Source: Massalongia carnosa
Lineage: Eukaryota
NCBI GenBank assembly: GCA_965645245.1
Contig: OZ287081.1
Coordinates: 310,001 to 374,000 of the forward strand
Direction of reading: 5' to 3'
DNA length: 64,000 nucleotides
The notes below the pieces were generated by a model. That model ran no database searches. It had not been told where the DNA came from and saw only the letters and a list, made by a program, of their open reading frames with translations. Position numbers and translations under genes: made by a program. Each line of letters begins with the position of its first letter. The first letter of the stretch is position 1. Below, in pieces: positions 1 through 64,000 of this stretch.

Positions 1-1394
1 ATCCTCGCCCACCATGGCCTTCAACGTTTGTATCATCTCGCGGAACTGCGTCTCTGCCATCCCTGGCGGGAAACGCTGTTCCGGCACCGACCGGCCTTGT
101 TCGAAGACACGGTCATGAGCCTGCTGCACATCATGGTCGTCGTATTGCTGGACCATCTCTGGGGGGTGGAACGACGACGGTGGGACGACACACTCTGGGT
201 GGGTTCCTCGATCGTGGGTGTCGATGTTGTGGGCATGCTTCTCCACGAAAGTCGTTCTCCCGCCACGGGACTCTGCCTCTGCGCGTACCCGGCCGATGAT
301 GGGTTTTGGATGCCAGGTGTCCTGATTGGATTGTGCGGATCGGAGGGCGTTCCCGCATGAGAATGGCGTCCTCCGTGCTTCGGTCGTGCTTGTTCGTCTT
401 GTGCGTCGACTATGGCTTTTTTCCGGAAAGCCGTCTGTACGGAGTACCGCGGACAGCATCTGTTCCCCGTTCCTCGTCGCTTTACGATCGGGGGACCACC
501 AGCGTGGGCTCTCTGATTGACTCTAATACCGCATGGTGATGACATGGCCGACTTGCAGTACCGAGAACTCTTTTCGATCGATCTTCGGCACTTCGTCCCG
601 TCATGATCTCGGGCGTGATGAGTTCACGATGGTGGACGCGAGTAAGAACTGAGATGAAGGGCCAACGCGGATGTAGAGTATTCTGTACATTTGGCATTTA
701 ATCTCTCATAAGTACGTGAAACGCTCACGTATGTCCGAGTTTATACGAATGCAAAGTTTCGAATATGCATCGACGCATTCAAGAGCGGTACTCTGCATTG
801 ATATAGTGCATCCTGGATGATCTACATCGATGTGGTGTTTCCACAGGTTACAAACTCGCTTTGTCAGCAGCATCGATACGATTTGAGGACTAGCTCGCGA
901 TCAAACGAGGATTAGTACGCGTCGTGGTTCCCACGACATCAAAAGAAAAATCCGAAAATGCGAACGATATCGGAATAAAGAAGCTATCGTGATGTGCGGT
1001 AATCATCGATTTCACGTGGTCCAATCGATACACGCAGATGATCGAGAACAATCAAGATCGTAATAGCCAGGGTGCACGGGATTCCGATTCGAAAAACTCG
1101 TACTCGGTATAATCGGATGACACTCATGGCTCATATCTCACGGCGGGGTGCCTCACCAGGATATGAAGCGGAGCGGATGGGCTTGCATGACTGCATTCGG
1201 AGAACCCGCCAGCATGACGGTGGATACCGCCTGGATAGTTACCGGTGTGAAGCACACATTCGGCCTTCGCGTACGGAGTCAGCGGTGGTGATGAAGTTAT
1301 ATGAGCGTTGGTCCTGGAGTCGGTGATCACCTCGTTATATCATCTTACCATTCCGTCATTCCTCGTCTCCGCCTAAGGGACGTGTCGGTTCGAC

Positions 1395-3371
1395 ATGACG
1401 GTGTCATTCTCACCGAGCCTACCCAATGAGCCCATATTCCGCAGGCTCGTGGAGAATAGCAAATGGATGCGACATGTGATCATTCACGATCCGTCCTGTG
1501 GAGTCGATGCCACATACCCGCAATTACTACACGACATTCTGGCGCTGCGTCAGCGTCTATACAAATGCCTCCCCGTGTCGATGTGTGACGAGAAGGGGAG
1601 AATCAAAGCAGAGACTCCGTACGTTCTCATTCTCTCGCGAGGAAACTACGAGTTTATTGTGGCTGCCTTCGCCGTGCTGGCCATCGGGGGGGCCTTGGTG
1701 CCACTAGGTAAGTGGATGACGGCGGTTGTGGGTGTCCCATTGTTCTCTCGATGCAATGAAATGAGAATGATGCTAAGTGCATGTCGTCTGGCAGCACCGG
1801 ACATTTTACCGGAAGAAGCCCTACACTTTCTACGCAAGTGTGAGTCGGGAGTGATCTTGGCAGGTTCGCCATCGTCGCAACGGGCGACAGAGATTCAACA
1901 ATATGCCGACGTCCACGGTCACCAGATCATCATTCAACCGATTGCGACGAGGAGATGGTCATCCCTCGTCCCCGCAACGGCCCTGACCATCGATGTGGAC
2001 GAGGAAATGACGATAGCGCCCACGCGCCCTAGCCTCATACTATTCACATCGGGAACTACCGGGCCACCGAAAGGAGTGGTGCACTCCAGGCGCTTTTTCT
2101 ACCATGGCTATGGAACATCGGATGGGGATGTATTCCTGACGCATCGCCCCGTGCATTGGATCGGTGGATTGCGTTCCATTCTCAACTTGGTCATCAGTGG
2201 GACGAGGCAGGAGATGATCGAGGCACAAGCGGCGGTCATCTGGGAGAGACTGCGCCGAAAAGGGGTGACGATGTTGTGCTGCGTGATCCCGATGTGGTGG
2301 AAGCTAATGGAACATTTTCAAAATGAATTGAGTCGGCTGCCAGTGGCGGTATTAAATGAATACATCCGTGGTGCTCGCGGCATTCGGGTGGCTCGTCTGG
2401 GTGGAGCATCACCCACGCCGTCGTTGCTCCAATTCTGGCGGGAGACGATTGGAATTCCTTTGGAGGTATCGTATGGGTGCACGGAAACGGGTGGCCCAGG
2501 CATGTTAACAGATAGCTCGACGGATCGACGTCTTGAGGTAATGATGCAGCAAGTTTCGCGACCGCCTCATTGCTCACGAACCCCGTGCTAATCATGTGTT
2601 CTCGCATCTAGCGCTGCTTAGGCAAGCCCGAAAGTGGCGTTACCGTCAAGTTATCCGATGGCGATCATGGCGAGCTCTTGATCAAGACTTCATTCTTATT
2701 CTCGCAGTACGTACCACTCGTCCGGCCACGTAGGGATAGCGTGTGCTGATCACATGCACAGCTATCTCGACGATGAGAAAGCCACGCAAGCCGCGTTTAA
2801 TAGCGACGGGTTTCATAAAACAGGGGATTATGTACGTTGTGTTGACGGAGAGTATGTTATTGACGGCCGAGCCTCCACCGATTGTAAGTACATCGATCGC
2901 TGGTATCGCCAAGCTCCTTTTCCTAGTCGGTACTAATGGTGGACAGTTGTCCGATATCACGGCTTCAAAGTCCCCATTCTTGAGGTGGAAATTCGTCTCA
3001 TGGAGCTTCCTTTCATCTCAGAAGCCTGTATAGTATCGATTCCGGACAAAGATGCCTCGACGCGTGTGGCTGCTCTGGTGCGCTTCCATCAAGCTTTCTC
3101 GAGTGGAAATCTCCTCACGGTGAGAAAGCATCTATCCGACCATTTGCTGCACTACAAGCTGCCGACTGCACTGCGTGTGTTGAGAAAGGGAGAAGCAATT
3201 CCCTTGACTGTCTCGGGTAAGATCATCCGAAGACGAGTGGTGGAACTGTATTTTCCACTCACGGGGGCTGGTCACTTACCAGCGGATGTCGAATTATGGG
3301 ATATTCACGACGAGCAGAAAAAGCATGGGCCGCGCAAAGCATGGGACTGGGCTGGGCTACAGGGCTGTTGA
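1395..3371 (+). CDS. Adenylate-forming (AMP-binding) acyl-CoA synthetase-like enzyme, 5 exons
   Basis: Motifs LILFTSGTTGPPKG, SYGCTETG, GFHKTGD, IDGR and PLTVSGK. Introns 1708-1794, 2538-2611, 2707-2761 and 2884-2946 have GT/AG ends and join the separate ORFs into one frame. Confidence 0.9.
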
Positions 3372-3502
3372 AATCGATGATGCAACCAGCCGCGCAGCCA
3401 TAACAACGGTGCACTGCCCCTGTATCTTGGCGAGATTTCCCAATTCCAGAGCCTATGATTAGAGACCTTTGCCGATGCTGTCTGTTGTCCTAGGAAGGGC
3501 CA

Positions 3503-3961
3503 TGTTATGTTGTCTTCAACGGGTTAGCAGAGAGATGGATTAAATTTTGTACATCGATACATCGAGGGAACACAAGCATTGAATCCAAAACATAAAGCAA
3601 CAAAAATGTGGTAGAAAGGAAAAAGTATCGTGGTTGGAAAGCCGATTGGGATTCATTCCGACTCGTGGTGCATGTCATGAGAGACCCAGGGGAAAAGCGC
3701 GCAGCACGAACCCACTGCATAATGAAGCAATGACATTGCGAAAATGCATGTCGAAATCATGACAAAGTCAAGACAAAGTCAATAGGAGAATCAGAGCCAA
3801 CGACGTTCGAATGTGAGTTAATTTTAATTATTAGAAGTGATAGATGAATCTTTTCGTTCTTTTACTCCTTTTCTCCTTGTCCAACGTCTTGTCTAATATA
3901 ATTAGACAATCAAGTCTCACGTTCGCCTCACCTAGTTACTATTTGTTCTCGCGTCGTGACA
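3503..3961. mobile_element. Probable degenerate solo LTR (gypsy-type)
   Basis: Ends TGTTATG...CGTGACA, i.e. canonical TGTCACG/CGTGACA with two C>T changes. Flanks GGCCA/GATCA differ only by transitions. Confidence 0.5.
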
Positions 3962-4005
3962 GATCATACATATTGCTGTTGTTATATCATCAAACGATTA
4001 TAGTG

Positions 4006-5616
4006 ATTTATCTATTCAGCAATTTACATATACGAAGAAAAGAAATTTTTCGGGAAAGAGCTCGTAGGACATGACTTTATGGTATACTCAAATCAACGCA
4101 TGAATGAAATGTGTCTATCAAGAACTTCTTGTCTTCATAGTTCTCATTTTTCTCTGGTCACGATCTCGTCAGCTAATCGATCAATCAACAAATCAACAAT
4201 CGAAAATCATTTACTATTCTATTCTTTTTTATCTACATGCACCGCCGTTCGCCAAACCTTTCCTATACAGTGCTCATTTAACAGCCGCAGCATCCCCATG
4301 CTCCCTACATAAAAATGGCTTGCCGTCTGATTGTTTGCTAGCTTCCATAGCTTCAACTCCGCCGGCCTGGTCATTCGCTCGATCTGCTGAGTAGAAGAGT
4401 GAGTGACTGGGCCTATCAGCCATTGATAATCCTCCAAATATATCAGATCATCAGGCATTATCTGATCGTCTCTTCGACACGCCCACACGAAACGCCGCCA
4501 CTCCTCTCCGTAAAGCTCCTTTGCCGACGCGGTAAGATGCTGGGGCACCGCTACGTGTAGAATTTCGACGGGAACCACGTTCCCGTCCACGAGCGCCTGC
4601 GCCCACTGCGCATATTTCCACGCCACTTCATAATTCTTGGTCAAATACACCCCACGAAAACTCTGCGAGAAATCTCCAGGTGGAGTACTGCCAATTGCGG
4701 CAAAATTCAGCCGTCCATCGGCCATGAACAATTTGTCAAGCCGTGGACGTGCAGCTCCCTTGAGCAGCATAACGTGCCCTTCTAGTTGCTTGGGAGGATC
4801 ATCGGCGACGGTCGCCAGTGTGGGCTGGGGTACGTTGAACGATCCAAGTTCTAGGCCTTTGCCAGCTTGACTGGAGACACGAGGAGGGATCGCGGGAGCA
4901 GGTTGCGTGCTGAAGGAGCCATGAAAGGCCGGCTTGCTTGATTTGCGGCCGAGGGTACTCGTGGATGGGGTTTGAATCACGCTGTCAAGAGTTAGAAGGA
5001 AGTCATAACGGATCTCCATCATCTCGTAAATCCACTGCTTGAGTGAGCCAGAAAGGCGCATTTCCATCACGTCGTTTTTCATGATGCGCGCTTGAAAGTT
5101 ACTGCTCATCCCAATGCGCCTCATAATCTCGACCCAATCGTCGAGATCGGTGATGGCATTCCCTTGAATGCTATTCACATAACGCTTTGCCGAATTTAGT
5201 ATGCTGGCGCGATAAGGGAATTCATTCTGTCTCTCCAGGAATTGTTGCCATACTATCCCCGCGGTTGTCTCGTTGAGCTCGAGAAATCGCAATGTCTCTA
5301 AGCTTTCCAGTTCATCTGGGATTAGAACCGTGGCTTCGGAGTCAAGGGAATTCGCTGTGACATATGATGTGTTTGATATAGCCCGATATCCTTCATGTTG
5401 GCCAGCCTCTCCACGAGCACGAAGGATCTGAATAGATTGCAATGAAAGCACTTTAAGGCTTGAGCAAGACGATGTAGAGGTAAGCGTGCCAGCCATCCTA
5501 TTAACAGCGAAAGTTGAACTGTTTGCAAAGTTCACAATCTAGTAATCTCGAAGACCTTCACAAGTTCGATGACAGAGTGCTTTGCAGAACTAATTAGTAC
5601 GTAGATAAAACACTTC
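4006..5616. repeat. Segmental duplication, copy 1 (partner 15506-17344)
   Basis: Homology starts at ATTTATCTATTCAGCAATTTACA in both copies and ends near ...CACTTCT. Confidence 0.9.
4219..5496 (-). CDS. Hypothetical protein with C-terminal ADP-ribosyltransferase-fold/DUF3990-like domain, copy 1 (5' end uncertain; short upstream exons to ~5645 possible)
   Basis: Long ORF with GDFS..GVYLTKN...A..YA and DYQWLIGP motifs. Near-identical paralogue at 15946-17223. Confidence 0.75.
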   Translation of the reverse strand: MAGTLTSTSSCSSLKVLSLQSIQILRARGEAGQHEGYRAISNTSYVTANSLDSEATVLIPDELESLETLRFLELNETTAGIVWQQFLERQNEFPYRASILNSAKRYVNSIQGNAITDLDDWVEIMRRIGMSSNFQARIMKNDVMEMRLSGSLKQWIYEMMEIRYDFLLTLDSVIQTPSTSTLGRKSSKPAFHGSFSTQPAPAIPPRVSSQAGKGLELGSFNVPQPTLATVADDPPKQLEGHVMLLKGAARPRLDKLFMADGRLNFAAIGSTPPGDFSQSFRGVYLTKNYEVAWKYAQWAQALVDGNVVPVEILHVAVPQHLTASAKELYGEEWRRFVWACRRDDQIMPDDLIYLEDYQWLIGPVTHSSTQQIERMTRPAELKLWKLANNQTASHFYVGSMGMLRLLNEHCIGKVWRTAVHVDKKE

Positions 5617-6009
5617 TCAAGGTTAGAGAAGTAGACTTACCTCATTCGCCTAACGATTTGCAGGCAGTTGTCTATAGACTACGAGAAGTATGATTGGTTA
5701 TGGGGCGTTTGTGACACAGTCAGAAGAGATTGAGCTTGCAGAGCGTTATGGCGTGCTATGAAGTCATACAGTAGCTTCAATCAAGAAAGGGTCAGATTGG
5801 CGAGAACAAGACTTTGTATCTGTGTTGGAATACTCGCTTAGCTCATTAGCTTTAGCTCAATCTTAGCCCTGCTGGATGTGTTGAACAAAAAACCAACCAG
5901 GCATACGGCAGCGGGATGCTGGAGAAGAGGGTCTAGGGCTATCAAGGATAGGCAAAGAGAAATGCTTGACAAACGTGATACAGGTACTCCGTATTTCCAA
6001 TGAAGATAC

Positions 6010-6290
6010 TGTTGAGTTGCACTGCCCTCGTTCTGGAAGCTTCAATGCTTAATCAGCTGAATGTATATTAGCCGCTCTTCTCTATAGATGTTGAAATATC
6101 CTATTACTGGTCACCCCCTTCTAAGCGAGGTGATGTTATCTTATCTTGGAACTAAGCCTAATGCGGCATCTACGGTTTCCGTAGATGATCTGTCCATCTA
6201 GGCAGCCGTATGGTAGCAGGTAGGTACTGATAGGTGTTCATTGTGCTGGTAGGAATTGGATATTCAATAATAGAACAATCAATTTCAACA
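6010..6290. mobile_element. Short solo LTR, family A, interrupted by a family B solo LTR
   Basis: TGTTGAG...TTTCAACA with perfect TSD GATAC (6005-6009 / 6291-6295). An uninterrupted relative lies at 17593-17701. Confidence 0.8.
6089..6269. mobile_element. Solo LTR, family B, nested in the family A LTR
   Basis: TGTTGAAATATCC...GGATATTCAATA with TSD ATAGA (6084-6088 / 6270-6274). The empty site is visible in the 17.6 kb family A copy. Confidence 0.8.
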
Positions 6291-6457
6291 GATACTCCAA
6301 ATTTAGCTATCTGCTGAACTGAATTCTGAACGACTGAATAGCTAAATTACATGAGAAATCACCGCCTCTTTATACTGCTTGAAGGCCTTCATCTCAACCT
6401 ATATCAAATGCATGAACCTGCTTCCTTTGAACCTTTTCAGCTGAGCAAAATACATTT

Positions 6458-6599
6458 TATTGCTGACCGAAGACATCGAGACACTCAGTGATCATGAACA
6501 GCTGAATTGCCTTCGAAATGTAGCATTTTTGCTGCATACCTTTGCCTCTTCGTAATTGCCGAAGTCGTGCTGATATCTGAAGCTTTTCGCATATAGCAT
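6458..6599 (-). mobile_element. Distal part of the copia 3' LTR split by the gypsy insertion
   Basis: Minus strand ends ...CAGCAATA (CAACA with a transition) and is contiguous with 13702-13780 once the gypsy is removed. Confidence 0.45.
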
Positions 6600-6604
6600 A
6601 TGAT

Positions 6605-6776
6605 AGTGGTAGTATGGCGTCTAGAGAGACCAGATGGTCTGCACCTTCCAAGGCTGGCACCTTCCTATTTTAGTTAGTTAGCTTAGACTAGTGCTGGTAA
6701 AACCAGGCCTTTTGGCCTGGGAGAAATATCATCTGCTTTCTACCTTCAGAACGCTTTTCGGGTCCATGGCTTTTCT
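6605..6776 (+). repeat. 5' LTR (AGTGG...TTTCT)
   Basis: Direct repeat of 13525-13696 and 17873-18043. Contains hairpin CCAGGCC-TTTT-GGCCTGG. Confidence 0.95.
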
Positions 6777-6793
6777 GGCGACCACGGTGCGAT
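6776..6793 (+). promoter_or_regulatory. Candidate tRNA primer-binding site
   Basis: TGGCGACCACGG begins on the last base of the 5' LTR; TGG is complementary to tRNA CCA. Confidence 0.6.
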
Positions 6794-6951
6794 GCTGAGA
6801 GAAGCCTTGATAGTAGACGTTGTATAGAGAAGTACCAGCGCAAGTATCCAGTCCCAAGTTGTCCGAGTTCCACCCAGTCAGAGTCCCATTCATCTCCCAT
6901 ATTCACCTCAATTCCTCCAACCTCCTCATCCTTACCTGAAGAGAAGTCAAG

Positions 6952-9756
6952 GTGGCACACCCAGACTCACTATACGAAGAACTAGTCCGATACCTACTCT
7001 CACTCCCAGGAAACGCCCCATTCAGTCCACCTAGTCCTATCCACATCATGGCTAATATTCCAGACCCCACCTTCAACTTTTGTGGCTGCTTCTCCGGAAA
7101 AGGTAACATCTCGGCAGCAAGATGGCTCAAGAAGCTGGAGTATGAACTCACCCCACACCGGGTAGATGGCATGGTTCCTCCATCGAAACTCCTAGAATGC
7201 ATCAACCTCCTACTCACCGACGAAGCTGCCGAGTGGGCAGAGACGAACCCAGATGCCGCTCGTCTCCTTGGAGATGAAAAACCCACTGCCGAAACTGCCT
7301 TTGCCTTCCGGAATTTGTTTCAGGAAAGATTTCCTGCAAGATCCATTGACTTATCCACAGTCAGCTTTGACATAGAGCTCAGTGAGCTCAAACAGAGACC
7401 AGACGAGCCCATCTCCTCCTACTATAAGCGGTTTACAGCCCTTATGCTTCGTGTGGGAGCCAGGGATCGTCCAGCGGCTGGCCTGGCTGTCCTTTCCCTT
7501 CTGGAATCCGCCACCTTGGACGTGATCATGAAGGCGTTTGTCAAAGGTTTGTTTGATGACGAGGTTCGGAAAGACACGATCCGTGGCCTCACCACCACAG
7601 GCCGGTCCCTCCGGGGGCTCTGCACGTTGGCTGAAGATGCCGACAGAGCCAAGAAGGAACTTCATAAGTTACTTGACGAGGAGCACAAGACCCGGGAGCT
7701 AGATTTCTATCGAGACGTAGTTAGGCAGAATATGGCTCAGGAGAAAATAGAATCCCTCCTAGCTACATACCGGGCACAACCTGTTCCAAAGGAATGGGCT
7801 TTCGATAACCCATTCGAAAAGCCATCACTCACCCCACAAGTTGCCAAACCAGCACCTTTGGGAGAGACGTCCGGAAACTCCACGCATCGGCCCAAGCCCA
7901 ACAACCAGTCATATTACCCCCGACCATACTCAGGAAATGGAGACAGACGTTCCCAATTCCATAGACCCCAATCCAAGGATCTTCCGAGTAGATCCACCTC
8001 ACTCAATAAATACATCAATGGGTCCCGGACATGGGGGACTGGAGATGGACCTTTGTGCGTCAAGTGTGGGGAAATTGGGCATATGTCTAGGGAATGTTCC
8101 GGCACTGTGCTCCCAGCATGGGAGCAATCATACCTCAAGAGCATAGTGTTTGGAGATAATCCACAGTCGAACTTCTGTGCGGCTGGATTCGGAAGTTATG
8201 ATGGCAACACACAACCCTATGGAACATCGAGAAACTTCCAAGCCTCATCTTCCTCATTTGCCCCATCATCATCAAAGACTGGAGAAAGTCCCAGCTCGTG
8301 CTCCATCTCCTATGGCATAGCCGAGGATGTGAGTTATATCCTTCCTGTTAGATCATCATCAGTAGATGCTATGTATGGCGAGGGATCTGGGCCTAGCAAG
8401 AGGCCTCACATGGAAGATCCAAGGCCACGGACAATGGATGTTCCTGACAACACATCTGGAGTACCTGGTCCATCCTTTCCTTCCGGAACCCGTACGAAGA
8501 AGAAGGGTCAAAAAATGGTGGGTAAGAAATCCGAACCCCAACCACTGGTTGGGATGTTCGATGATTCCATTGGGACATATGAGAAACCCATCTCTGTTCG
8601 TCAAATGTTGAGGGAGAGTAAGGTAGATATGTCCTGGATGGACTGGATGGCTTGGTCCCCCGAAGCATGCAAGGAAATGAAGCGTCTGTGTACCAAGGTG
8701 ACCAAAAGACGCATTCCAAAGGCAAAAGCTGGGCAAGGACCCGGAACCAACAAGAGCACCCCCTTCAATCCAACTTTCCCGCCCCGATCCACTCTGCCCT
8801 CTTTGCCTTCTATGTTTCCACTTCAAGCAACCCAGCCGATGTTCCATCCAACTGGACAATCCCAGAACTACAATCAGCCAGTCCAGTACGCTCCAGCCAA
8901 CCAAGTACATCCCCAAACATATCATACAGTACAACAACCAGTCCAGGCTACAGCAGTACCCCAGCAGGCCCCACCAGCCCCCCCTATCCCAGTTCAGCCT
9001 CAGTACATCCCGGTCGTCCAGCCCACAACCCAACAATTCCAGACTCAAGACATTGGGAATTCCGGGGAGGTGTTGAGCGTCGAAGCCGATGGCCAAACCC
9101 AATTCCTTAAAACATTGAGAGGTGTGGAAAAAGCATTCAGGATAGAATGTACCATCACATCAGGGACTGGAACATCCATGAACCCAGGAAAGGCCATCAC
9201 CCAGGCGGACCAAGGGTCAGAAATGAACGTCATCTCCGACTCCATACGAGCCCAGATAGGTGCTCCGAAAAAAGCACTATCTGACATTGGGTTTCATGGC
9301 CTCACTATGCGCACTGCAGACCATAGGGATACCCGCCTGGATTATTGGACCGAGTTCACAATTACCACATCTGGGATCTCTCGGTTAATAAGGTGCTTCA
9401 TAGCTCCTCGGGTCACCATCGCTGGATCATCCAGGTCCGGACACTTCAATCTCTTACTAGGGCTTCCATGGCTATTCAGCGTAAATGCACACATATCTAT
9501 CAGAGAGTCAAAGATTACAATAGGAGACCCTGCAATGGGAGAAACCATGCGAGATATCATCGGCCCGGAAATGGTGTTCTGTACAGAACACACTTTAATA
9601 ATGTACCCATTAAAAGCATTTCCAGAGACAGAAAAATCACGTCCAGCCTCCGAAAAAGATTCCGAATCATCCGAGGATGATGAGGACTCCGACTCGGGGG
9701 AAGACCTCTCAGAATTCGAGGATGTGGTGCCAGTACGTGTTTTTGACAGGTCCTAA
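6952..9756 (+). CDS. Gag-protease polyprotein (first ATG at 7048)
   Basis: Retrotransposon gag-like segment (ELKQRPDEPISSYYKRF), zinc knuckle CVKCGEIGHMSREC, and aspartic-protease-like ADQGSEMNVIS ... LLLGLPWL. Confidence 0.9.
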   Translation: MAHPDSLYEELVRYLLSLPGNAPFSPPSPIHIMANIPDPTFNFCGCFSGKGNISAARWLKKLEYELTPHRVDGMVPPSKLLECINLLLTDEAAEWAETNPDAARLLGDEKPTAETAFAFRNLFQERFPARSIDLSTVSFDIELSELKQRPDEPISSYYKRFTALMLRVGARDRPAAGLAVLSLLESATLDVIMKAFVKGLFDDEVRKDTIRGLTTTGRSLRGLCTLAEDADRAKKELHKLLDEEHKTRELDFYRDVVRQNMAQEKIESLLATYRAQPVPKEWAFDNPFEKPSLTPQVAKPAPLGETSGNSTHRPKPNNQSYYPRPYSGNGDRRSQFHRPQSKDLPSRSTSLNKYINGSRTWGTGDGPLCVKCGEIGHMSRECSGTVLPAWEQSYLKSIVFGDNPQSNFCAAGFGSYDGNTQPYGTSRNFQASSSSFAPSSSKTGESPSSCSISYGIAEDVSYILPVRSSSVDAMYGEGSGPSKRPHMEDPRPRTMDVPDNTSGVPGPSFPSGTRTKKKGQKMVGKKSEPQPLVGMFDDSIGTYEKPISVRQMLRESKVDMSWMDWMAWSPEACKEMKRLCTKVTKRRIPKAKAGQGPGTNKSTPFNPTFPPRSTLPSLPSMFPLQATQPMFHPTGQSQNYNQPVQYAPANQVHPQTYHTVQQPVQATAVPQQAPPAPPIPVQPQYIPVVQPTTQQFQTQDIGNSGEVLSVEADGQTQFLKTLRGVEKAFRIECTITSGTGTSMNPGKAITQADQGSEMNVISDSIRAQIGAPKKALSDIGFHGLTMRTADHRDTRLDYWTEFTITTSGISRLIRCFIAPRVTIAGSSRSGHFNLLLGLPWLFSVNAHISIRESKITIGDPAMGETMRDIIGPEMVFCTEHTLIMYPLKAFPETEKSRPASEKDSESSEDDEDSDSGEDLSEFEDVVPVRVFDRS

Positions 9757-12700
9757 GCATGACCTAAAACTGCCCGGATCCACCAATCGAAAAAAATTGG
9801 CTGAGGCTCGCGAGTTACATGATACCCATGTAATATCAGGGTCTGGATCCATAAATACATCTATGCATGGGCCCTCCACCGTTTTCCCCAGACATGAATC
9901 TCTACCCATCCGCCCTGTCATCCGCCAACCCACGAGCAACTTCCCACCCATTCAGGAATTAGAAGAATGCATTGCTGGCCTTGGAGTCAAGCTAGGACCA
10001 CTAATTCCATCTGAGAAAGAACGGCTTCAGGTGCTACGATTACTTTACCAATATCGTCACCTGAACTCTGTAGACCTTACGGATCTTCCATCTACCGATC
10101 TGATTATCCACCGAGTCAAGCTAGTTCCGGGGACGCGACCCCACTCCGTCGGACAGAAACGATGGCCACCCCACAAAGAGTGGTGGCTCAGAAAACTCGT
10201 TCAGGATGGAGTCGAAGGAGGAATATATGAAAGAACAGACCTAGTGGACGGACGGCTATCACCATGGAATGCCCGGGCTGTCCTGGTTGACAAAGTAGAA
10301 AATCCCACTATGAAAGACGAGCCTAGAATGATTTTCGATTATTCCAGAGTTGTGGAGGAATTGCCAGGAGCACACATGCAGCTAATGGCCGGATGTCATG
10401 ATTATCTCTCAGACCCAAGACATGGATGTTTTATGACCGCTGACCTAAAACATGCATACCTGCTCGTTGTGGTTCATCCAGACGACCGGAAATATTTCTC
10501 CTTCACCATCCCGGGAATGGGCCAATTACAACCCACTCGGATGCAACAAGGGTCAATGACCGCCTCTTTTACAATGTCCGAATTGATGTGCAGAGCGTTC
10601 GGGCCCCTTCCAGAGGAACCATCATTGCTACAAGGAGAGTCCCCAGACTTTCCGCCACCTCTATCATTCTATCAGGATGACATTCTCGGTGGTCATTCCA
10701 CATATCAAACCGCATTTACATTCCTAAAAGATCATTTTTTTCCCCGGGTAGAGTGGGCCAAATTACGGCTGTCATTCAAAAAGTTATACTTATTCCAAGC
10801 GTCAGTAAAAGCCTTAGGCATGAGGCATGATGTCGGTGGACAGGTAAGAATCTTGGAGGAACGAACTGAGAAAATTATGAAATTTCCAACTCCAAAGGAC
10901 CAGACGGGAGTCCGGGCCTTCATTGGGACTATAGGCATCACACATCGCTGGGTGCCTAATTATTCAGAGCTTAGTAGACCATTGACTCGACTAACTGGAA
11001 AAGTGGAGTGGAGATGGGGAGACTCGGAGCAACTGGCCTTCGAAATTCTAAAAATCAAATGCACTATTCTCACAGCTATGTATGGCTATGATCACACATT
11101 GCCTGCGCATTTCTACATGGACGCCTCAATGAACGGAGGGGGTTTGGTCATTACCCAGTTCCGAGATGAAGGTGGAAAGCCCATAGAAGTTCCCATCCTA
11201 TACGATTCGATTACATTCAGTACCACGGAGAAGAGGTACCCCATATATAAGAAGGAGCTATGTGCACTGGTGAAGTTTGTCATGAAACATGATTATTTCT
11301 GCAAACATCCCATCAACATGACTGTGGTTCACACAGACCACAAGCCACTCGTGCACTTTCTGAAGTCTGATATCCACGAAGGTATCTATGGACACTGGGC
11401 CGATAAACTGAGGAGGCTGAATATCGAAATCAAGTACATTCCGGGTAAGCGGAACAAGGTAGCTGACGGATTATCCAGGACACTCTTCCTCGAGGAGGAT
11501 TGTTCTTCGGACCAAGCTGTGCAGGAAGCCATCAGCCGATTATCTGCTGATGGACCACAATGGATATGGAAGGATGGAAAAACTGGATATGAAGAGTTCC
11601 TAAAATCAATTAGTCCACAAGAACGTATGGAGGTCATAGACCACGGGTCCCTTGCGGGAGAGAATGTTTTTGCTTCTACACTAGCCTTGGAGGTCAGTGC
11701 CATGCCTGGATCAACCAGGCCTGATTCAACACTTTCATGGACAGATGCCTACTTATCCTCTGATTGGTTTGGGCGCGTGTATCGTATCTTGACAGATAAA
11801 CAACCCCAACTAAACTCGGGGGAATTTTCACGGTCCATGGACTATCGAGTGGACCCACAGACCGGTATACTCTGGAAGTACCACAAGGGTACTTACCTTC
11901 CTTGCATTCCTGAGACAAAAGTTTTGCAAGTACTAAGAGTCGCACACGATGAGGGTGGCCATTGGGCCAAACAGGGGACTCTGGCAAAGATCCGAGGGTT
12001 CGTGTATTGGCCATCCCAATCCACCGATGTGGAAAGGTACATCAGGGGGTGCTTGGAATGTGCAAAGCATGGACCAGCCACAAAGTCCCAACTACTTCAT
12101 CCAGTCCGTGTCCAGAGACCATTTCAGCTGATAGGATTCGACTTCATCGGACCACTACCTACATCCAAGAAAGTATACCTATACATATTCCACGTTCTGG
12201 AGTACTTCTCCCGTTTCTCCATCACTATTCCAAGTAAGACGGCAAATGCATCTGATGTGCTACCTGCCTTAGAGCAAATGTTCGTATTATACGCTAGACC
12301 TCAGGCCATATATTGCGACCGGGGACAACACTTTGAAAACTCCGAGGTAAAGAACTTCCTTTCAGAAAAGGGCATATCTTACTCGTACAGTCCGTCTGGC
12401 GCGTCCCAAAGTACTGGGATGGTAGAAATAGGGAATCGCTTGCTAGAGGACATCCTCCGGAAGACCCAAAGTGGGATATCCAAAGATTGGGAGGCCATCC
12501 TAGGGAGGTCCACGTACAATCTAAACGCTAGAGTGATTCATCATTTAGGGGCATCCCCAGCGTCCATCCTACTAGGAGTTGGTCCAGACACTCCCACCAT
12601 AGACCCCATTCTCCGATCGGTGCCCACACAATCAGTTTCCGCATGGATAGACCAGGTCCTGGATCCAGATCAACATCAGGCCATGGTGCGAAAGTTCATT

Positions 12701-13084
12701 AGTTATCGAGCGCAGCTCCACGATACCATTCAATCAAGATCAAATCAGAGGAAGGATTTGGAGAGAGCCCGATTCAATCGTGGTATCATCCAACACGAAT
12801 TCGCATCAGGGGATCTGGTCATGTTATTCCAAAAAACATCAGGGAAATTACAGCCCAGATGGCGTGGTCCATTCTATGTAGAAGGCTTTGGTGGAAGTCA
12901 TGGGACATCCTACACAATCCGTCAGATCAATGGGAGAAAAATAAAGGGAACCTTTCATGGCCATCATCTGAAAGAGTTTGTTGTTCGGACTGGTCGCCTG
13001 GCAAATCCATCCGACATACCACTACCACCTTTTCAAACTATTCGTGAAAGAAGGAGAGCTTTGAGAGGTGAGACAACTAGATAA
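9677..13084 (+). CDS. Pol: reverse transcriptase, RNase H, integrase
   Basis: RT motifs ADLKHAY and FYQDD; RNase H MDAS, KKEL, TDHKPL, NKVADGLSR; integrase H-H-C-C, FDFIGP, CDRG, GMVE; GPF module PRWRGPF. Confidence 0.97.
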   Translation: MMRTPTRGKTSQNSRMWCQYVFLTGPKHDLKLPGSTNRKKLAEARELHDTHVISGSGSINTSMHGPSTVFPRHESLPIRPVIRQPTSNFPPIQELEECIAGLGVKLGPLIPSEKERLQVLRLLYQYRHLNSVDLTDLPSTDLIIHRVKLVPGTRPHSVGQKRWPPHKEWWLRKLVQDGVEGGIYERTDLVDGRLSPWNARAVLVDKVENPTMKDEPRMIFDYSRVVEELPGAHMQLMAGCHDYLSDPRHGCFMTADLKHAYLLVVVHPDDRKYFSFTIPGMGQLQPTRMQQGSMTASFTMSELMCRAFGPLPEEPSLLQGESPDFPPPLSFYQDDILGGHSTYQTAFTFLKDHFFPRVEWAKLRLSFKKLYLFQASVKALGMRHDVGGQVRILEERTEKIMKFPTPKDQTGVRAFIGTIGITHRWVPNYSELSRPLTRLTGKVEWRWGDSEQLAFEILKIKCTILTAMYGYDHTLPAHFYMDASMNGGGLVITQFRDEGGKPIEVPILYDSITFSTTEKRYPIYKKELCALVKFVMKHDYFCKHPINMTVVHTDHKPLVHFLKSDIHEGIYGHWADKLRRLNIEIKYIPGKRNKVADGLSRTLFLEEDCSSDQAVQEAISRLSADGPQWIWKDGKTGYEEFLKSISPQERMEVIDHGSLAGENVFASTLALEVSAMPGSTRPDSTLSWTDAYLSSDWFGRVYRILTDKQPQLNSGEFSRSMDYRVDPQTGILWKYHKGTYLPCIPETKVLQVLRVAHDEGGHWAKQGTLAKIRGFVYWPSQSTDVERYIRGCLECAKHGPATKSQLLHPVRVQRPFQLIGFDFIGPLPTSKKVYLYIFHVLEYFSRFSITIPSKTANASDVLPALEQMFVLYARPQAIYCDRGQHFENSEVKNFLSEKGISYSYSPSGASQSTGMVEIGNRLLEDILRKTQSGISKDWEAILGRSTYNLNARVIHHLGASPASILLGVGPDTPTIDPILRSVPTQSVSAWIDQVLDPDQHQAMVRKFISYRAQLHDTIQSRSNQRKDLERARFNRGIIQHEFASGDLVMLFQKTSGKLQPRWRGPFYVEGFGGSHGTSYTIRQINGRKIKGTFHGHHLKEFVVRTGRLANPSDIPLPPFQTIRERRRALRGETTR

Positions 13085-13524
13085 TCATCACTCCGATACA
13101 CACCATCTTCAGGCCTCGAAGGGGGGATACTGCAACGGAGTTCCCAATCAACGAGAACTATGAGTACTACGTCCAATGGCATGCCATGAGGCATGGCATT
13201 CCGCCTCCGGATCCTCTACAGGAGGATACATTCTCTATTCCTCCTGAGGAGTTCACCGAGTGGTGGGACCGGTATGACACCGTCGATGGAGAGAGGGAAA
13301 TGACAAATGCAGAGGTGCGAACCTCTGAGAATCGCTGGAATTTTCACGTCTCGGTCCGGATGGACCAAAACCCCCGTCCTTGGGACAAAGGTCCCTTTCC
13401 GTTGACTTCCCCACCTCCACCCCCTCCGAACAATAGAAATCAGTTGTTATCACCACCTACGGATGCATAGGTAGTGCTTGTTAGTCTGCGAGGGCGCAGA
13501 CGTCCTATTTGTTTTTGCCGTAGT

Positions 13525-13696
13525 AGTGGTAGTATGGCGTCTAGAGAGACCAGATGGTCTGCACCTTCCAAGGCTGGCACCTTCCTATTTTAGTTAGTTA
13601 GCTTAGACTAGTGCTGGTAAAACCAGGCCTTTTGGCCTGGGAGAAATATCATCTGCTTTCTACCTTCAGAACGCTTTTCGGGTCCATGGCTTTTCT
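13525..13696 (+). repeat. 3' LTR
   Basis: Identical to 6605-6776 and followed by TSD ATGAT. Confidence 0.95.
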
Positions 13697-13701
13697 ATGA
13701 T

Positions 13702-14940
13702 TGCCTAATCTGGAAATTAATAAGCAGAAGACAAAAGAACCTCGATCGCAAATATTCAGATATCTCGGCAAATTCCAATACTCCCACTCCGAGTATCTGA
13801 ATGGCTTCATACCCTCGCATGCCCGAAAACGAATCAAAAGAAATCCTCCGCGTTCTACCCGTCTGAACACGATGCTCAGATAGATCATGGATCCTCGTGA
13901 GCCGATGTGATTGCGATAAACTATCGCTAACTCTCTAGGTCTCCTTCATATCTAATAGAGCACGCCCGCGTTCAAAAGCCGCCTTGGTCAAAGGCTTTGT
14001 CAGAATATCAGCTGCCATCTCGTTGATGGGAACATAGCTGATTTGGATAAGTCCATCCTCCACTACCTCGCGAATGTAGTGATATTGCACATCGATGTGC
14101 TCGTACGTGAGTGGTTTTCGGGGTTTCTGACGAGTGCAATGGCCCCTTGATTATCACACCGAAGTTCGATGGCTCCTCTCTCTCTAATCCCTAGTTGCTG
14201 TAGCCAGCGACCTGCCCAAACGAGCTGTTTTGAAGCCTGGCATTGCGAAACGTATTCGGCTTCAGTGATTGAGGTAGAAACAGTGCGTTGTTTCTTGCTG
14301 GTCCAGATGCATGCTGAATTTGCAAGAAGCAAAGTCATGCCATGTATGGATTTTCGATTTTCCGAGGAATCGGCATAAGCCGCATCCGCGTACCCTATGG
14401 GAGTGTTGCCTTTCGAACTAGGGTCATAAACTAGGCCTAAGTTTGCAGTGCCTTTCAAATACCTAATTACTCTATCCAGCGCAACTCGATGCTTTACACC
14501 TGGATCGTGACTGAATTGACTTAACTTGCCAATTGCAAAGACTATGTCAGGTCTAGTACTTGTCATGGCATACATTAGGCTTCCTATCCTTTTCTGATAC
14601 TTCAGTTGATCGGTCCTGAGTTCCGTGGGGTGGCGGCAGTCAGTGGTGCATATCCATCAATCGGAGTTGAAACTAAATGTGCATTTTTCATTCCATATTT
14701 CGAAATAAAGTTGTTGATGTATACTGAGTGATCTAGTGTTAGATTTCTAGATTTTCGATTCCTCCGCACTCGTATTCCCAGGATGTGATCCACTTCTTTC
14801 GAATCATACTCTCGTTTTAGTTGTGCCTTGACTGCATTGATGCGGGATATTTTGACAACAAAGATAAGAAGATCATCGACGTATACCGAGATAATGACGC
14901 CGGCTTGAAGATTTATGAACACACAATTGTCGGCTGAGAT
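13702..14940 (-). mobile_element. 5'-truncated, frameshifted Ty1/copia remnant (RT-RNase H, PPT, start of 3' LTR)
   Basis: YVDDLL, TRPDI, GYADA, SKKQRTVSTSITEAEY, CDNQGAI and ADILTKPL. PPT GGAGTGGGAG (13781-13790, minus) is followed by TATTGGAAT. Confidence 0.9.
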
Positions 14941-14942
14941 TG

Positions 14943-15494
14943 TGTAAAGGTAATCATCATAATAAGGTTGTGTAAAAGGATGTCCATTGAGACATGCGAG
15001 CAAGCTCGTCACAGCCAAAACAACCACCAAGACAATAAGGTCCTGCCTAACCCAGTTAGGCATAGTGTGGGGACTTAACTTATTATGGAGGTGTTTTCGT
15101 AGTATTGTACACGAAGTATCCCCACGCCTCGCCTCACCTCCCCTAGCTCGCCTGCCTAGTCTCATCTACCCAAGTGTTTCGGTGACAACGAAGTATTTGG
15201 GAGACCGAAAATACCAGGTAGTATGGGCAAGGTATGGAAGAAGAGCTTAGGTTGTGGATTGTCCTATCCTATATAGATCAATGATCAAGCACTTCAAAAG
15301 GGTAGCATTTAGTCTACCCTTTGACCCGACCCTACCTATTTGTACCTCTATTGTGACCATCACGTTGTGTAACCCCGTGGATCCCGTCTTCCAGTAGTGA
15401 ATGCCTGCTGGGAGAAGGTCTCCCCGTTTCACTATCAAGAGATATTCTTCTGACGTAAATATAAATTCACCATAGAGCTCATTGTTATCATACA
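14943..15494 (+). mobile_element. Possible LTR that truncates the copia
   Basis: TGTAAAG...ATCATACA with internal TATA-like CTATATAGA. Copia coding similarity stops at its left edge; no TSD found. Confidence 0.4.
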
Positions 15495-15690
15495 TTCAGC
15501 TCAACATTTATCTATTCAGCAATTTACATATACGAAGAATAAGAAAAAAAACTTCTCGGGAAAGATCTCGTAGGACATGACTTTACTGTATACTCAAATC
15601 AACGCATGAATGAAATGTGTCTATCAAGAACTTCTCGTCTTAATAATTCTCAAATTTATCCTGTCAGGATCTTGTCAGCCAATCAATCAA

Positions 15691-15907
15691 TGTAAGGAAG
15701 CTGTCGTCAATTCTAATCAACCGCTATTAAACCAAAATTTATCTACAAAGAGGAAAAGAGAAATTACTGTGCGCCTTGACGAAGATACATGTTATCACCG
15801 TGGGTCGCGCTAGTGCACATGCTCCCGTGATCCCCCTTTCCCTCATAGCTGGCGCTAAGCATGTTCATTGAACTTCCTAAGCCCTACGTCAGGCTAGGAC
15901 CTTGACA
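15691..15907. mobile_element. Solo LTR
   Basis: TGTAAGG...CCTTGACA with TSD ATCAA; absent from the homologous site in copy 1 (~4180). Confidence 0.85.
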
Positions 15908-15945
15908 ATCAATCAACAAATAACAATCGAAAACCATTTATCATT

Positions 15946-17223
15946 CTATTCTTTTTTATCTACATGCACCGCCGTTCGCCAAACCTTTCCCACACAATGC
16001 TCATCTAACAGTTCCAGCATGGCATTGCTCCCTACGTAAAACTGACTTGCCGTTTGATTGTTCGTCAGCTTCCAAAGCTTCAACTCCGCCGGCCTGGTCA
16101 TTCGCTCGATCTGCTGAGTAGAAGAGTGACTGACTGGGCCTATCAGCCATTGATAATCCTCCAAATACTTCAAATCATTAGGTATCTTCTGATCGGTTCT
16201 TCGACACGCCCACACGAATCGCCGCCACTCCTCCCCATAGAGCTCCTTTGCTGACGCGGTAAGATGCTGAGGCACGGCGACGTGAAGGATTTCGACGGGA
16301 ACCACGTTCCCGTCCACGAGTGCCTGTGCCCACTGCGCATACTTCCATGCCACTTCATAATTCTTAGTAAAATACACTCCACTAATTCTCTTAGAGAAGT
16401 CTCCAGGTGGAGTACTGCCAAGTGCGGCGAAATTCAGCTGTCCATCGGCCATGAACAATTTGTCAAGTCGTGGACGTGCAGCTCCCTTAAGCAGCATAAC
16501 GTGCCCTTCCAGTTGCTTAGGAGGATCATCGGCGATGGTCGCCAGTGTGGGCTGGGGTACGTTGAACATTCCAAGTTCCAGGTCTTTGCCCGCTTGACTG
16601 GAGACACGGGGAGGGATCGCGGGAGCAGGTTGCATGCTGAAAGAGTCATGAAAGGCTGGCTTGCTAGATTTGCGGCCGAGGGTACTCGTGGGTGGGGTTT
16701 GAATCACGCTGTCGAGAGTTCGAAGGAAGTCATAACGGATCTCCATCATCTCGTAAATCCACTGCTTGAGTGAGCCAGAAAGGCGCATTTCCATCACGTC
16801 GTTTTTCATGATGCGCGCTTGAAAGTTACTGCTCATCCCAATGCGCCTCATAATCTCGACCCAATCGTCGAGATCGGTGATGGCATTCCCTTGAATGCTA
16901 TTCACATAACGCTTTGCCGAATTTAGTATGCTGGCGCGATAAGGGAATTCATTCTGTCTCTCCAGGAATTGTTGCCATACTATCCCCGCGGTTGTCTCGT
17001 TGAGCTCGAGAAATCGCAATGTCTCTAAGCTTTCCAGTTCATCTGGGATTAGAACCGTGGCCTCGGAGTCAAGGGAATTCGCTGTGACATATGATGTGTT
17101 TGATATAGCCCGATATCCTTCATGTTGGCCAGCCTCTCCACGAGCACGAAGGATCTGAATAGATTGCAATGAAAGCACTTTAAGGCTTGAGCAAGACGAT
17201 GTAGAGGTAAGCGTGCCAGCCAT
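15946..17223 (-). CDS. ADP-ribosyltransferase-fold/DUF3990-like hypothetical protein, copy 2
   Basis: Paralogue of 4219-5496 with an open frame. Confidence 0.75.
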   Translation of the reverse strand: MAGTLTSTSSCSSLKVLSLQSIQILRARGEAGQHEGYRAISNTSYVTANSLDSEATVLIPDELESLETLRFLELNETTAGIVWQQFLERQNEFPYRASILNSAKRYVNSIQGNAITDLDDWVEIMRRIGMSSNFQARIMKNDVMEMRLSGSLKQWIYEMMEIRYDFLRTLDSVIQTPPTSTLGRKSSKPAFHDSFSMQPAPAIPPRVSSQAGKDLELGMFNVPQPTLATIADDPPKQLEGHVMLLKGAARPRLDKLFMADGQLNFAALGSTPPGDFSKRISGVYFTKNYEVAWKYAQWAQALVDGNVVPVEILHVAVPQHLTASAKELYGEEWRRFVWACRRTDQKIPNDLKYLEDYQWLIGPVSHSSTQQIERMTRPAELKLWKLTNNQTASQFYVGSNAMLELLDEHCVGKVWRTAVHVDKKE

Positions 17224-17344
17224 CCTATTAACAGCGAAAGTTGAACTGTTTGCAAAGCTCACAATCCAGTAATCTCGAAGACCTTCACAAGATCGATGAC
17301 AGAGCGCTTTGCAGAAGTAATTAGTACGTATATCACACACTTCT

Positions 17345-17553
17345 TGTTGAAATAGGTATATGACTATGGCTATATGACTATGTAATAATAAGTGTATGTA
17401 TAACCGTGATGTTAAGGATGAAGAGTGCTGTTCAACTGGTCACCTTCTGTTAAGCGAGGTGATCTTTATCTTATCTTAGGACTAGGCCTAATGCGGCTTC
17501 TACGGTTTCCTAGATGCTATGTTCATTGTACTGATAGGAGTTGGATATTCAAC
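17345..17553. mobile_element. Solo LTR, family B
   Basis: TGTTGAAATA...GGATATTCAACA, homologous to 6089-6269; no clean TSD. Confidence 0.7.
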
Positions 17554-17592
17554 AAACTTCGAAGCAATCTAAGTGATGTTGACCTATCAATG

Positions 17593-17701
17593 TGTTGAAT
17601 TGCACTGCCCTCGTTCTGGAAGTTTCTATGCTTAGTCAGCTGAATGTATATTAGCCGCTCTTCTCCCTCTATAGAACAATCAACCGTCTCAAGTTTCAAC
17701 A
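17593..17701. mobile_element. Short solo LTR, family A
   Basis: TGTTGAA...TTTCAACA with flanks CAATG/CTATG (one mismatch); homologous to 6010-6290. Confidence 0.7.
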
Positions 17702-17872
17702 CTATGGTAATCTTTAAATTACTGAGTGACCATAGAGCAAGAATACATATCTGGAAGGACACAGAAGTAGCCGAGTGCCTAAAACTCCATTGGATACGGA
17801 GGGAGACGTAGTCACTGTTAAATGGTGAGGCTACTATCGGTTAGATGGTCAGACTATGACCAGTATACACAG

Positions 17873-18043
17873 AGTGGTAGTATGGCGTCTAGAGAGATCA
17901 GATGGTCTGCACCTTCCAAGGCTGGCACCTTCCTATTTAGTTAGTTAGCTTAGACTAGTGCTGGTAAAACCAGGCCTTTTGGCCTGGGAAAAATATCATC
18001 TGCTTTCTACCTTCAGGACGCTTTTCGGGTCCATGGCTTTTCT
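17873..18043 (+). mobile_element. Solo LTR of the AG...CT gypsy family
   Basis: Three substitutions and a 1-bp deletion relative to the full element's LTRs; has its own TSD CACAG. Confidence 0.95.
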
Positions 18044-18105
18044 CACAGTAGGCATCCATCGTGAGTCCCACGGGTGCCTGCCAGGCAACTATAAGAGGTG
18101 CCTAA

Positions 18106-20436
18106 TAGGCGAAATGCTTAGGGACAGTCCCCCCCAACCGTCCCCCCCCTCTGTGTAAATCTTTGCTAGTAAACAGCCATTTCATTGCTCATCCAGGGTG
18201 CGTACAAGCTAGTAATGCAACTGCCAACAGAACATTAAACTCTTTTCGTTTAAATCGTATGACGTGTTATTGCTACTTATAATTATCCTACTCGGCTAAC
18301 GCTATCTCTTTCGCAGGATTATCTCATGAATTTCTATCAACATCAAGAAATCCAATTCGTGCATGCATATACTACTAAACTCCCTAATTTAGGCGCTCAT
18401 AGCACACAGCGTTCAGAAGGTCTGCATTCATTGATTAAAAATGTGATCAATAGAAACACTCCTATTAGACAACCGGTGCAGAAAATATGTGATGAGGTGC
18501 GGAAACAACAATTAGATCAGGAGATTTTGTGCAATCAACAGCGAATACGCAATCCTAGATTGATAGATAGAAATACTTTTACGCTACTCATTGAGAAATT
18601 TACGCATCATGCCATCAGCCTCGTTTCAAGAGAACTCGATGCCGCCAAATCGTTAGCTGAACGAATCCTTTTAATTGTCCCTGATGATGAAAGCTGTGTT
18701 TATGATTGTGAATTGCCTTTAAGGTACGGTCTCCCATGCAAATGCTGATTGTATAAATGCATCAACGACTCGATCCCTATTCCCGTTTCCCTCATCCACC
18801 CCCGGTGGTTTTTTGATGGCCCACCTTATGCGGTCTCTTGACAAATGACCTTCGATCTCGCTCGCGGCTCGGAGCCCGAAGTGTTTAAAATAGGAGGGAT
18901 GGATGGAGAATGATGGACCCAATGCACAGAAAATAGGTGGCAGAGTGCCAGAAGTCTCTGGATAGTACAGAACTTCTATGAATGAAATAATTCAGATTAT
19001 TGCGACTAATCTCTAGGCTATGCGTAGGAGTGATGTTATATACATGTTGATCATAGAACATTCGAGATTCTACTCGAACGTCTATAGACCTGAATTTCTA
19101 AGCATCGAAGATACCAGAAATTCTCAGATGTAACTATTCCCATATCAGTAAAATACGCGAGGGCATTCGCATATTACGTCAGATATGATCTAGCTGGCTT
19201 GGCATTCGCAACACGAAGTCGAAAAGATCGTCGATGAGGTCGAAGGGACGAGAGAGATTGAGGCGAATAAGGATGAGGTCGAGCTCGAAGAAGGCGTGTT
19301 GGGTGAGGATAGATTTCGCCGCGGGGGCCTTGATTTGCTACATTCTGTGGCATATCAATCTATTGACCTACATCAATCAATAGAAGATTCTCATCGAAGG
19401 GAGGAGTATGCTCGCGAGCATGCTCACATCGTTGAAAAGTTCAATAAGAAATGGCAAAAGGAGCTGGTAAGACCTCTCATCCTCATCACATTCCCCGACG
19501 AAATTCGGCCCAAAGAAAACCTCATGTACAAGAAAGGAGGGAGTTGTCGACGTGCCTACACACTGATTGCGAGGCAGCTGAGGCTAGAGAAACTGAACAG
19601 CGACGTACTAGGCGAAGGGACTCTATTGAACAAGGGAGGAGGCTTAGATATAATAGATTGCGTGCTGGGGGCGACGATGAGGCTGAAGGTGAAACAGAAG
19701 ATAAAACTCACGATGTTGCAAAGTTATTGCGCCCGGGTCGGCTAATATTGGGTACAATACTTAGTTATGAAGAGAATCGAAAACGCGCCTATCGTCTCCG
19801 ACGACGATGACGAGGTGCAGTATATAAGCACTCAGCCCATTCTCGGTCGTTCTATGGGTCCTATGCTTCCTTCGAATGACGATAATGATGTTATTCTTAC
19901 ATCAAAAGCCTCGTCGGATTCGCTCGAAGATATTGACGATGTGCTTGCCAAGCATAGTCAAAAAGCCCTACCTCAGACAGCGCCGCCTTCCTCTCTTTAT
20001 AACTAGTCTTAGTCAAAACGTGCGCGCCAGTCAAAATTTTCCTACTTCCTCTGCAACAACGCGAAGGTCTCGGGGTGTGGCGAAGAAATCAAAGGCTCAG
20101 TTGGAGTTGGAATCTCAGCAAAGAGTAGAGAAATCAGTCAAACAGGCTAGGGCTCAAGCGAGAAAAGAAACGGCGATGAGAAAGGTGGCTGAAACCATGA
20201 AGCCTAGAAAAGATGATGTATCGCAATTGGCTGACAAGATTTTGGAGTTGAAGTCATCGCAATAGGTAGATTTGTAGATGTTGAATACACTTAGCTAGTA
20301 ACAGCAACATTATTAATATGTAGTGTAACTGCTAGCTTGTACGCACCCTGAATGAGTAGTAAAATGGCTGTTCACTAGTAAAGATTTACACAAGAGGGGG
20401 GACGGTCGGGGGGACTGTCCCTAAGCATCTCGCCTA
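18106..20436 (+). mobile_element. Internally deleted Mutator-like (MULE) element
   Basis: ~100-bp terminal inverted repeats (TAGGCGA.ATGCTTAGGGACAGTCCCCC...CAGGGTGCGTACAAGCTAG). Only the transposase C-terminal part remains: STQRSEGLH and SWIM-like C..DC....YGLPCKC. Confidence 0.85.
18882..19213. mobile_element. Solo LTR inserted in the MULE
   Basis: TGTT...CAACA with TSD CGAAG. Confidence 0.8.
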
Positions 20437-21828
20437 ATTGGCAGCTATGGGAGGCCTACAGCATCACTGTTATGTGACTGCTTATTTTTTGTGACTGCTA
20501 TAAAAGCAGGAAGATAGCCCACATAAATAATTACCTTCAATGAAAAGCATGCTATTATACCTACACGCGAATCATCATATTCATCAGTCACAGTAGGTGA
20601 GCCTGTCGACGCGGTGAGCTGCCGAGGCATGGAGGATGTTCTCACTCTCGGTGACGGTGCGCGGTTTGCAGACATAAAGTCCTCATTGTTGGGAAGGGAT
20701 TATGCAGCCGAGTGCGAGAGCGATTCACAATCCTGCATATTCTTACTGAGGGCCTATCAGGATTTAACGGACCATCGATACAGCGGAGGAGGAATGCGTA
20801 GACGGTTCTCGCCTCTAGTGGGCAATATAAACGCTGCATATCATACATTTCCCCAGCAGAAAACCTGAAGATAAGGCGGAAGGCGGGTCGGATTTCAGGA
20901 ATTCATAGAACCCACTTAAAACGCAAGCCTTGTACTTCTAATAGTCTTAAAAGATCACTTCACGAGCTTCACTTTCTTCTGAGAGATTAAGAAAGCAGTG
21001 GTATGTACTCATACTCAGTTCTACATCCTGGATGCGGCCCGATAAGAAGTAAGCTGTAAGGCGAAAGTTTCCCCAATAAATTGCATCACCAACTCGATCT
21101 CTCTCTCTCCGTCATTGGAGCCCTACGCTGCCGCCAGCAACGGAAAGCACAATGCCCCGCAGATCCCGTGTCTGATGTTGAAGATTCGTTAATCCATCGA
21201 GAGCCTCGGCAGAGCTCAAGCTAGGCCAGAGTTCATTGGGAAACTCAGGCGCTTTTCATGAGCCGAGTAGTTCGAGGTCGGCTAGAAACTCGAAGTCAAG
21301 GCGCTCGTTGAAGGACGAGAGCGAGGATAAGAAAAAGTCGACTTGCAATGGGGAATGTGTGTCTGGTGAGAACACATACGGATTCGGGTTAGGATGATCG
21401 ATTGGTACTTGATGTAGAAGACTGCTGGGAAATGCTGTTATAGCGGGTTATGGAGCAACTTCGACGTGCCCTATGCTGGAGCTGTAACATACTGGCTTGC
21501 TCTCTCTCTTTCTCCTCTCGGTCCTTCTAGGAAGACTCCGGGCAATAGCCATGGCAGACAGCTCCTCTCGACTCGCAGTTCAGGAACGGAGGACCGCCTT
21601 CGTTGCACTTCTTCCGCCGAAGCCGACATGTCCATTCATGATATTTGAATATTTAGTTACCCTGCTTTCGGGCTTTAGGCGTACAGGGTAGTAGTTTAAT
21701 TACCCGATCTAGTCTAGCGGCTTGGCATTAAATAGCTTATATAAAACGACCAATCCTGTTCGTTCATTCATCACACAATGGGTTATTTCTGGGTATTCGT
21801 ACTTCTACATTGATCATTTGTTCTCAAT

Positions 21829-23286
21829 ATGTCTACACCACGGCGTTCTCCAGAAGTACAAGCTCTGAGGCGGCAGACGGCCTATGTGAATTTCTCATCA
21901 CCGCTCACACCAAGCCGTGCATCTCAATTATCCCTTGCATCACCTACCAACTTAACCTTCAAAAGAAATGCTTGGGCTAAGATTGAAGAAGGTTTTGGAT
22001 CTCGCCATCTGCACGACACTGCTCCATTTAGCTTATGGGACCAGGATGAGAAGGAATTCCGTGGCCCCACCAATCTTGAAAGGGCCTGGATTTTTAGCTG
22101 TTACCATGCAACAGCCGTGGATCTACATTGGCCAGTTATCGTCATTGAGACCGCATGTCCACCCAGCCCGCTGCCCGTGACAGTTGCATGTGTGGCCGCT
22201 ATATTTGTCCCTCCACCCGATCCATCAATGGGTGACGGAGTTCATCCGTCCTTGGCATACCGTCCATCAATGATTACGGTCAACACCAGTTTTGCTAGTC
22301 CCCGTGTTCCTGATCCTATCAGCGCGTACAAGCTTGAGGCATGGAAGATTCCAACACGCAAGCAGCAAGAGGATGTCCTTCGCGTCCTGCATACTTTGAT
22401 GAACCTTAAGAGAGTCAGCTTCCTGTGGCCGTATATCATAGTGGAGCTTCATGTTGATGATCGCGCTTACAGCACTCATTCTCTTCCCGGCAGAATCGCT
22501 GGCTGCACCACGGTTTATCATCACTGCGATATTCCCTTTTGGCAAGACATGACACCTCGCACAAGAGAACGTCTAATAGATCCCAAGTCAGGCGTACAAG
22601 ACACCACTAATTACCTAGAAGATGGCAGTCGTGACCTTACCCCGGGTGTACGAGTGGAGTCTGCCCCATTTACCGACATAGGACCTTATGCGACGGTGTC
22701 GTGTTCCACCACTGCTGGCGTTGCTCTAAGACATCTAGATGGTCAAGTAAGAGTGACCGTAGCAAACCATGGTTTTCCTCAATCTAACGTGGTTTTCCAT
22801 CCTACCACCAGTTGCTGCCGAATAGGCGAGATAACCGAACGCTGGCCTGTCCAAGATGTCGCTCTGGTAAAGCTAGACCCCTCGACTAGATTTAACAATT
22901 TACACTATTTCGAGGCTCAAATGCCAATGCGGCTCTTACGTTCAGATGACTTGGAAAGATCGAAAATTGGCAAATGGTTTAGTGTGGATGGCATGTCGAC
23001 TGGACTCATCTTTCTCTTCCTGCAGGGTGTCTCGCTTTATCAAGCGTGCCGCCCGATCTACCCGAGACCGATTGAGATTGATTTTACCGGTTGGCTTTCG
23101 GAAAGCCTTTTCCGGATGACAGGGCCAACCGGAGGTAATACAAAGGATGGAGTATGTGGAGCGCCCATAGTGGAAGACGACCCTGAGATGGGCGGTGTTG
23201 CGGGATTCTTTCAACTTGCAAACAGCGACTTTTGTCTAAGTCCAGTGCTCGATGAAATCATCGATCGGAAATGGTCTTTGCTGTAG
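21829..23286 (+). CDS. Hypothetical protein with C-terminal trypsin-like protease domain (Cys at nucleophile position)
   Basis: 485-aa intronless ORF with motifs TVANHGF, DVALVKL and DGVCGAPIV in His-Asp-nucleophile order. Confidence 0.7.
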   Translation: MSTPRRSPEVQALRRQTAYVNFSSPLTPSRASQLSLASPTNLTFKRNAWAKIEEGFGSRHLHDTAPFSLWDQDEKEFRGPTNLERAWIFSCYHATAVDLHWPVIVIETACPPSPLPVTVACVAAIFVPPPDPSMGDGVHPSLAYRPSMITVNTSFASPRVPDPISAYKLEAWKIPTRKQQEDVLRVLHTLMNLKRVSFLWPYIIVELHVDDRAYSTHSLPGRIAGCTTVYHHCDIPFWQDMTPRTRERLIDPKSGVQDTTNYLEDGSRDLTPGVRVESAPFTDIGPYATVSCSTTAGVALRHLDGQVRVTVANHGFPQSNVVFHPTTSCCRIGEITERWPVQDVALVKLDPSTRFNNLHYFEAQMPMRLLRSDDLERSKIGKWFSVDGMSTGLIFLFLQGVSLYQACRPIYPRPIEIDFTGWLSESLFRMTGPTGGNTKDGVCGAPIVEDDPEMGGVAGFFQLANSDFCLSPVLDEIIDRKWSLL

Positions 23287-24025
23287 ATCTCTATGTCCAT
23301 TTAGCAATTATTCTACTATTAATCTTGTCAAGAAACCAGATCCCAACCGAGTCCAAACTCGGTATCATTACCGCTATGGAGGAGGGACTACTACTTTGGA
23401 GGAGGTATTAGGTAAAGTTAACCTTCTTGAATGACTTTCGTCTCTAACGAATCTTAGTTGGACTCGAACATTTACAAAGCCTTAACATTCGAGATAAACT
23501 AATAGTGCTTGAGGTTTTATGGCATGACGGACCTGAGTTGAGTAGGGGTGCTTTAACGCTTTGCAAGAGTTCTGATCTCGGGCTTTGTAAATTCGAGAAC
23601 ACACTCGTCCTCGGCATTACTCATAACGGCCGCCTCGATAAGCCTTGATGTAACACATTTTTGTAGCGTCTCAGCCATCCAATAACTGATCTCCCATTTA
23701 ACAAACTTCAACGGTTAGATCCGCTCTTGACTACTTCTTTGTAATAGTTTTAACTCGTGTCTCCAGCCCAAGTAATTAAAGCCATCCATCCACCTTTCCC
23801 ACCGAAATTTGCCTCACGATCCATAGAAAACAGATTTCCATCTTATCAATATTATAGAATTCAAGCACTTGGTTTCACGCGTATCTTTCAATCATCTCTT
23901 CAAGTTTTGGACAGTTTAGAACAACTTCAGCGTACCAAAAAATATGCATCTTGTTTAAACGAAATATGCAACGTAATTAAAAAATGCTGATAACTTGATG
24001 AAATCAGACAAAGTCGACCGTGACG

Positions 24026-25918
24026 TTAGACGTTCCTATCTTGCTGCTCGCTCTTATTCTTTTCAGCGGTGATATTCCGTTTCTTGCGGAGCCACAATCG
24101 GACCCTTGACCGGAAATCTCTTTCCTGCGGACTCTGAATGCCCTTTTCGATGTATTCCCGCATCTTCCGGATGCCGCGCTGATAGTCCAAATCGACGGGT
24201 CCGTCTCTTTTCTTAGAACGCTGTATGTCGCCGCCGATGACTACCGTGGTCTGCCATCCACCGAGGCATTGACGATCGAAGCTGCTGTTATCGGCTATTT
24301 TAGCAAGCCATTTGCAAATCCTTGACCTGTCGCCGAGGAACCCCCTGTCTCCCTGAACGGGGTCAAACATCGCCTTGCGCGGACAGTTTTCGTGGCAGGG
24401 AATCTGGCGGTCATATTCTAAGTGGAGACGTCGACCGTTTTCGGTCATGGTAACAAGTGTACACCAGGCGACATTGATCCCGGCTCTGTCTTGGTCATTG
24501 CCGCGGGACCCAAGCGGCCATACAGTTTCGACCCAGCATTCATCATGCACATCGTCCTCCAACTCGTTGTTCCTTTCCGCGTAAGGCATTTGAGTCATAA
24601 CGAATGGCACAATTAACTCGTCTTCGTTATTATTCTTGGGCTTGTAGAGGGCCATCCGAAAAAACTCTACGGCATCGTCATCCGGATTTACCCACCGTCT
24701 GAGAATGAGTCGATGGAAGTCTAGCTGGAATAAGGGGCATATTTCAGCATCAATTGGTATCAGATCAGTATCTTTCCTCCAAGCTGCGATATGGAGGATA
24801 TCTTGCAAAGGAGTGGTTGTAAGGTATTTGAGAGCCCAACCGGGCATTTGCCAGGCTTTCCCAGCAAAGGTATTGCAAATCAGCTCGCTCAACGTGATTT
24901 TGTTAGATCCTGTAACGTTCAACTCGGCCACCTCCCAAGTGGCAACCGAAGGATCATCAAAGGAGGGATTGAAGACCCAATATCCTAAGCGAGCTGCTGC
25001 TAATGCTCCTTGGCAGCCGATCCATGTAAGTGCCTGTTTCGACGATGCTTCTTTAAGAATTGAATACTGGCATAAATATGAAGTTGCAGCAAAGGCAGAC
25101 AGAAGAAGCATAGAGCCCTTCATAACCCTAGTCTCGATGAAGGTAGTGTTGCCCTTAAAATGAAGTACATCCCAATCCTTACGCCGGACCTGAAGGAGAT
25201 TAAGGATCATCTGATGATTAGGAATGTCTCCATGTAAACCGTCCCATCTTTCGACATTCAATTGACTTCCTGGACGATTGAGTTGTCTGTCGTACCAAAG
25301 TGGAAGAGCAAGAAGCATGATTAAGCACATCTGTAACCCCGGAATAGCAACGATCTTCACCCAATTCCATCTTGCATGGACGATCTCTAGAAGCCAGGTC
25401 GTTAGTCCAGAACAGACAACTAACATCAAGGTGATCAATCCCAGACTTTGCTTGAAAGCTGTTTCGCCTCTGAGATTGCCTAAATTGATGAGAATCTGGT
25501 TCCGGGGACGGGGAAGATTTGAACCAAGGGCAACTATCGGTGTTGTCGCTTCACTAAAATACCGCTCGGATTTGGTGATCTTCATTCCTTGAGACGAAAT
25601 CTGTACCACCGCAAAATCACAGTGAACCAGAGGTCCTGAAGCTGCGGATTCTCCCGGCAGGAAACCGAAGATCCCTCGGACCGAGTCGAGGTTGAAGCCG
25701 GCGGACGAACAGTAATCGAGCCCTAACGCGAGTTTGATAGAGCTCTTGACCAGGCCTAATATTCCCAACAGTGACAGTGAAGAGGCGACTACGGAGCCCC
25801 ATCCTAAATGGGAGGCTAGAGCATTCCTCTCGATACCATCGGTAGCAAACAGTCCAAGAAGTGCAGCGAGGTCCTGAGACCCGCTGGCAAGAGCACTTGC
25901 CGTAGAATCAGACATAGT
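24026..25918 (-). CDS. Multi-pass membrane protein of unknown function
   Basis: ~630-aa ORF with several hydrophobic segments in the N-terminal half and a hydrophilic C-terminus. Confidence 0.75.
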   Translation of the reverse strand, partial: TMSDSTASALASGSQDLAALLGLFATDGIERNALASHLGWGSVVASSLSLLGILGLVKSSIKLALGLDYCSSAGFNLDSVRGIFGFLPGESAASGPLVHCDFAVVQISSQGMKITKSERYFSEATTPIVALGSNLPRPRNQILINLGNLRGETAFKQSLGLITLMLVVCSGLTTWLLEIVHARWNWVKIVAIPGLQMCLIMLLALPLWYDRQLNRPGSQLNVERWDGLHGDIPNHQMILNLLQVRRKDWDVLHFKGNTTFIETRVMKGSMLLLSAFAATSYLCQYSILKEASSKQALTWIGCQGALAAARLGYWVFNPSFDDPSVATWEVAELNVTGSNKITLSELICNTFAGKAWQMPGWALKYLTTTPLQDILHIAAWRKDTDLIPIDAEICPLFQLDFHRLILRRWVNPDDDAVEFFRMALYKPKNNNEDELIVPFVMTQMPYAERNNELEDDVHDECWVETVWPLGSRGNDQDRAGINVAWCTLVTMTENGRRLHLEYDRQIPCHENCPRKAMFDPVQGDRGFLGDRSRICKWLAKIADNSSFDRQCLGGWQTTVVIGGDIQRSKKRDGPVDLDYQRGIRKMREYIEKGIQSPQERDFRSRVRLWLRKKRNITAEKNKSEQQDRNV

Positions 25919-28199
25919 AGAGAAATGCAAACGCTTTATTTACCTCAGAAATAGATGCAAGACTCGGCGGCAGTAAAGACTTGAATGCAGCAACAAGAAT
26001 TTGTACAGCCTGGCGGGTGCGGCGTTTGCACAAACATGATAACAAAGATATCTTCAACGCCCCGCTTGCGATTCTGGGTGAGCCGGTGTTGCTTTACTAT
26101 GAGCCAATGAAGAATGCTTGTAGTATTCCTGAGCCCAGCGAATCCTGATCTGCGTGGGGCAGTGCAGAGGCACAGCATGAGGAAGCTTGAAGTGAGGGCC
26201 ATGAGCTTGACTTTTGAATGGAGCATTTTGACACTCGTAGCTGCCAATTGCTTACACTCGGTTATGTATTCATAAAGCGACTTAGAATTGATATTGCTCG
26301 AGTCGCTCCAAATGTTAGAAACAAGCCTAAACAAACACGCAGAAATATGTAAACGGGTTGACTATGTACTCTGTACTTTACCAACGAATACCCGCAACTT
26401 GGCCCTACAAATTTCCCAGACGATCCGACGTCAACTCTGACGAATCATGGGCGATACATACATTAGAGTCGTCAACAATTCACTGCGAATTACCACAATG
26501 AGTTCTTGGCCACGCCTCATAGATTTCCGGCCGGGAGCAAACCAAGCTCCTACGACTGGAGTCAGAGTGGAAGCCATGAGGAGCACTGACATGAGTAAGT
26601 GAGTGGCTTTCAAGTTTGATTCCCTAGAGCTGTATCAACCATTCCTAGTCACGTAACACAAGCATTCCCATCGTGGCGGTTATGTTGCCGCTGCGAGAGA
26701 CCTAATGTAAACAGCACCAGCAACTTTCAGCATCACGCCTTTCGTCTCTACAGCACCTCATACAGACAAGTCCTCCACATCATCCCTGTCACAATGTTGT
26801 CTCTGGTCGATATGGTGACACAATTACAAACACTACAGACAGGATGGCGATGGACGATATTACTCATCAGACCTTTAGCCATCCGAGCAAACCCATGAAA
26901 GGAAGTACATGAATCCCAACACTTACACTATGTTCGCCGAATGGCATTCCAATAAACCTAGAGTGCAATACCGGCCTCTATGTTGAATCTTTTGAGGTAA
27001 GACCTATGGTATGAGCAACATGGATTAGTCTTGAGGATGAACTTATTTCGGATGGGTTCAAGCCAGACTTATTCTAGGACTTTTTTTTTCTGCTGACTTT
27101 TCATGACAGGAAACATAATGATTGCTCATCTGCTGATCGGCATTTTAATTACAAGATTATAAAAAATAAAGATCCTTTTCTAATGATTCATGTCAGAGAT
27201 GTCTGCTGCTCATGTCCGCACAGTTAAAGACGTTTGTGATTTTGCAGTTAGTAGCGGAGAACTTGATGTATCCTCAAATGTCCCGTCCATAACGGCATAT
27301 TCCTTCCCAAAGCAAATCCCCAATGCTCAGCCTGTAATAGATTACAGAATATATCCTGCCATAAGCTGCGCCTTACGGTATCGTTCTTACAGGCCCTGTT
27401 AGTCGACAGCGAGGAACCAACGAGTGGGCGTAATCATATCTGATGCCAAATGGCTGAACATCACCAGGCTGTGCTTAGGATCCCTCCCTTGCTTTCCATA
27501 TTGTTGCGGCGGATGATCAGTCTGCTTGGCCAATGGCAGGTTCTCTTTCAAGCACTTTCAAGAGTGGCCGTGGCTGATGCGAGCGAGCGAGCTGAGATAG
27601 AGTCCCCGGTTGCATGTCCGAGCCAAAGGCTTCGGAGACTAGGGAGAATCTACGCAGTTCCTTCAGTCGTGCCCAGATAGGTATGCCAGGGAGCAGAAAA
27701 AAGCAAATCGGTCGAGTGGGCCATAAATGCCCTTCCTAGTTTGGATTCGATATTATAGTTGTAGTTCGCAGGCTTTATCATGTGGCTGAGTATATGATAT
27801 ATATAATTATTATTTATGGTTGGCCAAATCTTCCCTCGCTGCTACCATGCTAGCGCTCGGTTTTTCTGAGGCTACTTCTATGACGGCTTTAGTTTTGATA
27901 GCGGTAGAGCGAAAAACTCTGTTTTCTATTAGGCTAAAGTGGATGAATGAGAATAAAATTATTTGGTGCTGAACTCCGATTCGATGACGATAATAAGAAT
28001 ACCAAAATTCCACCTATTTATGCTTTTATCCCTCTTCTTTTTGAGCATGAACCCTTTCGGCCTTCGGATGTTGTCGGCTCTATATTCACGGCCTACCTAT
28101 CACTCGATCTCAGCATGACCTTTCACCCTAGCCAGATTTCTCAAAGAGTGTATCCATCTCACGAGGTTCACTCCTTCCGGAACCAGAGCTTACAGAACC

Positions 28200-29057
28200 C
28201 TCAGAGGATGTAGACTGTTGATGACGTGATAGTCGACTAATTGGCCGGAGATGTGGGAGGACTTTTGTCTCCATCGGGATCGCGATGCGAATGCCTATTA
28301 ATTCAACCTAGAAATGATTTTCTGTAAGCCTTTTCCAATTGCTCACTCTTCGGAGTTCCGCCATAATTTCGCTGAAGGAGATAGAGGTCTCCTCAGCTTG
28401 GCCGACTCGCCGCGCAAGCTTGTCTGCCAGTCTTCAAGTGAACGTGCAATTTTGTACACGAATGAGATAAAAATATTTCCGACAGCTTTCTATTTCATTC
28501 CCACAGACGCAAGGATTTCAACCCTGCATTCAATCGCCCTGATTCCAAATTTTGCAAGACCGCTGTAGCATAAGTCTAAGAATAATAATCACATCAGCAT
28601 TTTGAAAAGCCTCCTTCTTCGGCAAAGCTCAAGAATCTTCCATGAAGCAAGCAGAAGCAGATGATACGTCGAACTCAAGCTCATCTCCGGCTCCCGTACC
28701 AAAATGCCCAGCATAATACCCTATCGCTAGCACCCGCCCGTTGGTGTTTAGCACTTTGTTTACGAGTTTGTCAATCATAGTCGTAACGATCTCCCTAGTC
28801 TCTAGTCTATCGTCACATTCACAAGCATCTAATACCTCGGATAAGCCCAGAATCTTCAATATACTCTGAAAATACGCAGTGCCATGAAAAGCCGAAGTAT
28901 CATCCGCCTCAAACCGCATCGAGAAGCAGTAAGTTTGCGCATAATAGCGCCCAACCTGAGAAACAGTGTCCTCGAGGACGCCACGGAGACCTTCAAGCTC
29001 GGTCTTTTCATTATCTAACGCGTGGGCCTCAGCGGAAGAGATCACTCGGCTTTCCAT
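28200..29057 (-). pseudogene. Caspase/peptidase C14-like pseudogene (left limit approximate)
   Basis: VLAIGYYAGH, then after a stop and frameshift DVIII-LDLCYSG...RVEILAS, matching His/Cys dyad contexts. Confidence 0.6.
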
Positions 29058-30122
29058 AGCAGCCCTGGTGGTAGAAAGCTGCAGTGGATAAACGAAACAA
29101 ATATATGATTCATATTGATGTGCTAGGATCTCCGGTAGATGATCGGTTCTAGAAAATCCTTAGGATGTGCATATATGAACTGGGGAGCGATTGAAAATGA
29201 TGGGTTGTGCAGAATTTGGTAAGGAATATGGAACGAGGTGGGCAGAGAGCGTGATATAAAAGAAACTGGTAGGTGATAGGAGAGAAAGAAGCTTGGCATT
29301 TTGATATAGAATGCTAAGGATGAGTGAGGTGTGATATAAGAATAACGAGAAATAGTACCGTTACATTACTACCCACGCTACCATTTTGAATTTTTATACA
29401 TACTATATACGAAGAAGAAATTGATGGATAGTGGAAGATGTGCGAGATGGAAAGAGCAAGATGATGTGTAAGAATGGTTGGGAGTAAGGATTGACTTTTA
29501 AAAACGAGGAAAACTGTGGTTTGATGCGATTGAGGGTTGATGAATCCACAAGCAAAGATCAGCAACTCACTCAAGCACATGTAAGTCAAGATCAACATAA
29601 AGGTGAAAGTGAGGAGTTTATCTGTACTGTGTATACAAGATTATTTCAGGGTAGTATAAAAAGCAAGCACTCCTGGGCGACACACGTACGAGTACTCTAC
29701 CACGGCGGGTGAATGTAAAAATGACAACGTGTAGAAATAAATGTACGTTTAGGTTTTCCGACTTGTTAAGTGAAAGCGCAGATTTGATGTTCTGAAATAA
29801 CACCATATCTTATTCAATGATGTTGAATTCATGGTGATTTTTTTATGTGATTTTATTGTAGTTTAATATGATTTAATCATATGTAAAGGGGTGGGTGACG
29901 CGAACAAGATTTTGGGGTTGTCATTTTTTGGGAGGCTGTAAAACTCAGAGGTTTTCTATTTTCCATACCATTTAGCTGCCGCAGCCAATTAGTAAGCTGG
30001 CACATGACCAAATCTCGTAAATATTAATGTCGCGTCTTCCAACCGTAATTCTCATCCCCTGGTTATCCCTTATTATCACTTTTCTCATACCTCGCTGCTC
30101 TCATTTATTGAGGCTATTCAAG

Positions 30123-32390
30123 ATGTCTTCGTACTTAGATACCACCAAGCCCGAAAGCGACGTCGACAGTCAGCTAGATAGTCAGCTGGATAGTCAGCTC
30201 ACCGTCGCCAGAGGATCTTCTCGCTCCGCTTCGACCCCTATTTCCACTGTCTTGGCTCTACCTTCTCATCTGGTCTCGATGCGTCAGCTTGTCTTTGCAT
30301 TAGATGCACCAATAACTTGGACTGCGGATAATTATGCTTCATACTGGCCGTTTATGGACAACATCTGGGTGCATAATCACACGGAGCCTATTACCAAGAA
30401 GAGAACTCAAAAATCATATTGGTTTTGCAGACTTTGGAAGCAAGATGCTGACATTAAAAGTCAAGGTTCAGGACGACGTGCTAAACGAATGCGGTTAACT
30501 GATGCTTGCTCTATAAAGCTGGCTATGATCAAACAATTTGATGAGATCAATGAATTGTTGACGGTGACTTTGAGTCGTCACGTCAACAAGAAGCTTGACG
30601 ACTCAGTTAATCAGCTGCAACATAATCACATTTTGGAGGTTGTGGACAATATCAAAATCAACTCCGCCATCAGACTGACGGCTGGTAAAGAGGTGGCAAA
30701 AGGATATACCCCGGGAGACGTCAATCGAAACATGCAGGGCGTTAGATGGGAAGGGAATCTTGAAGCTTTGAAACAGGCCGGGGGGTCAAATTTCAACTTT
30801 CAAACCGTATATAATGCTGGAAGAAGCTTTAAAAAGCAGAATCCTGATGCACGAATTCAGGGAGCTAGGGAGTCATGGATTAATCAATTGAATAGCTGTT
30901 TTGATGCATTGCAGGCATTGGGTGAAGATGTTCTAGCTGCAAAGCTTGAAATAACTCGTCTCATTGATAGAGAAAGATCACATGCAATAGCATTTGCAAA
31001 AAGATCTCGGTTATCAGTATTGATGAAACGTGGACATCTGACATTGATGGACAGTACTCATAACACCAATCAGCTAAAATGGAAGTTATTTACATTGATG
31101 ATTCGTGACGAATGTGGAAGCTGGATTCCCGGAGCCCACATGCTGAGTAGTAACGAGGACGGTGACATTATAGGAGAGTTTCTTCGTCAGATTAAGCGAT
31201 GGTCTAGAGCTTGGAGACTTCGATACATTATCACCGACGATTCTGCAGCTGAACAGCGAGGGGTCAGTCTTGCATTTCGAGGGTTGATCGACGGGGAGAT
31301 GGAGGTTACTCATCTACTTTGTCGGACTCACTCCGAGCGTACCCTGAATCGAAAATTGGTCGGTCCCAATTGCAAAAATGCAAAAAAGCATTTGTATGAT
31401 GCTCTATATTTCAGAAAAACGAAGCTCGGATGCGATGATAGTCTCAAAAAGGCATTGGCAGCTGCCCCTGAAGAAAAACGTCAATATATAGATCGAGAAT
31501 GGGTGCAGACTAAATCCAAATGGGCTAATTACGCACGTCAGCATTCATGCATTTTACTGCAGTGCATGACGACTAATGCGGTAGAATCCTGGCACGCATC
31601 TATTAAAAAGCATGCTGACGGTGAGACTATTTCTTGAGCTTCATTCGTCATACTAATTAGTACTGTAGGTAAAGCGCATTTCATGACTTTTTCTCTGATC
31701 GGGGCTGCAAGCCATGTGATTCGAATCGGGGATCAATGGGAAAATCGAGCCCGCAGCGAAGAGGCTAATTTTCGTACTACTATGACTCCCGAATGTCAGG
31801 AATGCCCATATCTTCGAAAATTTCCCTATCCCGTGCAAATGCTCATAGTTGATCAATGGAAGCTAGCCGCTAGAAGTTTAGCAGACGGTGATGAGCCGGC
31901 AGGTGAGCTGCCTGATGAGCTAATCTGTCCTGTAGACTGTCTATTTTGGCGTCAGTATCAACTCCCATGCAGACACTTGTGGCACTATAACATCGTTTTC
32001 GACGCGTTTCAGGAAGTCAATTGGACAGTCTGGGCGGAGATGTTTGAGGATAGCGGCTTCGAGGTGTATGAAACGTCGACTAGGCTGGATTTTGATCATC
32101 ACGAGGAGGTAGAAAGATCGGATCGACATATGCTACAGATGAGAGAGGTTTTGGACGCAATTAAAGACAAATACCACGAAATAGCCGAGTACACCGCCGA
32201 ATGGACTGCCGAGGAAAGAAATCCACAAATAAAGCGATGGCTAGACTGGTTGGAGAAGTTGACTGGACCAATCAGAAGACGGGGGGTGGAGGAGGCCTTG
32301 CAGGAGTTGGAAGATGAGGAGATGACGCCGCTGGCGATGATGATGGCGGCGGAGGAGAGTAGGAATCGTCGGCGGGATGATGACGAATAA
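30123..32390 (+). CDS. MULE DDE transposase with SWIM zinc finger (intron 31621-31668)
   Basis: LMDSTHNTN, ITDDSAAE, LCRTH, TTNAVESWH and C..DC......LPCRH. A GTGAGA...TACTAAT...TAG intron joins the two ORFs in frame. Confidence 0.9.
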
Positions 32391-32427
32391 AGAGGGAAAT
32401 AGGGGGGATTTTATTAGGGGCCGCGGG

Positions 32428-32495
32428 GAAATTTTTTTATGTGGGCAGCGGCGGGAATTTTTATGTGGGCAGCGGCGAGAATTTTTATGTGGGCG
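32428..32495 (+). repeat. Short tandem repeat (GAATTTTTATGTGGGCAGCGGCG-like, ~3 copies) inside the MULE
   Basis: Directly visible. Confidence 0.7.
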
Positions 32496-32710
32496 CCGGG
32501 GGGGCGCCGGGGGAGGGTTCTATGTCGGCGAGTTGAATAACTTCAAAACTTGGCGACAGCAGGGTGAGTTGGTATGTAGGGAGATGTAGGTAGGGAGGGG
32601 TAGGTAGGGGTAGGATGCTTATTAAGCGGCTGCGGCAGCTAAAAGATACAAAACCTCTGAGTTATACAGTCACCCTCATTTTTTTGTCATCACGTCCCCT
32701 TTTTCTTTTT

Positions 32711-32924
32711 AATACCTTCTATGTTATGTACCTTCTTTCGCAATCCCTTTCACAATTTCTTTGCATTTACATCAATATTGCTGATTAACCATGGTTTTAT
32801 TTCATGATATGATCGACTTGCAACGTGATAAATTAAATAAATTATGATTTCTCTGACGTGTTTGATTATAATCATGATAGGGGTTACAAATGGGTTGCGA
32901 AAGGAGGTACATAGGAGGTAAATA
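32711..32924. repeat. AT-rich segment with imperfect ~35-bp inverted ends (MITE-like)
   Basis: TATGTACCTTCTTTCGCAATCC versus GGGTTGCGAAAGGAGGTACATA. Confidence 0.45.
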
Positions 32925-34262
32925 CAGTCCCATGTCAAAAGTTTCCGACTCTACCCGCGATTTTCTTGATTTCGCGTTTCAACCCCTCCAACCCATCAAC
33001 TTTGACCTCATCATTTCACCATGCCACGCACTACGTTGGCTTCAATTTCTGGTAATGAGCCTCGTAATACCGAATTGAATCAATTTCAAAGAGGAATGAT
33101 TATTGGAGCCCAGGCGTTGGGGCATGCACCGGCCGAAATTGCAAGACATTAAATGTGCCTCGAACCACCGTCATTTACACTCTTCAAAAGCACCCAGAAC
33201 GCAACAACGAAAAGTCCAAATCGCGATCGGGTCGGCCTGGAATATTTTCGGATCGCGATAGAAGACGTACCATCAAATTTGCACGAATCAATCCTCGCAT
33301 CACCTATGCGCAGCTGCGTACGGAGGCCGGGGTGCAATGCAGTCGATCCACTCTCTATCGGACGCTCAAAGACTACGGTCTAACAAACTGGCTGGCTAAA
33401 AAGCGGCCTTCATTGACGCCCGAGGTGGCAAAGAGGAGATTGGAATGGTGCTTGCTTCGGCGTGAGTGGACTTCTGAGCAATGGTCAAAAATTATATGGT
33501 CAGACGAGTGTTCGGTGGAAAAGGGGTCAGGAAAACAGCGTCAATGGATGTTCAGATTTCCGGAGGAAAAATGGAAAAAACCTATGATACAACCGTACGC
33601 CAAAGGCAAGGAGGTCAAGGTTATGGTATGGGGAGCTTTTTGGAGGAGAGAAAGGTCAGATCTTTACAAATTGGCCCGCGATTTCGAAGCAAAGAAGATG
33701 GGGTACTCCGCGAATTCATATTTGGAATTATTGAACGATAATCTGCTTGGAATTTGGGAACCGGGCCTCATTTTCATGCAGGATAATGCACTGATTCATA
33801 CTGCCAAAAAGGTGAAGAAATGGTTCGATGAAAACGGTATAACAATCATCGATTGGCCTCCTTATTCTCCTAATTTGAATCCCATCGAGCACGTTTGGTA
33901 TGTGCTCAAACAGCTCGTTTATCAAGTCAATCCGGACATCGATTCGGTGACTAGTAGTGATGATAAGGTCCACGAGGTACTTTGGAAAGCGTTGGAAGAA
34001 GCATGGGCCTTGATAGATGAGGAAATGTTGAGAAGTTTAATAGTGAGCATGGAAAGGAGGATTGAAGCTTGCATCCAATCGAAAGGATGGTATACGAAAT
34101 ATTAAAAATATATTTCTCAGCCCAAACTCGTTGCTAGAATATATGTAATCATCGTACGAAGTTTCAAGGCATCAAAATAAAAACTTGGTGGTTGATAATT
34201 CAAAGCAGTGGGGGGGGTAAAAAGTTGATGGGGGGCTGTCGGAAACTTTTGACCTAGTACTG
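32925..34262 (+). mobile_element. Tc1-like DD34E transposon
   Basis: TA TSD and 25-bp TIRs CAGT.....GTCAAAAGTTTCCGAC. Confidence 0.95.
33021..34105 (+). pseudogene. Tc1 transposase with a 1-nt frameshift near 33145
   Basis: WSDE, FMQDNA and SPNLNPIE (34 residues between D and E). The N-terminal HTH from ATG 33021 is out of frame with the rest. Confidence 0.85.
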
Positions 34263-34622
34263 TAGGAGTGTTGATCACCTAGTTTTTTTTGCGCCCGCAT
34301 TTTTAAAGTTCAAAGAGGTGTAGCCTACAAGCAGCAAGTCTGCCTAACTTTTCTCTTTTTTCCTTTCGAACCACCCCCAAATCCTTTCGACCTTCTCCCA
34401 GAGCCACGAACAGCGGTCAATAGAGCCTTCGTGATTGCCCTGCCAAATTTATGGATGATGGTTCATGGACAACCTTCCTCATGGCGGCACGAACGAAGGC
34501 TGTGTTGCGGCAAAAAGCGGCCCAAACACTTCCTCGGTGCTTAATTACCTCTAAACAGATCTTACTCTTTCTTTCTCTCACTATTTCTTCGTCCTCGTAG
34601 GGCCACGTCTGATCCGAAGACA

Positions 34623-35561
34623 ATGACGACAACTTTTCATCGCGCCCCTTGCTCGTTGCTTATTTCGATCGCTCTCGCCTTCGCTTTTATGCTCACTTTC
34701 CTTTTTACCTTCCCTCCTCGAACATGGCGTCATAATCCCGACGTGCGCAACAAACCTACGGAAACATCATCGAGCGCTTCATCCGCAGATAAAAAGGCTT
34801 ATGCCATCTTCCTCGCGGGTAATGATTCCCTCTATTTCCGTGCTACTCGTACCCTTTTATTTCAGCTGCTACACGACCCGGACACCCGCGATCCAAACAA
34901 TCGACCTGTGGTGATAATGACGAGTTCTACCGTGCCGCAAGAAACTAGAAAACAACTAGCGCGGGAAGGAGCTACGATCGCACCGGTGGAGGCAGTAAAA
35001 GGAATCAAGGGCGTTGGCGAAGACAACCGCTGGCGCGAGCTATATACCAAACTTCGTGTTTGGGAAATGGAGGAATATGAGCGCGTGCTCGTGCTGGATT
35101 CGGATCAGCTTCTCGTTAAGCCCATTCATGGGATCTGGGATGACCCGAATGCGATCAACAATAGCGGCCTTGCGGCGGTTTCCGATTGCGTGGTGGGACA
35201 TGATAGTCCTCCGGAGAACACAGACTACCTGAATGGTGGACTGATCATGGTAACCCCTTCCAAAGCGAGGTTTCAAGAACTTATTGCCACAAACTCCAGT
35301 CTATTTGACACCAATTATATGGAACAAGGCTTGTTGAACTGGGTTTATCGCCGGGATGGACCCATGCCGTGGGCTGCCCTGGACCATAAATGGACCACAA
35401 ACTGGCCTTCGCTCAAGGATATAACTGTAGGAAAGGTCCACGCGGTGCATGATAAGTTTTGGAGAGCTGATAACAAGGATTGGATCGATAGGGAGTTGGT
35501 AGAAATGTGGTGGCGTGCATGTGGCCGAATGGAGGGTTATTGGATGGCAAAAGAGTTCTAG
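34623..35561 (+). CDS. Glycosyltransferase family 8, type II membrane protein
   Basis: N-terminal TM anchor; YTKLRVWEMEEYERVLVLDSD (DxD), YLNGG, MEQGLLN and VHDKFW. Confidence 0.92.
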   Translation: MTTTFHRAPCSLLISIALAFAFMLTFLFTFPPRTWRHNPDVRNKPTETSSSASSADKKAYAIFLAGNDSLYFRATRTLLFQLLHDPDTRDPNNRPVVIMTSSTVPQETRKQLAREGATIAPVEAVKGIKGVGEDNRWRELYTKLRVWEMEEYERVLVLDSDQLLVKPIHGIWDDPNAINNSGLAAVSDCVVGHDSPPENTDYLNGGLIMVTPSKARFQELIATNSSLFDTNYMEQGLLNWVYRRDGPMPWAALDHKWTTNWPSLKDITVGKVHAVHDKFWRADNKDWIDRELVEMWWRACGRMEGYWMAKEF

Positions 35562-36674
35562 AGCCTAAACAGAATTTATTAAGAGTGCGAAATTCAATCC
35601 TACGATACCATTTCTCATGCTTGTTCTACCATCCGCCAGTTTCATCCATGGATTTCTCATTCTCGCTTCTTCTACCTACGAAAAATTATACAAGCCTAAA
35701 CTGAAGCTTTCGGAGCCCGACACGACTAGAAACGATCTCAAGATATCCGGTCCAGCCAGATAGTGGACCATGGAGAATGAATGTATCTAGAATGCTTGGT
35801 TCTCTTATATCACCCAAGAAGTTTGGAGGATTTCTATCATTATGGTTATGGCAATTCTTGTATTTTTTCTATTGACATTGGCCTAGCATTTCCATTACTT
35901 TGAGCCTTGGGTCTTCAATCATTAAATCCATTTCATTACGCAGCGCAAACCTAGTTTCTCTAAACGATCCCTCGAAGTCGTTCGCCTTCTTCTAATCAGG
36001 AATATGTTTTGGCACAGCCAGGGGAATCCCTCTGTTGTAGAGGAACATGAGGTTTCCTACGATCAAGGTTGATGAACCTCGTTATCTCTCACGAGATAGA
36101 CTTACGAGTCAAGTCCTTAAGGGATCAGGAGTTTGTGATATCTTATAGTATGATGTCTCCAAAATAATGAACTCCATGGGACCGCATAGCATCTAGGGAT
36201 TATTTGCGATTGGGTCCTACAATTTCGTGGTTCCGCCTTCATATTTACTTCTAATCTCACTGGAGCCTGATCACGTAACCTATTCCCATCCTTACTTTTC
36301 AGGATACCTGTCCTTTTTTTGTGGTGATCTACTCTATTCTCGTATAGGCTATGTTGCTTTCATAGTTCCTTGATCTCTCTATAGGGCGCAGCAGCTACGC
36401 CACTCCTGCGACTTAATCACAACTTGGGACTCCTAGAAAGTCATACGTAAACATAACGTTTTGAATTGGCGAACACCTTCACCCGCGGTAACGAACTATC
36501 TGTCCAAAAATATGAGAATGCCGCACGTTCCGCTCCCCTTGGATTAGTCATATTTAGGCATTGCATAATACGCGAAGCTTACCCCGTTAGGGTTAGAAGC
36601 AAAAGGCAGGAGCCAGAGCTACCGAGCCAAAGAACTATGTCAAGTACACGTAGATGCATTTCGATCATCTCATC

Positions 36675-37709
36675 ATGGCCGCTAATAGATCAATAGGACG
36701 TAATGTTCAGCTATACGATGCCAAAGATCGGGTAACACTACTCGGTGGTTTGATCCTGACCAACGGTGTGACCAAGTCCAATTTCTACTCGATGGTGGAA
36801 ATATTTCTACTATTTCAGTCCTCCTTTTTGATAGAATGCGAGACCTCTGCTACACTAGAGAGAAATGAAGAACCACTGCCTCACGGGGATTACTATGTCA
36901 TTGGTCCGCCTCTGACCCTGATCCTGGTGGGGCTATTGATTTATAGTCTATAGGGTCCTTCACCGTCAGCAATGAGCCCTTCCTTACCCGCACGATTTCA
37001 TTGTCCACAGGCAGTCGTCTTGGGTCATTCCGCGACGAAGTTCGGAGGCGAGATGGCAGATGTATCATCACAGGCAACGTAGCACTGGGTGCGTACCGTA
37101 ATCATTGGACGGGATTCGAGGCCGCACACGTCTTTCCTCTCGCCTATGAAGGTCACTGGGTCCAGCACAATTTTGCTCGTTGGGTTACTATTCCGGCTGC
37201 TAACGGAGAGACCATTAATTCAAAGCAAAACGGGCTATTGTTAAGAGCAGATGTTCATGGGCTCTTTGATAATTATGATATTTCAATCAATCCTGACGTA
37301 TGACCACACACGCCTTCTCGTAATTTCCAGCTACTAACAATCATAGGATAATTATAAAGTCGTTTGTTTTGTGGATGATGGAAATGACATCGCAGGCAAA
37401 TTTCTTGATGAGCAGTTTCGGAATGATCCCGATAGACCACCTGACGAACTTCTTCGTTGGCATTTTCGACAAGCTATATTTGCAAATATGAGGGGTGCTG
37501 GAGAGCCAATCTTCGAAATAGATTTTCCTCCTGGCTCGGATGTTCTGGGTGAGATACGTGGGGGCTCAAAGGCCGCGGAGCGAATGGAGTTTGAGTTGTT
37601 CAGCCGTTTCGCAGTAGGTACTACTATATTGGCTGGCATTATAGCAGTGAAGTTTCAAATACTAACCAAGAATGTGCCCCAGTTGCACACAGCCCCTCAG
37701 CAGCAATAA
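36675..37709 (+). CDS. HNH endonuclease-domain protein (HNH_2-like)
   Basis: RDGRCIITG, FEAAHVFP and INSKQNGLLLRADVHGLFD. Introns 36904-36953 and 37298-37346, and possibly 37614-37682. Confidence 0.85.
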
Positions 37710-38518
37710 GTGGGCTTCCATGATTGTTGCAGGAATTTTACACTAAAAAATATGTACGGAAAGACATTTAGGGTGATATGTTTCTGTGTTTCGGCCCATA
37801 ATATCTGCCTCCCGGAGTCTAGTGTATCTGCTAGCCATGACAAGTGTAGACTCTGTTCGCCATCAGAACAGCTGCGAACAACGAGAGAACGTCCTCGATG
37901 AAATACTTGCAGAAGCTGTCTCGTAAAGACTATCGCTGGGCTTCTCCTCTCGTATCTATTTCATTGACAGCATGCGCAATCAATGAAGATGTGCAAGGCT
38001 TTATTCGCGTGCGAAGAGATAAACGGGGGCCCACTACTCCCCAAGATCCAACATTCGCCTATACTCTGTCTGTGTACAAACCTTAAGCTTGTTGGGAACT
38101 TTATCACAATTGAGCTTGGTGTCAAGTATCGATGCATGACTATTCTTTATCGCGTTATCCACAAAGAAGAAAAAAAAGAGAGACAGATAGAGAGAGTCAG
38201 AGTCTCGAAGACAACAAACAGGGAAAACCCGATCAAAAGGGACGGAGAGTGAATTTGAGTGAAGGATGAGAAAGGGAAGGGATCATCGGTCACAAAGTCA
38301 GTTGACTAACTAGTAGGATGGAGGAGAAGGGTTAGGACATAGTATGGTGTAAAGAAGAAGAGGATTTGAGTAGAGGAGCAATATTTTACCTCTCATATTA
38401 CGGGGAAAGCTAAATAGTAACTCCATGTTAACCGTCGTTTAAGGCTAACTATGCGGGAAACAACGGCGGAAGAAATGCCCGTCCGTGCCCCTTCGGGGGC
38501 CAGGGGGAAGGGGGTAGA

Positions 38519-38697
38519 GTGGGAGCACGAGGGAGCATAGAGGGAGCAAGTCGACGAAGGAATCGCTAGAGGGGGAGCGAAGCTAGGATGCTATATAGGT
38601 TTTATACGCCCCGAGCTTAGGATTAGCGATTAACAGTCCATACCCTAGAAAGGGAGCATAGCCGCTTTAGAGGGAGCCCAAGGGAGCAGGAGGGAGT
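38519..38697 (+). repeat. Cluster of ~8 AGGGAGC-type motifs
   Basis: Two groups, ~38520-38580 and ~38650-38697. Confidence 0.7.
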
Positions 38698-38954
38698 CTA
38701 TAATCGTGGCACACCACGATGCGACGCATAGGCCCCCTTAGTGGCTACCACCCAATGTTGAACCTCATAGCTGCACACGCACACTTTATAATGAATCCAA
38801 CTCATTGGTAGAAGGATGAACACTATAAGCTATCTAAGTGTTGGCTATATACAGGAAGGGGAGGATGAGCAGTGCCAAAATCCAATGAGCTATCCTCAAA
38901 GAGTGGGTGATGCCTTCCACTTACATATGATAGGGGTGTATCCCCGCCTCCCCC

Positions 38955-39275
38955 TTGACCAGAGAACTGGTAGGTGCGACAGCTTCGGATCAAATGTTCC
39001 AACAATCTAAAAGAAACGGCAGGAGAACGGTCGCGCCCTCCTATGAAAAGACGTTCAGATGGGTATTGGACCCCATCTTCGGCAAAGAAATTCGGCAATT
39101 GGCTACGATAACACAACGGGGGGGGGGGGGGGAGGTTCGTGCCTAAGGCAAGTGCTGGTGGGACTGTACTACATAGTATGTACTCCACCAACATCATATC
39201 ATACCATACGACCCGACCTGACCTTGGCACTCTTTCCTACCGATGCACGAACAGGCAAAGAGCCGGATCCGCTGA
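38955..39275 (+). pseudogene. Possible NACHT/NLR N-terminal remnant
   Basis: Fragments YEKTFRWVLDP, FGNWLR, GLYYI and a broken GK-AGS in different frames resemble the pre-Walker A region of fungal NACHT proteins. Confidence 0.35.
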
Positions 39276-39844
39276 GTGGTGGTTAGTTCTCTATCTCATG
39301 GCTGTTGTTGTTATTGTTGTTCTTGGTCTGGTTATGGGACCAAGACGGTGGGGGGGTTGAAGGATATCTTTGTTTTTTTTGTTTTAGAAAAAAATTTGAG
39401 ATTGGGGGTTTTCGGCGCTGGGAGTACGAACAAGGGGATTTGGAGAAATGTAGGATCCGTCTAGGTTTGTGGTATGTAGGTGTCACGTAAAGTTTTTTTT
39501 TGGTTTTTTTCTTTGGACAAGACATGGAGGAGAGAGCGAGAAAGTTTGTGGAGGAGACCAAGGGTTTTCACCATTGTGGGTTGGGGGGGAGGGGGGAGAA
39601 TTGCATGCATGCAAAACGAAATGATTACTACAAGGTAATGTACAATGACTACGGGAGAGACAATCCCAAGAGCCGAAATGCAACGAATGTGCCCCCCCCC
39701 CCCCCCAAAGCTCAGGAATAAGCGATCCAGCTCCCACGCCGTCTCTCCCATCACCGCATCGTCGCGGCTCGGCGGGAAAAATCGCTAGATGCTTGCGACT
39801 CCCGCCCGGCCGCGAAACCCCACATAGAGGGTTTTGATTCCCCG

Positions 39845-40446
39845 TCAGCGGAGAATCCTGCGGATCGCTCGCCGTAAGGCGCCCGGAGGCTTGGGGGTGG
39901 GGGCTACCTTCAGCATCGAGACCAAGCGGCCGTCTGGATGGATGGTCATCGTCGCCGCCCTTTCTTCCACCCTGCCGTCATCCTCCATCAGGCAGTAGGC
40001 GAGCGGCGCCGGCTTACCGTTGGCTTTCATGCGGCCGAGGTTGAGGGCCAGAAGGGGTTGGCCCATGTTGATGCTTTTCCCGGGGGGGGCGAGATACGTG
40101 TAGTCTTCCTCCGTCGGTGCGTTGTTCTTGTTGCCGAGTCGAAGATAGAATGGGAACGTGGCGACCAGGGTGATTGTTATGAGGTTTAGGTCTGGCCGAA
40201 CTTGGTCCACTTTGCAGTTCAGCGGAGCCCTTAAGATCCCGTTGGGTATTTGGAGAGCGATGGCATCCATGCTGTATGGGAAGCGCCCAACAAAGTTCTG
40301 GACGTCTTGCACAAAGCTATTGAGGCTCTCCGAAGGAGCATGGCATCCCGCAACTTCTGTTTGGATTTCGTCAGCAGCTGCAACTGGGAGAGGAGGACTC
40401 AAGGCGAGGATATACCGATAGTTTTATTATCCGAAGCCTCTGCCAT
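39845..40446 (-). CDS. 180-aa protein resembling PTS EIIA(Glc) (duplicated hybrid motif), one intron 40357-40415
   Basis: A GTATAT...GCTGAC...ACAG intron links ATG 40446 to the ORF. Segments DAIAL..NGILRAPLNCKV, FYLRLG and PGKSINMGQPLLALNL parallel EIIA motifs. Confidence 0.65.
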
Positions 40447-41138
40447 GATGCCTTTTTTACGTGTTAAACTCTATGAGTTGAGGGGTAGGCTGTGTAATAT
40501 TTCCAAGAAATAAGTTATATATTGGATGATGGACGACGAATGGTGGGTATTTGGATAAAGAATTATAGACGTGAAGAGGGAGTTGCGAGTCTTCTTATGT
40601 CTTCTCGGCATTTTTTTGCCAGCTTGGATTTTTGCAGGTGAATATCAGATAGCAAAGGGAACTAAATCATGGAAAGATAGTGAAGATTTTTTGAACAAGG
40701 ATAGAAGGTTGACATAGAAGATTTCATCAAGAAACTGGGCAGCAGCCTCAGAGGGAATGTGAAAGTGGAGGATCTTGCGTGAATGACACGGAGGAGATAG
40801 AAGAGGTATCTCTGTTAAACGATACAAGGATGTTGGGGTGTATGAAGGGCGAAGGCAAAAAAAATATACATAGACATCAAAGGTCGTCAAGATATTGCAC
40901 AGTCCATTCTATAATTCAGGCCATCTTTAAGGGAAAACTCTAGAGCGCCCCTTCATAATAAAACACATAATGCTACATTTAAAAAGGCCATAACAATCTG
41001 CAGAAACTCCCATACAAGACACTGTATTGTTGTTCCACATTGGAGAAAAATCAGGCTTGCCGTAATGTTTAAACATCTCAATCGTAAAGGAACTCTCCAT
41101 CGACAAGATCACAACTGTTAAACGTAACGGAAATCCCC

Positions 41139-41939
41139 TCAGATCAAGGAGCGGTTACCACGACGCCAATTTTGGAGTTGATGGTCATAGTTTCTTCGCG
41201 ATTCCGTGTTGCAAAGTATGTCGGCTGCCCAGCCAACTTGCTTCGCCTCAACGTCAATTTGCAAGAGATCGGCTGTGGAAAGGCCTTCGGACCGTTTAAG
41301 CTTGTCGGGATGAGTTTCGACGCGCTTTCGCCTGGCTGCTCTTCCGATGGTTACAGGCGAGCTATTGGGTTCGACGCCTAGAATGGCGTAATGATCCGGC
41401 GGTTCTTCCTCCCACACAGAGATATGCCTCGTCGGTTCCTCGGTGGACTCGTCTGTGCCATACTCTTCTCTCCTGTTGTGCGGCTTCTGTTTGTCCTGGC
41501 CAAAGGTTGAGTTTTCCTTTCTCCTCTGGGAATTCTCATCCGCTGCACAATTTGATCCAAATTCCCCATGGAAGAAGAAATGGTGTTGCTGTCGATATGG
41601 GTCCTTGCTTGGGAGATTGCCGTCACAAAGGCCGCAATGACAGATGCCTACGCTAGGGTGTGCTATTTTCATATGAATCAACCGGGTTACAGGCTCGGTG
41701 AAGCATATCTCGTGATAAGAACAGGTCAGATAAGGATGAATCCTTTCCCAATGGAACAGACGTCCAGATGCCGAGTCAAATTCCGGTAAGTGGTAGCATA
41801 GGGTGCATGAAAAGTGGTCAGGGGCTGTCGTCAGGTGTCTTGCACGATCCGCGCTTGTTCGGAAGGTGATACTGCATTTGCCACACCAAAGACCAGCTGC
41901 TTCGGCATTAGCGGTCGCTTCTTCCGATGACTTTTCCAT
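41139..41939 (-). CDS. C2H2-like zinc fingers plus C-terminal J-domain
   Basis: CGKC..F......RH and further Cys/His clusters; DHYAILGV...HPDKL...R..YD. Confidence 0.8.
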   Translation of the reverse strand: MEKSSEEATANAEAAGLWCGKCSITFRTSADRARHLTTAPDHFSCTLCYHLPEFDSASGRLFHWERIHPYLTCSYHEICFTEPVTRLIHMKIAHPSVGICHCGLCDGNLPSKDPYRQQHHFFFHGEFGSNCAADENSQRRKENSTFGQDKQKPHNRREEYGTDESTEEPTRHISVWEEEPPDHYAILGVEPNSSPVTIGRAARRKRVETHPDKLKRSEGLSTADLLQIDVEAKQVGWAADILCNTESRRNYDHQLQNWRRGNRSLI

Positions 41940-42765
41940 CGGATGTTTGGTTCGATTGGCCGGTATACCTTACGAGGCCGTTGATGTGAATTCTGATGTG
42001 TACCAGTTCTCATGTATTTAGACGATGCCTTGTATCGCAAATCGAAGGTATATTTATATATATCATAGGTTTGGATATGTTGACTTACCTGTGTTGGACC
42101 ACAACGAAGCTGTTGTTCATAACAAAGGATTGGCTCTTTTGTTACTCGCTTTTCTTGATTGAACATTCTTGAACAAGAAACGTGCTCGGTGAGAATCGAA
42201 GACAGGAAAAGAAAATGGTCAACACATCTCCGTTCACCATCATTCATCATCACTTCAAAGGCGCATCTCTTTAAATTCACATATCAAGCAACACGGACCG
42301 TTGCAAAATCACAAAGGAAAATCAAGCTCACCAAGCCCCATCACTCGAGCGTCATCACCATCAGAAACAATTTTGCCGGCATCAATGACAGGAGCCATTT
42401 CCCACAACACAACGCATTCCCGAAACTCTCCAGGACGGTTTGCTAGGGGCCTATCTAAATCAGAGCGCCCATGTACCTAGCCCCGATACCTGATCATTTC
42501 TGATTCAGGTGTTCGGAACTCTTGCACGTTTATCCATCCGTAGAATCCGCAGATATCCAAGAACGTGAACTTTTCTAGTGACAAGTAGAGTAGATACACG
42601 ATGCGATGGGAAAAAGCTTGACGACTGACGAGACACATATGTGCCGACAACTCCAGCACTAAACAAGACGAGAGAAGGTACTCTGTACTATGGAAGACTT
42701 ATAGAGAACACAAGAGGCTAAACCGGCATTTCGTGTTATTTTTTTGTTAGAAAGAAGCAAATATC

Positions 42766-42813
42766 GCCAAGAACTGCCAAGAAATGCCAAGAAATGCCAA
42801 GAAATGCCAAGAA
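42766..42813 (+). repeat. 10-bp tandem repeat GCCAAGAAAT, ~5 copies
   Basis: Directly visible. Confidence 0.85.
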
Positions 42814-43628
42814 TATTCTTCATTCTTTTCGCTCCGATGAAGCTAACTAATAGCGGTTAGGTGCTCACGATCCATACTCGTATTCACCCTAATTTGTAAT
42901 ACGCTAATTAGTAAGCACCTTGTACCTTGTACCCGAGAATGGGCTAAAGAGTCGTATTCCCAATCCTCAAATACTATATGAGTCGTTTTGCCGTAGTAAA
43001 TTGTAGCGTGTTGCAAATGGGGTTGAATACGAGGAATTCCCGTGCGCCAGTGGCCCATCCCGTGGCCACCAGTTGCGTACGGAGTATTCACATCGGATAT
43101 AAACTAGGCGCTCGTACTCTGTACTCTATACTCTATACCCTATACCCATCATCCCACCATCCCTCATAGTTACGAGGTCGAATCTATGTCCTGTCTGAGA
43201 TGACCTCGACAAAATCGGTATCCCGTTTGCCCCCTCCCTAGCTCGGCGGAATCGAGACCTGACTTTGGACCCCAAAACTGTGACCAAAGCGTGACGACCG
43301 TGGCGCATGTATAGAGCATAATTAGCTTGAATTCTATAAGCTCATCGTGTCGACGGGGTAGTAGCGCTGACGCTGACAGAGCGAAAAGAGGTTGGGATCA
43401 TACCCCCGAGATACGAGCTCCGATGTTTCTCCACATCAAAGTGTTAGCTTCAGGAAACTCAGGGAACGGAATGGAGGGGAGGGGGGCACTGGAACTCAAA
43501 GATGGAGGATATATAAAAGGAGCTTTATATCCTCGGCTTCATCGCAAGAGCTCACCATTCTGCCTATCAATCACACTAGACTCACCACGAACTTTCGCGT
43601 GCAAGCAATTGAACCCGCCTCTCGCACC

Positions 43629-44357
43629 ATGAAGCTTCTTCATATCCTCCTTGTTGTGCTTCCCATAGCTCTCGCTGCCGACTCCTCGAACTCTCCAACC
43701 ACGGCTTGCAAGTGTGCGCTGGTCAAGTGTCCTGGAGACCAGCCAGCTGTACGTTTTTACTCCCTCCGTCTCCTCCTTCCCTCCTTCCCTCCCTCACCAG
43801 CTATTCCTTCTGGTCCCAGCTTCTCCACTTCCATCCAACCCACCAAGTCACCTTGATCACATAGCTAAACCCCGACAGCTCTGCAAATGCCAGAACGAGG
43901 CCGCCATCCGATGTGCCGAGCTCTGCGGCACGAAGCCACCCAAGCTTCAGGTAAGCCCTTCTTACATCCTCCCAACTCTCACCATCTAACCCTCACCTCC
44001 CTCTAGCATTGCCCCAAACCCAGCCCAACCACAACTTCCACCATCCCATTTCCCACCACCACCGTCTGCGGCAGTCGTGGCCTCCCCCCCTGCCCCGACG
44101 GCACCACGTGCGTCAACGACCCCACCAAGCCCGGCTGCGACATCGCGGCCGACTGCCCCGGTCTGTGCGTCAAGCTGGACGGGCCCTTTTGCGGTGGCAT
44201 CGCAAACATCCAGTGCCCGGACCCGGCGCAGCTCTGCTTCGACGATCCCAACGATGGCTGCGGCCCGCCGTTCGGCGCTGATTGTGGGGGCATCTGCGCG
44301 TATCCCGACGGTCGCTCGTCGGCCGTGGCAACGGCGGACGAACCGAGCGTGTCTTGA
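43629..44357 (+). CDS. Small secreted cysteine-rich protein, 3 exons
   Basis: Signal peptide MKLLHILLVVLPIALA; introns 43749-43878 and 43951-44006; two CG..G..C...C..DP..GC...ADC.G.C modules after a Pro/Thr linker. Confidence 0.88.
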
Positions 44358-45732
44358 GGGCCAAAGCTGGTAGCCAAATAAGTCAGATGTCGTGAATGAG
44401 ATGGTAGATAAATGGGATGGAAGGATCAGAAACGGGACATGAACACTCGGTTGCTGGTACTGGTGCTGTTGCCTTGTTCTCCGCATTCGTCCAGTCCAGA
44501 CTCGAAAAGCTTTCGTGAACCAAGACCAACATATGTACATGGATAGTTGTGGGCTTGTCTCGCCTTGTTGGTTGTGAATCAATCATAGCAGACCACCAAA
44601 TCACATCTCCCCCGCACGCCAAGTACCTACACACCTCCCTATGTAATCATGTAACTGCATATCCCCTGAAAACAACCCCTCCATACCTAGCTCTCCCGCT
44701 CACCAAGTCACATTTCGAAGTCCTTACCTCCCTATGCAGTTTACATATTCCATGAAACCAACCCGTCCATCCACCTAACCCCCATCACCCATCACTTCCC
44801 TACTTAAGTTCTTGGCGCGGACGGAAAGGGGAGATCTAGGTCCACTTGGCCTGACAGCTGATCACCAGCAGCGGGGGGTTCTGATTATGAACGGGTGTTT
44901 CGCTTGGCGTTGGCGGCTTGAGAGAGTGAAATTGTGTTTTTGGTTTCCTTTTTCCGAGTCGCTGATTGGCTTGGTTACATGGTGTAGGGAGGCATCGGGT
45001 TGCAGAGGAACAAATTGATCGGGAATCTGTGTCCAATGCCATAGGCTTCCCTGAACAGGATATGAATCGTGAGTTACAGTTTAAGAAGAATTCCTTGATC
45101 GGTCAGAGGCTAAGAGAGAGATATTAGATACGGTCACGATTTCAACAATCCCCCGTGTGTGCTAGGAACAGATTTCTGAGGTGTTTGCTTCGGATATCTT
45201 TCTTTCTTGTTGTCTGGATTACGAATTGGCAATTCTTGAACGGCCCTTTGAAGTAATTGAACTCTTCTTCGTAATGTGCTTGTAGTGAGAAAACTGTAAT
45301 TCCACCTGTAGATAAAGAGTAGATAGTTAGCCGTAATGCCCTGAGATACCCAAACCAGCCTTCTGAGAACTTCAAAACATGTAGTGTTTTCAAACCGATT
45401 GACTGGTCTTGCAGAGAGCCCGAATACAATGCCTAAATTTCGAAGGATATTTTCGAGGTCGAGAGGCGTGTACATACATGATGGTTGTCTCGCTCGATCT
45501 CCAGCTTTCTGCAATATTTCGGCAATGCTTGCATCGTCCTAACACTACAGACGATGAACGCAGCCGTCGTCAACTCCCCGCAAGGACAGGCTTGGTTGCG
45601 GCGCGGCCAAATATATCGATAATAAATCAAAGGGTCTGAAAGCGTGTGATGATGCGAAGAAGACTGTTCACTTTACTGTGAATATAGTTCTTGTTGACAG
45701 AGTTTCATTCCACGTGTTTGGATAGCCACATC

Positions 45733-46641
45733 ATGATTCCTCGGGATCAGGAACCACTTATTAACCACAATCCTTCTCTCCAACGCTACTATGGCACTCT
45801 AGAATCGAAAATTGGCTATTGGCTTCTTCTAGGAGGCACGCAGCACTTCGGGTACTATGATGTGGATACCTACTGGCCCTTTCCCATCAACGGAGCCCTG
45901 AGAGCAATGGAAGACCATCTTTTCGACTCCTTTAGGGTCGCCGACGGCGCTGAGGTGCTCGACGCGGGGTGCGGTAGTGGCTACGTCGCTATGCATATGG
46001 CGCGAAAGGGCCTTCGCGTGCAAGGTATCGATGTCGTCGATCGTCTGGTTCAAAACGCACGTCGAAATGTGGCGGCGCAAGGGCTCGAGAAGGCGGTCAC
46101 CATCCGCAAAATGGATTACCACCATCTCGATAGTTTCGCCGGCGAATCGTTTGACGCTGCGTACACGATGGAAACTCTTGTTCATGCGACGGACCCTGAA
46201 CAAGCAGTGCGCGAGTTCTACCGCGTGCTTCGACCGGGAGCAAGGATGGCCTTGTACGAGTACGACCACTGCGACCTCAACACGGTACCGAGAAACATCA
46301 GGGAACACATGGAACAGGTGAATCAATACGGAGCCATGCCCGCCAATGTCCGATTTGAAGAGGGGGTTCTGCCGCACATATTGGAGGAGGCTGGCTTTGA
46401 GAATGTCGAGGTGAGGGATTTGTCCACGAACATCCGCCCCATGTTACGACTCTTCTTCGTGCTTGCATATTTGCCCTATATCTTGGTGAAGTTCTTGGGG
46501 CTGCAGGCCTGGTTCGTGAACACAGTGGCCGGAGTGGAGGGATATCGGGGCAGGCATCTATGGCGATATACCGTGGTCACTGCCAGAAAGCCTTTGGATG
46601 GAGAATCGGACATCGTTCGTGAAGGCAAGAAGGAGCAGTAA
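45733..46641 (+). CDS. Class I SAM-dependent methyltransferase (sterol C-methyltransferase-like)
   Basis: QHFGYY, VLDAGCGSG, ESFDAAYTMETLVHA and EFYRVLRPG. Confidence 0.93.
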   Translation: MIPRDQEPLINHNPSLQRYYGTLESKIGYWLLLGGTQHFGYYDVDTYWPFPINGALRAMEDHLFDSFRVADGAEVLDAGCGSGYVAMHMARKGLRVQGIDVVDRLVQNARRNVAAQGLEKAVTIRKMDYHHLDSFAGESFDAAYTMETLVHATDPEQAVREFYRVLRPGARMALYEYDHCDLNTVPRNIREHMEQVNQYGAMPANVRFEEGVLPHILEEAGFENVEVRDLSTNIRPMLRLFFVLAYLPYILVKFLGLQAWFVNTVAGVEGYRGRHLWRYTVVTARKPLDGESDIVREGKKEQ

Positions 46642-47993
46642 GCTAGGGGGGGAGGGACCTTTAGGTGCTACAGCTGCTACTGTAAATGGGGGGAGGGGGA
46701 GAACGGCGTCACTCTAGGCCATATGATGTTGGGGAAATATTTGGCAAATATACCACTGGATCTGGCCACAAGACTGCCGTTCCGTTTGCCTCATAAACTC
46801 ACAACCTTCCGCACGAAACCCCCAAAAAACCCCTTCCCCCCATAACCAAAAAGCTCCTGAAACTCTTCCCGAAGGTCAGTCCATCTAGCCTCTCCATCTT
46901 TCATTCTATCATCGTCCCAAAACGGGGCTTCTTGAACACACGGTTTTTCCACCTCTCCATTCAGTGCATACGCGTCCTCGTGTTTCCCCCCGGCAGTCCG
47001 TAGGGACTGCCCGACTTCCCCAATGATAGTTATCTCTCTCCTTAATTTTTTTTAAAAAAAAAACCTACCCCCCCTCTCCTTATTTCTAAAGACAAGATCG
47101 ATACATAAACTAGCCCATTCATTAAACCTTCCTCCTGGCAGTAATCTCCGAGGAAACCGATCGGTTCATATATGTAAGCCACGGGTTCCGGCTTGGCGGC
47201 GAGGATTGTATGATAGGGCATGCGAGGTATATATAACCACTGTATGTATGTAGCTTAATCCCGCGCGGATCTTGGTTCGCTAGGAATATTTCCCAGAAAG
47301 CAAGTAGATATGGATATGTACCTGAGTAAGTGCTTATTTGGTAATAAATACATCACTCGGGATTTCTTCCCTTCACACCACCCTTCTTTTGGGGCGAGTT
47401 CCGGGTTTCTGCAAGATTTCAAGCCTGTAGCTTTCCCGCATTGAATATCCTTCTAGTCCTCTGTCCTATCTAGCTGGATACTCGTTTCTTGATTTGTTGG
47501 TTTGTTTGGTTAGTTGATTATCTTTTTATCTTTTTCCTTCTCATATGTCTAGAAAAGGAAAACTAGCTGTACATGTGTGTGTTTGTGTGTGTATACGGAT
47601 ATCTGTTGACGACATAGTTATGTAATGCACATAGGTATCTGAGACTTGAACAAAAACCATCTACTGTTCTCTCATGCTTTCTATTCTCTCGTTCCGATCA
47701 CTGAAGCTCGATCAAACTCAAGACTTGCTACTTTGCCCGACTTTCGAAGCCTTTTCATTTAGAAGCTTCGTGCAGCGCCGGGGGAAGGATTAGAGTTGGG
47801 ACTCTTGCGCTTTCTGTGTTGCAATGTGGAAGAGAAATGTTCCAAGGTTGCTGGCAGGCAGAATCATCCTCCTTGTAGATGAAGGCCTGTATTTTTTTGT
47901 GATGGCTCGAGATTAGCCGTGAAGGATGGATCGTTTCTGAGCTGGCAAGGGAGATTAGTAAGCTTGCTAGTTAGCTTTGCAAATGAGTTGGCT

Positions 47994-47994
47994 A

Positions 47995-48026
<32 letters not shown>
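47994..48026. repeat. Compound (CT)n(GT)n microsatellite
   Basis: Directly visible. Confidence 0.85.
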
Positions 48027-48288
48027 TTCTAGCTTTATATGTCTTGAGTATAATACATCCCGCGCCGATAAAATTATGTTGCATCACTTCATCTAGACAA
48101 GAAAAATAGACGAAGCAAGGACAGAGCGCTCGATTCCAAGGTATTGACAGATACGGGTAAGATAACCCAGATACTTTGGGTTATTATCGCATCGTACAAA
48201 CGTTCTCTCATTAAATATTCCTTTAAAAACATTAGGAGAAACCAGCAAGGGCCTACGGGAAATGGTTCGAATTTCTTACCTTATTTCA

Positions 48289-49751
48289 TCAACGCGGTCC
48301 GTTCTCTAAATCGTGCGCATAATGTCGAGAGATGGATCCACGCGAGATCCCCCTTGCATGAACCTTCATGGGCCCTCCAAGTTCCACCGACGGATAGTCA
48401 ATGCTGTGCGCATCCATCTCAATGTTATTTCCCTTTAGATTCCGGGAATCGTCATCCATGTCCCCCACGTCGTCCCAAGGAGACACCGGGTCCAGGGCAG
48501 GAGGCGGCTTGGACGCAGCGCTCCCGCCCTTGCGGGATGAGGAGATGTAGGTGCTGAATTGGGACTTGATAATGGGGGCGAGATGGCGCACAAGTTGCGG
48601 CATGACAGGCATGCAGCCGCAGATTATCCCGCTTGCGATTTCCGCGTCCCTAAGTCAGACGTTAGCGGTTATGATATCAGGGGTTTGGGGAGCGAAAACT
48701 GACGACCAAAAAGCGAGTGGGATCAACTCGTACGTAAGATCGTGTTTGCCGACAATTCTGAAGGTGGAAACGGAGCGTAGGATACTTGTTATACATGCGC
48801 TGACAGAAATCAGGCCAGCTTCGAGTAGGGATTTCAATGATATAGCTCCACTCACAATATGCCCGTCGCAAAAATGATTGATATACCAATTTTGCGTTTC
48901 AGCTGCATTTGTAAAGCCGAGATGCAAAATAGGGGTATCATCAACATTGCGATGTCTGACGTGATGTTGATCAACGAGGAAGCAATTAGGAGCGCAGAAA
49001 TATTAACGCAGTGTCCCGGGGTCTGAGGCTCCCAGATCTTTTTCCTAGGGGTGCAATAGAATATAGCTGTTAGGGTGTAGGCCGAATAGTAGAGGAAGTT
49101 GAGCCAGTTGACGAATTGAATGACGTAGTAAGCCGTCCCCGTTTTTAGAGGCACAAATATTCGCATGAATTGCAGCATTATCGATAGTTTCACGAAATAT
49201 ATCACTGGCCCGTTGAAAATCTCTTTCGCATTCACCGCCTGTAAGTTGTTAGAATTCAAACCCGGCGTGAATCGTAAAGGGCTTGCCTGCGCATATATCC
49301 TGACTTGCTCAATCGGCACATTCCACTGATGAATCCCCGCCCCGTTACTGAACGCCACGAAGTCAATCGCAAGGTAGCCTATTGATCCAAGCTAGTAGCA
49401 GTTCTTATTAGCTTCCAAAATCATTGTGTTGTCAAAAACAATTACGAAGGGCAAAAGCAGATCGTACCCATGCGATGAACGAAGTATCTATCAATTAACG
49501 TTGTTGGCATCACTTGCACATAAGACCCCACATTGAGGCGATCACTTACAGTCTTCCCATCCGTGAGATTTGATAAGAATTATCTTTGTGTACATTCGCA
49601 GAAAAACGAGGATAGTTGGAAAGATTAGGCACATTGTTAATGTGAGCAGCCATTCTCCGTGTAAAGACTCCGGGTTCACAAAGTTTGGTATGACTCCAGG
49701 AGGAGGTGGCAAGCCTCCCACCGTGTGCGTAGCATTGGAATGCTGCTCCAT
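48289..49751 (-). CDS. PTH11-like (fungal rhodopsin-domain) integral membrane protein, multi-exon
   Basis: PPPPGVIPNFVNP, LRMYTK, GAGIHQW, KLSIMLQFMRIF, CTPRKKIWEP..PGHC, NITSD and EIASGIICGCMP. Confidence 0.9.
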
Positions 49752-50885
49752 TGCTAATGGGGACTGCAAGATTCCACTTTACCCACGAGTCTGAGAGTAG
49801 CAGATGAAAGGACAATCTGTTTCGCTAGCCCTCACAAGAGTATATTAGATTGCGAGCATGGATCGTTATATTGAGAGTTCTTCCAAGAATGTCGCTAAAA
49901 CTGCTTTCAAAGAAGAACAAGCAAACATATAGAAAGCCAGAGAATACGCTTCAGAGATTTCATGTAAGCTCTGAAAGTGTCAGATTAAGTAATAAGGTTT
50001 GTGTGGTACAAGAGGTCATCCTACCCGGATGCCCCGTTGATAGGACTAGTCGCAGGAACGAATAACGTTAATTAGTCTCGGTGGATTAGGACGGGGAGGG
50101 TTCGTACATACTCTTGACCACTTGCCAGGCCATCAAAGTCACTTTCTACGGCACACGGGTTTTTGACTAGACACTCTGCCATAATAGAGTATTCGTATAT
50201 GAGTTACGTGCCTTATCTTTATCGTGAACCTTTCCTTGAGTATCGGAGGGGCTCTCAAACCGATGGGAACGCGAGATCTTCGGTGTCGACAGAAATCCCT
50301 CAAACAGGCTCGCTCCAACAGTTATTCTCATAGCGAGTTCGAGATCATGTCTGCCGTCCGTTTGGGGTAGAAGGGCTCCTGCAGCTCACATGGTCCGAGT
50401 AACTTGGTCCGAGACCTTCACATGAAGCGGAAAACCCGCAATGTGAAAGGTAGCACGCCACACATGCAGAACCATCAACGATGAGGGGTTTCGCACCCCT
50501 TTATCCAATCGCGTATAGCTTGCAAAACTATCAGATCGCTGAATCTTATTGCCTTGTCGGAACGGCCAGATTTCCTTCACGCGTTGTTTCTCGACCCGGA
50601 TGCATAGTAAGGAGTTACCTGGCAACCCCTTTTTAAAGCCCTTTTTCTGAAATCTTTTTGTAAACGGGCGTGTTTCATTATATGCTTCTTAAACGATATA
50701 AAACTCCAAGTTCGAGCGCAAAATGCACTAACCCTGTGCTGTTGAAAGTTTGAAAACTCCAAAAAACCAATATGGTAAAGTTATTTAGACTGCACATATT
50801 TTAAATTCTCGTGTTCAGCATGCAAGCAAGGCAGTGGATAAGCACAGCACAGGTACATTTGAGGTTACTGAAAGGTTAAAACCGT

Positions 50886-51104
50886 GGGGCACGCGGTGCG
50901 AAAAAAAGTTGACACACCGGAATAAGATTCCCCTATGATTTGTTTTAAAGATACAAAACGAACAGTTACTGCTTAAATTCATGATTTAAAACTAGTTGTT
51001 TGACTTTAACGATCGCACAGAAAGAATAATTTTGTAATTGTGATTTGAGGAGTAAATTAATAAAATCTTGATTCTGGTGTCAACTTTTTCGCACCGCGTG
51101 CCCC
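50886..51104. mobile_element. MITE
   Basis: ~40-bp inverted termini GGGGCACGCGGTGCGAAAAA(AA)GTTGACAC around an AT-rich interior; no clear TSD. Confidence 0.75.
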
Positions 51105-51605
51105 TTCCAGACACTCTAGTCTGCACTAGTAGATCAAATTTCAGTGTTCTGAGTCTAACGCGAGAGCTTTGGCGGAGGTCTTGGCGGGGCGGCACGGGCG
51201 GGATTCCTTGATGGTATCGGCGATGACCAGCATTGTTGAACACTGCAACAGTTCAGAAAGTTCTTATCCTCATTATTCTTGAATAGAGCTAAGTTAAACG
51301 CGCGTAACAGTGCTCTACAGGCATTGTATGTATATTTAAACTTTTCTTCCTCTAGCAAGCATTGCAACATTGCCAAGGTATATACAAAGCTCATATGCGT
51401 ATCGTGAACTACCTCGCATCCCTACGGGAAGAGAGACTCACTTTTGCGTAAAGAAGCGAGTGGGACGGCAATGGCAACCCCATTGGCAGATAAGATATTA
51501 GTCTACAACTGTCGGTCGCTTTTCAGCGGTGGTAATAATGCCTTGGTTCGTCGTCAAAAATGCATACGACGGATTTTGGATTAGGGAGTACATTTAATAT
51601 CTTTT

Positions 51606-53029
51606 TTGGCTAATAGATTTTCCTTGGAGTACATCTGCAATGTTGTGAAAGAGCTGTTGCAGGAAAGGATATTCGAACCAACATTCCTAGCCCAGTTGCG
51701 ATTCCCAGAGCTTCGTCAGCCCGCTCAAGTACAAAAAGTCCAGGGAGCAGCAGACATAAGTCAAGTTGCACGGAGCAATGCTGAAGCAGTCAATACCACA
51801 AAAGACCTATCTGTGGAGGATAAAGGCATAGGAGAGGCAAAGCAGCATGCTGGAGGAGCTGTACCTCTTAATTGGAAGACCACGAAGACTAATGCTGAGA
51901 ATAGGTTAGTCCCCGGACTTGACTTGCTTATTGCATGGGCTTTCTAACATATCTGCTTCTCAGCGACAATGGCGTGTATTATTGAACCTGACGACCCTAG
52001 CATCCCTGCCCTCTATCCAGTGTATCTTCCTCATCCTGTCTAGTACTGGATTCTTGTTATGGTTCAGCTGATGTTGGAAGAGTGCTGTTTTGATTTTGGC
52101 AAGCGATGGCTTCCGGATGTGATCGCCTTGGAAGAATGGGAAGCCCCGGAACAAGTGGAGCTTACGATATGGATTGCGAAGCTAAAACAACATACCAAAT
52201 ACCTATCCAACAACGCGTTCTCTGCCATTCCTGGAAAACCCTATGAGGAAGTCCTTATTGCTTGCTAGGAATTAGACATGCAGCGGTCCATCGGATCCGG
52301 ACCAACTCTGCCGAACTTCGGGGTCTGATACACAAGGCTTTGGAGCTTATGACGCTGCTGAAAGATAAGGTACGATCAGGTAGAATTGGGCAGGTTTATT
52401 TAAGTCTCGATTCGACTTTCGAGGACATGGAAAAACAGAGGAGCGTTCTACAGGAAAGCCTTCTCAACGAGCTTCGCGGTATCGCAAGGAAACGAGCCGA
52501 GTTGAATCCAAGGGAGAGATTAGCCATCGAGGATACGAAGAAGTAAGACAAGGACAACAAGCAGCCTACGGGTAAAGTACTCGATAGCTTGCTTTTTCAC
52601 CACTGCTCTGGACCAGAAGAAAACTTTAGCTCAGAGAATCGCTCTAGCAGCGTGACATCAGTAAATATTGGGGGAGATGACGTCCTTAAGGAAGGCAAGA
52701 AGCTTGCTCCGAGCCTTGAAACCTTTAAAACAACCTGCCTATCTGTTTCACCAGACGTCGAAAGTTCTAAGGACAAGGCCCACGATCGCTCTTCTCAAAT
52801 ACCCGCGAAGGCGACTTCGGTATCGTTTGGGCAAACAACACAGCTCAACGATCTAACAGGTCAAACCTTAAACCCCGATACTCACAAGACATCTTTCTGC
52901 TTCTCACTCTACGTCAATACTCCAAGCACTTCTTTGTCCGGTGATGCACCATCACTCTCGTTGAAAGGGACGGCCGTAGATGCTAGATGTAAGCTATTAC
53001 CTTATCGGCCTTCTATGATTTCAGATTGA
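51606..53029 (+). pseudogene. Disrupted gene with HEPN-like Rx4H motif and coiled coil
   Basis: LEECCFDF...W..PEQVELTIW, a frameshift near 52262, IRHAAVHR, and an in-frame stop at 52544. Confidence 0.55.
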
Positions 53030-56000
53030 GATCGAACCACCCTAGAAACCATGGATACACTTGAGGAACACATATTGGAGAATGTGAATCCTTGGACTAC
53101 CATTTGGCTGGATCAAGCAACCGCTGCAACTACACCAGATCCGGAGACTAATGACCAGGCAATAACGCAGCAAGGTGAATACCAGAGTATCTGGGACCGG
53201 GCCCGTTCCTTCAGCTTTGGTCTGCAATAGTAGAACACGATATGATGTCGCTATTGATGAGTGTTCCTTCGAACTCGGGAAATTAAATTAGAGCTTTATA
53301 GACTAGCCATTACCAATTGGCAAGGACTCATGGAGTTTGTTGTATACTGGAAGGTTTTCCATGATCGTTGGATAGAGATGCGATGAAGTAGAGCCTTGCT
53401 GTATGGTCATTACAAACTATCAGGCAATGCCATGCTTAAGGTTTTCAAGTGAAAAGGGATATTCAAATTTGTGTATTTTGCTCGTCTTTGTTGCTTTGGT
53501 TCCTTTTTTGCTCACTTTAATGAAACGATATTCAAATTGCCCCTCGATGTTAGTAATCTTTTGCCAACCCAAGGGGTTGGGCTAAAGAATTATTCAGGAT
53601 TGCTGGGATCCGTTTTCCTGAAAGAGTTTTGTTTTGTTGTTTCTCGTTTCAGGGACTCGCTGTCTACACTACGTTTGAGCCTCATAATCATCCCCATACA
53701 TGAATGCTACGGGCAAAAGATCGACTCAAGAAAAAATTTGGCGCTTTTTCTCGAAGAGATTCTCTGCACCTCCGACGGATCTTTCTTTTTCGATTTTCAT
53801 TTTTCATTGAGGCAATGGTGTAACGTACGGTCATACATGGACTTGAACTACACAGGGATGGGCATATACATACCTTACAGACGCCAACGATATTGATTGA
53901 ATCCATCATTCTCGGAAAGATATCGAGTGGGGGTTTAAAATAGACTCCGTTAATATAACCTTTATGTTGCTGTTTTCGCCTTTCTGGAGTTTTTTATTGA
54001 CAGATTTCTTATATTTCCTTATGACTTAATAAAATCGACGAAGAATCTTAAGCAAGCAAGCAATCTTCGATCCCTAGCTCATCGTTCGAAACAAAATTCT
54101 TCAACTTCATATTCATTTCCACAAAACCTCATCGTTTTCATAAACTCCCCAAAACTCCCCTTATCTAAACTCCCACAAATGCTCCCCTCCCCTCCTCAAC
54201 TCTCACCAAGCTGAGCTCCCCAACCGCACGCTTCCCAAAGATTCAAAGCTCCCTTCCCTTTTCTCACAACCTCCCTCTCCCGGCTCCCAATCCGAAGCCC
54301 AACAACACTAACCCTCACACCCACAGCCCTCACAAGGCCAATCAATGGCTGCAGCAAAAGCACGTCCCCGGATTCTGCGCGTTCTGATCCCCGCAACTGG
54401 CAGCATGTCCATGATAGCATATCCGCGGGCTCACCACCATCCCCCATAGTCATAATCATCGAAATAGCTACTGCCTAAAGCGCTGCCACATGTTTCCTCC
54501 ATACAGAGGGCGTAGGTGGGGTAGGAGCAGCGGTCGCAGAACCAGTGGCTGCAGGCGTCACATCTACTGGGGTTACGCGTGTTTGGCGTAGGCGCAGCGG
54601 CAGCAGATCCAGGTTGGCATGACGGGAGTTTTTTTTTTTTTTTTTTTTTCCCCGGGGGGGTGAGGGAGGCGACACTAGGGAATGGATGTGAGGGTTCCGG
54701 GTAGATTAATTTGAGAGGACTAGATTGGTTTTTGTTTTAGGTTGGTGACCACAGAAGCGATATTTTGGATTTTCGTATCTTCAGTAGTGCGGTGTTGAGG
54801 GTTCTTTCTTTCTCTCTTTCTTATATAAGACTGACTGACCCGCTTGAGTCAGCCAGTCAGCCAATCAGTCAGCCATCCCTCAATCCATGATCCAATCACC
54901 TCTATTCAGCCAAAAAGGGGGGGATGATTATGTACTAAACGAATGAACGAACGAACGAACGATTCAGAGAGAGGGAATGAAAGCCAGCAAAGACTCGTAT
55001 CATTCGTTCGTTGCTCATAATTATATACACACCCACTTACTCACCCATCTGTTCGCCGGATTGCCTGACCGCGTACCAGTACCAGTACCAGTACGTACAT
55101 ACGTAAAACTACGGTTTTGGTGGCTAGCTCAGTAGCTCGTTCTTTTCTTTCTCTTCCCTTCCCTTCCGCCCCGTTGCTGATTACTGAGAATGGAATCCTA
55201 CCTAGCCGGCTAGCCAGCTAGCCCGACGTTTCGGGGATACATACTTAAATGAAGACGATAAATTGATTGTTCCGAGTTCCTGGTATTAAGTCGGTACCTA
55301 GGGGATTCTTGGTCGTGATGAGTCGGGAGTTGGTCCCAGATGTAAGTCCCTTGTGGCTTATCTTCGCCTCTTTTCAACCCCCCTATTTCTCTTTCTTCCC
55401 TTTCTTGGCTCCTCTTCCTCTTTGTTTCCCCTTGTCTTTCCTTCTAGTTCTGGCCCGTCATGACCCGCCACCGAGAATTATCAGCAGAAACAACGGAAAC
55501 AATAACAGAAAAGAATAAGCCCACATATAGCCATATATACCCAGCCTCCCTTTCGTCTAGTATTTCTCGCGTGCTGCTACTATTGCTGCGCGAAAAGAAA
55601 CGAAAGGAAGCTATACGCTAGGCGGACAGACAAAAAGAGGGTTATAGGTACTTAGGCTTAGGTATATGGGTAGAAATGAATTTAAGAAGTTGAGCGAGGA
55701 GAAAAAGGAGGATGGGGCTTGCTTTGGAAATAAAGGGAAGGATGAAGGGAAAAAAGATAAGGGGTTGAAAGGAGGGGAGGTTGGAAAAGAGAAAGATTCT
55801 AGATCAAAGTCTTTGTTGCGAGGGAGGAGTGATGAGCTCAGTGAATGAGTAAGTAAAAGCTATGAAAAGAGGCTGAGAATTTTGAAAAGTAATCGAGCAA
55901 AGGGGGGGGTCGAGTTAGAAGATATACGAAATGATAAAGAAAAGATTAGGGAACTGGACATAGAAGAGAGAAATGAAATAATGAAGGATTGAACGAAAGA

Positions 56001-56509
56001 AAGGAAAGAACAGCCAAGAAGAGATGTTATCGGGTAGAAAAATGTGGATTAAAGACGCGAAGCGAGTTCTTATCTTGTAATAAAGATTACTCTTAGCCTA
56101 AATCAAAAAATTCAAATCGTCATATCTTATTTATTTTTATTTTTTTTAAAAAAAAAAAAGTAGTCGGGGATCAAGAAACCCCCTGGATGACTATAAAATA
56201 CGTTCAGGAACTGTCACGCCTGGAGCTGAATTCGACGACATTGGATAGATTCGTATCTATGAAAAGATCGAAAGCGACAGGCTGTTTAAGTATCCATCTA
56301 TATGCGATTTTTCCAAAAACCCCCCGATAGAAAAAAAAAGAAACATGCAGAAGAGCCACCTCGAAAGCGCCATCTCGCAATCCGATGGCGCGGAGTTGTC
56401 TTTGCCCCTATTTTTTCATAAAAAAAAAAGAAAATCAAGTAGCTTGTTGGCTTGCTGCCACGGTTGACGCGAGGAGGAGGAACCCATCCGATGGCTCATC
56501 AAAGATGCT

Positions 56510-57210
56510 CTAACATTGCCCGTTGACGTTGCAGAAATGCCTTTTTCAGACATCTCGCCGTTAGCCGCAGCGATTCCTCACACATACAAAAAGGCAGGAA
56601 AAGGGTTGTTGGTTCATACCAGATGATGTTGATCTGTCCCGGGGGATCCAGATGGCCGTCAGTCAGGGCCTGGAAAGCGCCATGGCTGAGATCTACAAGA
56701 AGTTGCTGGGGTCAGTCTGTGGGCTGACGGAACGAGTGTTCTTCTTCTTCCTCTTGCTTACCGAGGTGGTTCGAATCGCAGCCGGGGCAGGTATCTTTGA
56801 CCGTGGCGATAACTACGTTGCCGGTGCCGGGGTTGTCCTGCCCACCGCCATTGTTGGTGATTTGGATCTTGCGGCCGCAGAATCCCTGCCAGGAGGGGGA
56901 GAGGGCGATGATTTTATCCGAGTCCTTGATAGGTTGTTTAGCTAATTTGATACCAGGCAGTTAATATCCGCAAGAGAGACGAGCATACAGAATGGTGTTC
57001 GCCACAGGATCCGGCAGCTCCGTTCTGTTCGTAAAAGGTTGCGATTCCAACATGGCTGGTGGGATGCATCGATTAGCAGCTGGAAATAGAGGAGGGTGGG
57101 GTATTTTACTCAACACGGCGCTCAAGAGCATGCTCGGTTCCCGCCGCTACTGGAACGGCAAGTCCACGAGCAGCGAGGATGAGGCTAAGGATAGATGCGT
57201 TGAAGAGCAT
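56510..57210 (-). CDS. Small secreted RlpA-like double-psi beta-barrel (expansin/loosenin/barwin-like) protein, multi-exon
   Basis: Signal peptide MLFNASILSLILAARGLA; IIALS, CGRKIQITN, VIATVKDTCPGC and DLSHGAFQAL. Confidence 0.85.
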
Positions 57211-60200
57211 TTTGAATGGTTTTTCTTTCCAATTTTGAAGAAGAAGTGCAGAAGACTGAAAGGCTTGTCTGGGTTGATGGTTTTCTTTCTCAGTCGATTG
57301 CCCTGCTTTTATATATGCCCGGTGGCGGGATTCATATTTTAGCTTAACATACACGAGAGAACCAAACGTTCTGATTGAGTAGATGAGCCTTTGTGGAAGA
57401 TCAAATGCAACCTGATGATAAATATGATACTGTGCCCCATAAAAACGAGGATGAATTATTAAAAAAATACTATGAGCTTGCTAAGCCAGGCTTGGAGACA
57501 CATTCATGAAATGCTCTGGGTTAAGATAGACGTATATGACTTATGTGAGATCAGCGATCTACGCTAAATATACCTGAATATACCTGATGTTGGGGTCAGA
57601 TCAGATTTCGGCTTTCATTCCCAAGGTCCGCAAACTCGACCCCGAAGGAGGAAGTTCCTGGGGCAACACTTGTATGAGTTAAGAGAGGAACTGATCGTAT
57701 TCGTGGGCGATGAAGCGAATGGGAAAAGCTGATGTTCATCGTAGCAGCGTATCAGTGAAATTTTTTCTGTCTGTAGAGCAGCATCTGAGGGGGAATATTA
57801 ACGGTTCCACCAATTCCTAAAGTGACGGTCCAAAAAAGGCTGCGATTCCCCGGAGAAGCTGATTCAGTCCGCAAAGTCTAGGTCTCACCATCTCTTGTGC
57901 AATATATGTTTAACCCACCTGGTTCTGAATCATCAAGCCTCCCAGTGGCCTTTGGAATCTAGATGGTCTCAGATAGCGCCAGTCCACCTTAGCCTTACAG
58001 CCGTCAGCATGCGGTAGCCACAACCCTAGAACTTCCGGTCAATCCCAAAAAGCGATCAAAGTGTTTAATGGCTTTCAAGCCAGTATTTTCTCTACTTGCT
58101 CCAATGAAGGAAATAAAAGCGGCGAACATGATATTCAGGATGTGGAAGCCCTGCGTTACCACCGCTTTCAACTCGAAAGCGAGGATTGATGGTGGTTTCC
58201 AAAGATTTCAACCTGAAGTCAGCTGACAGCTTCCTAACAGATCATTCACACTTTTCCCAACTCATCCCAAGCAGCACAAGCAATCCTGAGGATATCCGGG
58301 TCAGCTGTTATCCAGGAACATATCCCGCAGACGCCCTGGTCGCTCGGGCCTAGCCCGGAAACACAAACTGACCCATGGAGTTTCCAAATGTCTGGTCAGT
58401 GAGTCATGGCAGTTGGGCTTCGCAGAGAGGATAGCGTTATTGTGAGGTAGATCTCATGTATGCCGCCGTTGATGACAAACATGTCCCTGCAGCCCAGCAT
58501 GGACTTGGTTCGCCAATAGCGAGATATTTGTGGAAAATTTCGGCCTATGATGACTGAAAAGAACAATTGAGTGATATGTAATTGAGTTGAATACTCTTGG
58601 AGGTTGCAACCAAGGCTTTTTTTTGTCACGTGCTAAGAACGTTTTTTTCGAGGATCAACTTTTCTTACTGTGCTCTCAGCAACAGCAACAACAACAGCAT
58701 CTCACATGCTCTTGTTGAGATGGCATCATTGGCGCGCTGGAAAGTAGGTATAAGCAACATTTTTGCTAACTAGCGTCATCTTACTAAGCTACCATTTAAC
58801 GATTGTCAGCTGTCGCGTCACGCTGATGTGCACCACCTTTGATTTACGAAAGCTGCTGGTTCAGTAATTTCTAAGCCTCTTTTCGGGCATTGGATTTTGA
58901 CTGTTTCTGAACGGAATGATGAACGATAGTATCTGATGGCCCCCATTAATATTTGGGTGCTTCGAAGAAACTAGCTAAGATTTCCAACGGAATATTTCCC
59001 TTTCCTGATGGTTTACTATAGCTTATGAATGTATAAATTCTTTGCTTTGATTTCTCACCTCTACACTTTCTCCTCCTCTCTTTCCTTGTAATAGGGCTGA
59101 GAAGGCCTTGGATGGTTAACACTATACTTAATAAAATGGGTCAATGGAGCTGCGCTATCACATCTTGTTTCTTCATTTCCTCCCTAAACTCTCTTAAATG
59201 TTGGTCTACCCGGCCTGCCTTTTGACATGTTCCATTCTAGTCATACTGGTTCTTCCCCAAAATTTAACTTAATATCGTTTTATCTCCTTGAATATGCCAA
59301 AAGGTTTCCATGACTATATACCTTGCTTCTGATACACTAGTCCCCAAACCCACAAGCCCTGGGAAAAGGAAGAAGACCTTCACGAATTCAGCAACCAGAC
59401 TAGTCGGGGATCAGGAATACTTTTAAGTAAGTTTTCGCCAGCAAAAACAAACATGAACTCTCAGCGACCTAGGGATATCTATAATAGAGACGAAAATGTT
59501 TCGCAGTAAAGGCTGTGGTGACAAGCCTCCTCTTAGGTTATCATTAACAATAATGACTAACTAGTGGGATCGTTCGGTTGTAAAGGGAATGCAAACCAAC
59601 TCCATAGCAAGATAATCAGCGAATATGAGCTCCATCTGCTTTATTTCTTAATAGACGTTCTTTTTGGGACTTTTATTGCATTCAATGTAGTACGGATAGG
59701 GATTCAAAAGGCTCTAGATGGATGGATGAGAAGCAGGTATGGAAAGCGACCAGTGATTAGTTATCTCCTATCACAGTTCGTTTTACAAGAACAAGCGGAG
59801 GATTTTCAATTCGTTTGATTTGTTTTGGTTTCTGAAACTGTAAACCGAACCCATCATCACGATGATTCTATCAGTAAAAGAACCCGCTGCGTTATCAATA
59901 ACAGAAACTAGCGCATAGGATATGAATGTTGTCAAGCTTGCATATTGCCTCACGAGAAGGAGTCTTGTCCTTGCTAACATGTCATTTCAAAACTTCGCCG
60001 CATGCGATGTATCAAAAAATGATACAGTGTTCTCCAACACTTCCACCGAGCCTTGCGGGTATCCTCAACAGACCATTGACCAAGACATCTACAGCAATCC
60101 GACGAGTCGAAGACGATCATGCTAGATCAAAAAAGTCAATTACAAATTACCGCTAACACCATAAAGCCAACGATAGCTACAAAATAGCGATCATGAAGCT

Positions 60201-61906
60201 CAAGAATCAATGATTGCCATCTGAATCAAATGAAAGCAACCCCCCTTGAGGTTTCTACGAAGGAAGAAATAAAAAGAACGAGCATTTTGTGCCGGCCTGG
60301 CTACGAGATGGGAGGAGATGACTTTGAGGAAAGGAGAGATGTTGATAGAGAGCGGGTTCAAGATATCAGGAAGTTGTTACTTAATATGTATCAGCAAATA
60401 ATTACAGGATAAAGAGACGGAATCCTTGCTTACAGCTTTCGCATACGAGCTGTAACTACTTACTTTTTCTTTCCCCAAGTCCGTTCTTATTTTCTCTCTT
60501 GCTCACACACCCAGAGAGATAGTTAATAAACCTATGCAAATACCCAACTCCTATTATACCCCATTATGTTATTTTAATCTATCTCTTCCTACCTTCTTTC
60601 CCCCCTTTTCATCCACTCCTTCGCACCCCGCAACTCCACAAATCACCCATCCCCTTCCCCCTCCTCCAATACTCCCTCTCGCCCCCAAGTCGCAGTCCCA
60701 GATTTCTCCGAAACATAGTTATACAACCCTGCAAAACTCGACTACTCCGTATACTTACCGATAATCCGACGAATGGGTCCGTGCGTGGCAAACATCCTGT
60801 CTTGAAATTTCGAAAAATGTCATGTTGCCGCCTCTCTTCCTTTCATTTTCATCAACGATCCTTGCAAAACACAATACAACAGCCCCCCCCCAATCTCTCA
60901 ATCTACCCCTTATGCTCAAGGTATCATCCACTTCCCGATCTATACCACCTGTCACTATTATATTATCGATTCCCCACCCACCATCATTCTCTCCCATTAC
61001 GGCCCCAACCCAACCCCAGAAAAGGATCGTACAATACTCCCCCAGGACGGGAAAACCTTTGCCGTTGCAACCTCATCCCGTTTCGTTTCTCAAATCGTAT
61101 TATTCTTTTTTTTCTTCTTTTTTTTCCCCTTTCATCTTCAATCTTCGTTCTTACTGATCTTTCTTTCCTTCTTATCCTCATCTCTATTCGCATTCGCATT
61201 CACATTCGCATGCCCATCTCAGCCATCATTCTTCAACCCACCCGATCAAACGTTCTCATTCCCATTTCCCACTCTCAGTTCTTCTCTCTCCTTTCCTCTC
61301 CTTCTTTTCTCTCACCTCCCCCCTCTCTCCATCCCTCCCCCACAATTATTTCCCTAAAGCTACGTCTTCCGCGCGATATCTGTCATTTATAGGCATGTAT
61401 ATAGAATGTGGGTATATAAATACATGCCTGGATTGCATGGCTTGCTTACTAAAGCAGGGGAAGGAAGGAAGAGGGAACTTGTTGCTTGGTTGGTTGGTGG
61501 GTGGGTTGATTCGCAAAAAACGGACTTATGGTGGTGTCCGAAGAGGGTGATTTTATTATTTAAAAAAAACAAAAAAAGCCAGGATAGCGTGTTAGATTCA
61601 GTAGGTGGAAGGGCGGTTATATCCGGTATACATGTATCTGCTCTCTATCGCTCTTCTATAGATTTGCTCGTCTGCTAATGATTATTTCCCTCTCCCCACC
61701 CCTAACAAAAAAAAAGAACTCCTCCCTGCCAGCGAAATCCCCGAAGCCCCCTGATGGTTCTCCAATATCGACTCCACATACGCGAACCCGATTCAACGCT
61801 TTGCTCAACTAGTTGTGTGGTTCCATGCCGTGTAAAACATCAAATCCCCCCCTGGCCGGGTTTCCTGCCTCCCCCCCCCAAGTATTCAGAAGGCGGCCAA
61901 CAATCG

Positions 61907-64000
61907 CTAAAAGTCAAATTCTCCCCGAAACGCTTCCACGTCCATTCCGACCTCCACCTGGTCGGCCAGGTCTCGCCGGCCCATGCTTCCAAACACCCTC
62001 CGCAACGTCTCCAACAAGTTGGGGCTTTGGTTCATACCCGCGCCCACCATGCGCCGCGCGCGCGCTTCATCTTCTTCCGCATGCTCTCCAGCGGCCGACA
62101 TGGAGCGCAGCCACTCGTTCGCGTCCACAACAGCGGCGTCGTTAGACCCGCTACCGCTACCGATAACCTCTTTTACCCGCTCGATCCCCTCTCTTTCCAC
62201 CACGCGATGCATGCTCAATGCTCCCAGCAAGTGTTGCGCCGCTTCTTCAAAGCACCCAATGTTGATGCAGCTCACCCCCAGGTTATACCGCGCCCGGACG
62301 AAATTCGGATTCAGCGTCAAGGCACGCTCATACGCAGCAATAGCCTCTTCGCTGCGCCCGCTATTGGCTAACGTCGCGCCAAGACGGTTCCATAGCAAAT
62401 GCGCCTGCGTCGGATGATTTGAGGCGCCAGCTTCGGTGCTCGCGAGCGCGGCTTCAAAGCAATCAACCGCCTTGGCGTGCTCATCCACGCCATAGAAGAG
62501 CACGCCTAGCCCGACTTGAACGTCTGGATCCATTGCCTCGCCTTGGGGTGAAAGCTGCGCGGCGCGGATGAACAACGAGGTTATTTTCTCATGCAGGTCG
62601 CGGCGGTCAGTGAACCCAAGGTCAGCACCAGGCGTAACGGCGTCCGGGGAGATAATCTGGGGGTACTTTATTGAGAGCCAGCGCTCAAGGGTCCGATAGG
62701 CGGTGGTGGCGTAGCCTTCATTGGTATAGGAGATTGCGAGGCCCATGAGGGCGGATAGGTTGTGAGGGTCCAATTTTAGGGTTTGTTCCAAAGCACGGAT
62801 GGCCGGCGTTTCTTTCTCGTTTTGAGCTTGGGCGCTGCCAAGATGGGCCCACGCTTCAACGTGTTGGGGATCTTGCTGGACGGCAGCTTCAAAAGCGAGA
62901 GCGGCAAGAGAGAGATTTCCACCTTCGTTCATGATTTTGACACCCTCATTGAAGGGATCCTTGGTAGCGCTGAAAATGTTTCCTTCCTCGAACAGGTAAT
63001 TCTCCAGTTGGGGGTCCCGATAGCCTTCACCGAATTGACTGTCAAAACTGTCCCACGCAAAATCGTTCAGGGGAAGGTCCTCGAGGTCAAGCCGTTCGTC
63101 GTGCTCGTCCAGCAATTGCCTAGCAGCTGCCGTCTCAGCCTGAATACCGCGCCAAACGCTTTCAAAGTCGCCGAATTCATTGGTTTCCGAGAGAACTGAC
63201 CTATCCATTTCATTCAACTCCGCTTCAATGGCTGTGTTGGCTTCAGCATCTTCCTCGCGCTGTCCAGCTTGATCAATTTCGGCAAACTGTTGTTCCCAAT
63301 TTTTGTCCTCCAGCTCAACCATGCGCGCTTTGCCCTTCGCCAAGGCAAGGAAGTCTGGCCGTCGATGATGCGCTTGCGCCCTTTCAGAGAATGTTCGGTA
63401 TGGAGGAGCCATCATGCCCATGTTCATCGCGTACGGCATCCGCATTGGTCTTCGAAAGCCGTTCCCCGACAAAGGCGCTTGCAACGCAGCATTCGTTTTG
63501 CCCTCCAGGTGGCTCATTTTGCTCATCTTGAATTGCTCAAATTCGATGGGAGAAAAGGTAGTTGTGCCCAAAGCGGCTGTCTCTGCAATCTCGAACGTGT
63601 CTTCTATCGGCACCTGCCTCGCTTGAGGGGACATAGGCATCCAGGTTGGGGATTGCATATGTCGATGCGCAGGTTGATAACTCTCGAGTTCTCGCCGTAG
63701 AGGATCCATGGAAAATGGCTGAAGTGGTTCTTGGGGTATTTCTCCATTCTGACGTAAGAATTCACGCATCATCTGTAGAAATATGTTCAGTAGGTCCCCC
63801 CTCGTATAGATGATCAGCCATTAATAATGACCGCAAAGGATGCACGAAAGAAACAGCGTACTTCGTCTTGGTTTGAGCCATCTCGTTGAGCTCGAAATCC
63901 CTCTTGCAACCTCTCCGGACCTTTCCCTACCAGCCGGTCTCGTTGCAGAGACTTGTCATCCTGTACGTGCTTGGTGAATTGATTGAGAGGATTGCCGCCT
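61907..64000 (-). CDS. PEX5: Peroxisomal targeting signal 1 receptor (5' end just outside window; intron 63773-63861)
   Basis: NPLNQFTKHVQDDKSLQRDRL, WxxxF motifs, and TPR repeats (LWNRLGATLANS, FVRARYNLGVSCINIG). Confidence 0.97.

Follow-up and report, generated by a model that had tools for sequence, protein, structure and literature searches.

Genomic setting and gene models

The window, that is, the whole stretch of 64,000 nucleotides that was analysed, is fungal and rich in transposons, and it carries on its minus strand a probable small gene whose product bears a weak likeness to bacterial EIIA(Glc) (Table 1). The best named relatives of the neighbouring methyltransferase are found in lichen-forming ascomycetes, with Sclerophora amabilis first at 69%, followed by Peltula, Caeruleum, Pleopsidium, Acarospora and Umbilicaria, and the contigs across the neighbours are continuous in two runs. 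At the level of sequence, the setting appears to be that of a fungus and not of a contamination. Among the 78 ORFs of at least 110 aa in the window, none belongs to the PTS families EI, HPr or EIIB/C. Starship cargo was also considered and set aside, no matching family being present among the 78 window ORFs. Within the 64-kb window the gene region is single copy, and neither paralogues nor repeat copies of it were found there.

Table 1. Features of the window, with positions counted from its first letter
Feature	Position	Strand	Basis
Gypsy-type retroelement, apparently intact (gag zinc knuckle, RT, RNase H, integrase)	6940-13081	+	Pfam
RVT_2 fragment	14605-15165	-	Pfam
MULE transposase	30021-31634	+	Pfam
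Tc1-type transposase	33068-34102	+	Pfam
Weak GT8-like ORF	34545-35558		
Stop codon TGA of the gene	39845..39847	-	
Main coding exon (P0001 frame, 170 aa)	39848..40356	-	open frame, codon usage, intact in the 98% relative
C-terminal extension with no EIIA counterpart, residues 150-170	39848..39910	-	alignment overhang
EIIA(Glc)-like core, P0001 residues 32-117	40007..40264	-	PF00358 and hhalign
Arg73 codon CGA, column of the phospho-acceptor His90	40139..40141	-	alignments
Asn58 codon AAC, column of EIIA(Glc) His75	40184..40186	-	alignments
Met30 ATG, alternative intron-free start (141-aa product)	40268..40270	-	start context; all synonymous changes downstream
Predicted 59-nt intron GTATAT...CTGAC...ACAG	40357..40415	-	sequence only
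Predicted exon 1: ATG, 9 codons and 1 nt (MAEASDNKTI)	40416..40446	-	start context; 2 substitutions among its 31 bases in the relative
DnaJ-domain gene	41142-41969	-	
Methyltransferase	45688-46638		
Fungal rhodopsin-domain gene	48855-49391		

Several other features of the region were noted in passing. In the ORF of the DnaJ-domain gene, the DnaJ domain lies near the C-terminal end and the N-terminal part is rich in Cys and His; the same gene may have an additional exon in the ORF at 41834-42283. At 36947-37300 (+), 2.5 kb from the EIIA-like gene, a 118-aa ORF contains a clear HNH_2 endonuclease domain (E 2.1e-16). Two ORFs of 439 and 497 aa, at 4222-5538 (-) and 15949-17439 (-), respectively, have weak DUF3990 matches (E 2.6e-4 and 1.6e-4) that lie at corresponding places in the two; both probably belong as paralogues to one uncharacterised family, which is possibly repeat-borne. 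On the 3′ side of the gene there are poly-G/poly-C tracts at 39118-39135, 39583-39598 and 39692-39709, at which short high-depth contigs of all four runs end or match, X4 joining 39135 to 39576 and 39709 to 39118. These joins are probably an assembly effect of low-complexity sequence. To the left of 39003 the X5 contig continues with unlike sequence, and this break marks a structural difference between two lineages beside the transposon-rich part.

The open reading frame placed by the first-pass annotation at 39845..40446 was confirmed on the minus strand, running from an ATG at 40444-40446 to the TGA at 39845-39847. In the ORF list of the window it appears as an open frame of 192 codons from stop to stop, 39845..40423 (-), of which P0001 (window:39848-40357:-, 170 aa) represents the frame of the main exon. 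Before Met30 of P0001 the frame has no ATG at all. When the 59 nt of 40357-40415 are taken out, the ATG exon is brought into frame with the long ORF, and the in-frame joining of 10 and 170 residues gives the spliced product of 180 aa that had been claimed, with an intron that is itself a prediction. The predicted intron has GT..AG ends and a CTGAC branch site, with the branch A located 14 nt from the 3′ end. Although it is plausible as an intron, its earlier description as a canonical fungal one does not hold: the donor GTATAT is atypical in having no G at +5, which is the usual donor consensus, and there is a second in-frame AG acceptor at 40378. Moreover, the ATG at 40444-40446 and the Met30 ATG have equally good contexts, both with A at -3 and G at +4. 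Thus, the sequence allows two gene models equally, one spliced, with a product of 180 aa, and one without splicing, which starts at Met30 and gives 141 aa. An X4 contig is unspliced over 40317-40487, and the splice joint was not seen in the contigs of 4 runs; among the 6 runs listed there is no RNA run, and neither observation has any bearing on splicing or expression.

At the C-terminal end, residues 150-170 are first Pro-rich and then form a basic stretch, in which a helix (158-169 or 159-169) is predicted by both AF2 models with low to moderate confidence. The 3′ end of the gene is overlapped in another frame by a 164-codon frame at 39483-39977 (-), which has no family and a poor codon score and is probably due to chance.

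Likeness to the EIIA(Glc) family

The resemblance to EIIA(Glc) proposed by the first-pass annotation was upheld as a profile likeness over the core with no rival family, but it stays below the Pfam threshold. At E ≤ 10, PF00358 is the only Pfam family matched: residues 32-117 of P0001 fall on profile positions 30-115 of 127 at E 9.4e-5. The 22.5 bits of this match fall short of the gathering cut-off (27.2 bits), and the whole 192-aa frame reaches 22.2 bits. The three blocks that the first-pass annotation had aligned with E. coli Crr proved to be collinear and ungapped when Crr was taken from NC_000913. By BLASTP, P0001 and Crr align over 92 residues with no gap, with 16% identity and a pairwise E of 9e-4.

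For comparison with a wider family, a set of 20 EIIA sequences was assembled. Six of them are Crr, NagE and BglF of E. coli and three orthologues of Crr; the other 14 are domains encoded on plasmids of Bacillota, Deinococcota and Betaproteobacteria. Against this set, hhalign gave a probability of 86.7%, E 4.3e-6 and a score of 40.4 over 89 ungapped columns (query 31-119 on template 49-137), and the best of 200 shuffles reached a probability of 2.8% and a score of 20.1. In hmmsearch with an HMM of the same set, P0001 scored 9.0 bits, a value reached by none of 2000 shuffles, the maximum of which was 7.8. A narrow EIIA profile of 6 sequences gave an hhalign probability of only 31%. In the Atlas language-model feature search, the top match was 0.93 with 181 of 256 features in common, and 29 of the 30 matches belonged to the PF00358 set; when PF00358 was left out, one unnamed Bacillota cluster at 0.90 came up and no coherent rival family. 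BLASTP, MAFFT, hmmsearch and hhalign all agree on one register, which is ungapped throughout.

Further EIIA diversity was drawn from 23 loci in 17 of 151 Pseudomonadota genomes. A scan of genome contigs for EIIA yielded, among the best 80 of 569 matches, only near-identical Crr orthologues, and in a protein search with Crr all of the matches listed had at least 85% identity. With P0001 as the query, NCBIfam gave nothing at E ≤ 10, and phmmer over 1.84 billion representatives returned neither an EIIA protein nor an orthologue; 3 phmmer matches were rejected, being tandem-repeat proteins in which summed repeats inflate the score. The PDB phmmer search gave only a lysyl-tRNA ligase at E 0.18, and tblastn in 7.3 Gb of plasmids gave 3 weak matches, one of them inside a Deinococcus ptsG gene (E 7).

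As a control on Pfam itself, the 78 window ORFs of at least 110 aa were searched, and 20 of them had a family at E ≤ 0.01. By our reading, these 20 are plausible genes or transposons, and none is found among the frames overlapping or antisense to them. Since the ORF was picked for its EIIA likeness, the E-values overstate how surprising the match is. In summary, the likeness to EIIA(Glc) found in these alignments is real but weak and is more than chance, and the assignment of the product as most like the EIIA(Glc) family (PF00358) is supported.

In the BLASTP, hhalign and MAFFT alignments, the columns of His75 and His90 (numbering of mature Crr; H76 and H91 from Met1) hold Asn58 and Arg73, so that the replacement of the two histidines seen in the first-pass annotation is borne out. 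In alignment A3, which consists of P0001 and 21 bacterial domains, both of these columns hold His in at least 90% of the bacterial domains. The family motifs are changed as well, with DVPD..F becoming DVQN..G, GDG becoming MDA and GIDTV becoming GNKNN. Among the 23 columns conserved to at least 90% in the 21 bacterial domains, 17 differ and 6 are kept (P8, V19, P45, G75, G93 and G99), the kept positions being mostly structural Pro and Gly; at a conservation of at least 80%, 8 of 33 are kept. P0001 is 13-21% identical to its bacterial counterparts in A3 and 15-19% in alignment A2. Beyond the profile-matched residues 31-119, the C-terminal strands have a plausible MAFFT alignment. On the N-terminal side, residues 1-30 and exon 1 have no detectable profile likeness, and in length the spliced model could roughly accommodate the N-terminal strands of the fold.

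It had been suggested that such a protein would mimic dephospho-EIIA. This idea fares badly, for the strongly conserved columns are mostly gone, those of DVPD..F and GIDTV included, and so changed a protein is a poor fit to a dephospho-EIIA mimic binding bacterial or bacterial-like EIIA targets. Because both histidines and most of the motifs are replaced and there is no PTS partner gene nearby, the protein would be unable to act as a phosphocarrier.

As for the fold, AF2 run on the single sequence gave a pLDDT of 43, at which the Foldseek matches are meaningless. Run on A3, it gave a pLDDT of 69.9 and a pTM of 0.63, with 70-91 in the core and 51-61 at the ends, in a model that inherits its fold from the EIIA alignment. 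With this model, Foldseek lists seven EIIA(Glc) structures first, 1GPR being at the top (E 1.6e-5, TM 0.61/0.65), a result that is circular because the model was built on the EIIA alignment. That is to say, the A3-based model suggests compatibility with the EIIA fold and is not a proof of it.

The most serious alternative to homology with EIIA(Glc) is that the gene is a lineage-specific orphan, either arisen de novo or too diverged to be placed, whose EIIA likeness came about by chance or by convergence on a beta-rich composition; the gene would then be real, and its family and bacterial origin would be wrong. In favour of an orphan are the want of any relative in two large protein searches and in JGI metagenome contigs, the sub-threshold Pfam match and the empty NCBIfam result, the loss of most conserved columns, the selection effect in the choice of the ORF and the absence of fold support independent of the EIIA alignment. 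However, three methods (Pfam, Atlas and hhalign) lead to one family, and in one register; the shuffle controls are clean; the overlapping and antisense ORFs of the window have no Pfam match at E ≤ 0.01 by our reading; and the ungapped match extends over nearly the whole domain core and not over a short motif. The orphan is therefore considered unlikely, with an appreciable chance of being right.

The coding frame and its alternatives

A relative of the region was found in the X5 contig, from a run labelled lichen metagenome, which is 98% identical over 39003-42200 with 70 substitutions. In this contig there is no indel in the CDS, the frame is open, and the ATG, GT, AG and CTGAC are kept, with 2 substitutions inside the predicted intron. 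Between the window and X5, 12 codons of exon 2 are changed, 7 synonymously and 5 non-synonymously (P 0.027 by simulation for at least 7 synonymous changes). The 141 codons from Met30 to the end differ synonymously in 7 cases and non-synonymously in 2 (simulated P 0.0038), so purifying selection acts from Met30 onward. Upstream of Met30, all 5 changes are non-synonymous, namely 3 in the 29 codons of the main exon and 2 in exon 1, with no synonymous change in either. The sole other frame with a similar count is the antisense frame sharing third positions (8 synonymous, 5 non-synonymous), which according to the ORF list is not open over the region.

The composition of the frame points in the same direction. 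Under a codon-usage model trained on four window genes, the gene frame has a score of +43.5 bits, the best of the six, with the other five at +17.6 or less, and its GC contents at the three codon positions are 0.61, 0.44 and 0.72 (GC3 0.72). From Met30 onward, a coding gene is likely on the strength of these sequence patterns, and the first 40 residues of the spliced product are an unproven prediction.

A second alternative is that a bacterial EIIA gene was transferred and is now in decay: its frame would still be open only by accident, its expression and use would have ceased, and drift would have removed the catalytic residues. The lost histidines and motifs, the transposon-rich region and the N-terminal part with non-synonymous changes only would agree with decay, and so would the substitution density, which in the CDS (2.35%) is no lower than in the 3′ flank (2.61%). 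Against a relic, on the other hand, there are the synonymous excess from Met30, a frame that is intact in two lineages, host-like codon usage and the strong GC3 periodicity, and decay is accordingly judged improbable.

Even less probable is that no gene exists here and that the 192 codons are a chance open frame in GC-richer fungal DNA. By our own estimate, about 0.6 such stop-to-stop frames are expected per 64-kb window at 50% GC, and the 164-codon frame that overlaps the gene has no family. In addition, two large protein searches (a word-index search and an exhaustive phmmer search) returned no product of this frame, and yet the neighbouring methyltransferase, in its own protein search, gave a 98%-identical Logan-derived product. 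A chance frame, however, is opposed by the selection, the codon usage and their specificity to the one frame, as well as by the family signal in Pfam, Atlas and hhalign.

A place in another branch of the hybrid-motif fold, as an M23/LytM peptidase or a biotinyl/lipoyl carrier, is hardly credible: LytM/M23 domains come up in Foldseek only after the EIIA structures, from E 0.04 and with the circular model, whereas no match to such families, which the first-pass annotation had wanted looked for, was found in Pfam at E ≤ 10 (M23/LytM, PF01551; biotinyl/lipoyl, PF00364), the Atlas neighbours include no biotinyl/lipoyl family, the Atlas search without PF00358 shows neither, and none of the motifs used for that comparison, HxxxD and HxH for M23 and a lipoyl-type lysine, is visible in the sequence.

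Origin and comparison with known systems

The PTS, with its EIIA(Glc) domain, is known as a prokaryotic system, and a search of the literature at the level of abstracts found no description of a fungal EIIA homologue. The first-pass annotation had taken the gene as horizontally acquired, a claim that finds no backing in a donor or a fungal orthologue, neither of which was found: the search for orthologues gave no relative in the word-index or the exhaustive phmmer protein search, and in JGI metagenome contigs 104 pattern matches yielded 0 confirmed relatives. Since the nearest named proteome has only 69% identity even for a conserved enzyme, the absence of an orthologue says little about the age of the gene. 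At 13-21% identity, a phylogeny with bacterial EIIA would amount to noise. The host-like codon usage, together with the possible intron, argues against a recent transfer or contamination. A role as a secreted antibacterial or symbiosis factor, also suggested earlier, does not agree with the predicted product, which has no hydrophobic N-terminus from either start, so that secretion is unlikely. The earlier proposals on mechanism, domestication as a regulator among them, find no support in the analysis.

The best explanation of the whole, held with a little better than even confidence, is a real fungal gene with a diverged, His-less EIIA-like core that is non-catalytic and of old bacterial origin. 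According to this explanation, the locus would hold a single-copy, lineage-restricted gene of a lichen-associated ascomycete, encoding a small intracellular protein that is 141 aa long if translation starts at Met30 and 180 aa long from the spliced start. The core of this protein would be a very diverged homologue of the beta-sandwich domain of bacterial EIIA(Glc) (PF00358), the fold being deduced from the alignment, and if the protein is functional, it would most likely serve as a non-catalytic binding module. Outside this case the family is prokaryotic, so the likeliest origin would be an old transfer from a bacterium to a fungus, after which the gene gained an intron and adapted its codons.

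A bolder account holds that the gene of a bacterial PTS phosphocarrier was taken up by a lichen-forming or lichen-associated fungus, gained an intron and host codons, was stripped of its relay residues and has been kept under selection as a eukaryotic binding or regulatory module; in this complete form it is decidedly doubtful. If it were true, the module may act on the sugar and polyol handling of the fungus or on bacterial partners in the thallus, and it would give eukaryotes a first working example of a domain derived from the PTS. A selected, His-less EIIA-like gene in a symbiotic fungus would be a small and clean case of inter-kingdom domain capture and re-use, and it would add to the few His-less EIIA-like proteins found here in bacteria. 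Its present value is that of a lead, namely a sub-threshold homology in a predicted orphan gene.

Among known systems, the closest are EIIA(Glc)/Crr and the IIA domains of glucose-family PTS permeases (PF00358; 1F3G, 1GPR and 2GPR), with which the fungal protein shares a collinear and ungapped core match, a similar size and the structural residues P8, P45, G75, G93 and G99; the alignment-driven, and hence circular, model superposes on their structures at TM 0.57-0.65. Unlike them, P0001 has Asn for His75 and Arg for His90 and has lost DVPD..F and GIDTV, its host is a eukaryote, an intron is predicted in its gene, the ORFs of the window include no EI, HPr or EIIB/C, and its C-terminus carries an extra basic tail.

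Degenerate forms that have lost His residues also occur in bacteria, judging from two stand-alone EIIA-like ORFs of Pseudomonadota. One of them, L114 (1423-1923 (-), 166 aa), scores 92.5 bits to PF00358; in it TNHAF is replaced by LDYAV and VHFG by IKYG, after which comes GNNT, so that a basic residue and GN stand where the fungal protein has them too; the other, L115 (1429-1839 (-)), scores 63.8 bits and keeps only the second His. Like the fungal protein, both are small and single-domain, with one or both His columns replaced, and they may represent a non-phosphorylatable EIIA subfamily. In contrast to it, they are bacterial and clearly above the Pfam cut-off, and BLASTP of L114 and L115 against P0001 found no likeness (E 3.5 and 21), which gives no ground for taking them as its source.

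Finally, catalytically dead LytM/M23 domains such as those of EnvC and NlpD, which have the duplicated hybrid fold, act as binders and activators. They differ from P0001 in being periplasmic, bacterial and of a different family, which has no Pfam match to it. Nevertheless, as a functional analogy only, they present a domain of the same fold class that, deprived of its catalytic residues, exerts its effect through binding to another protein.
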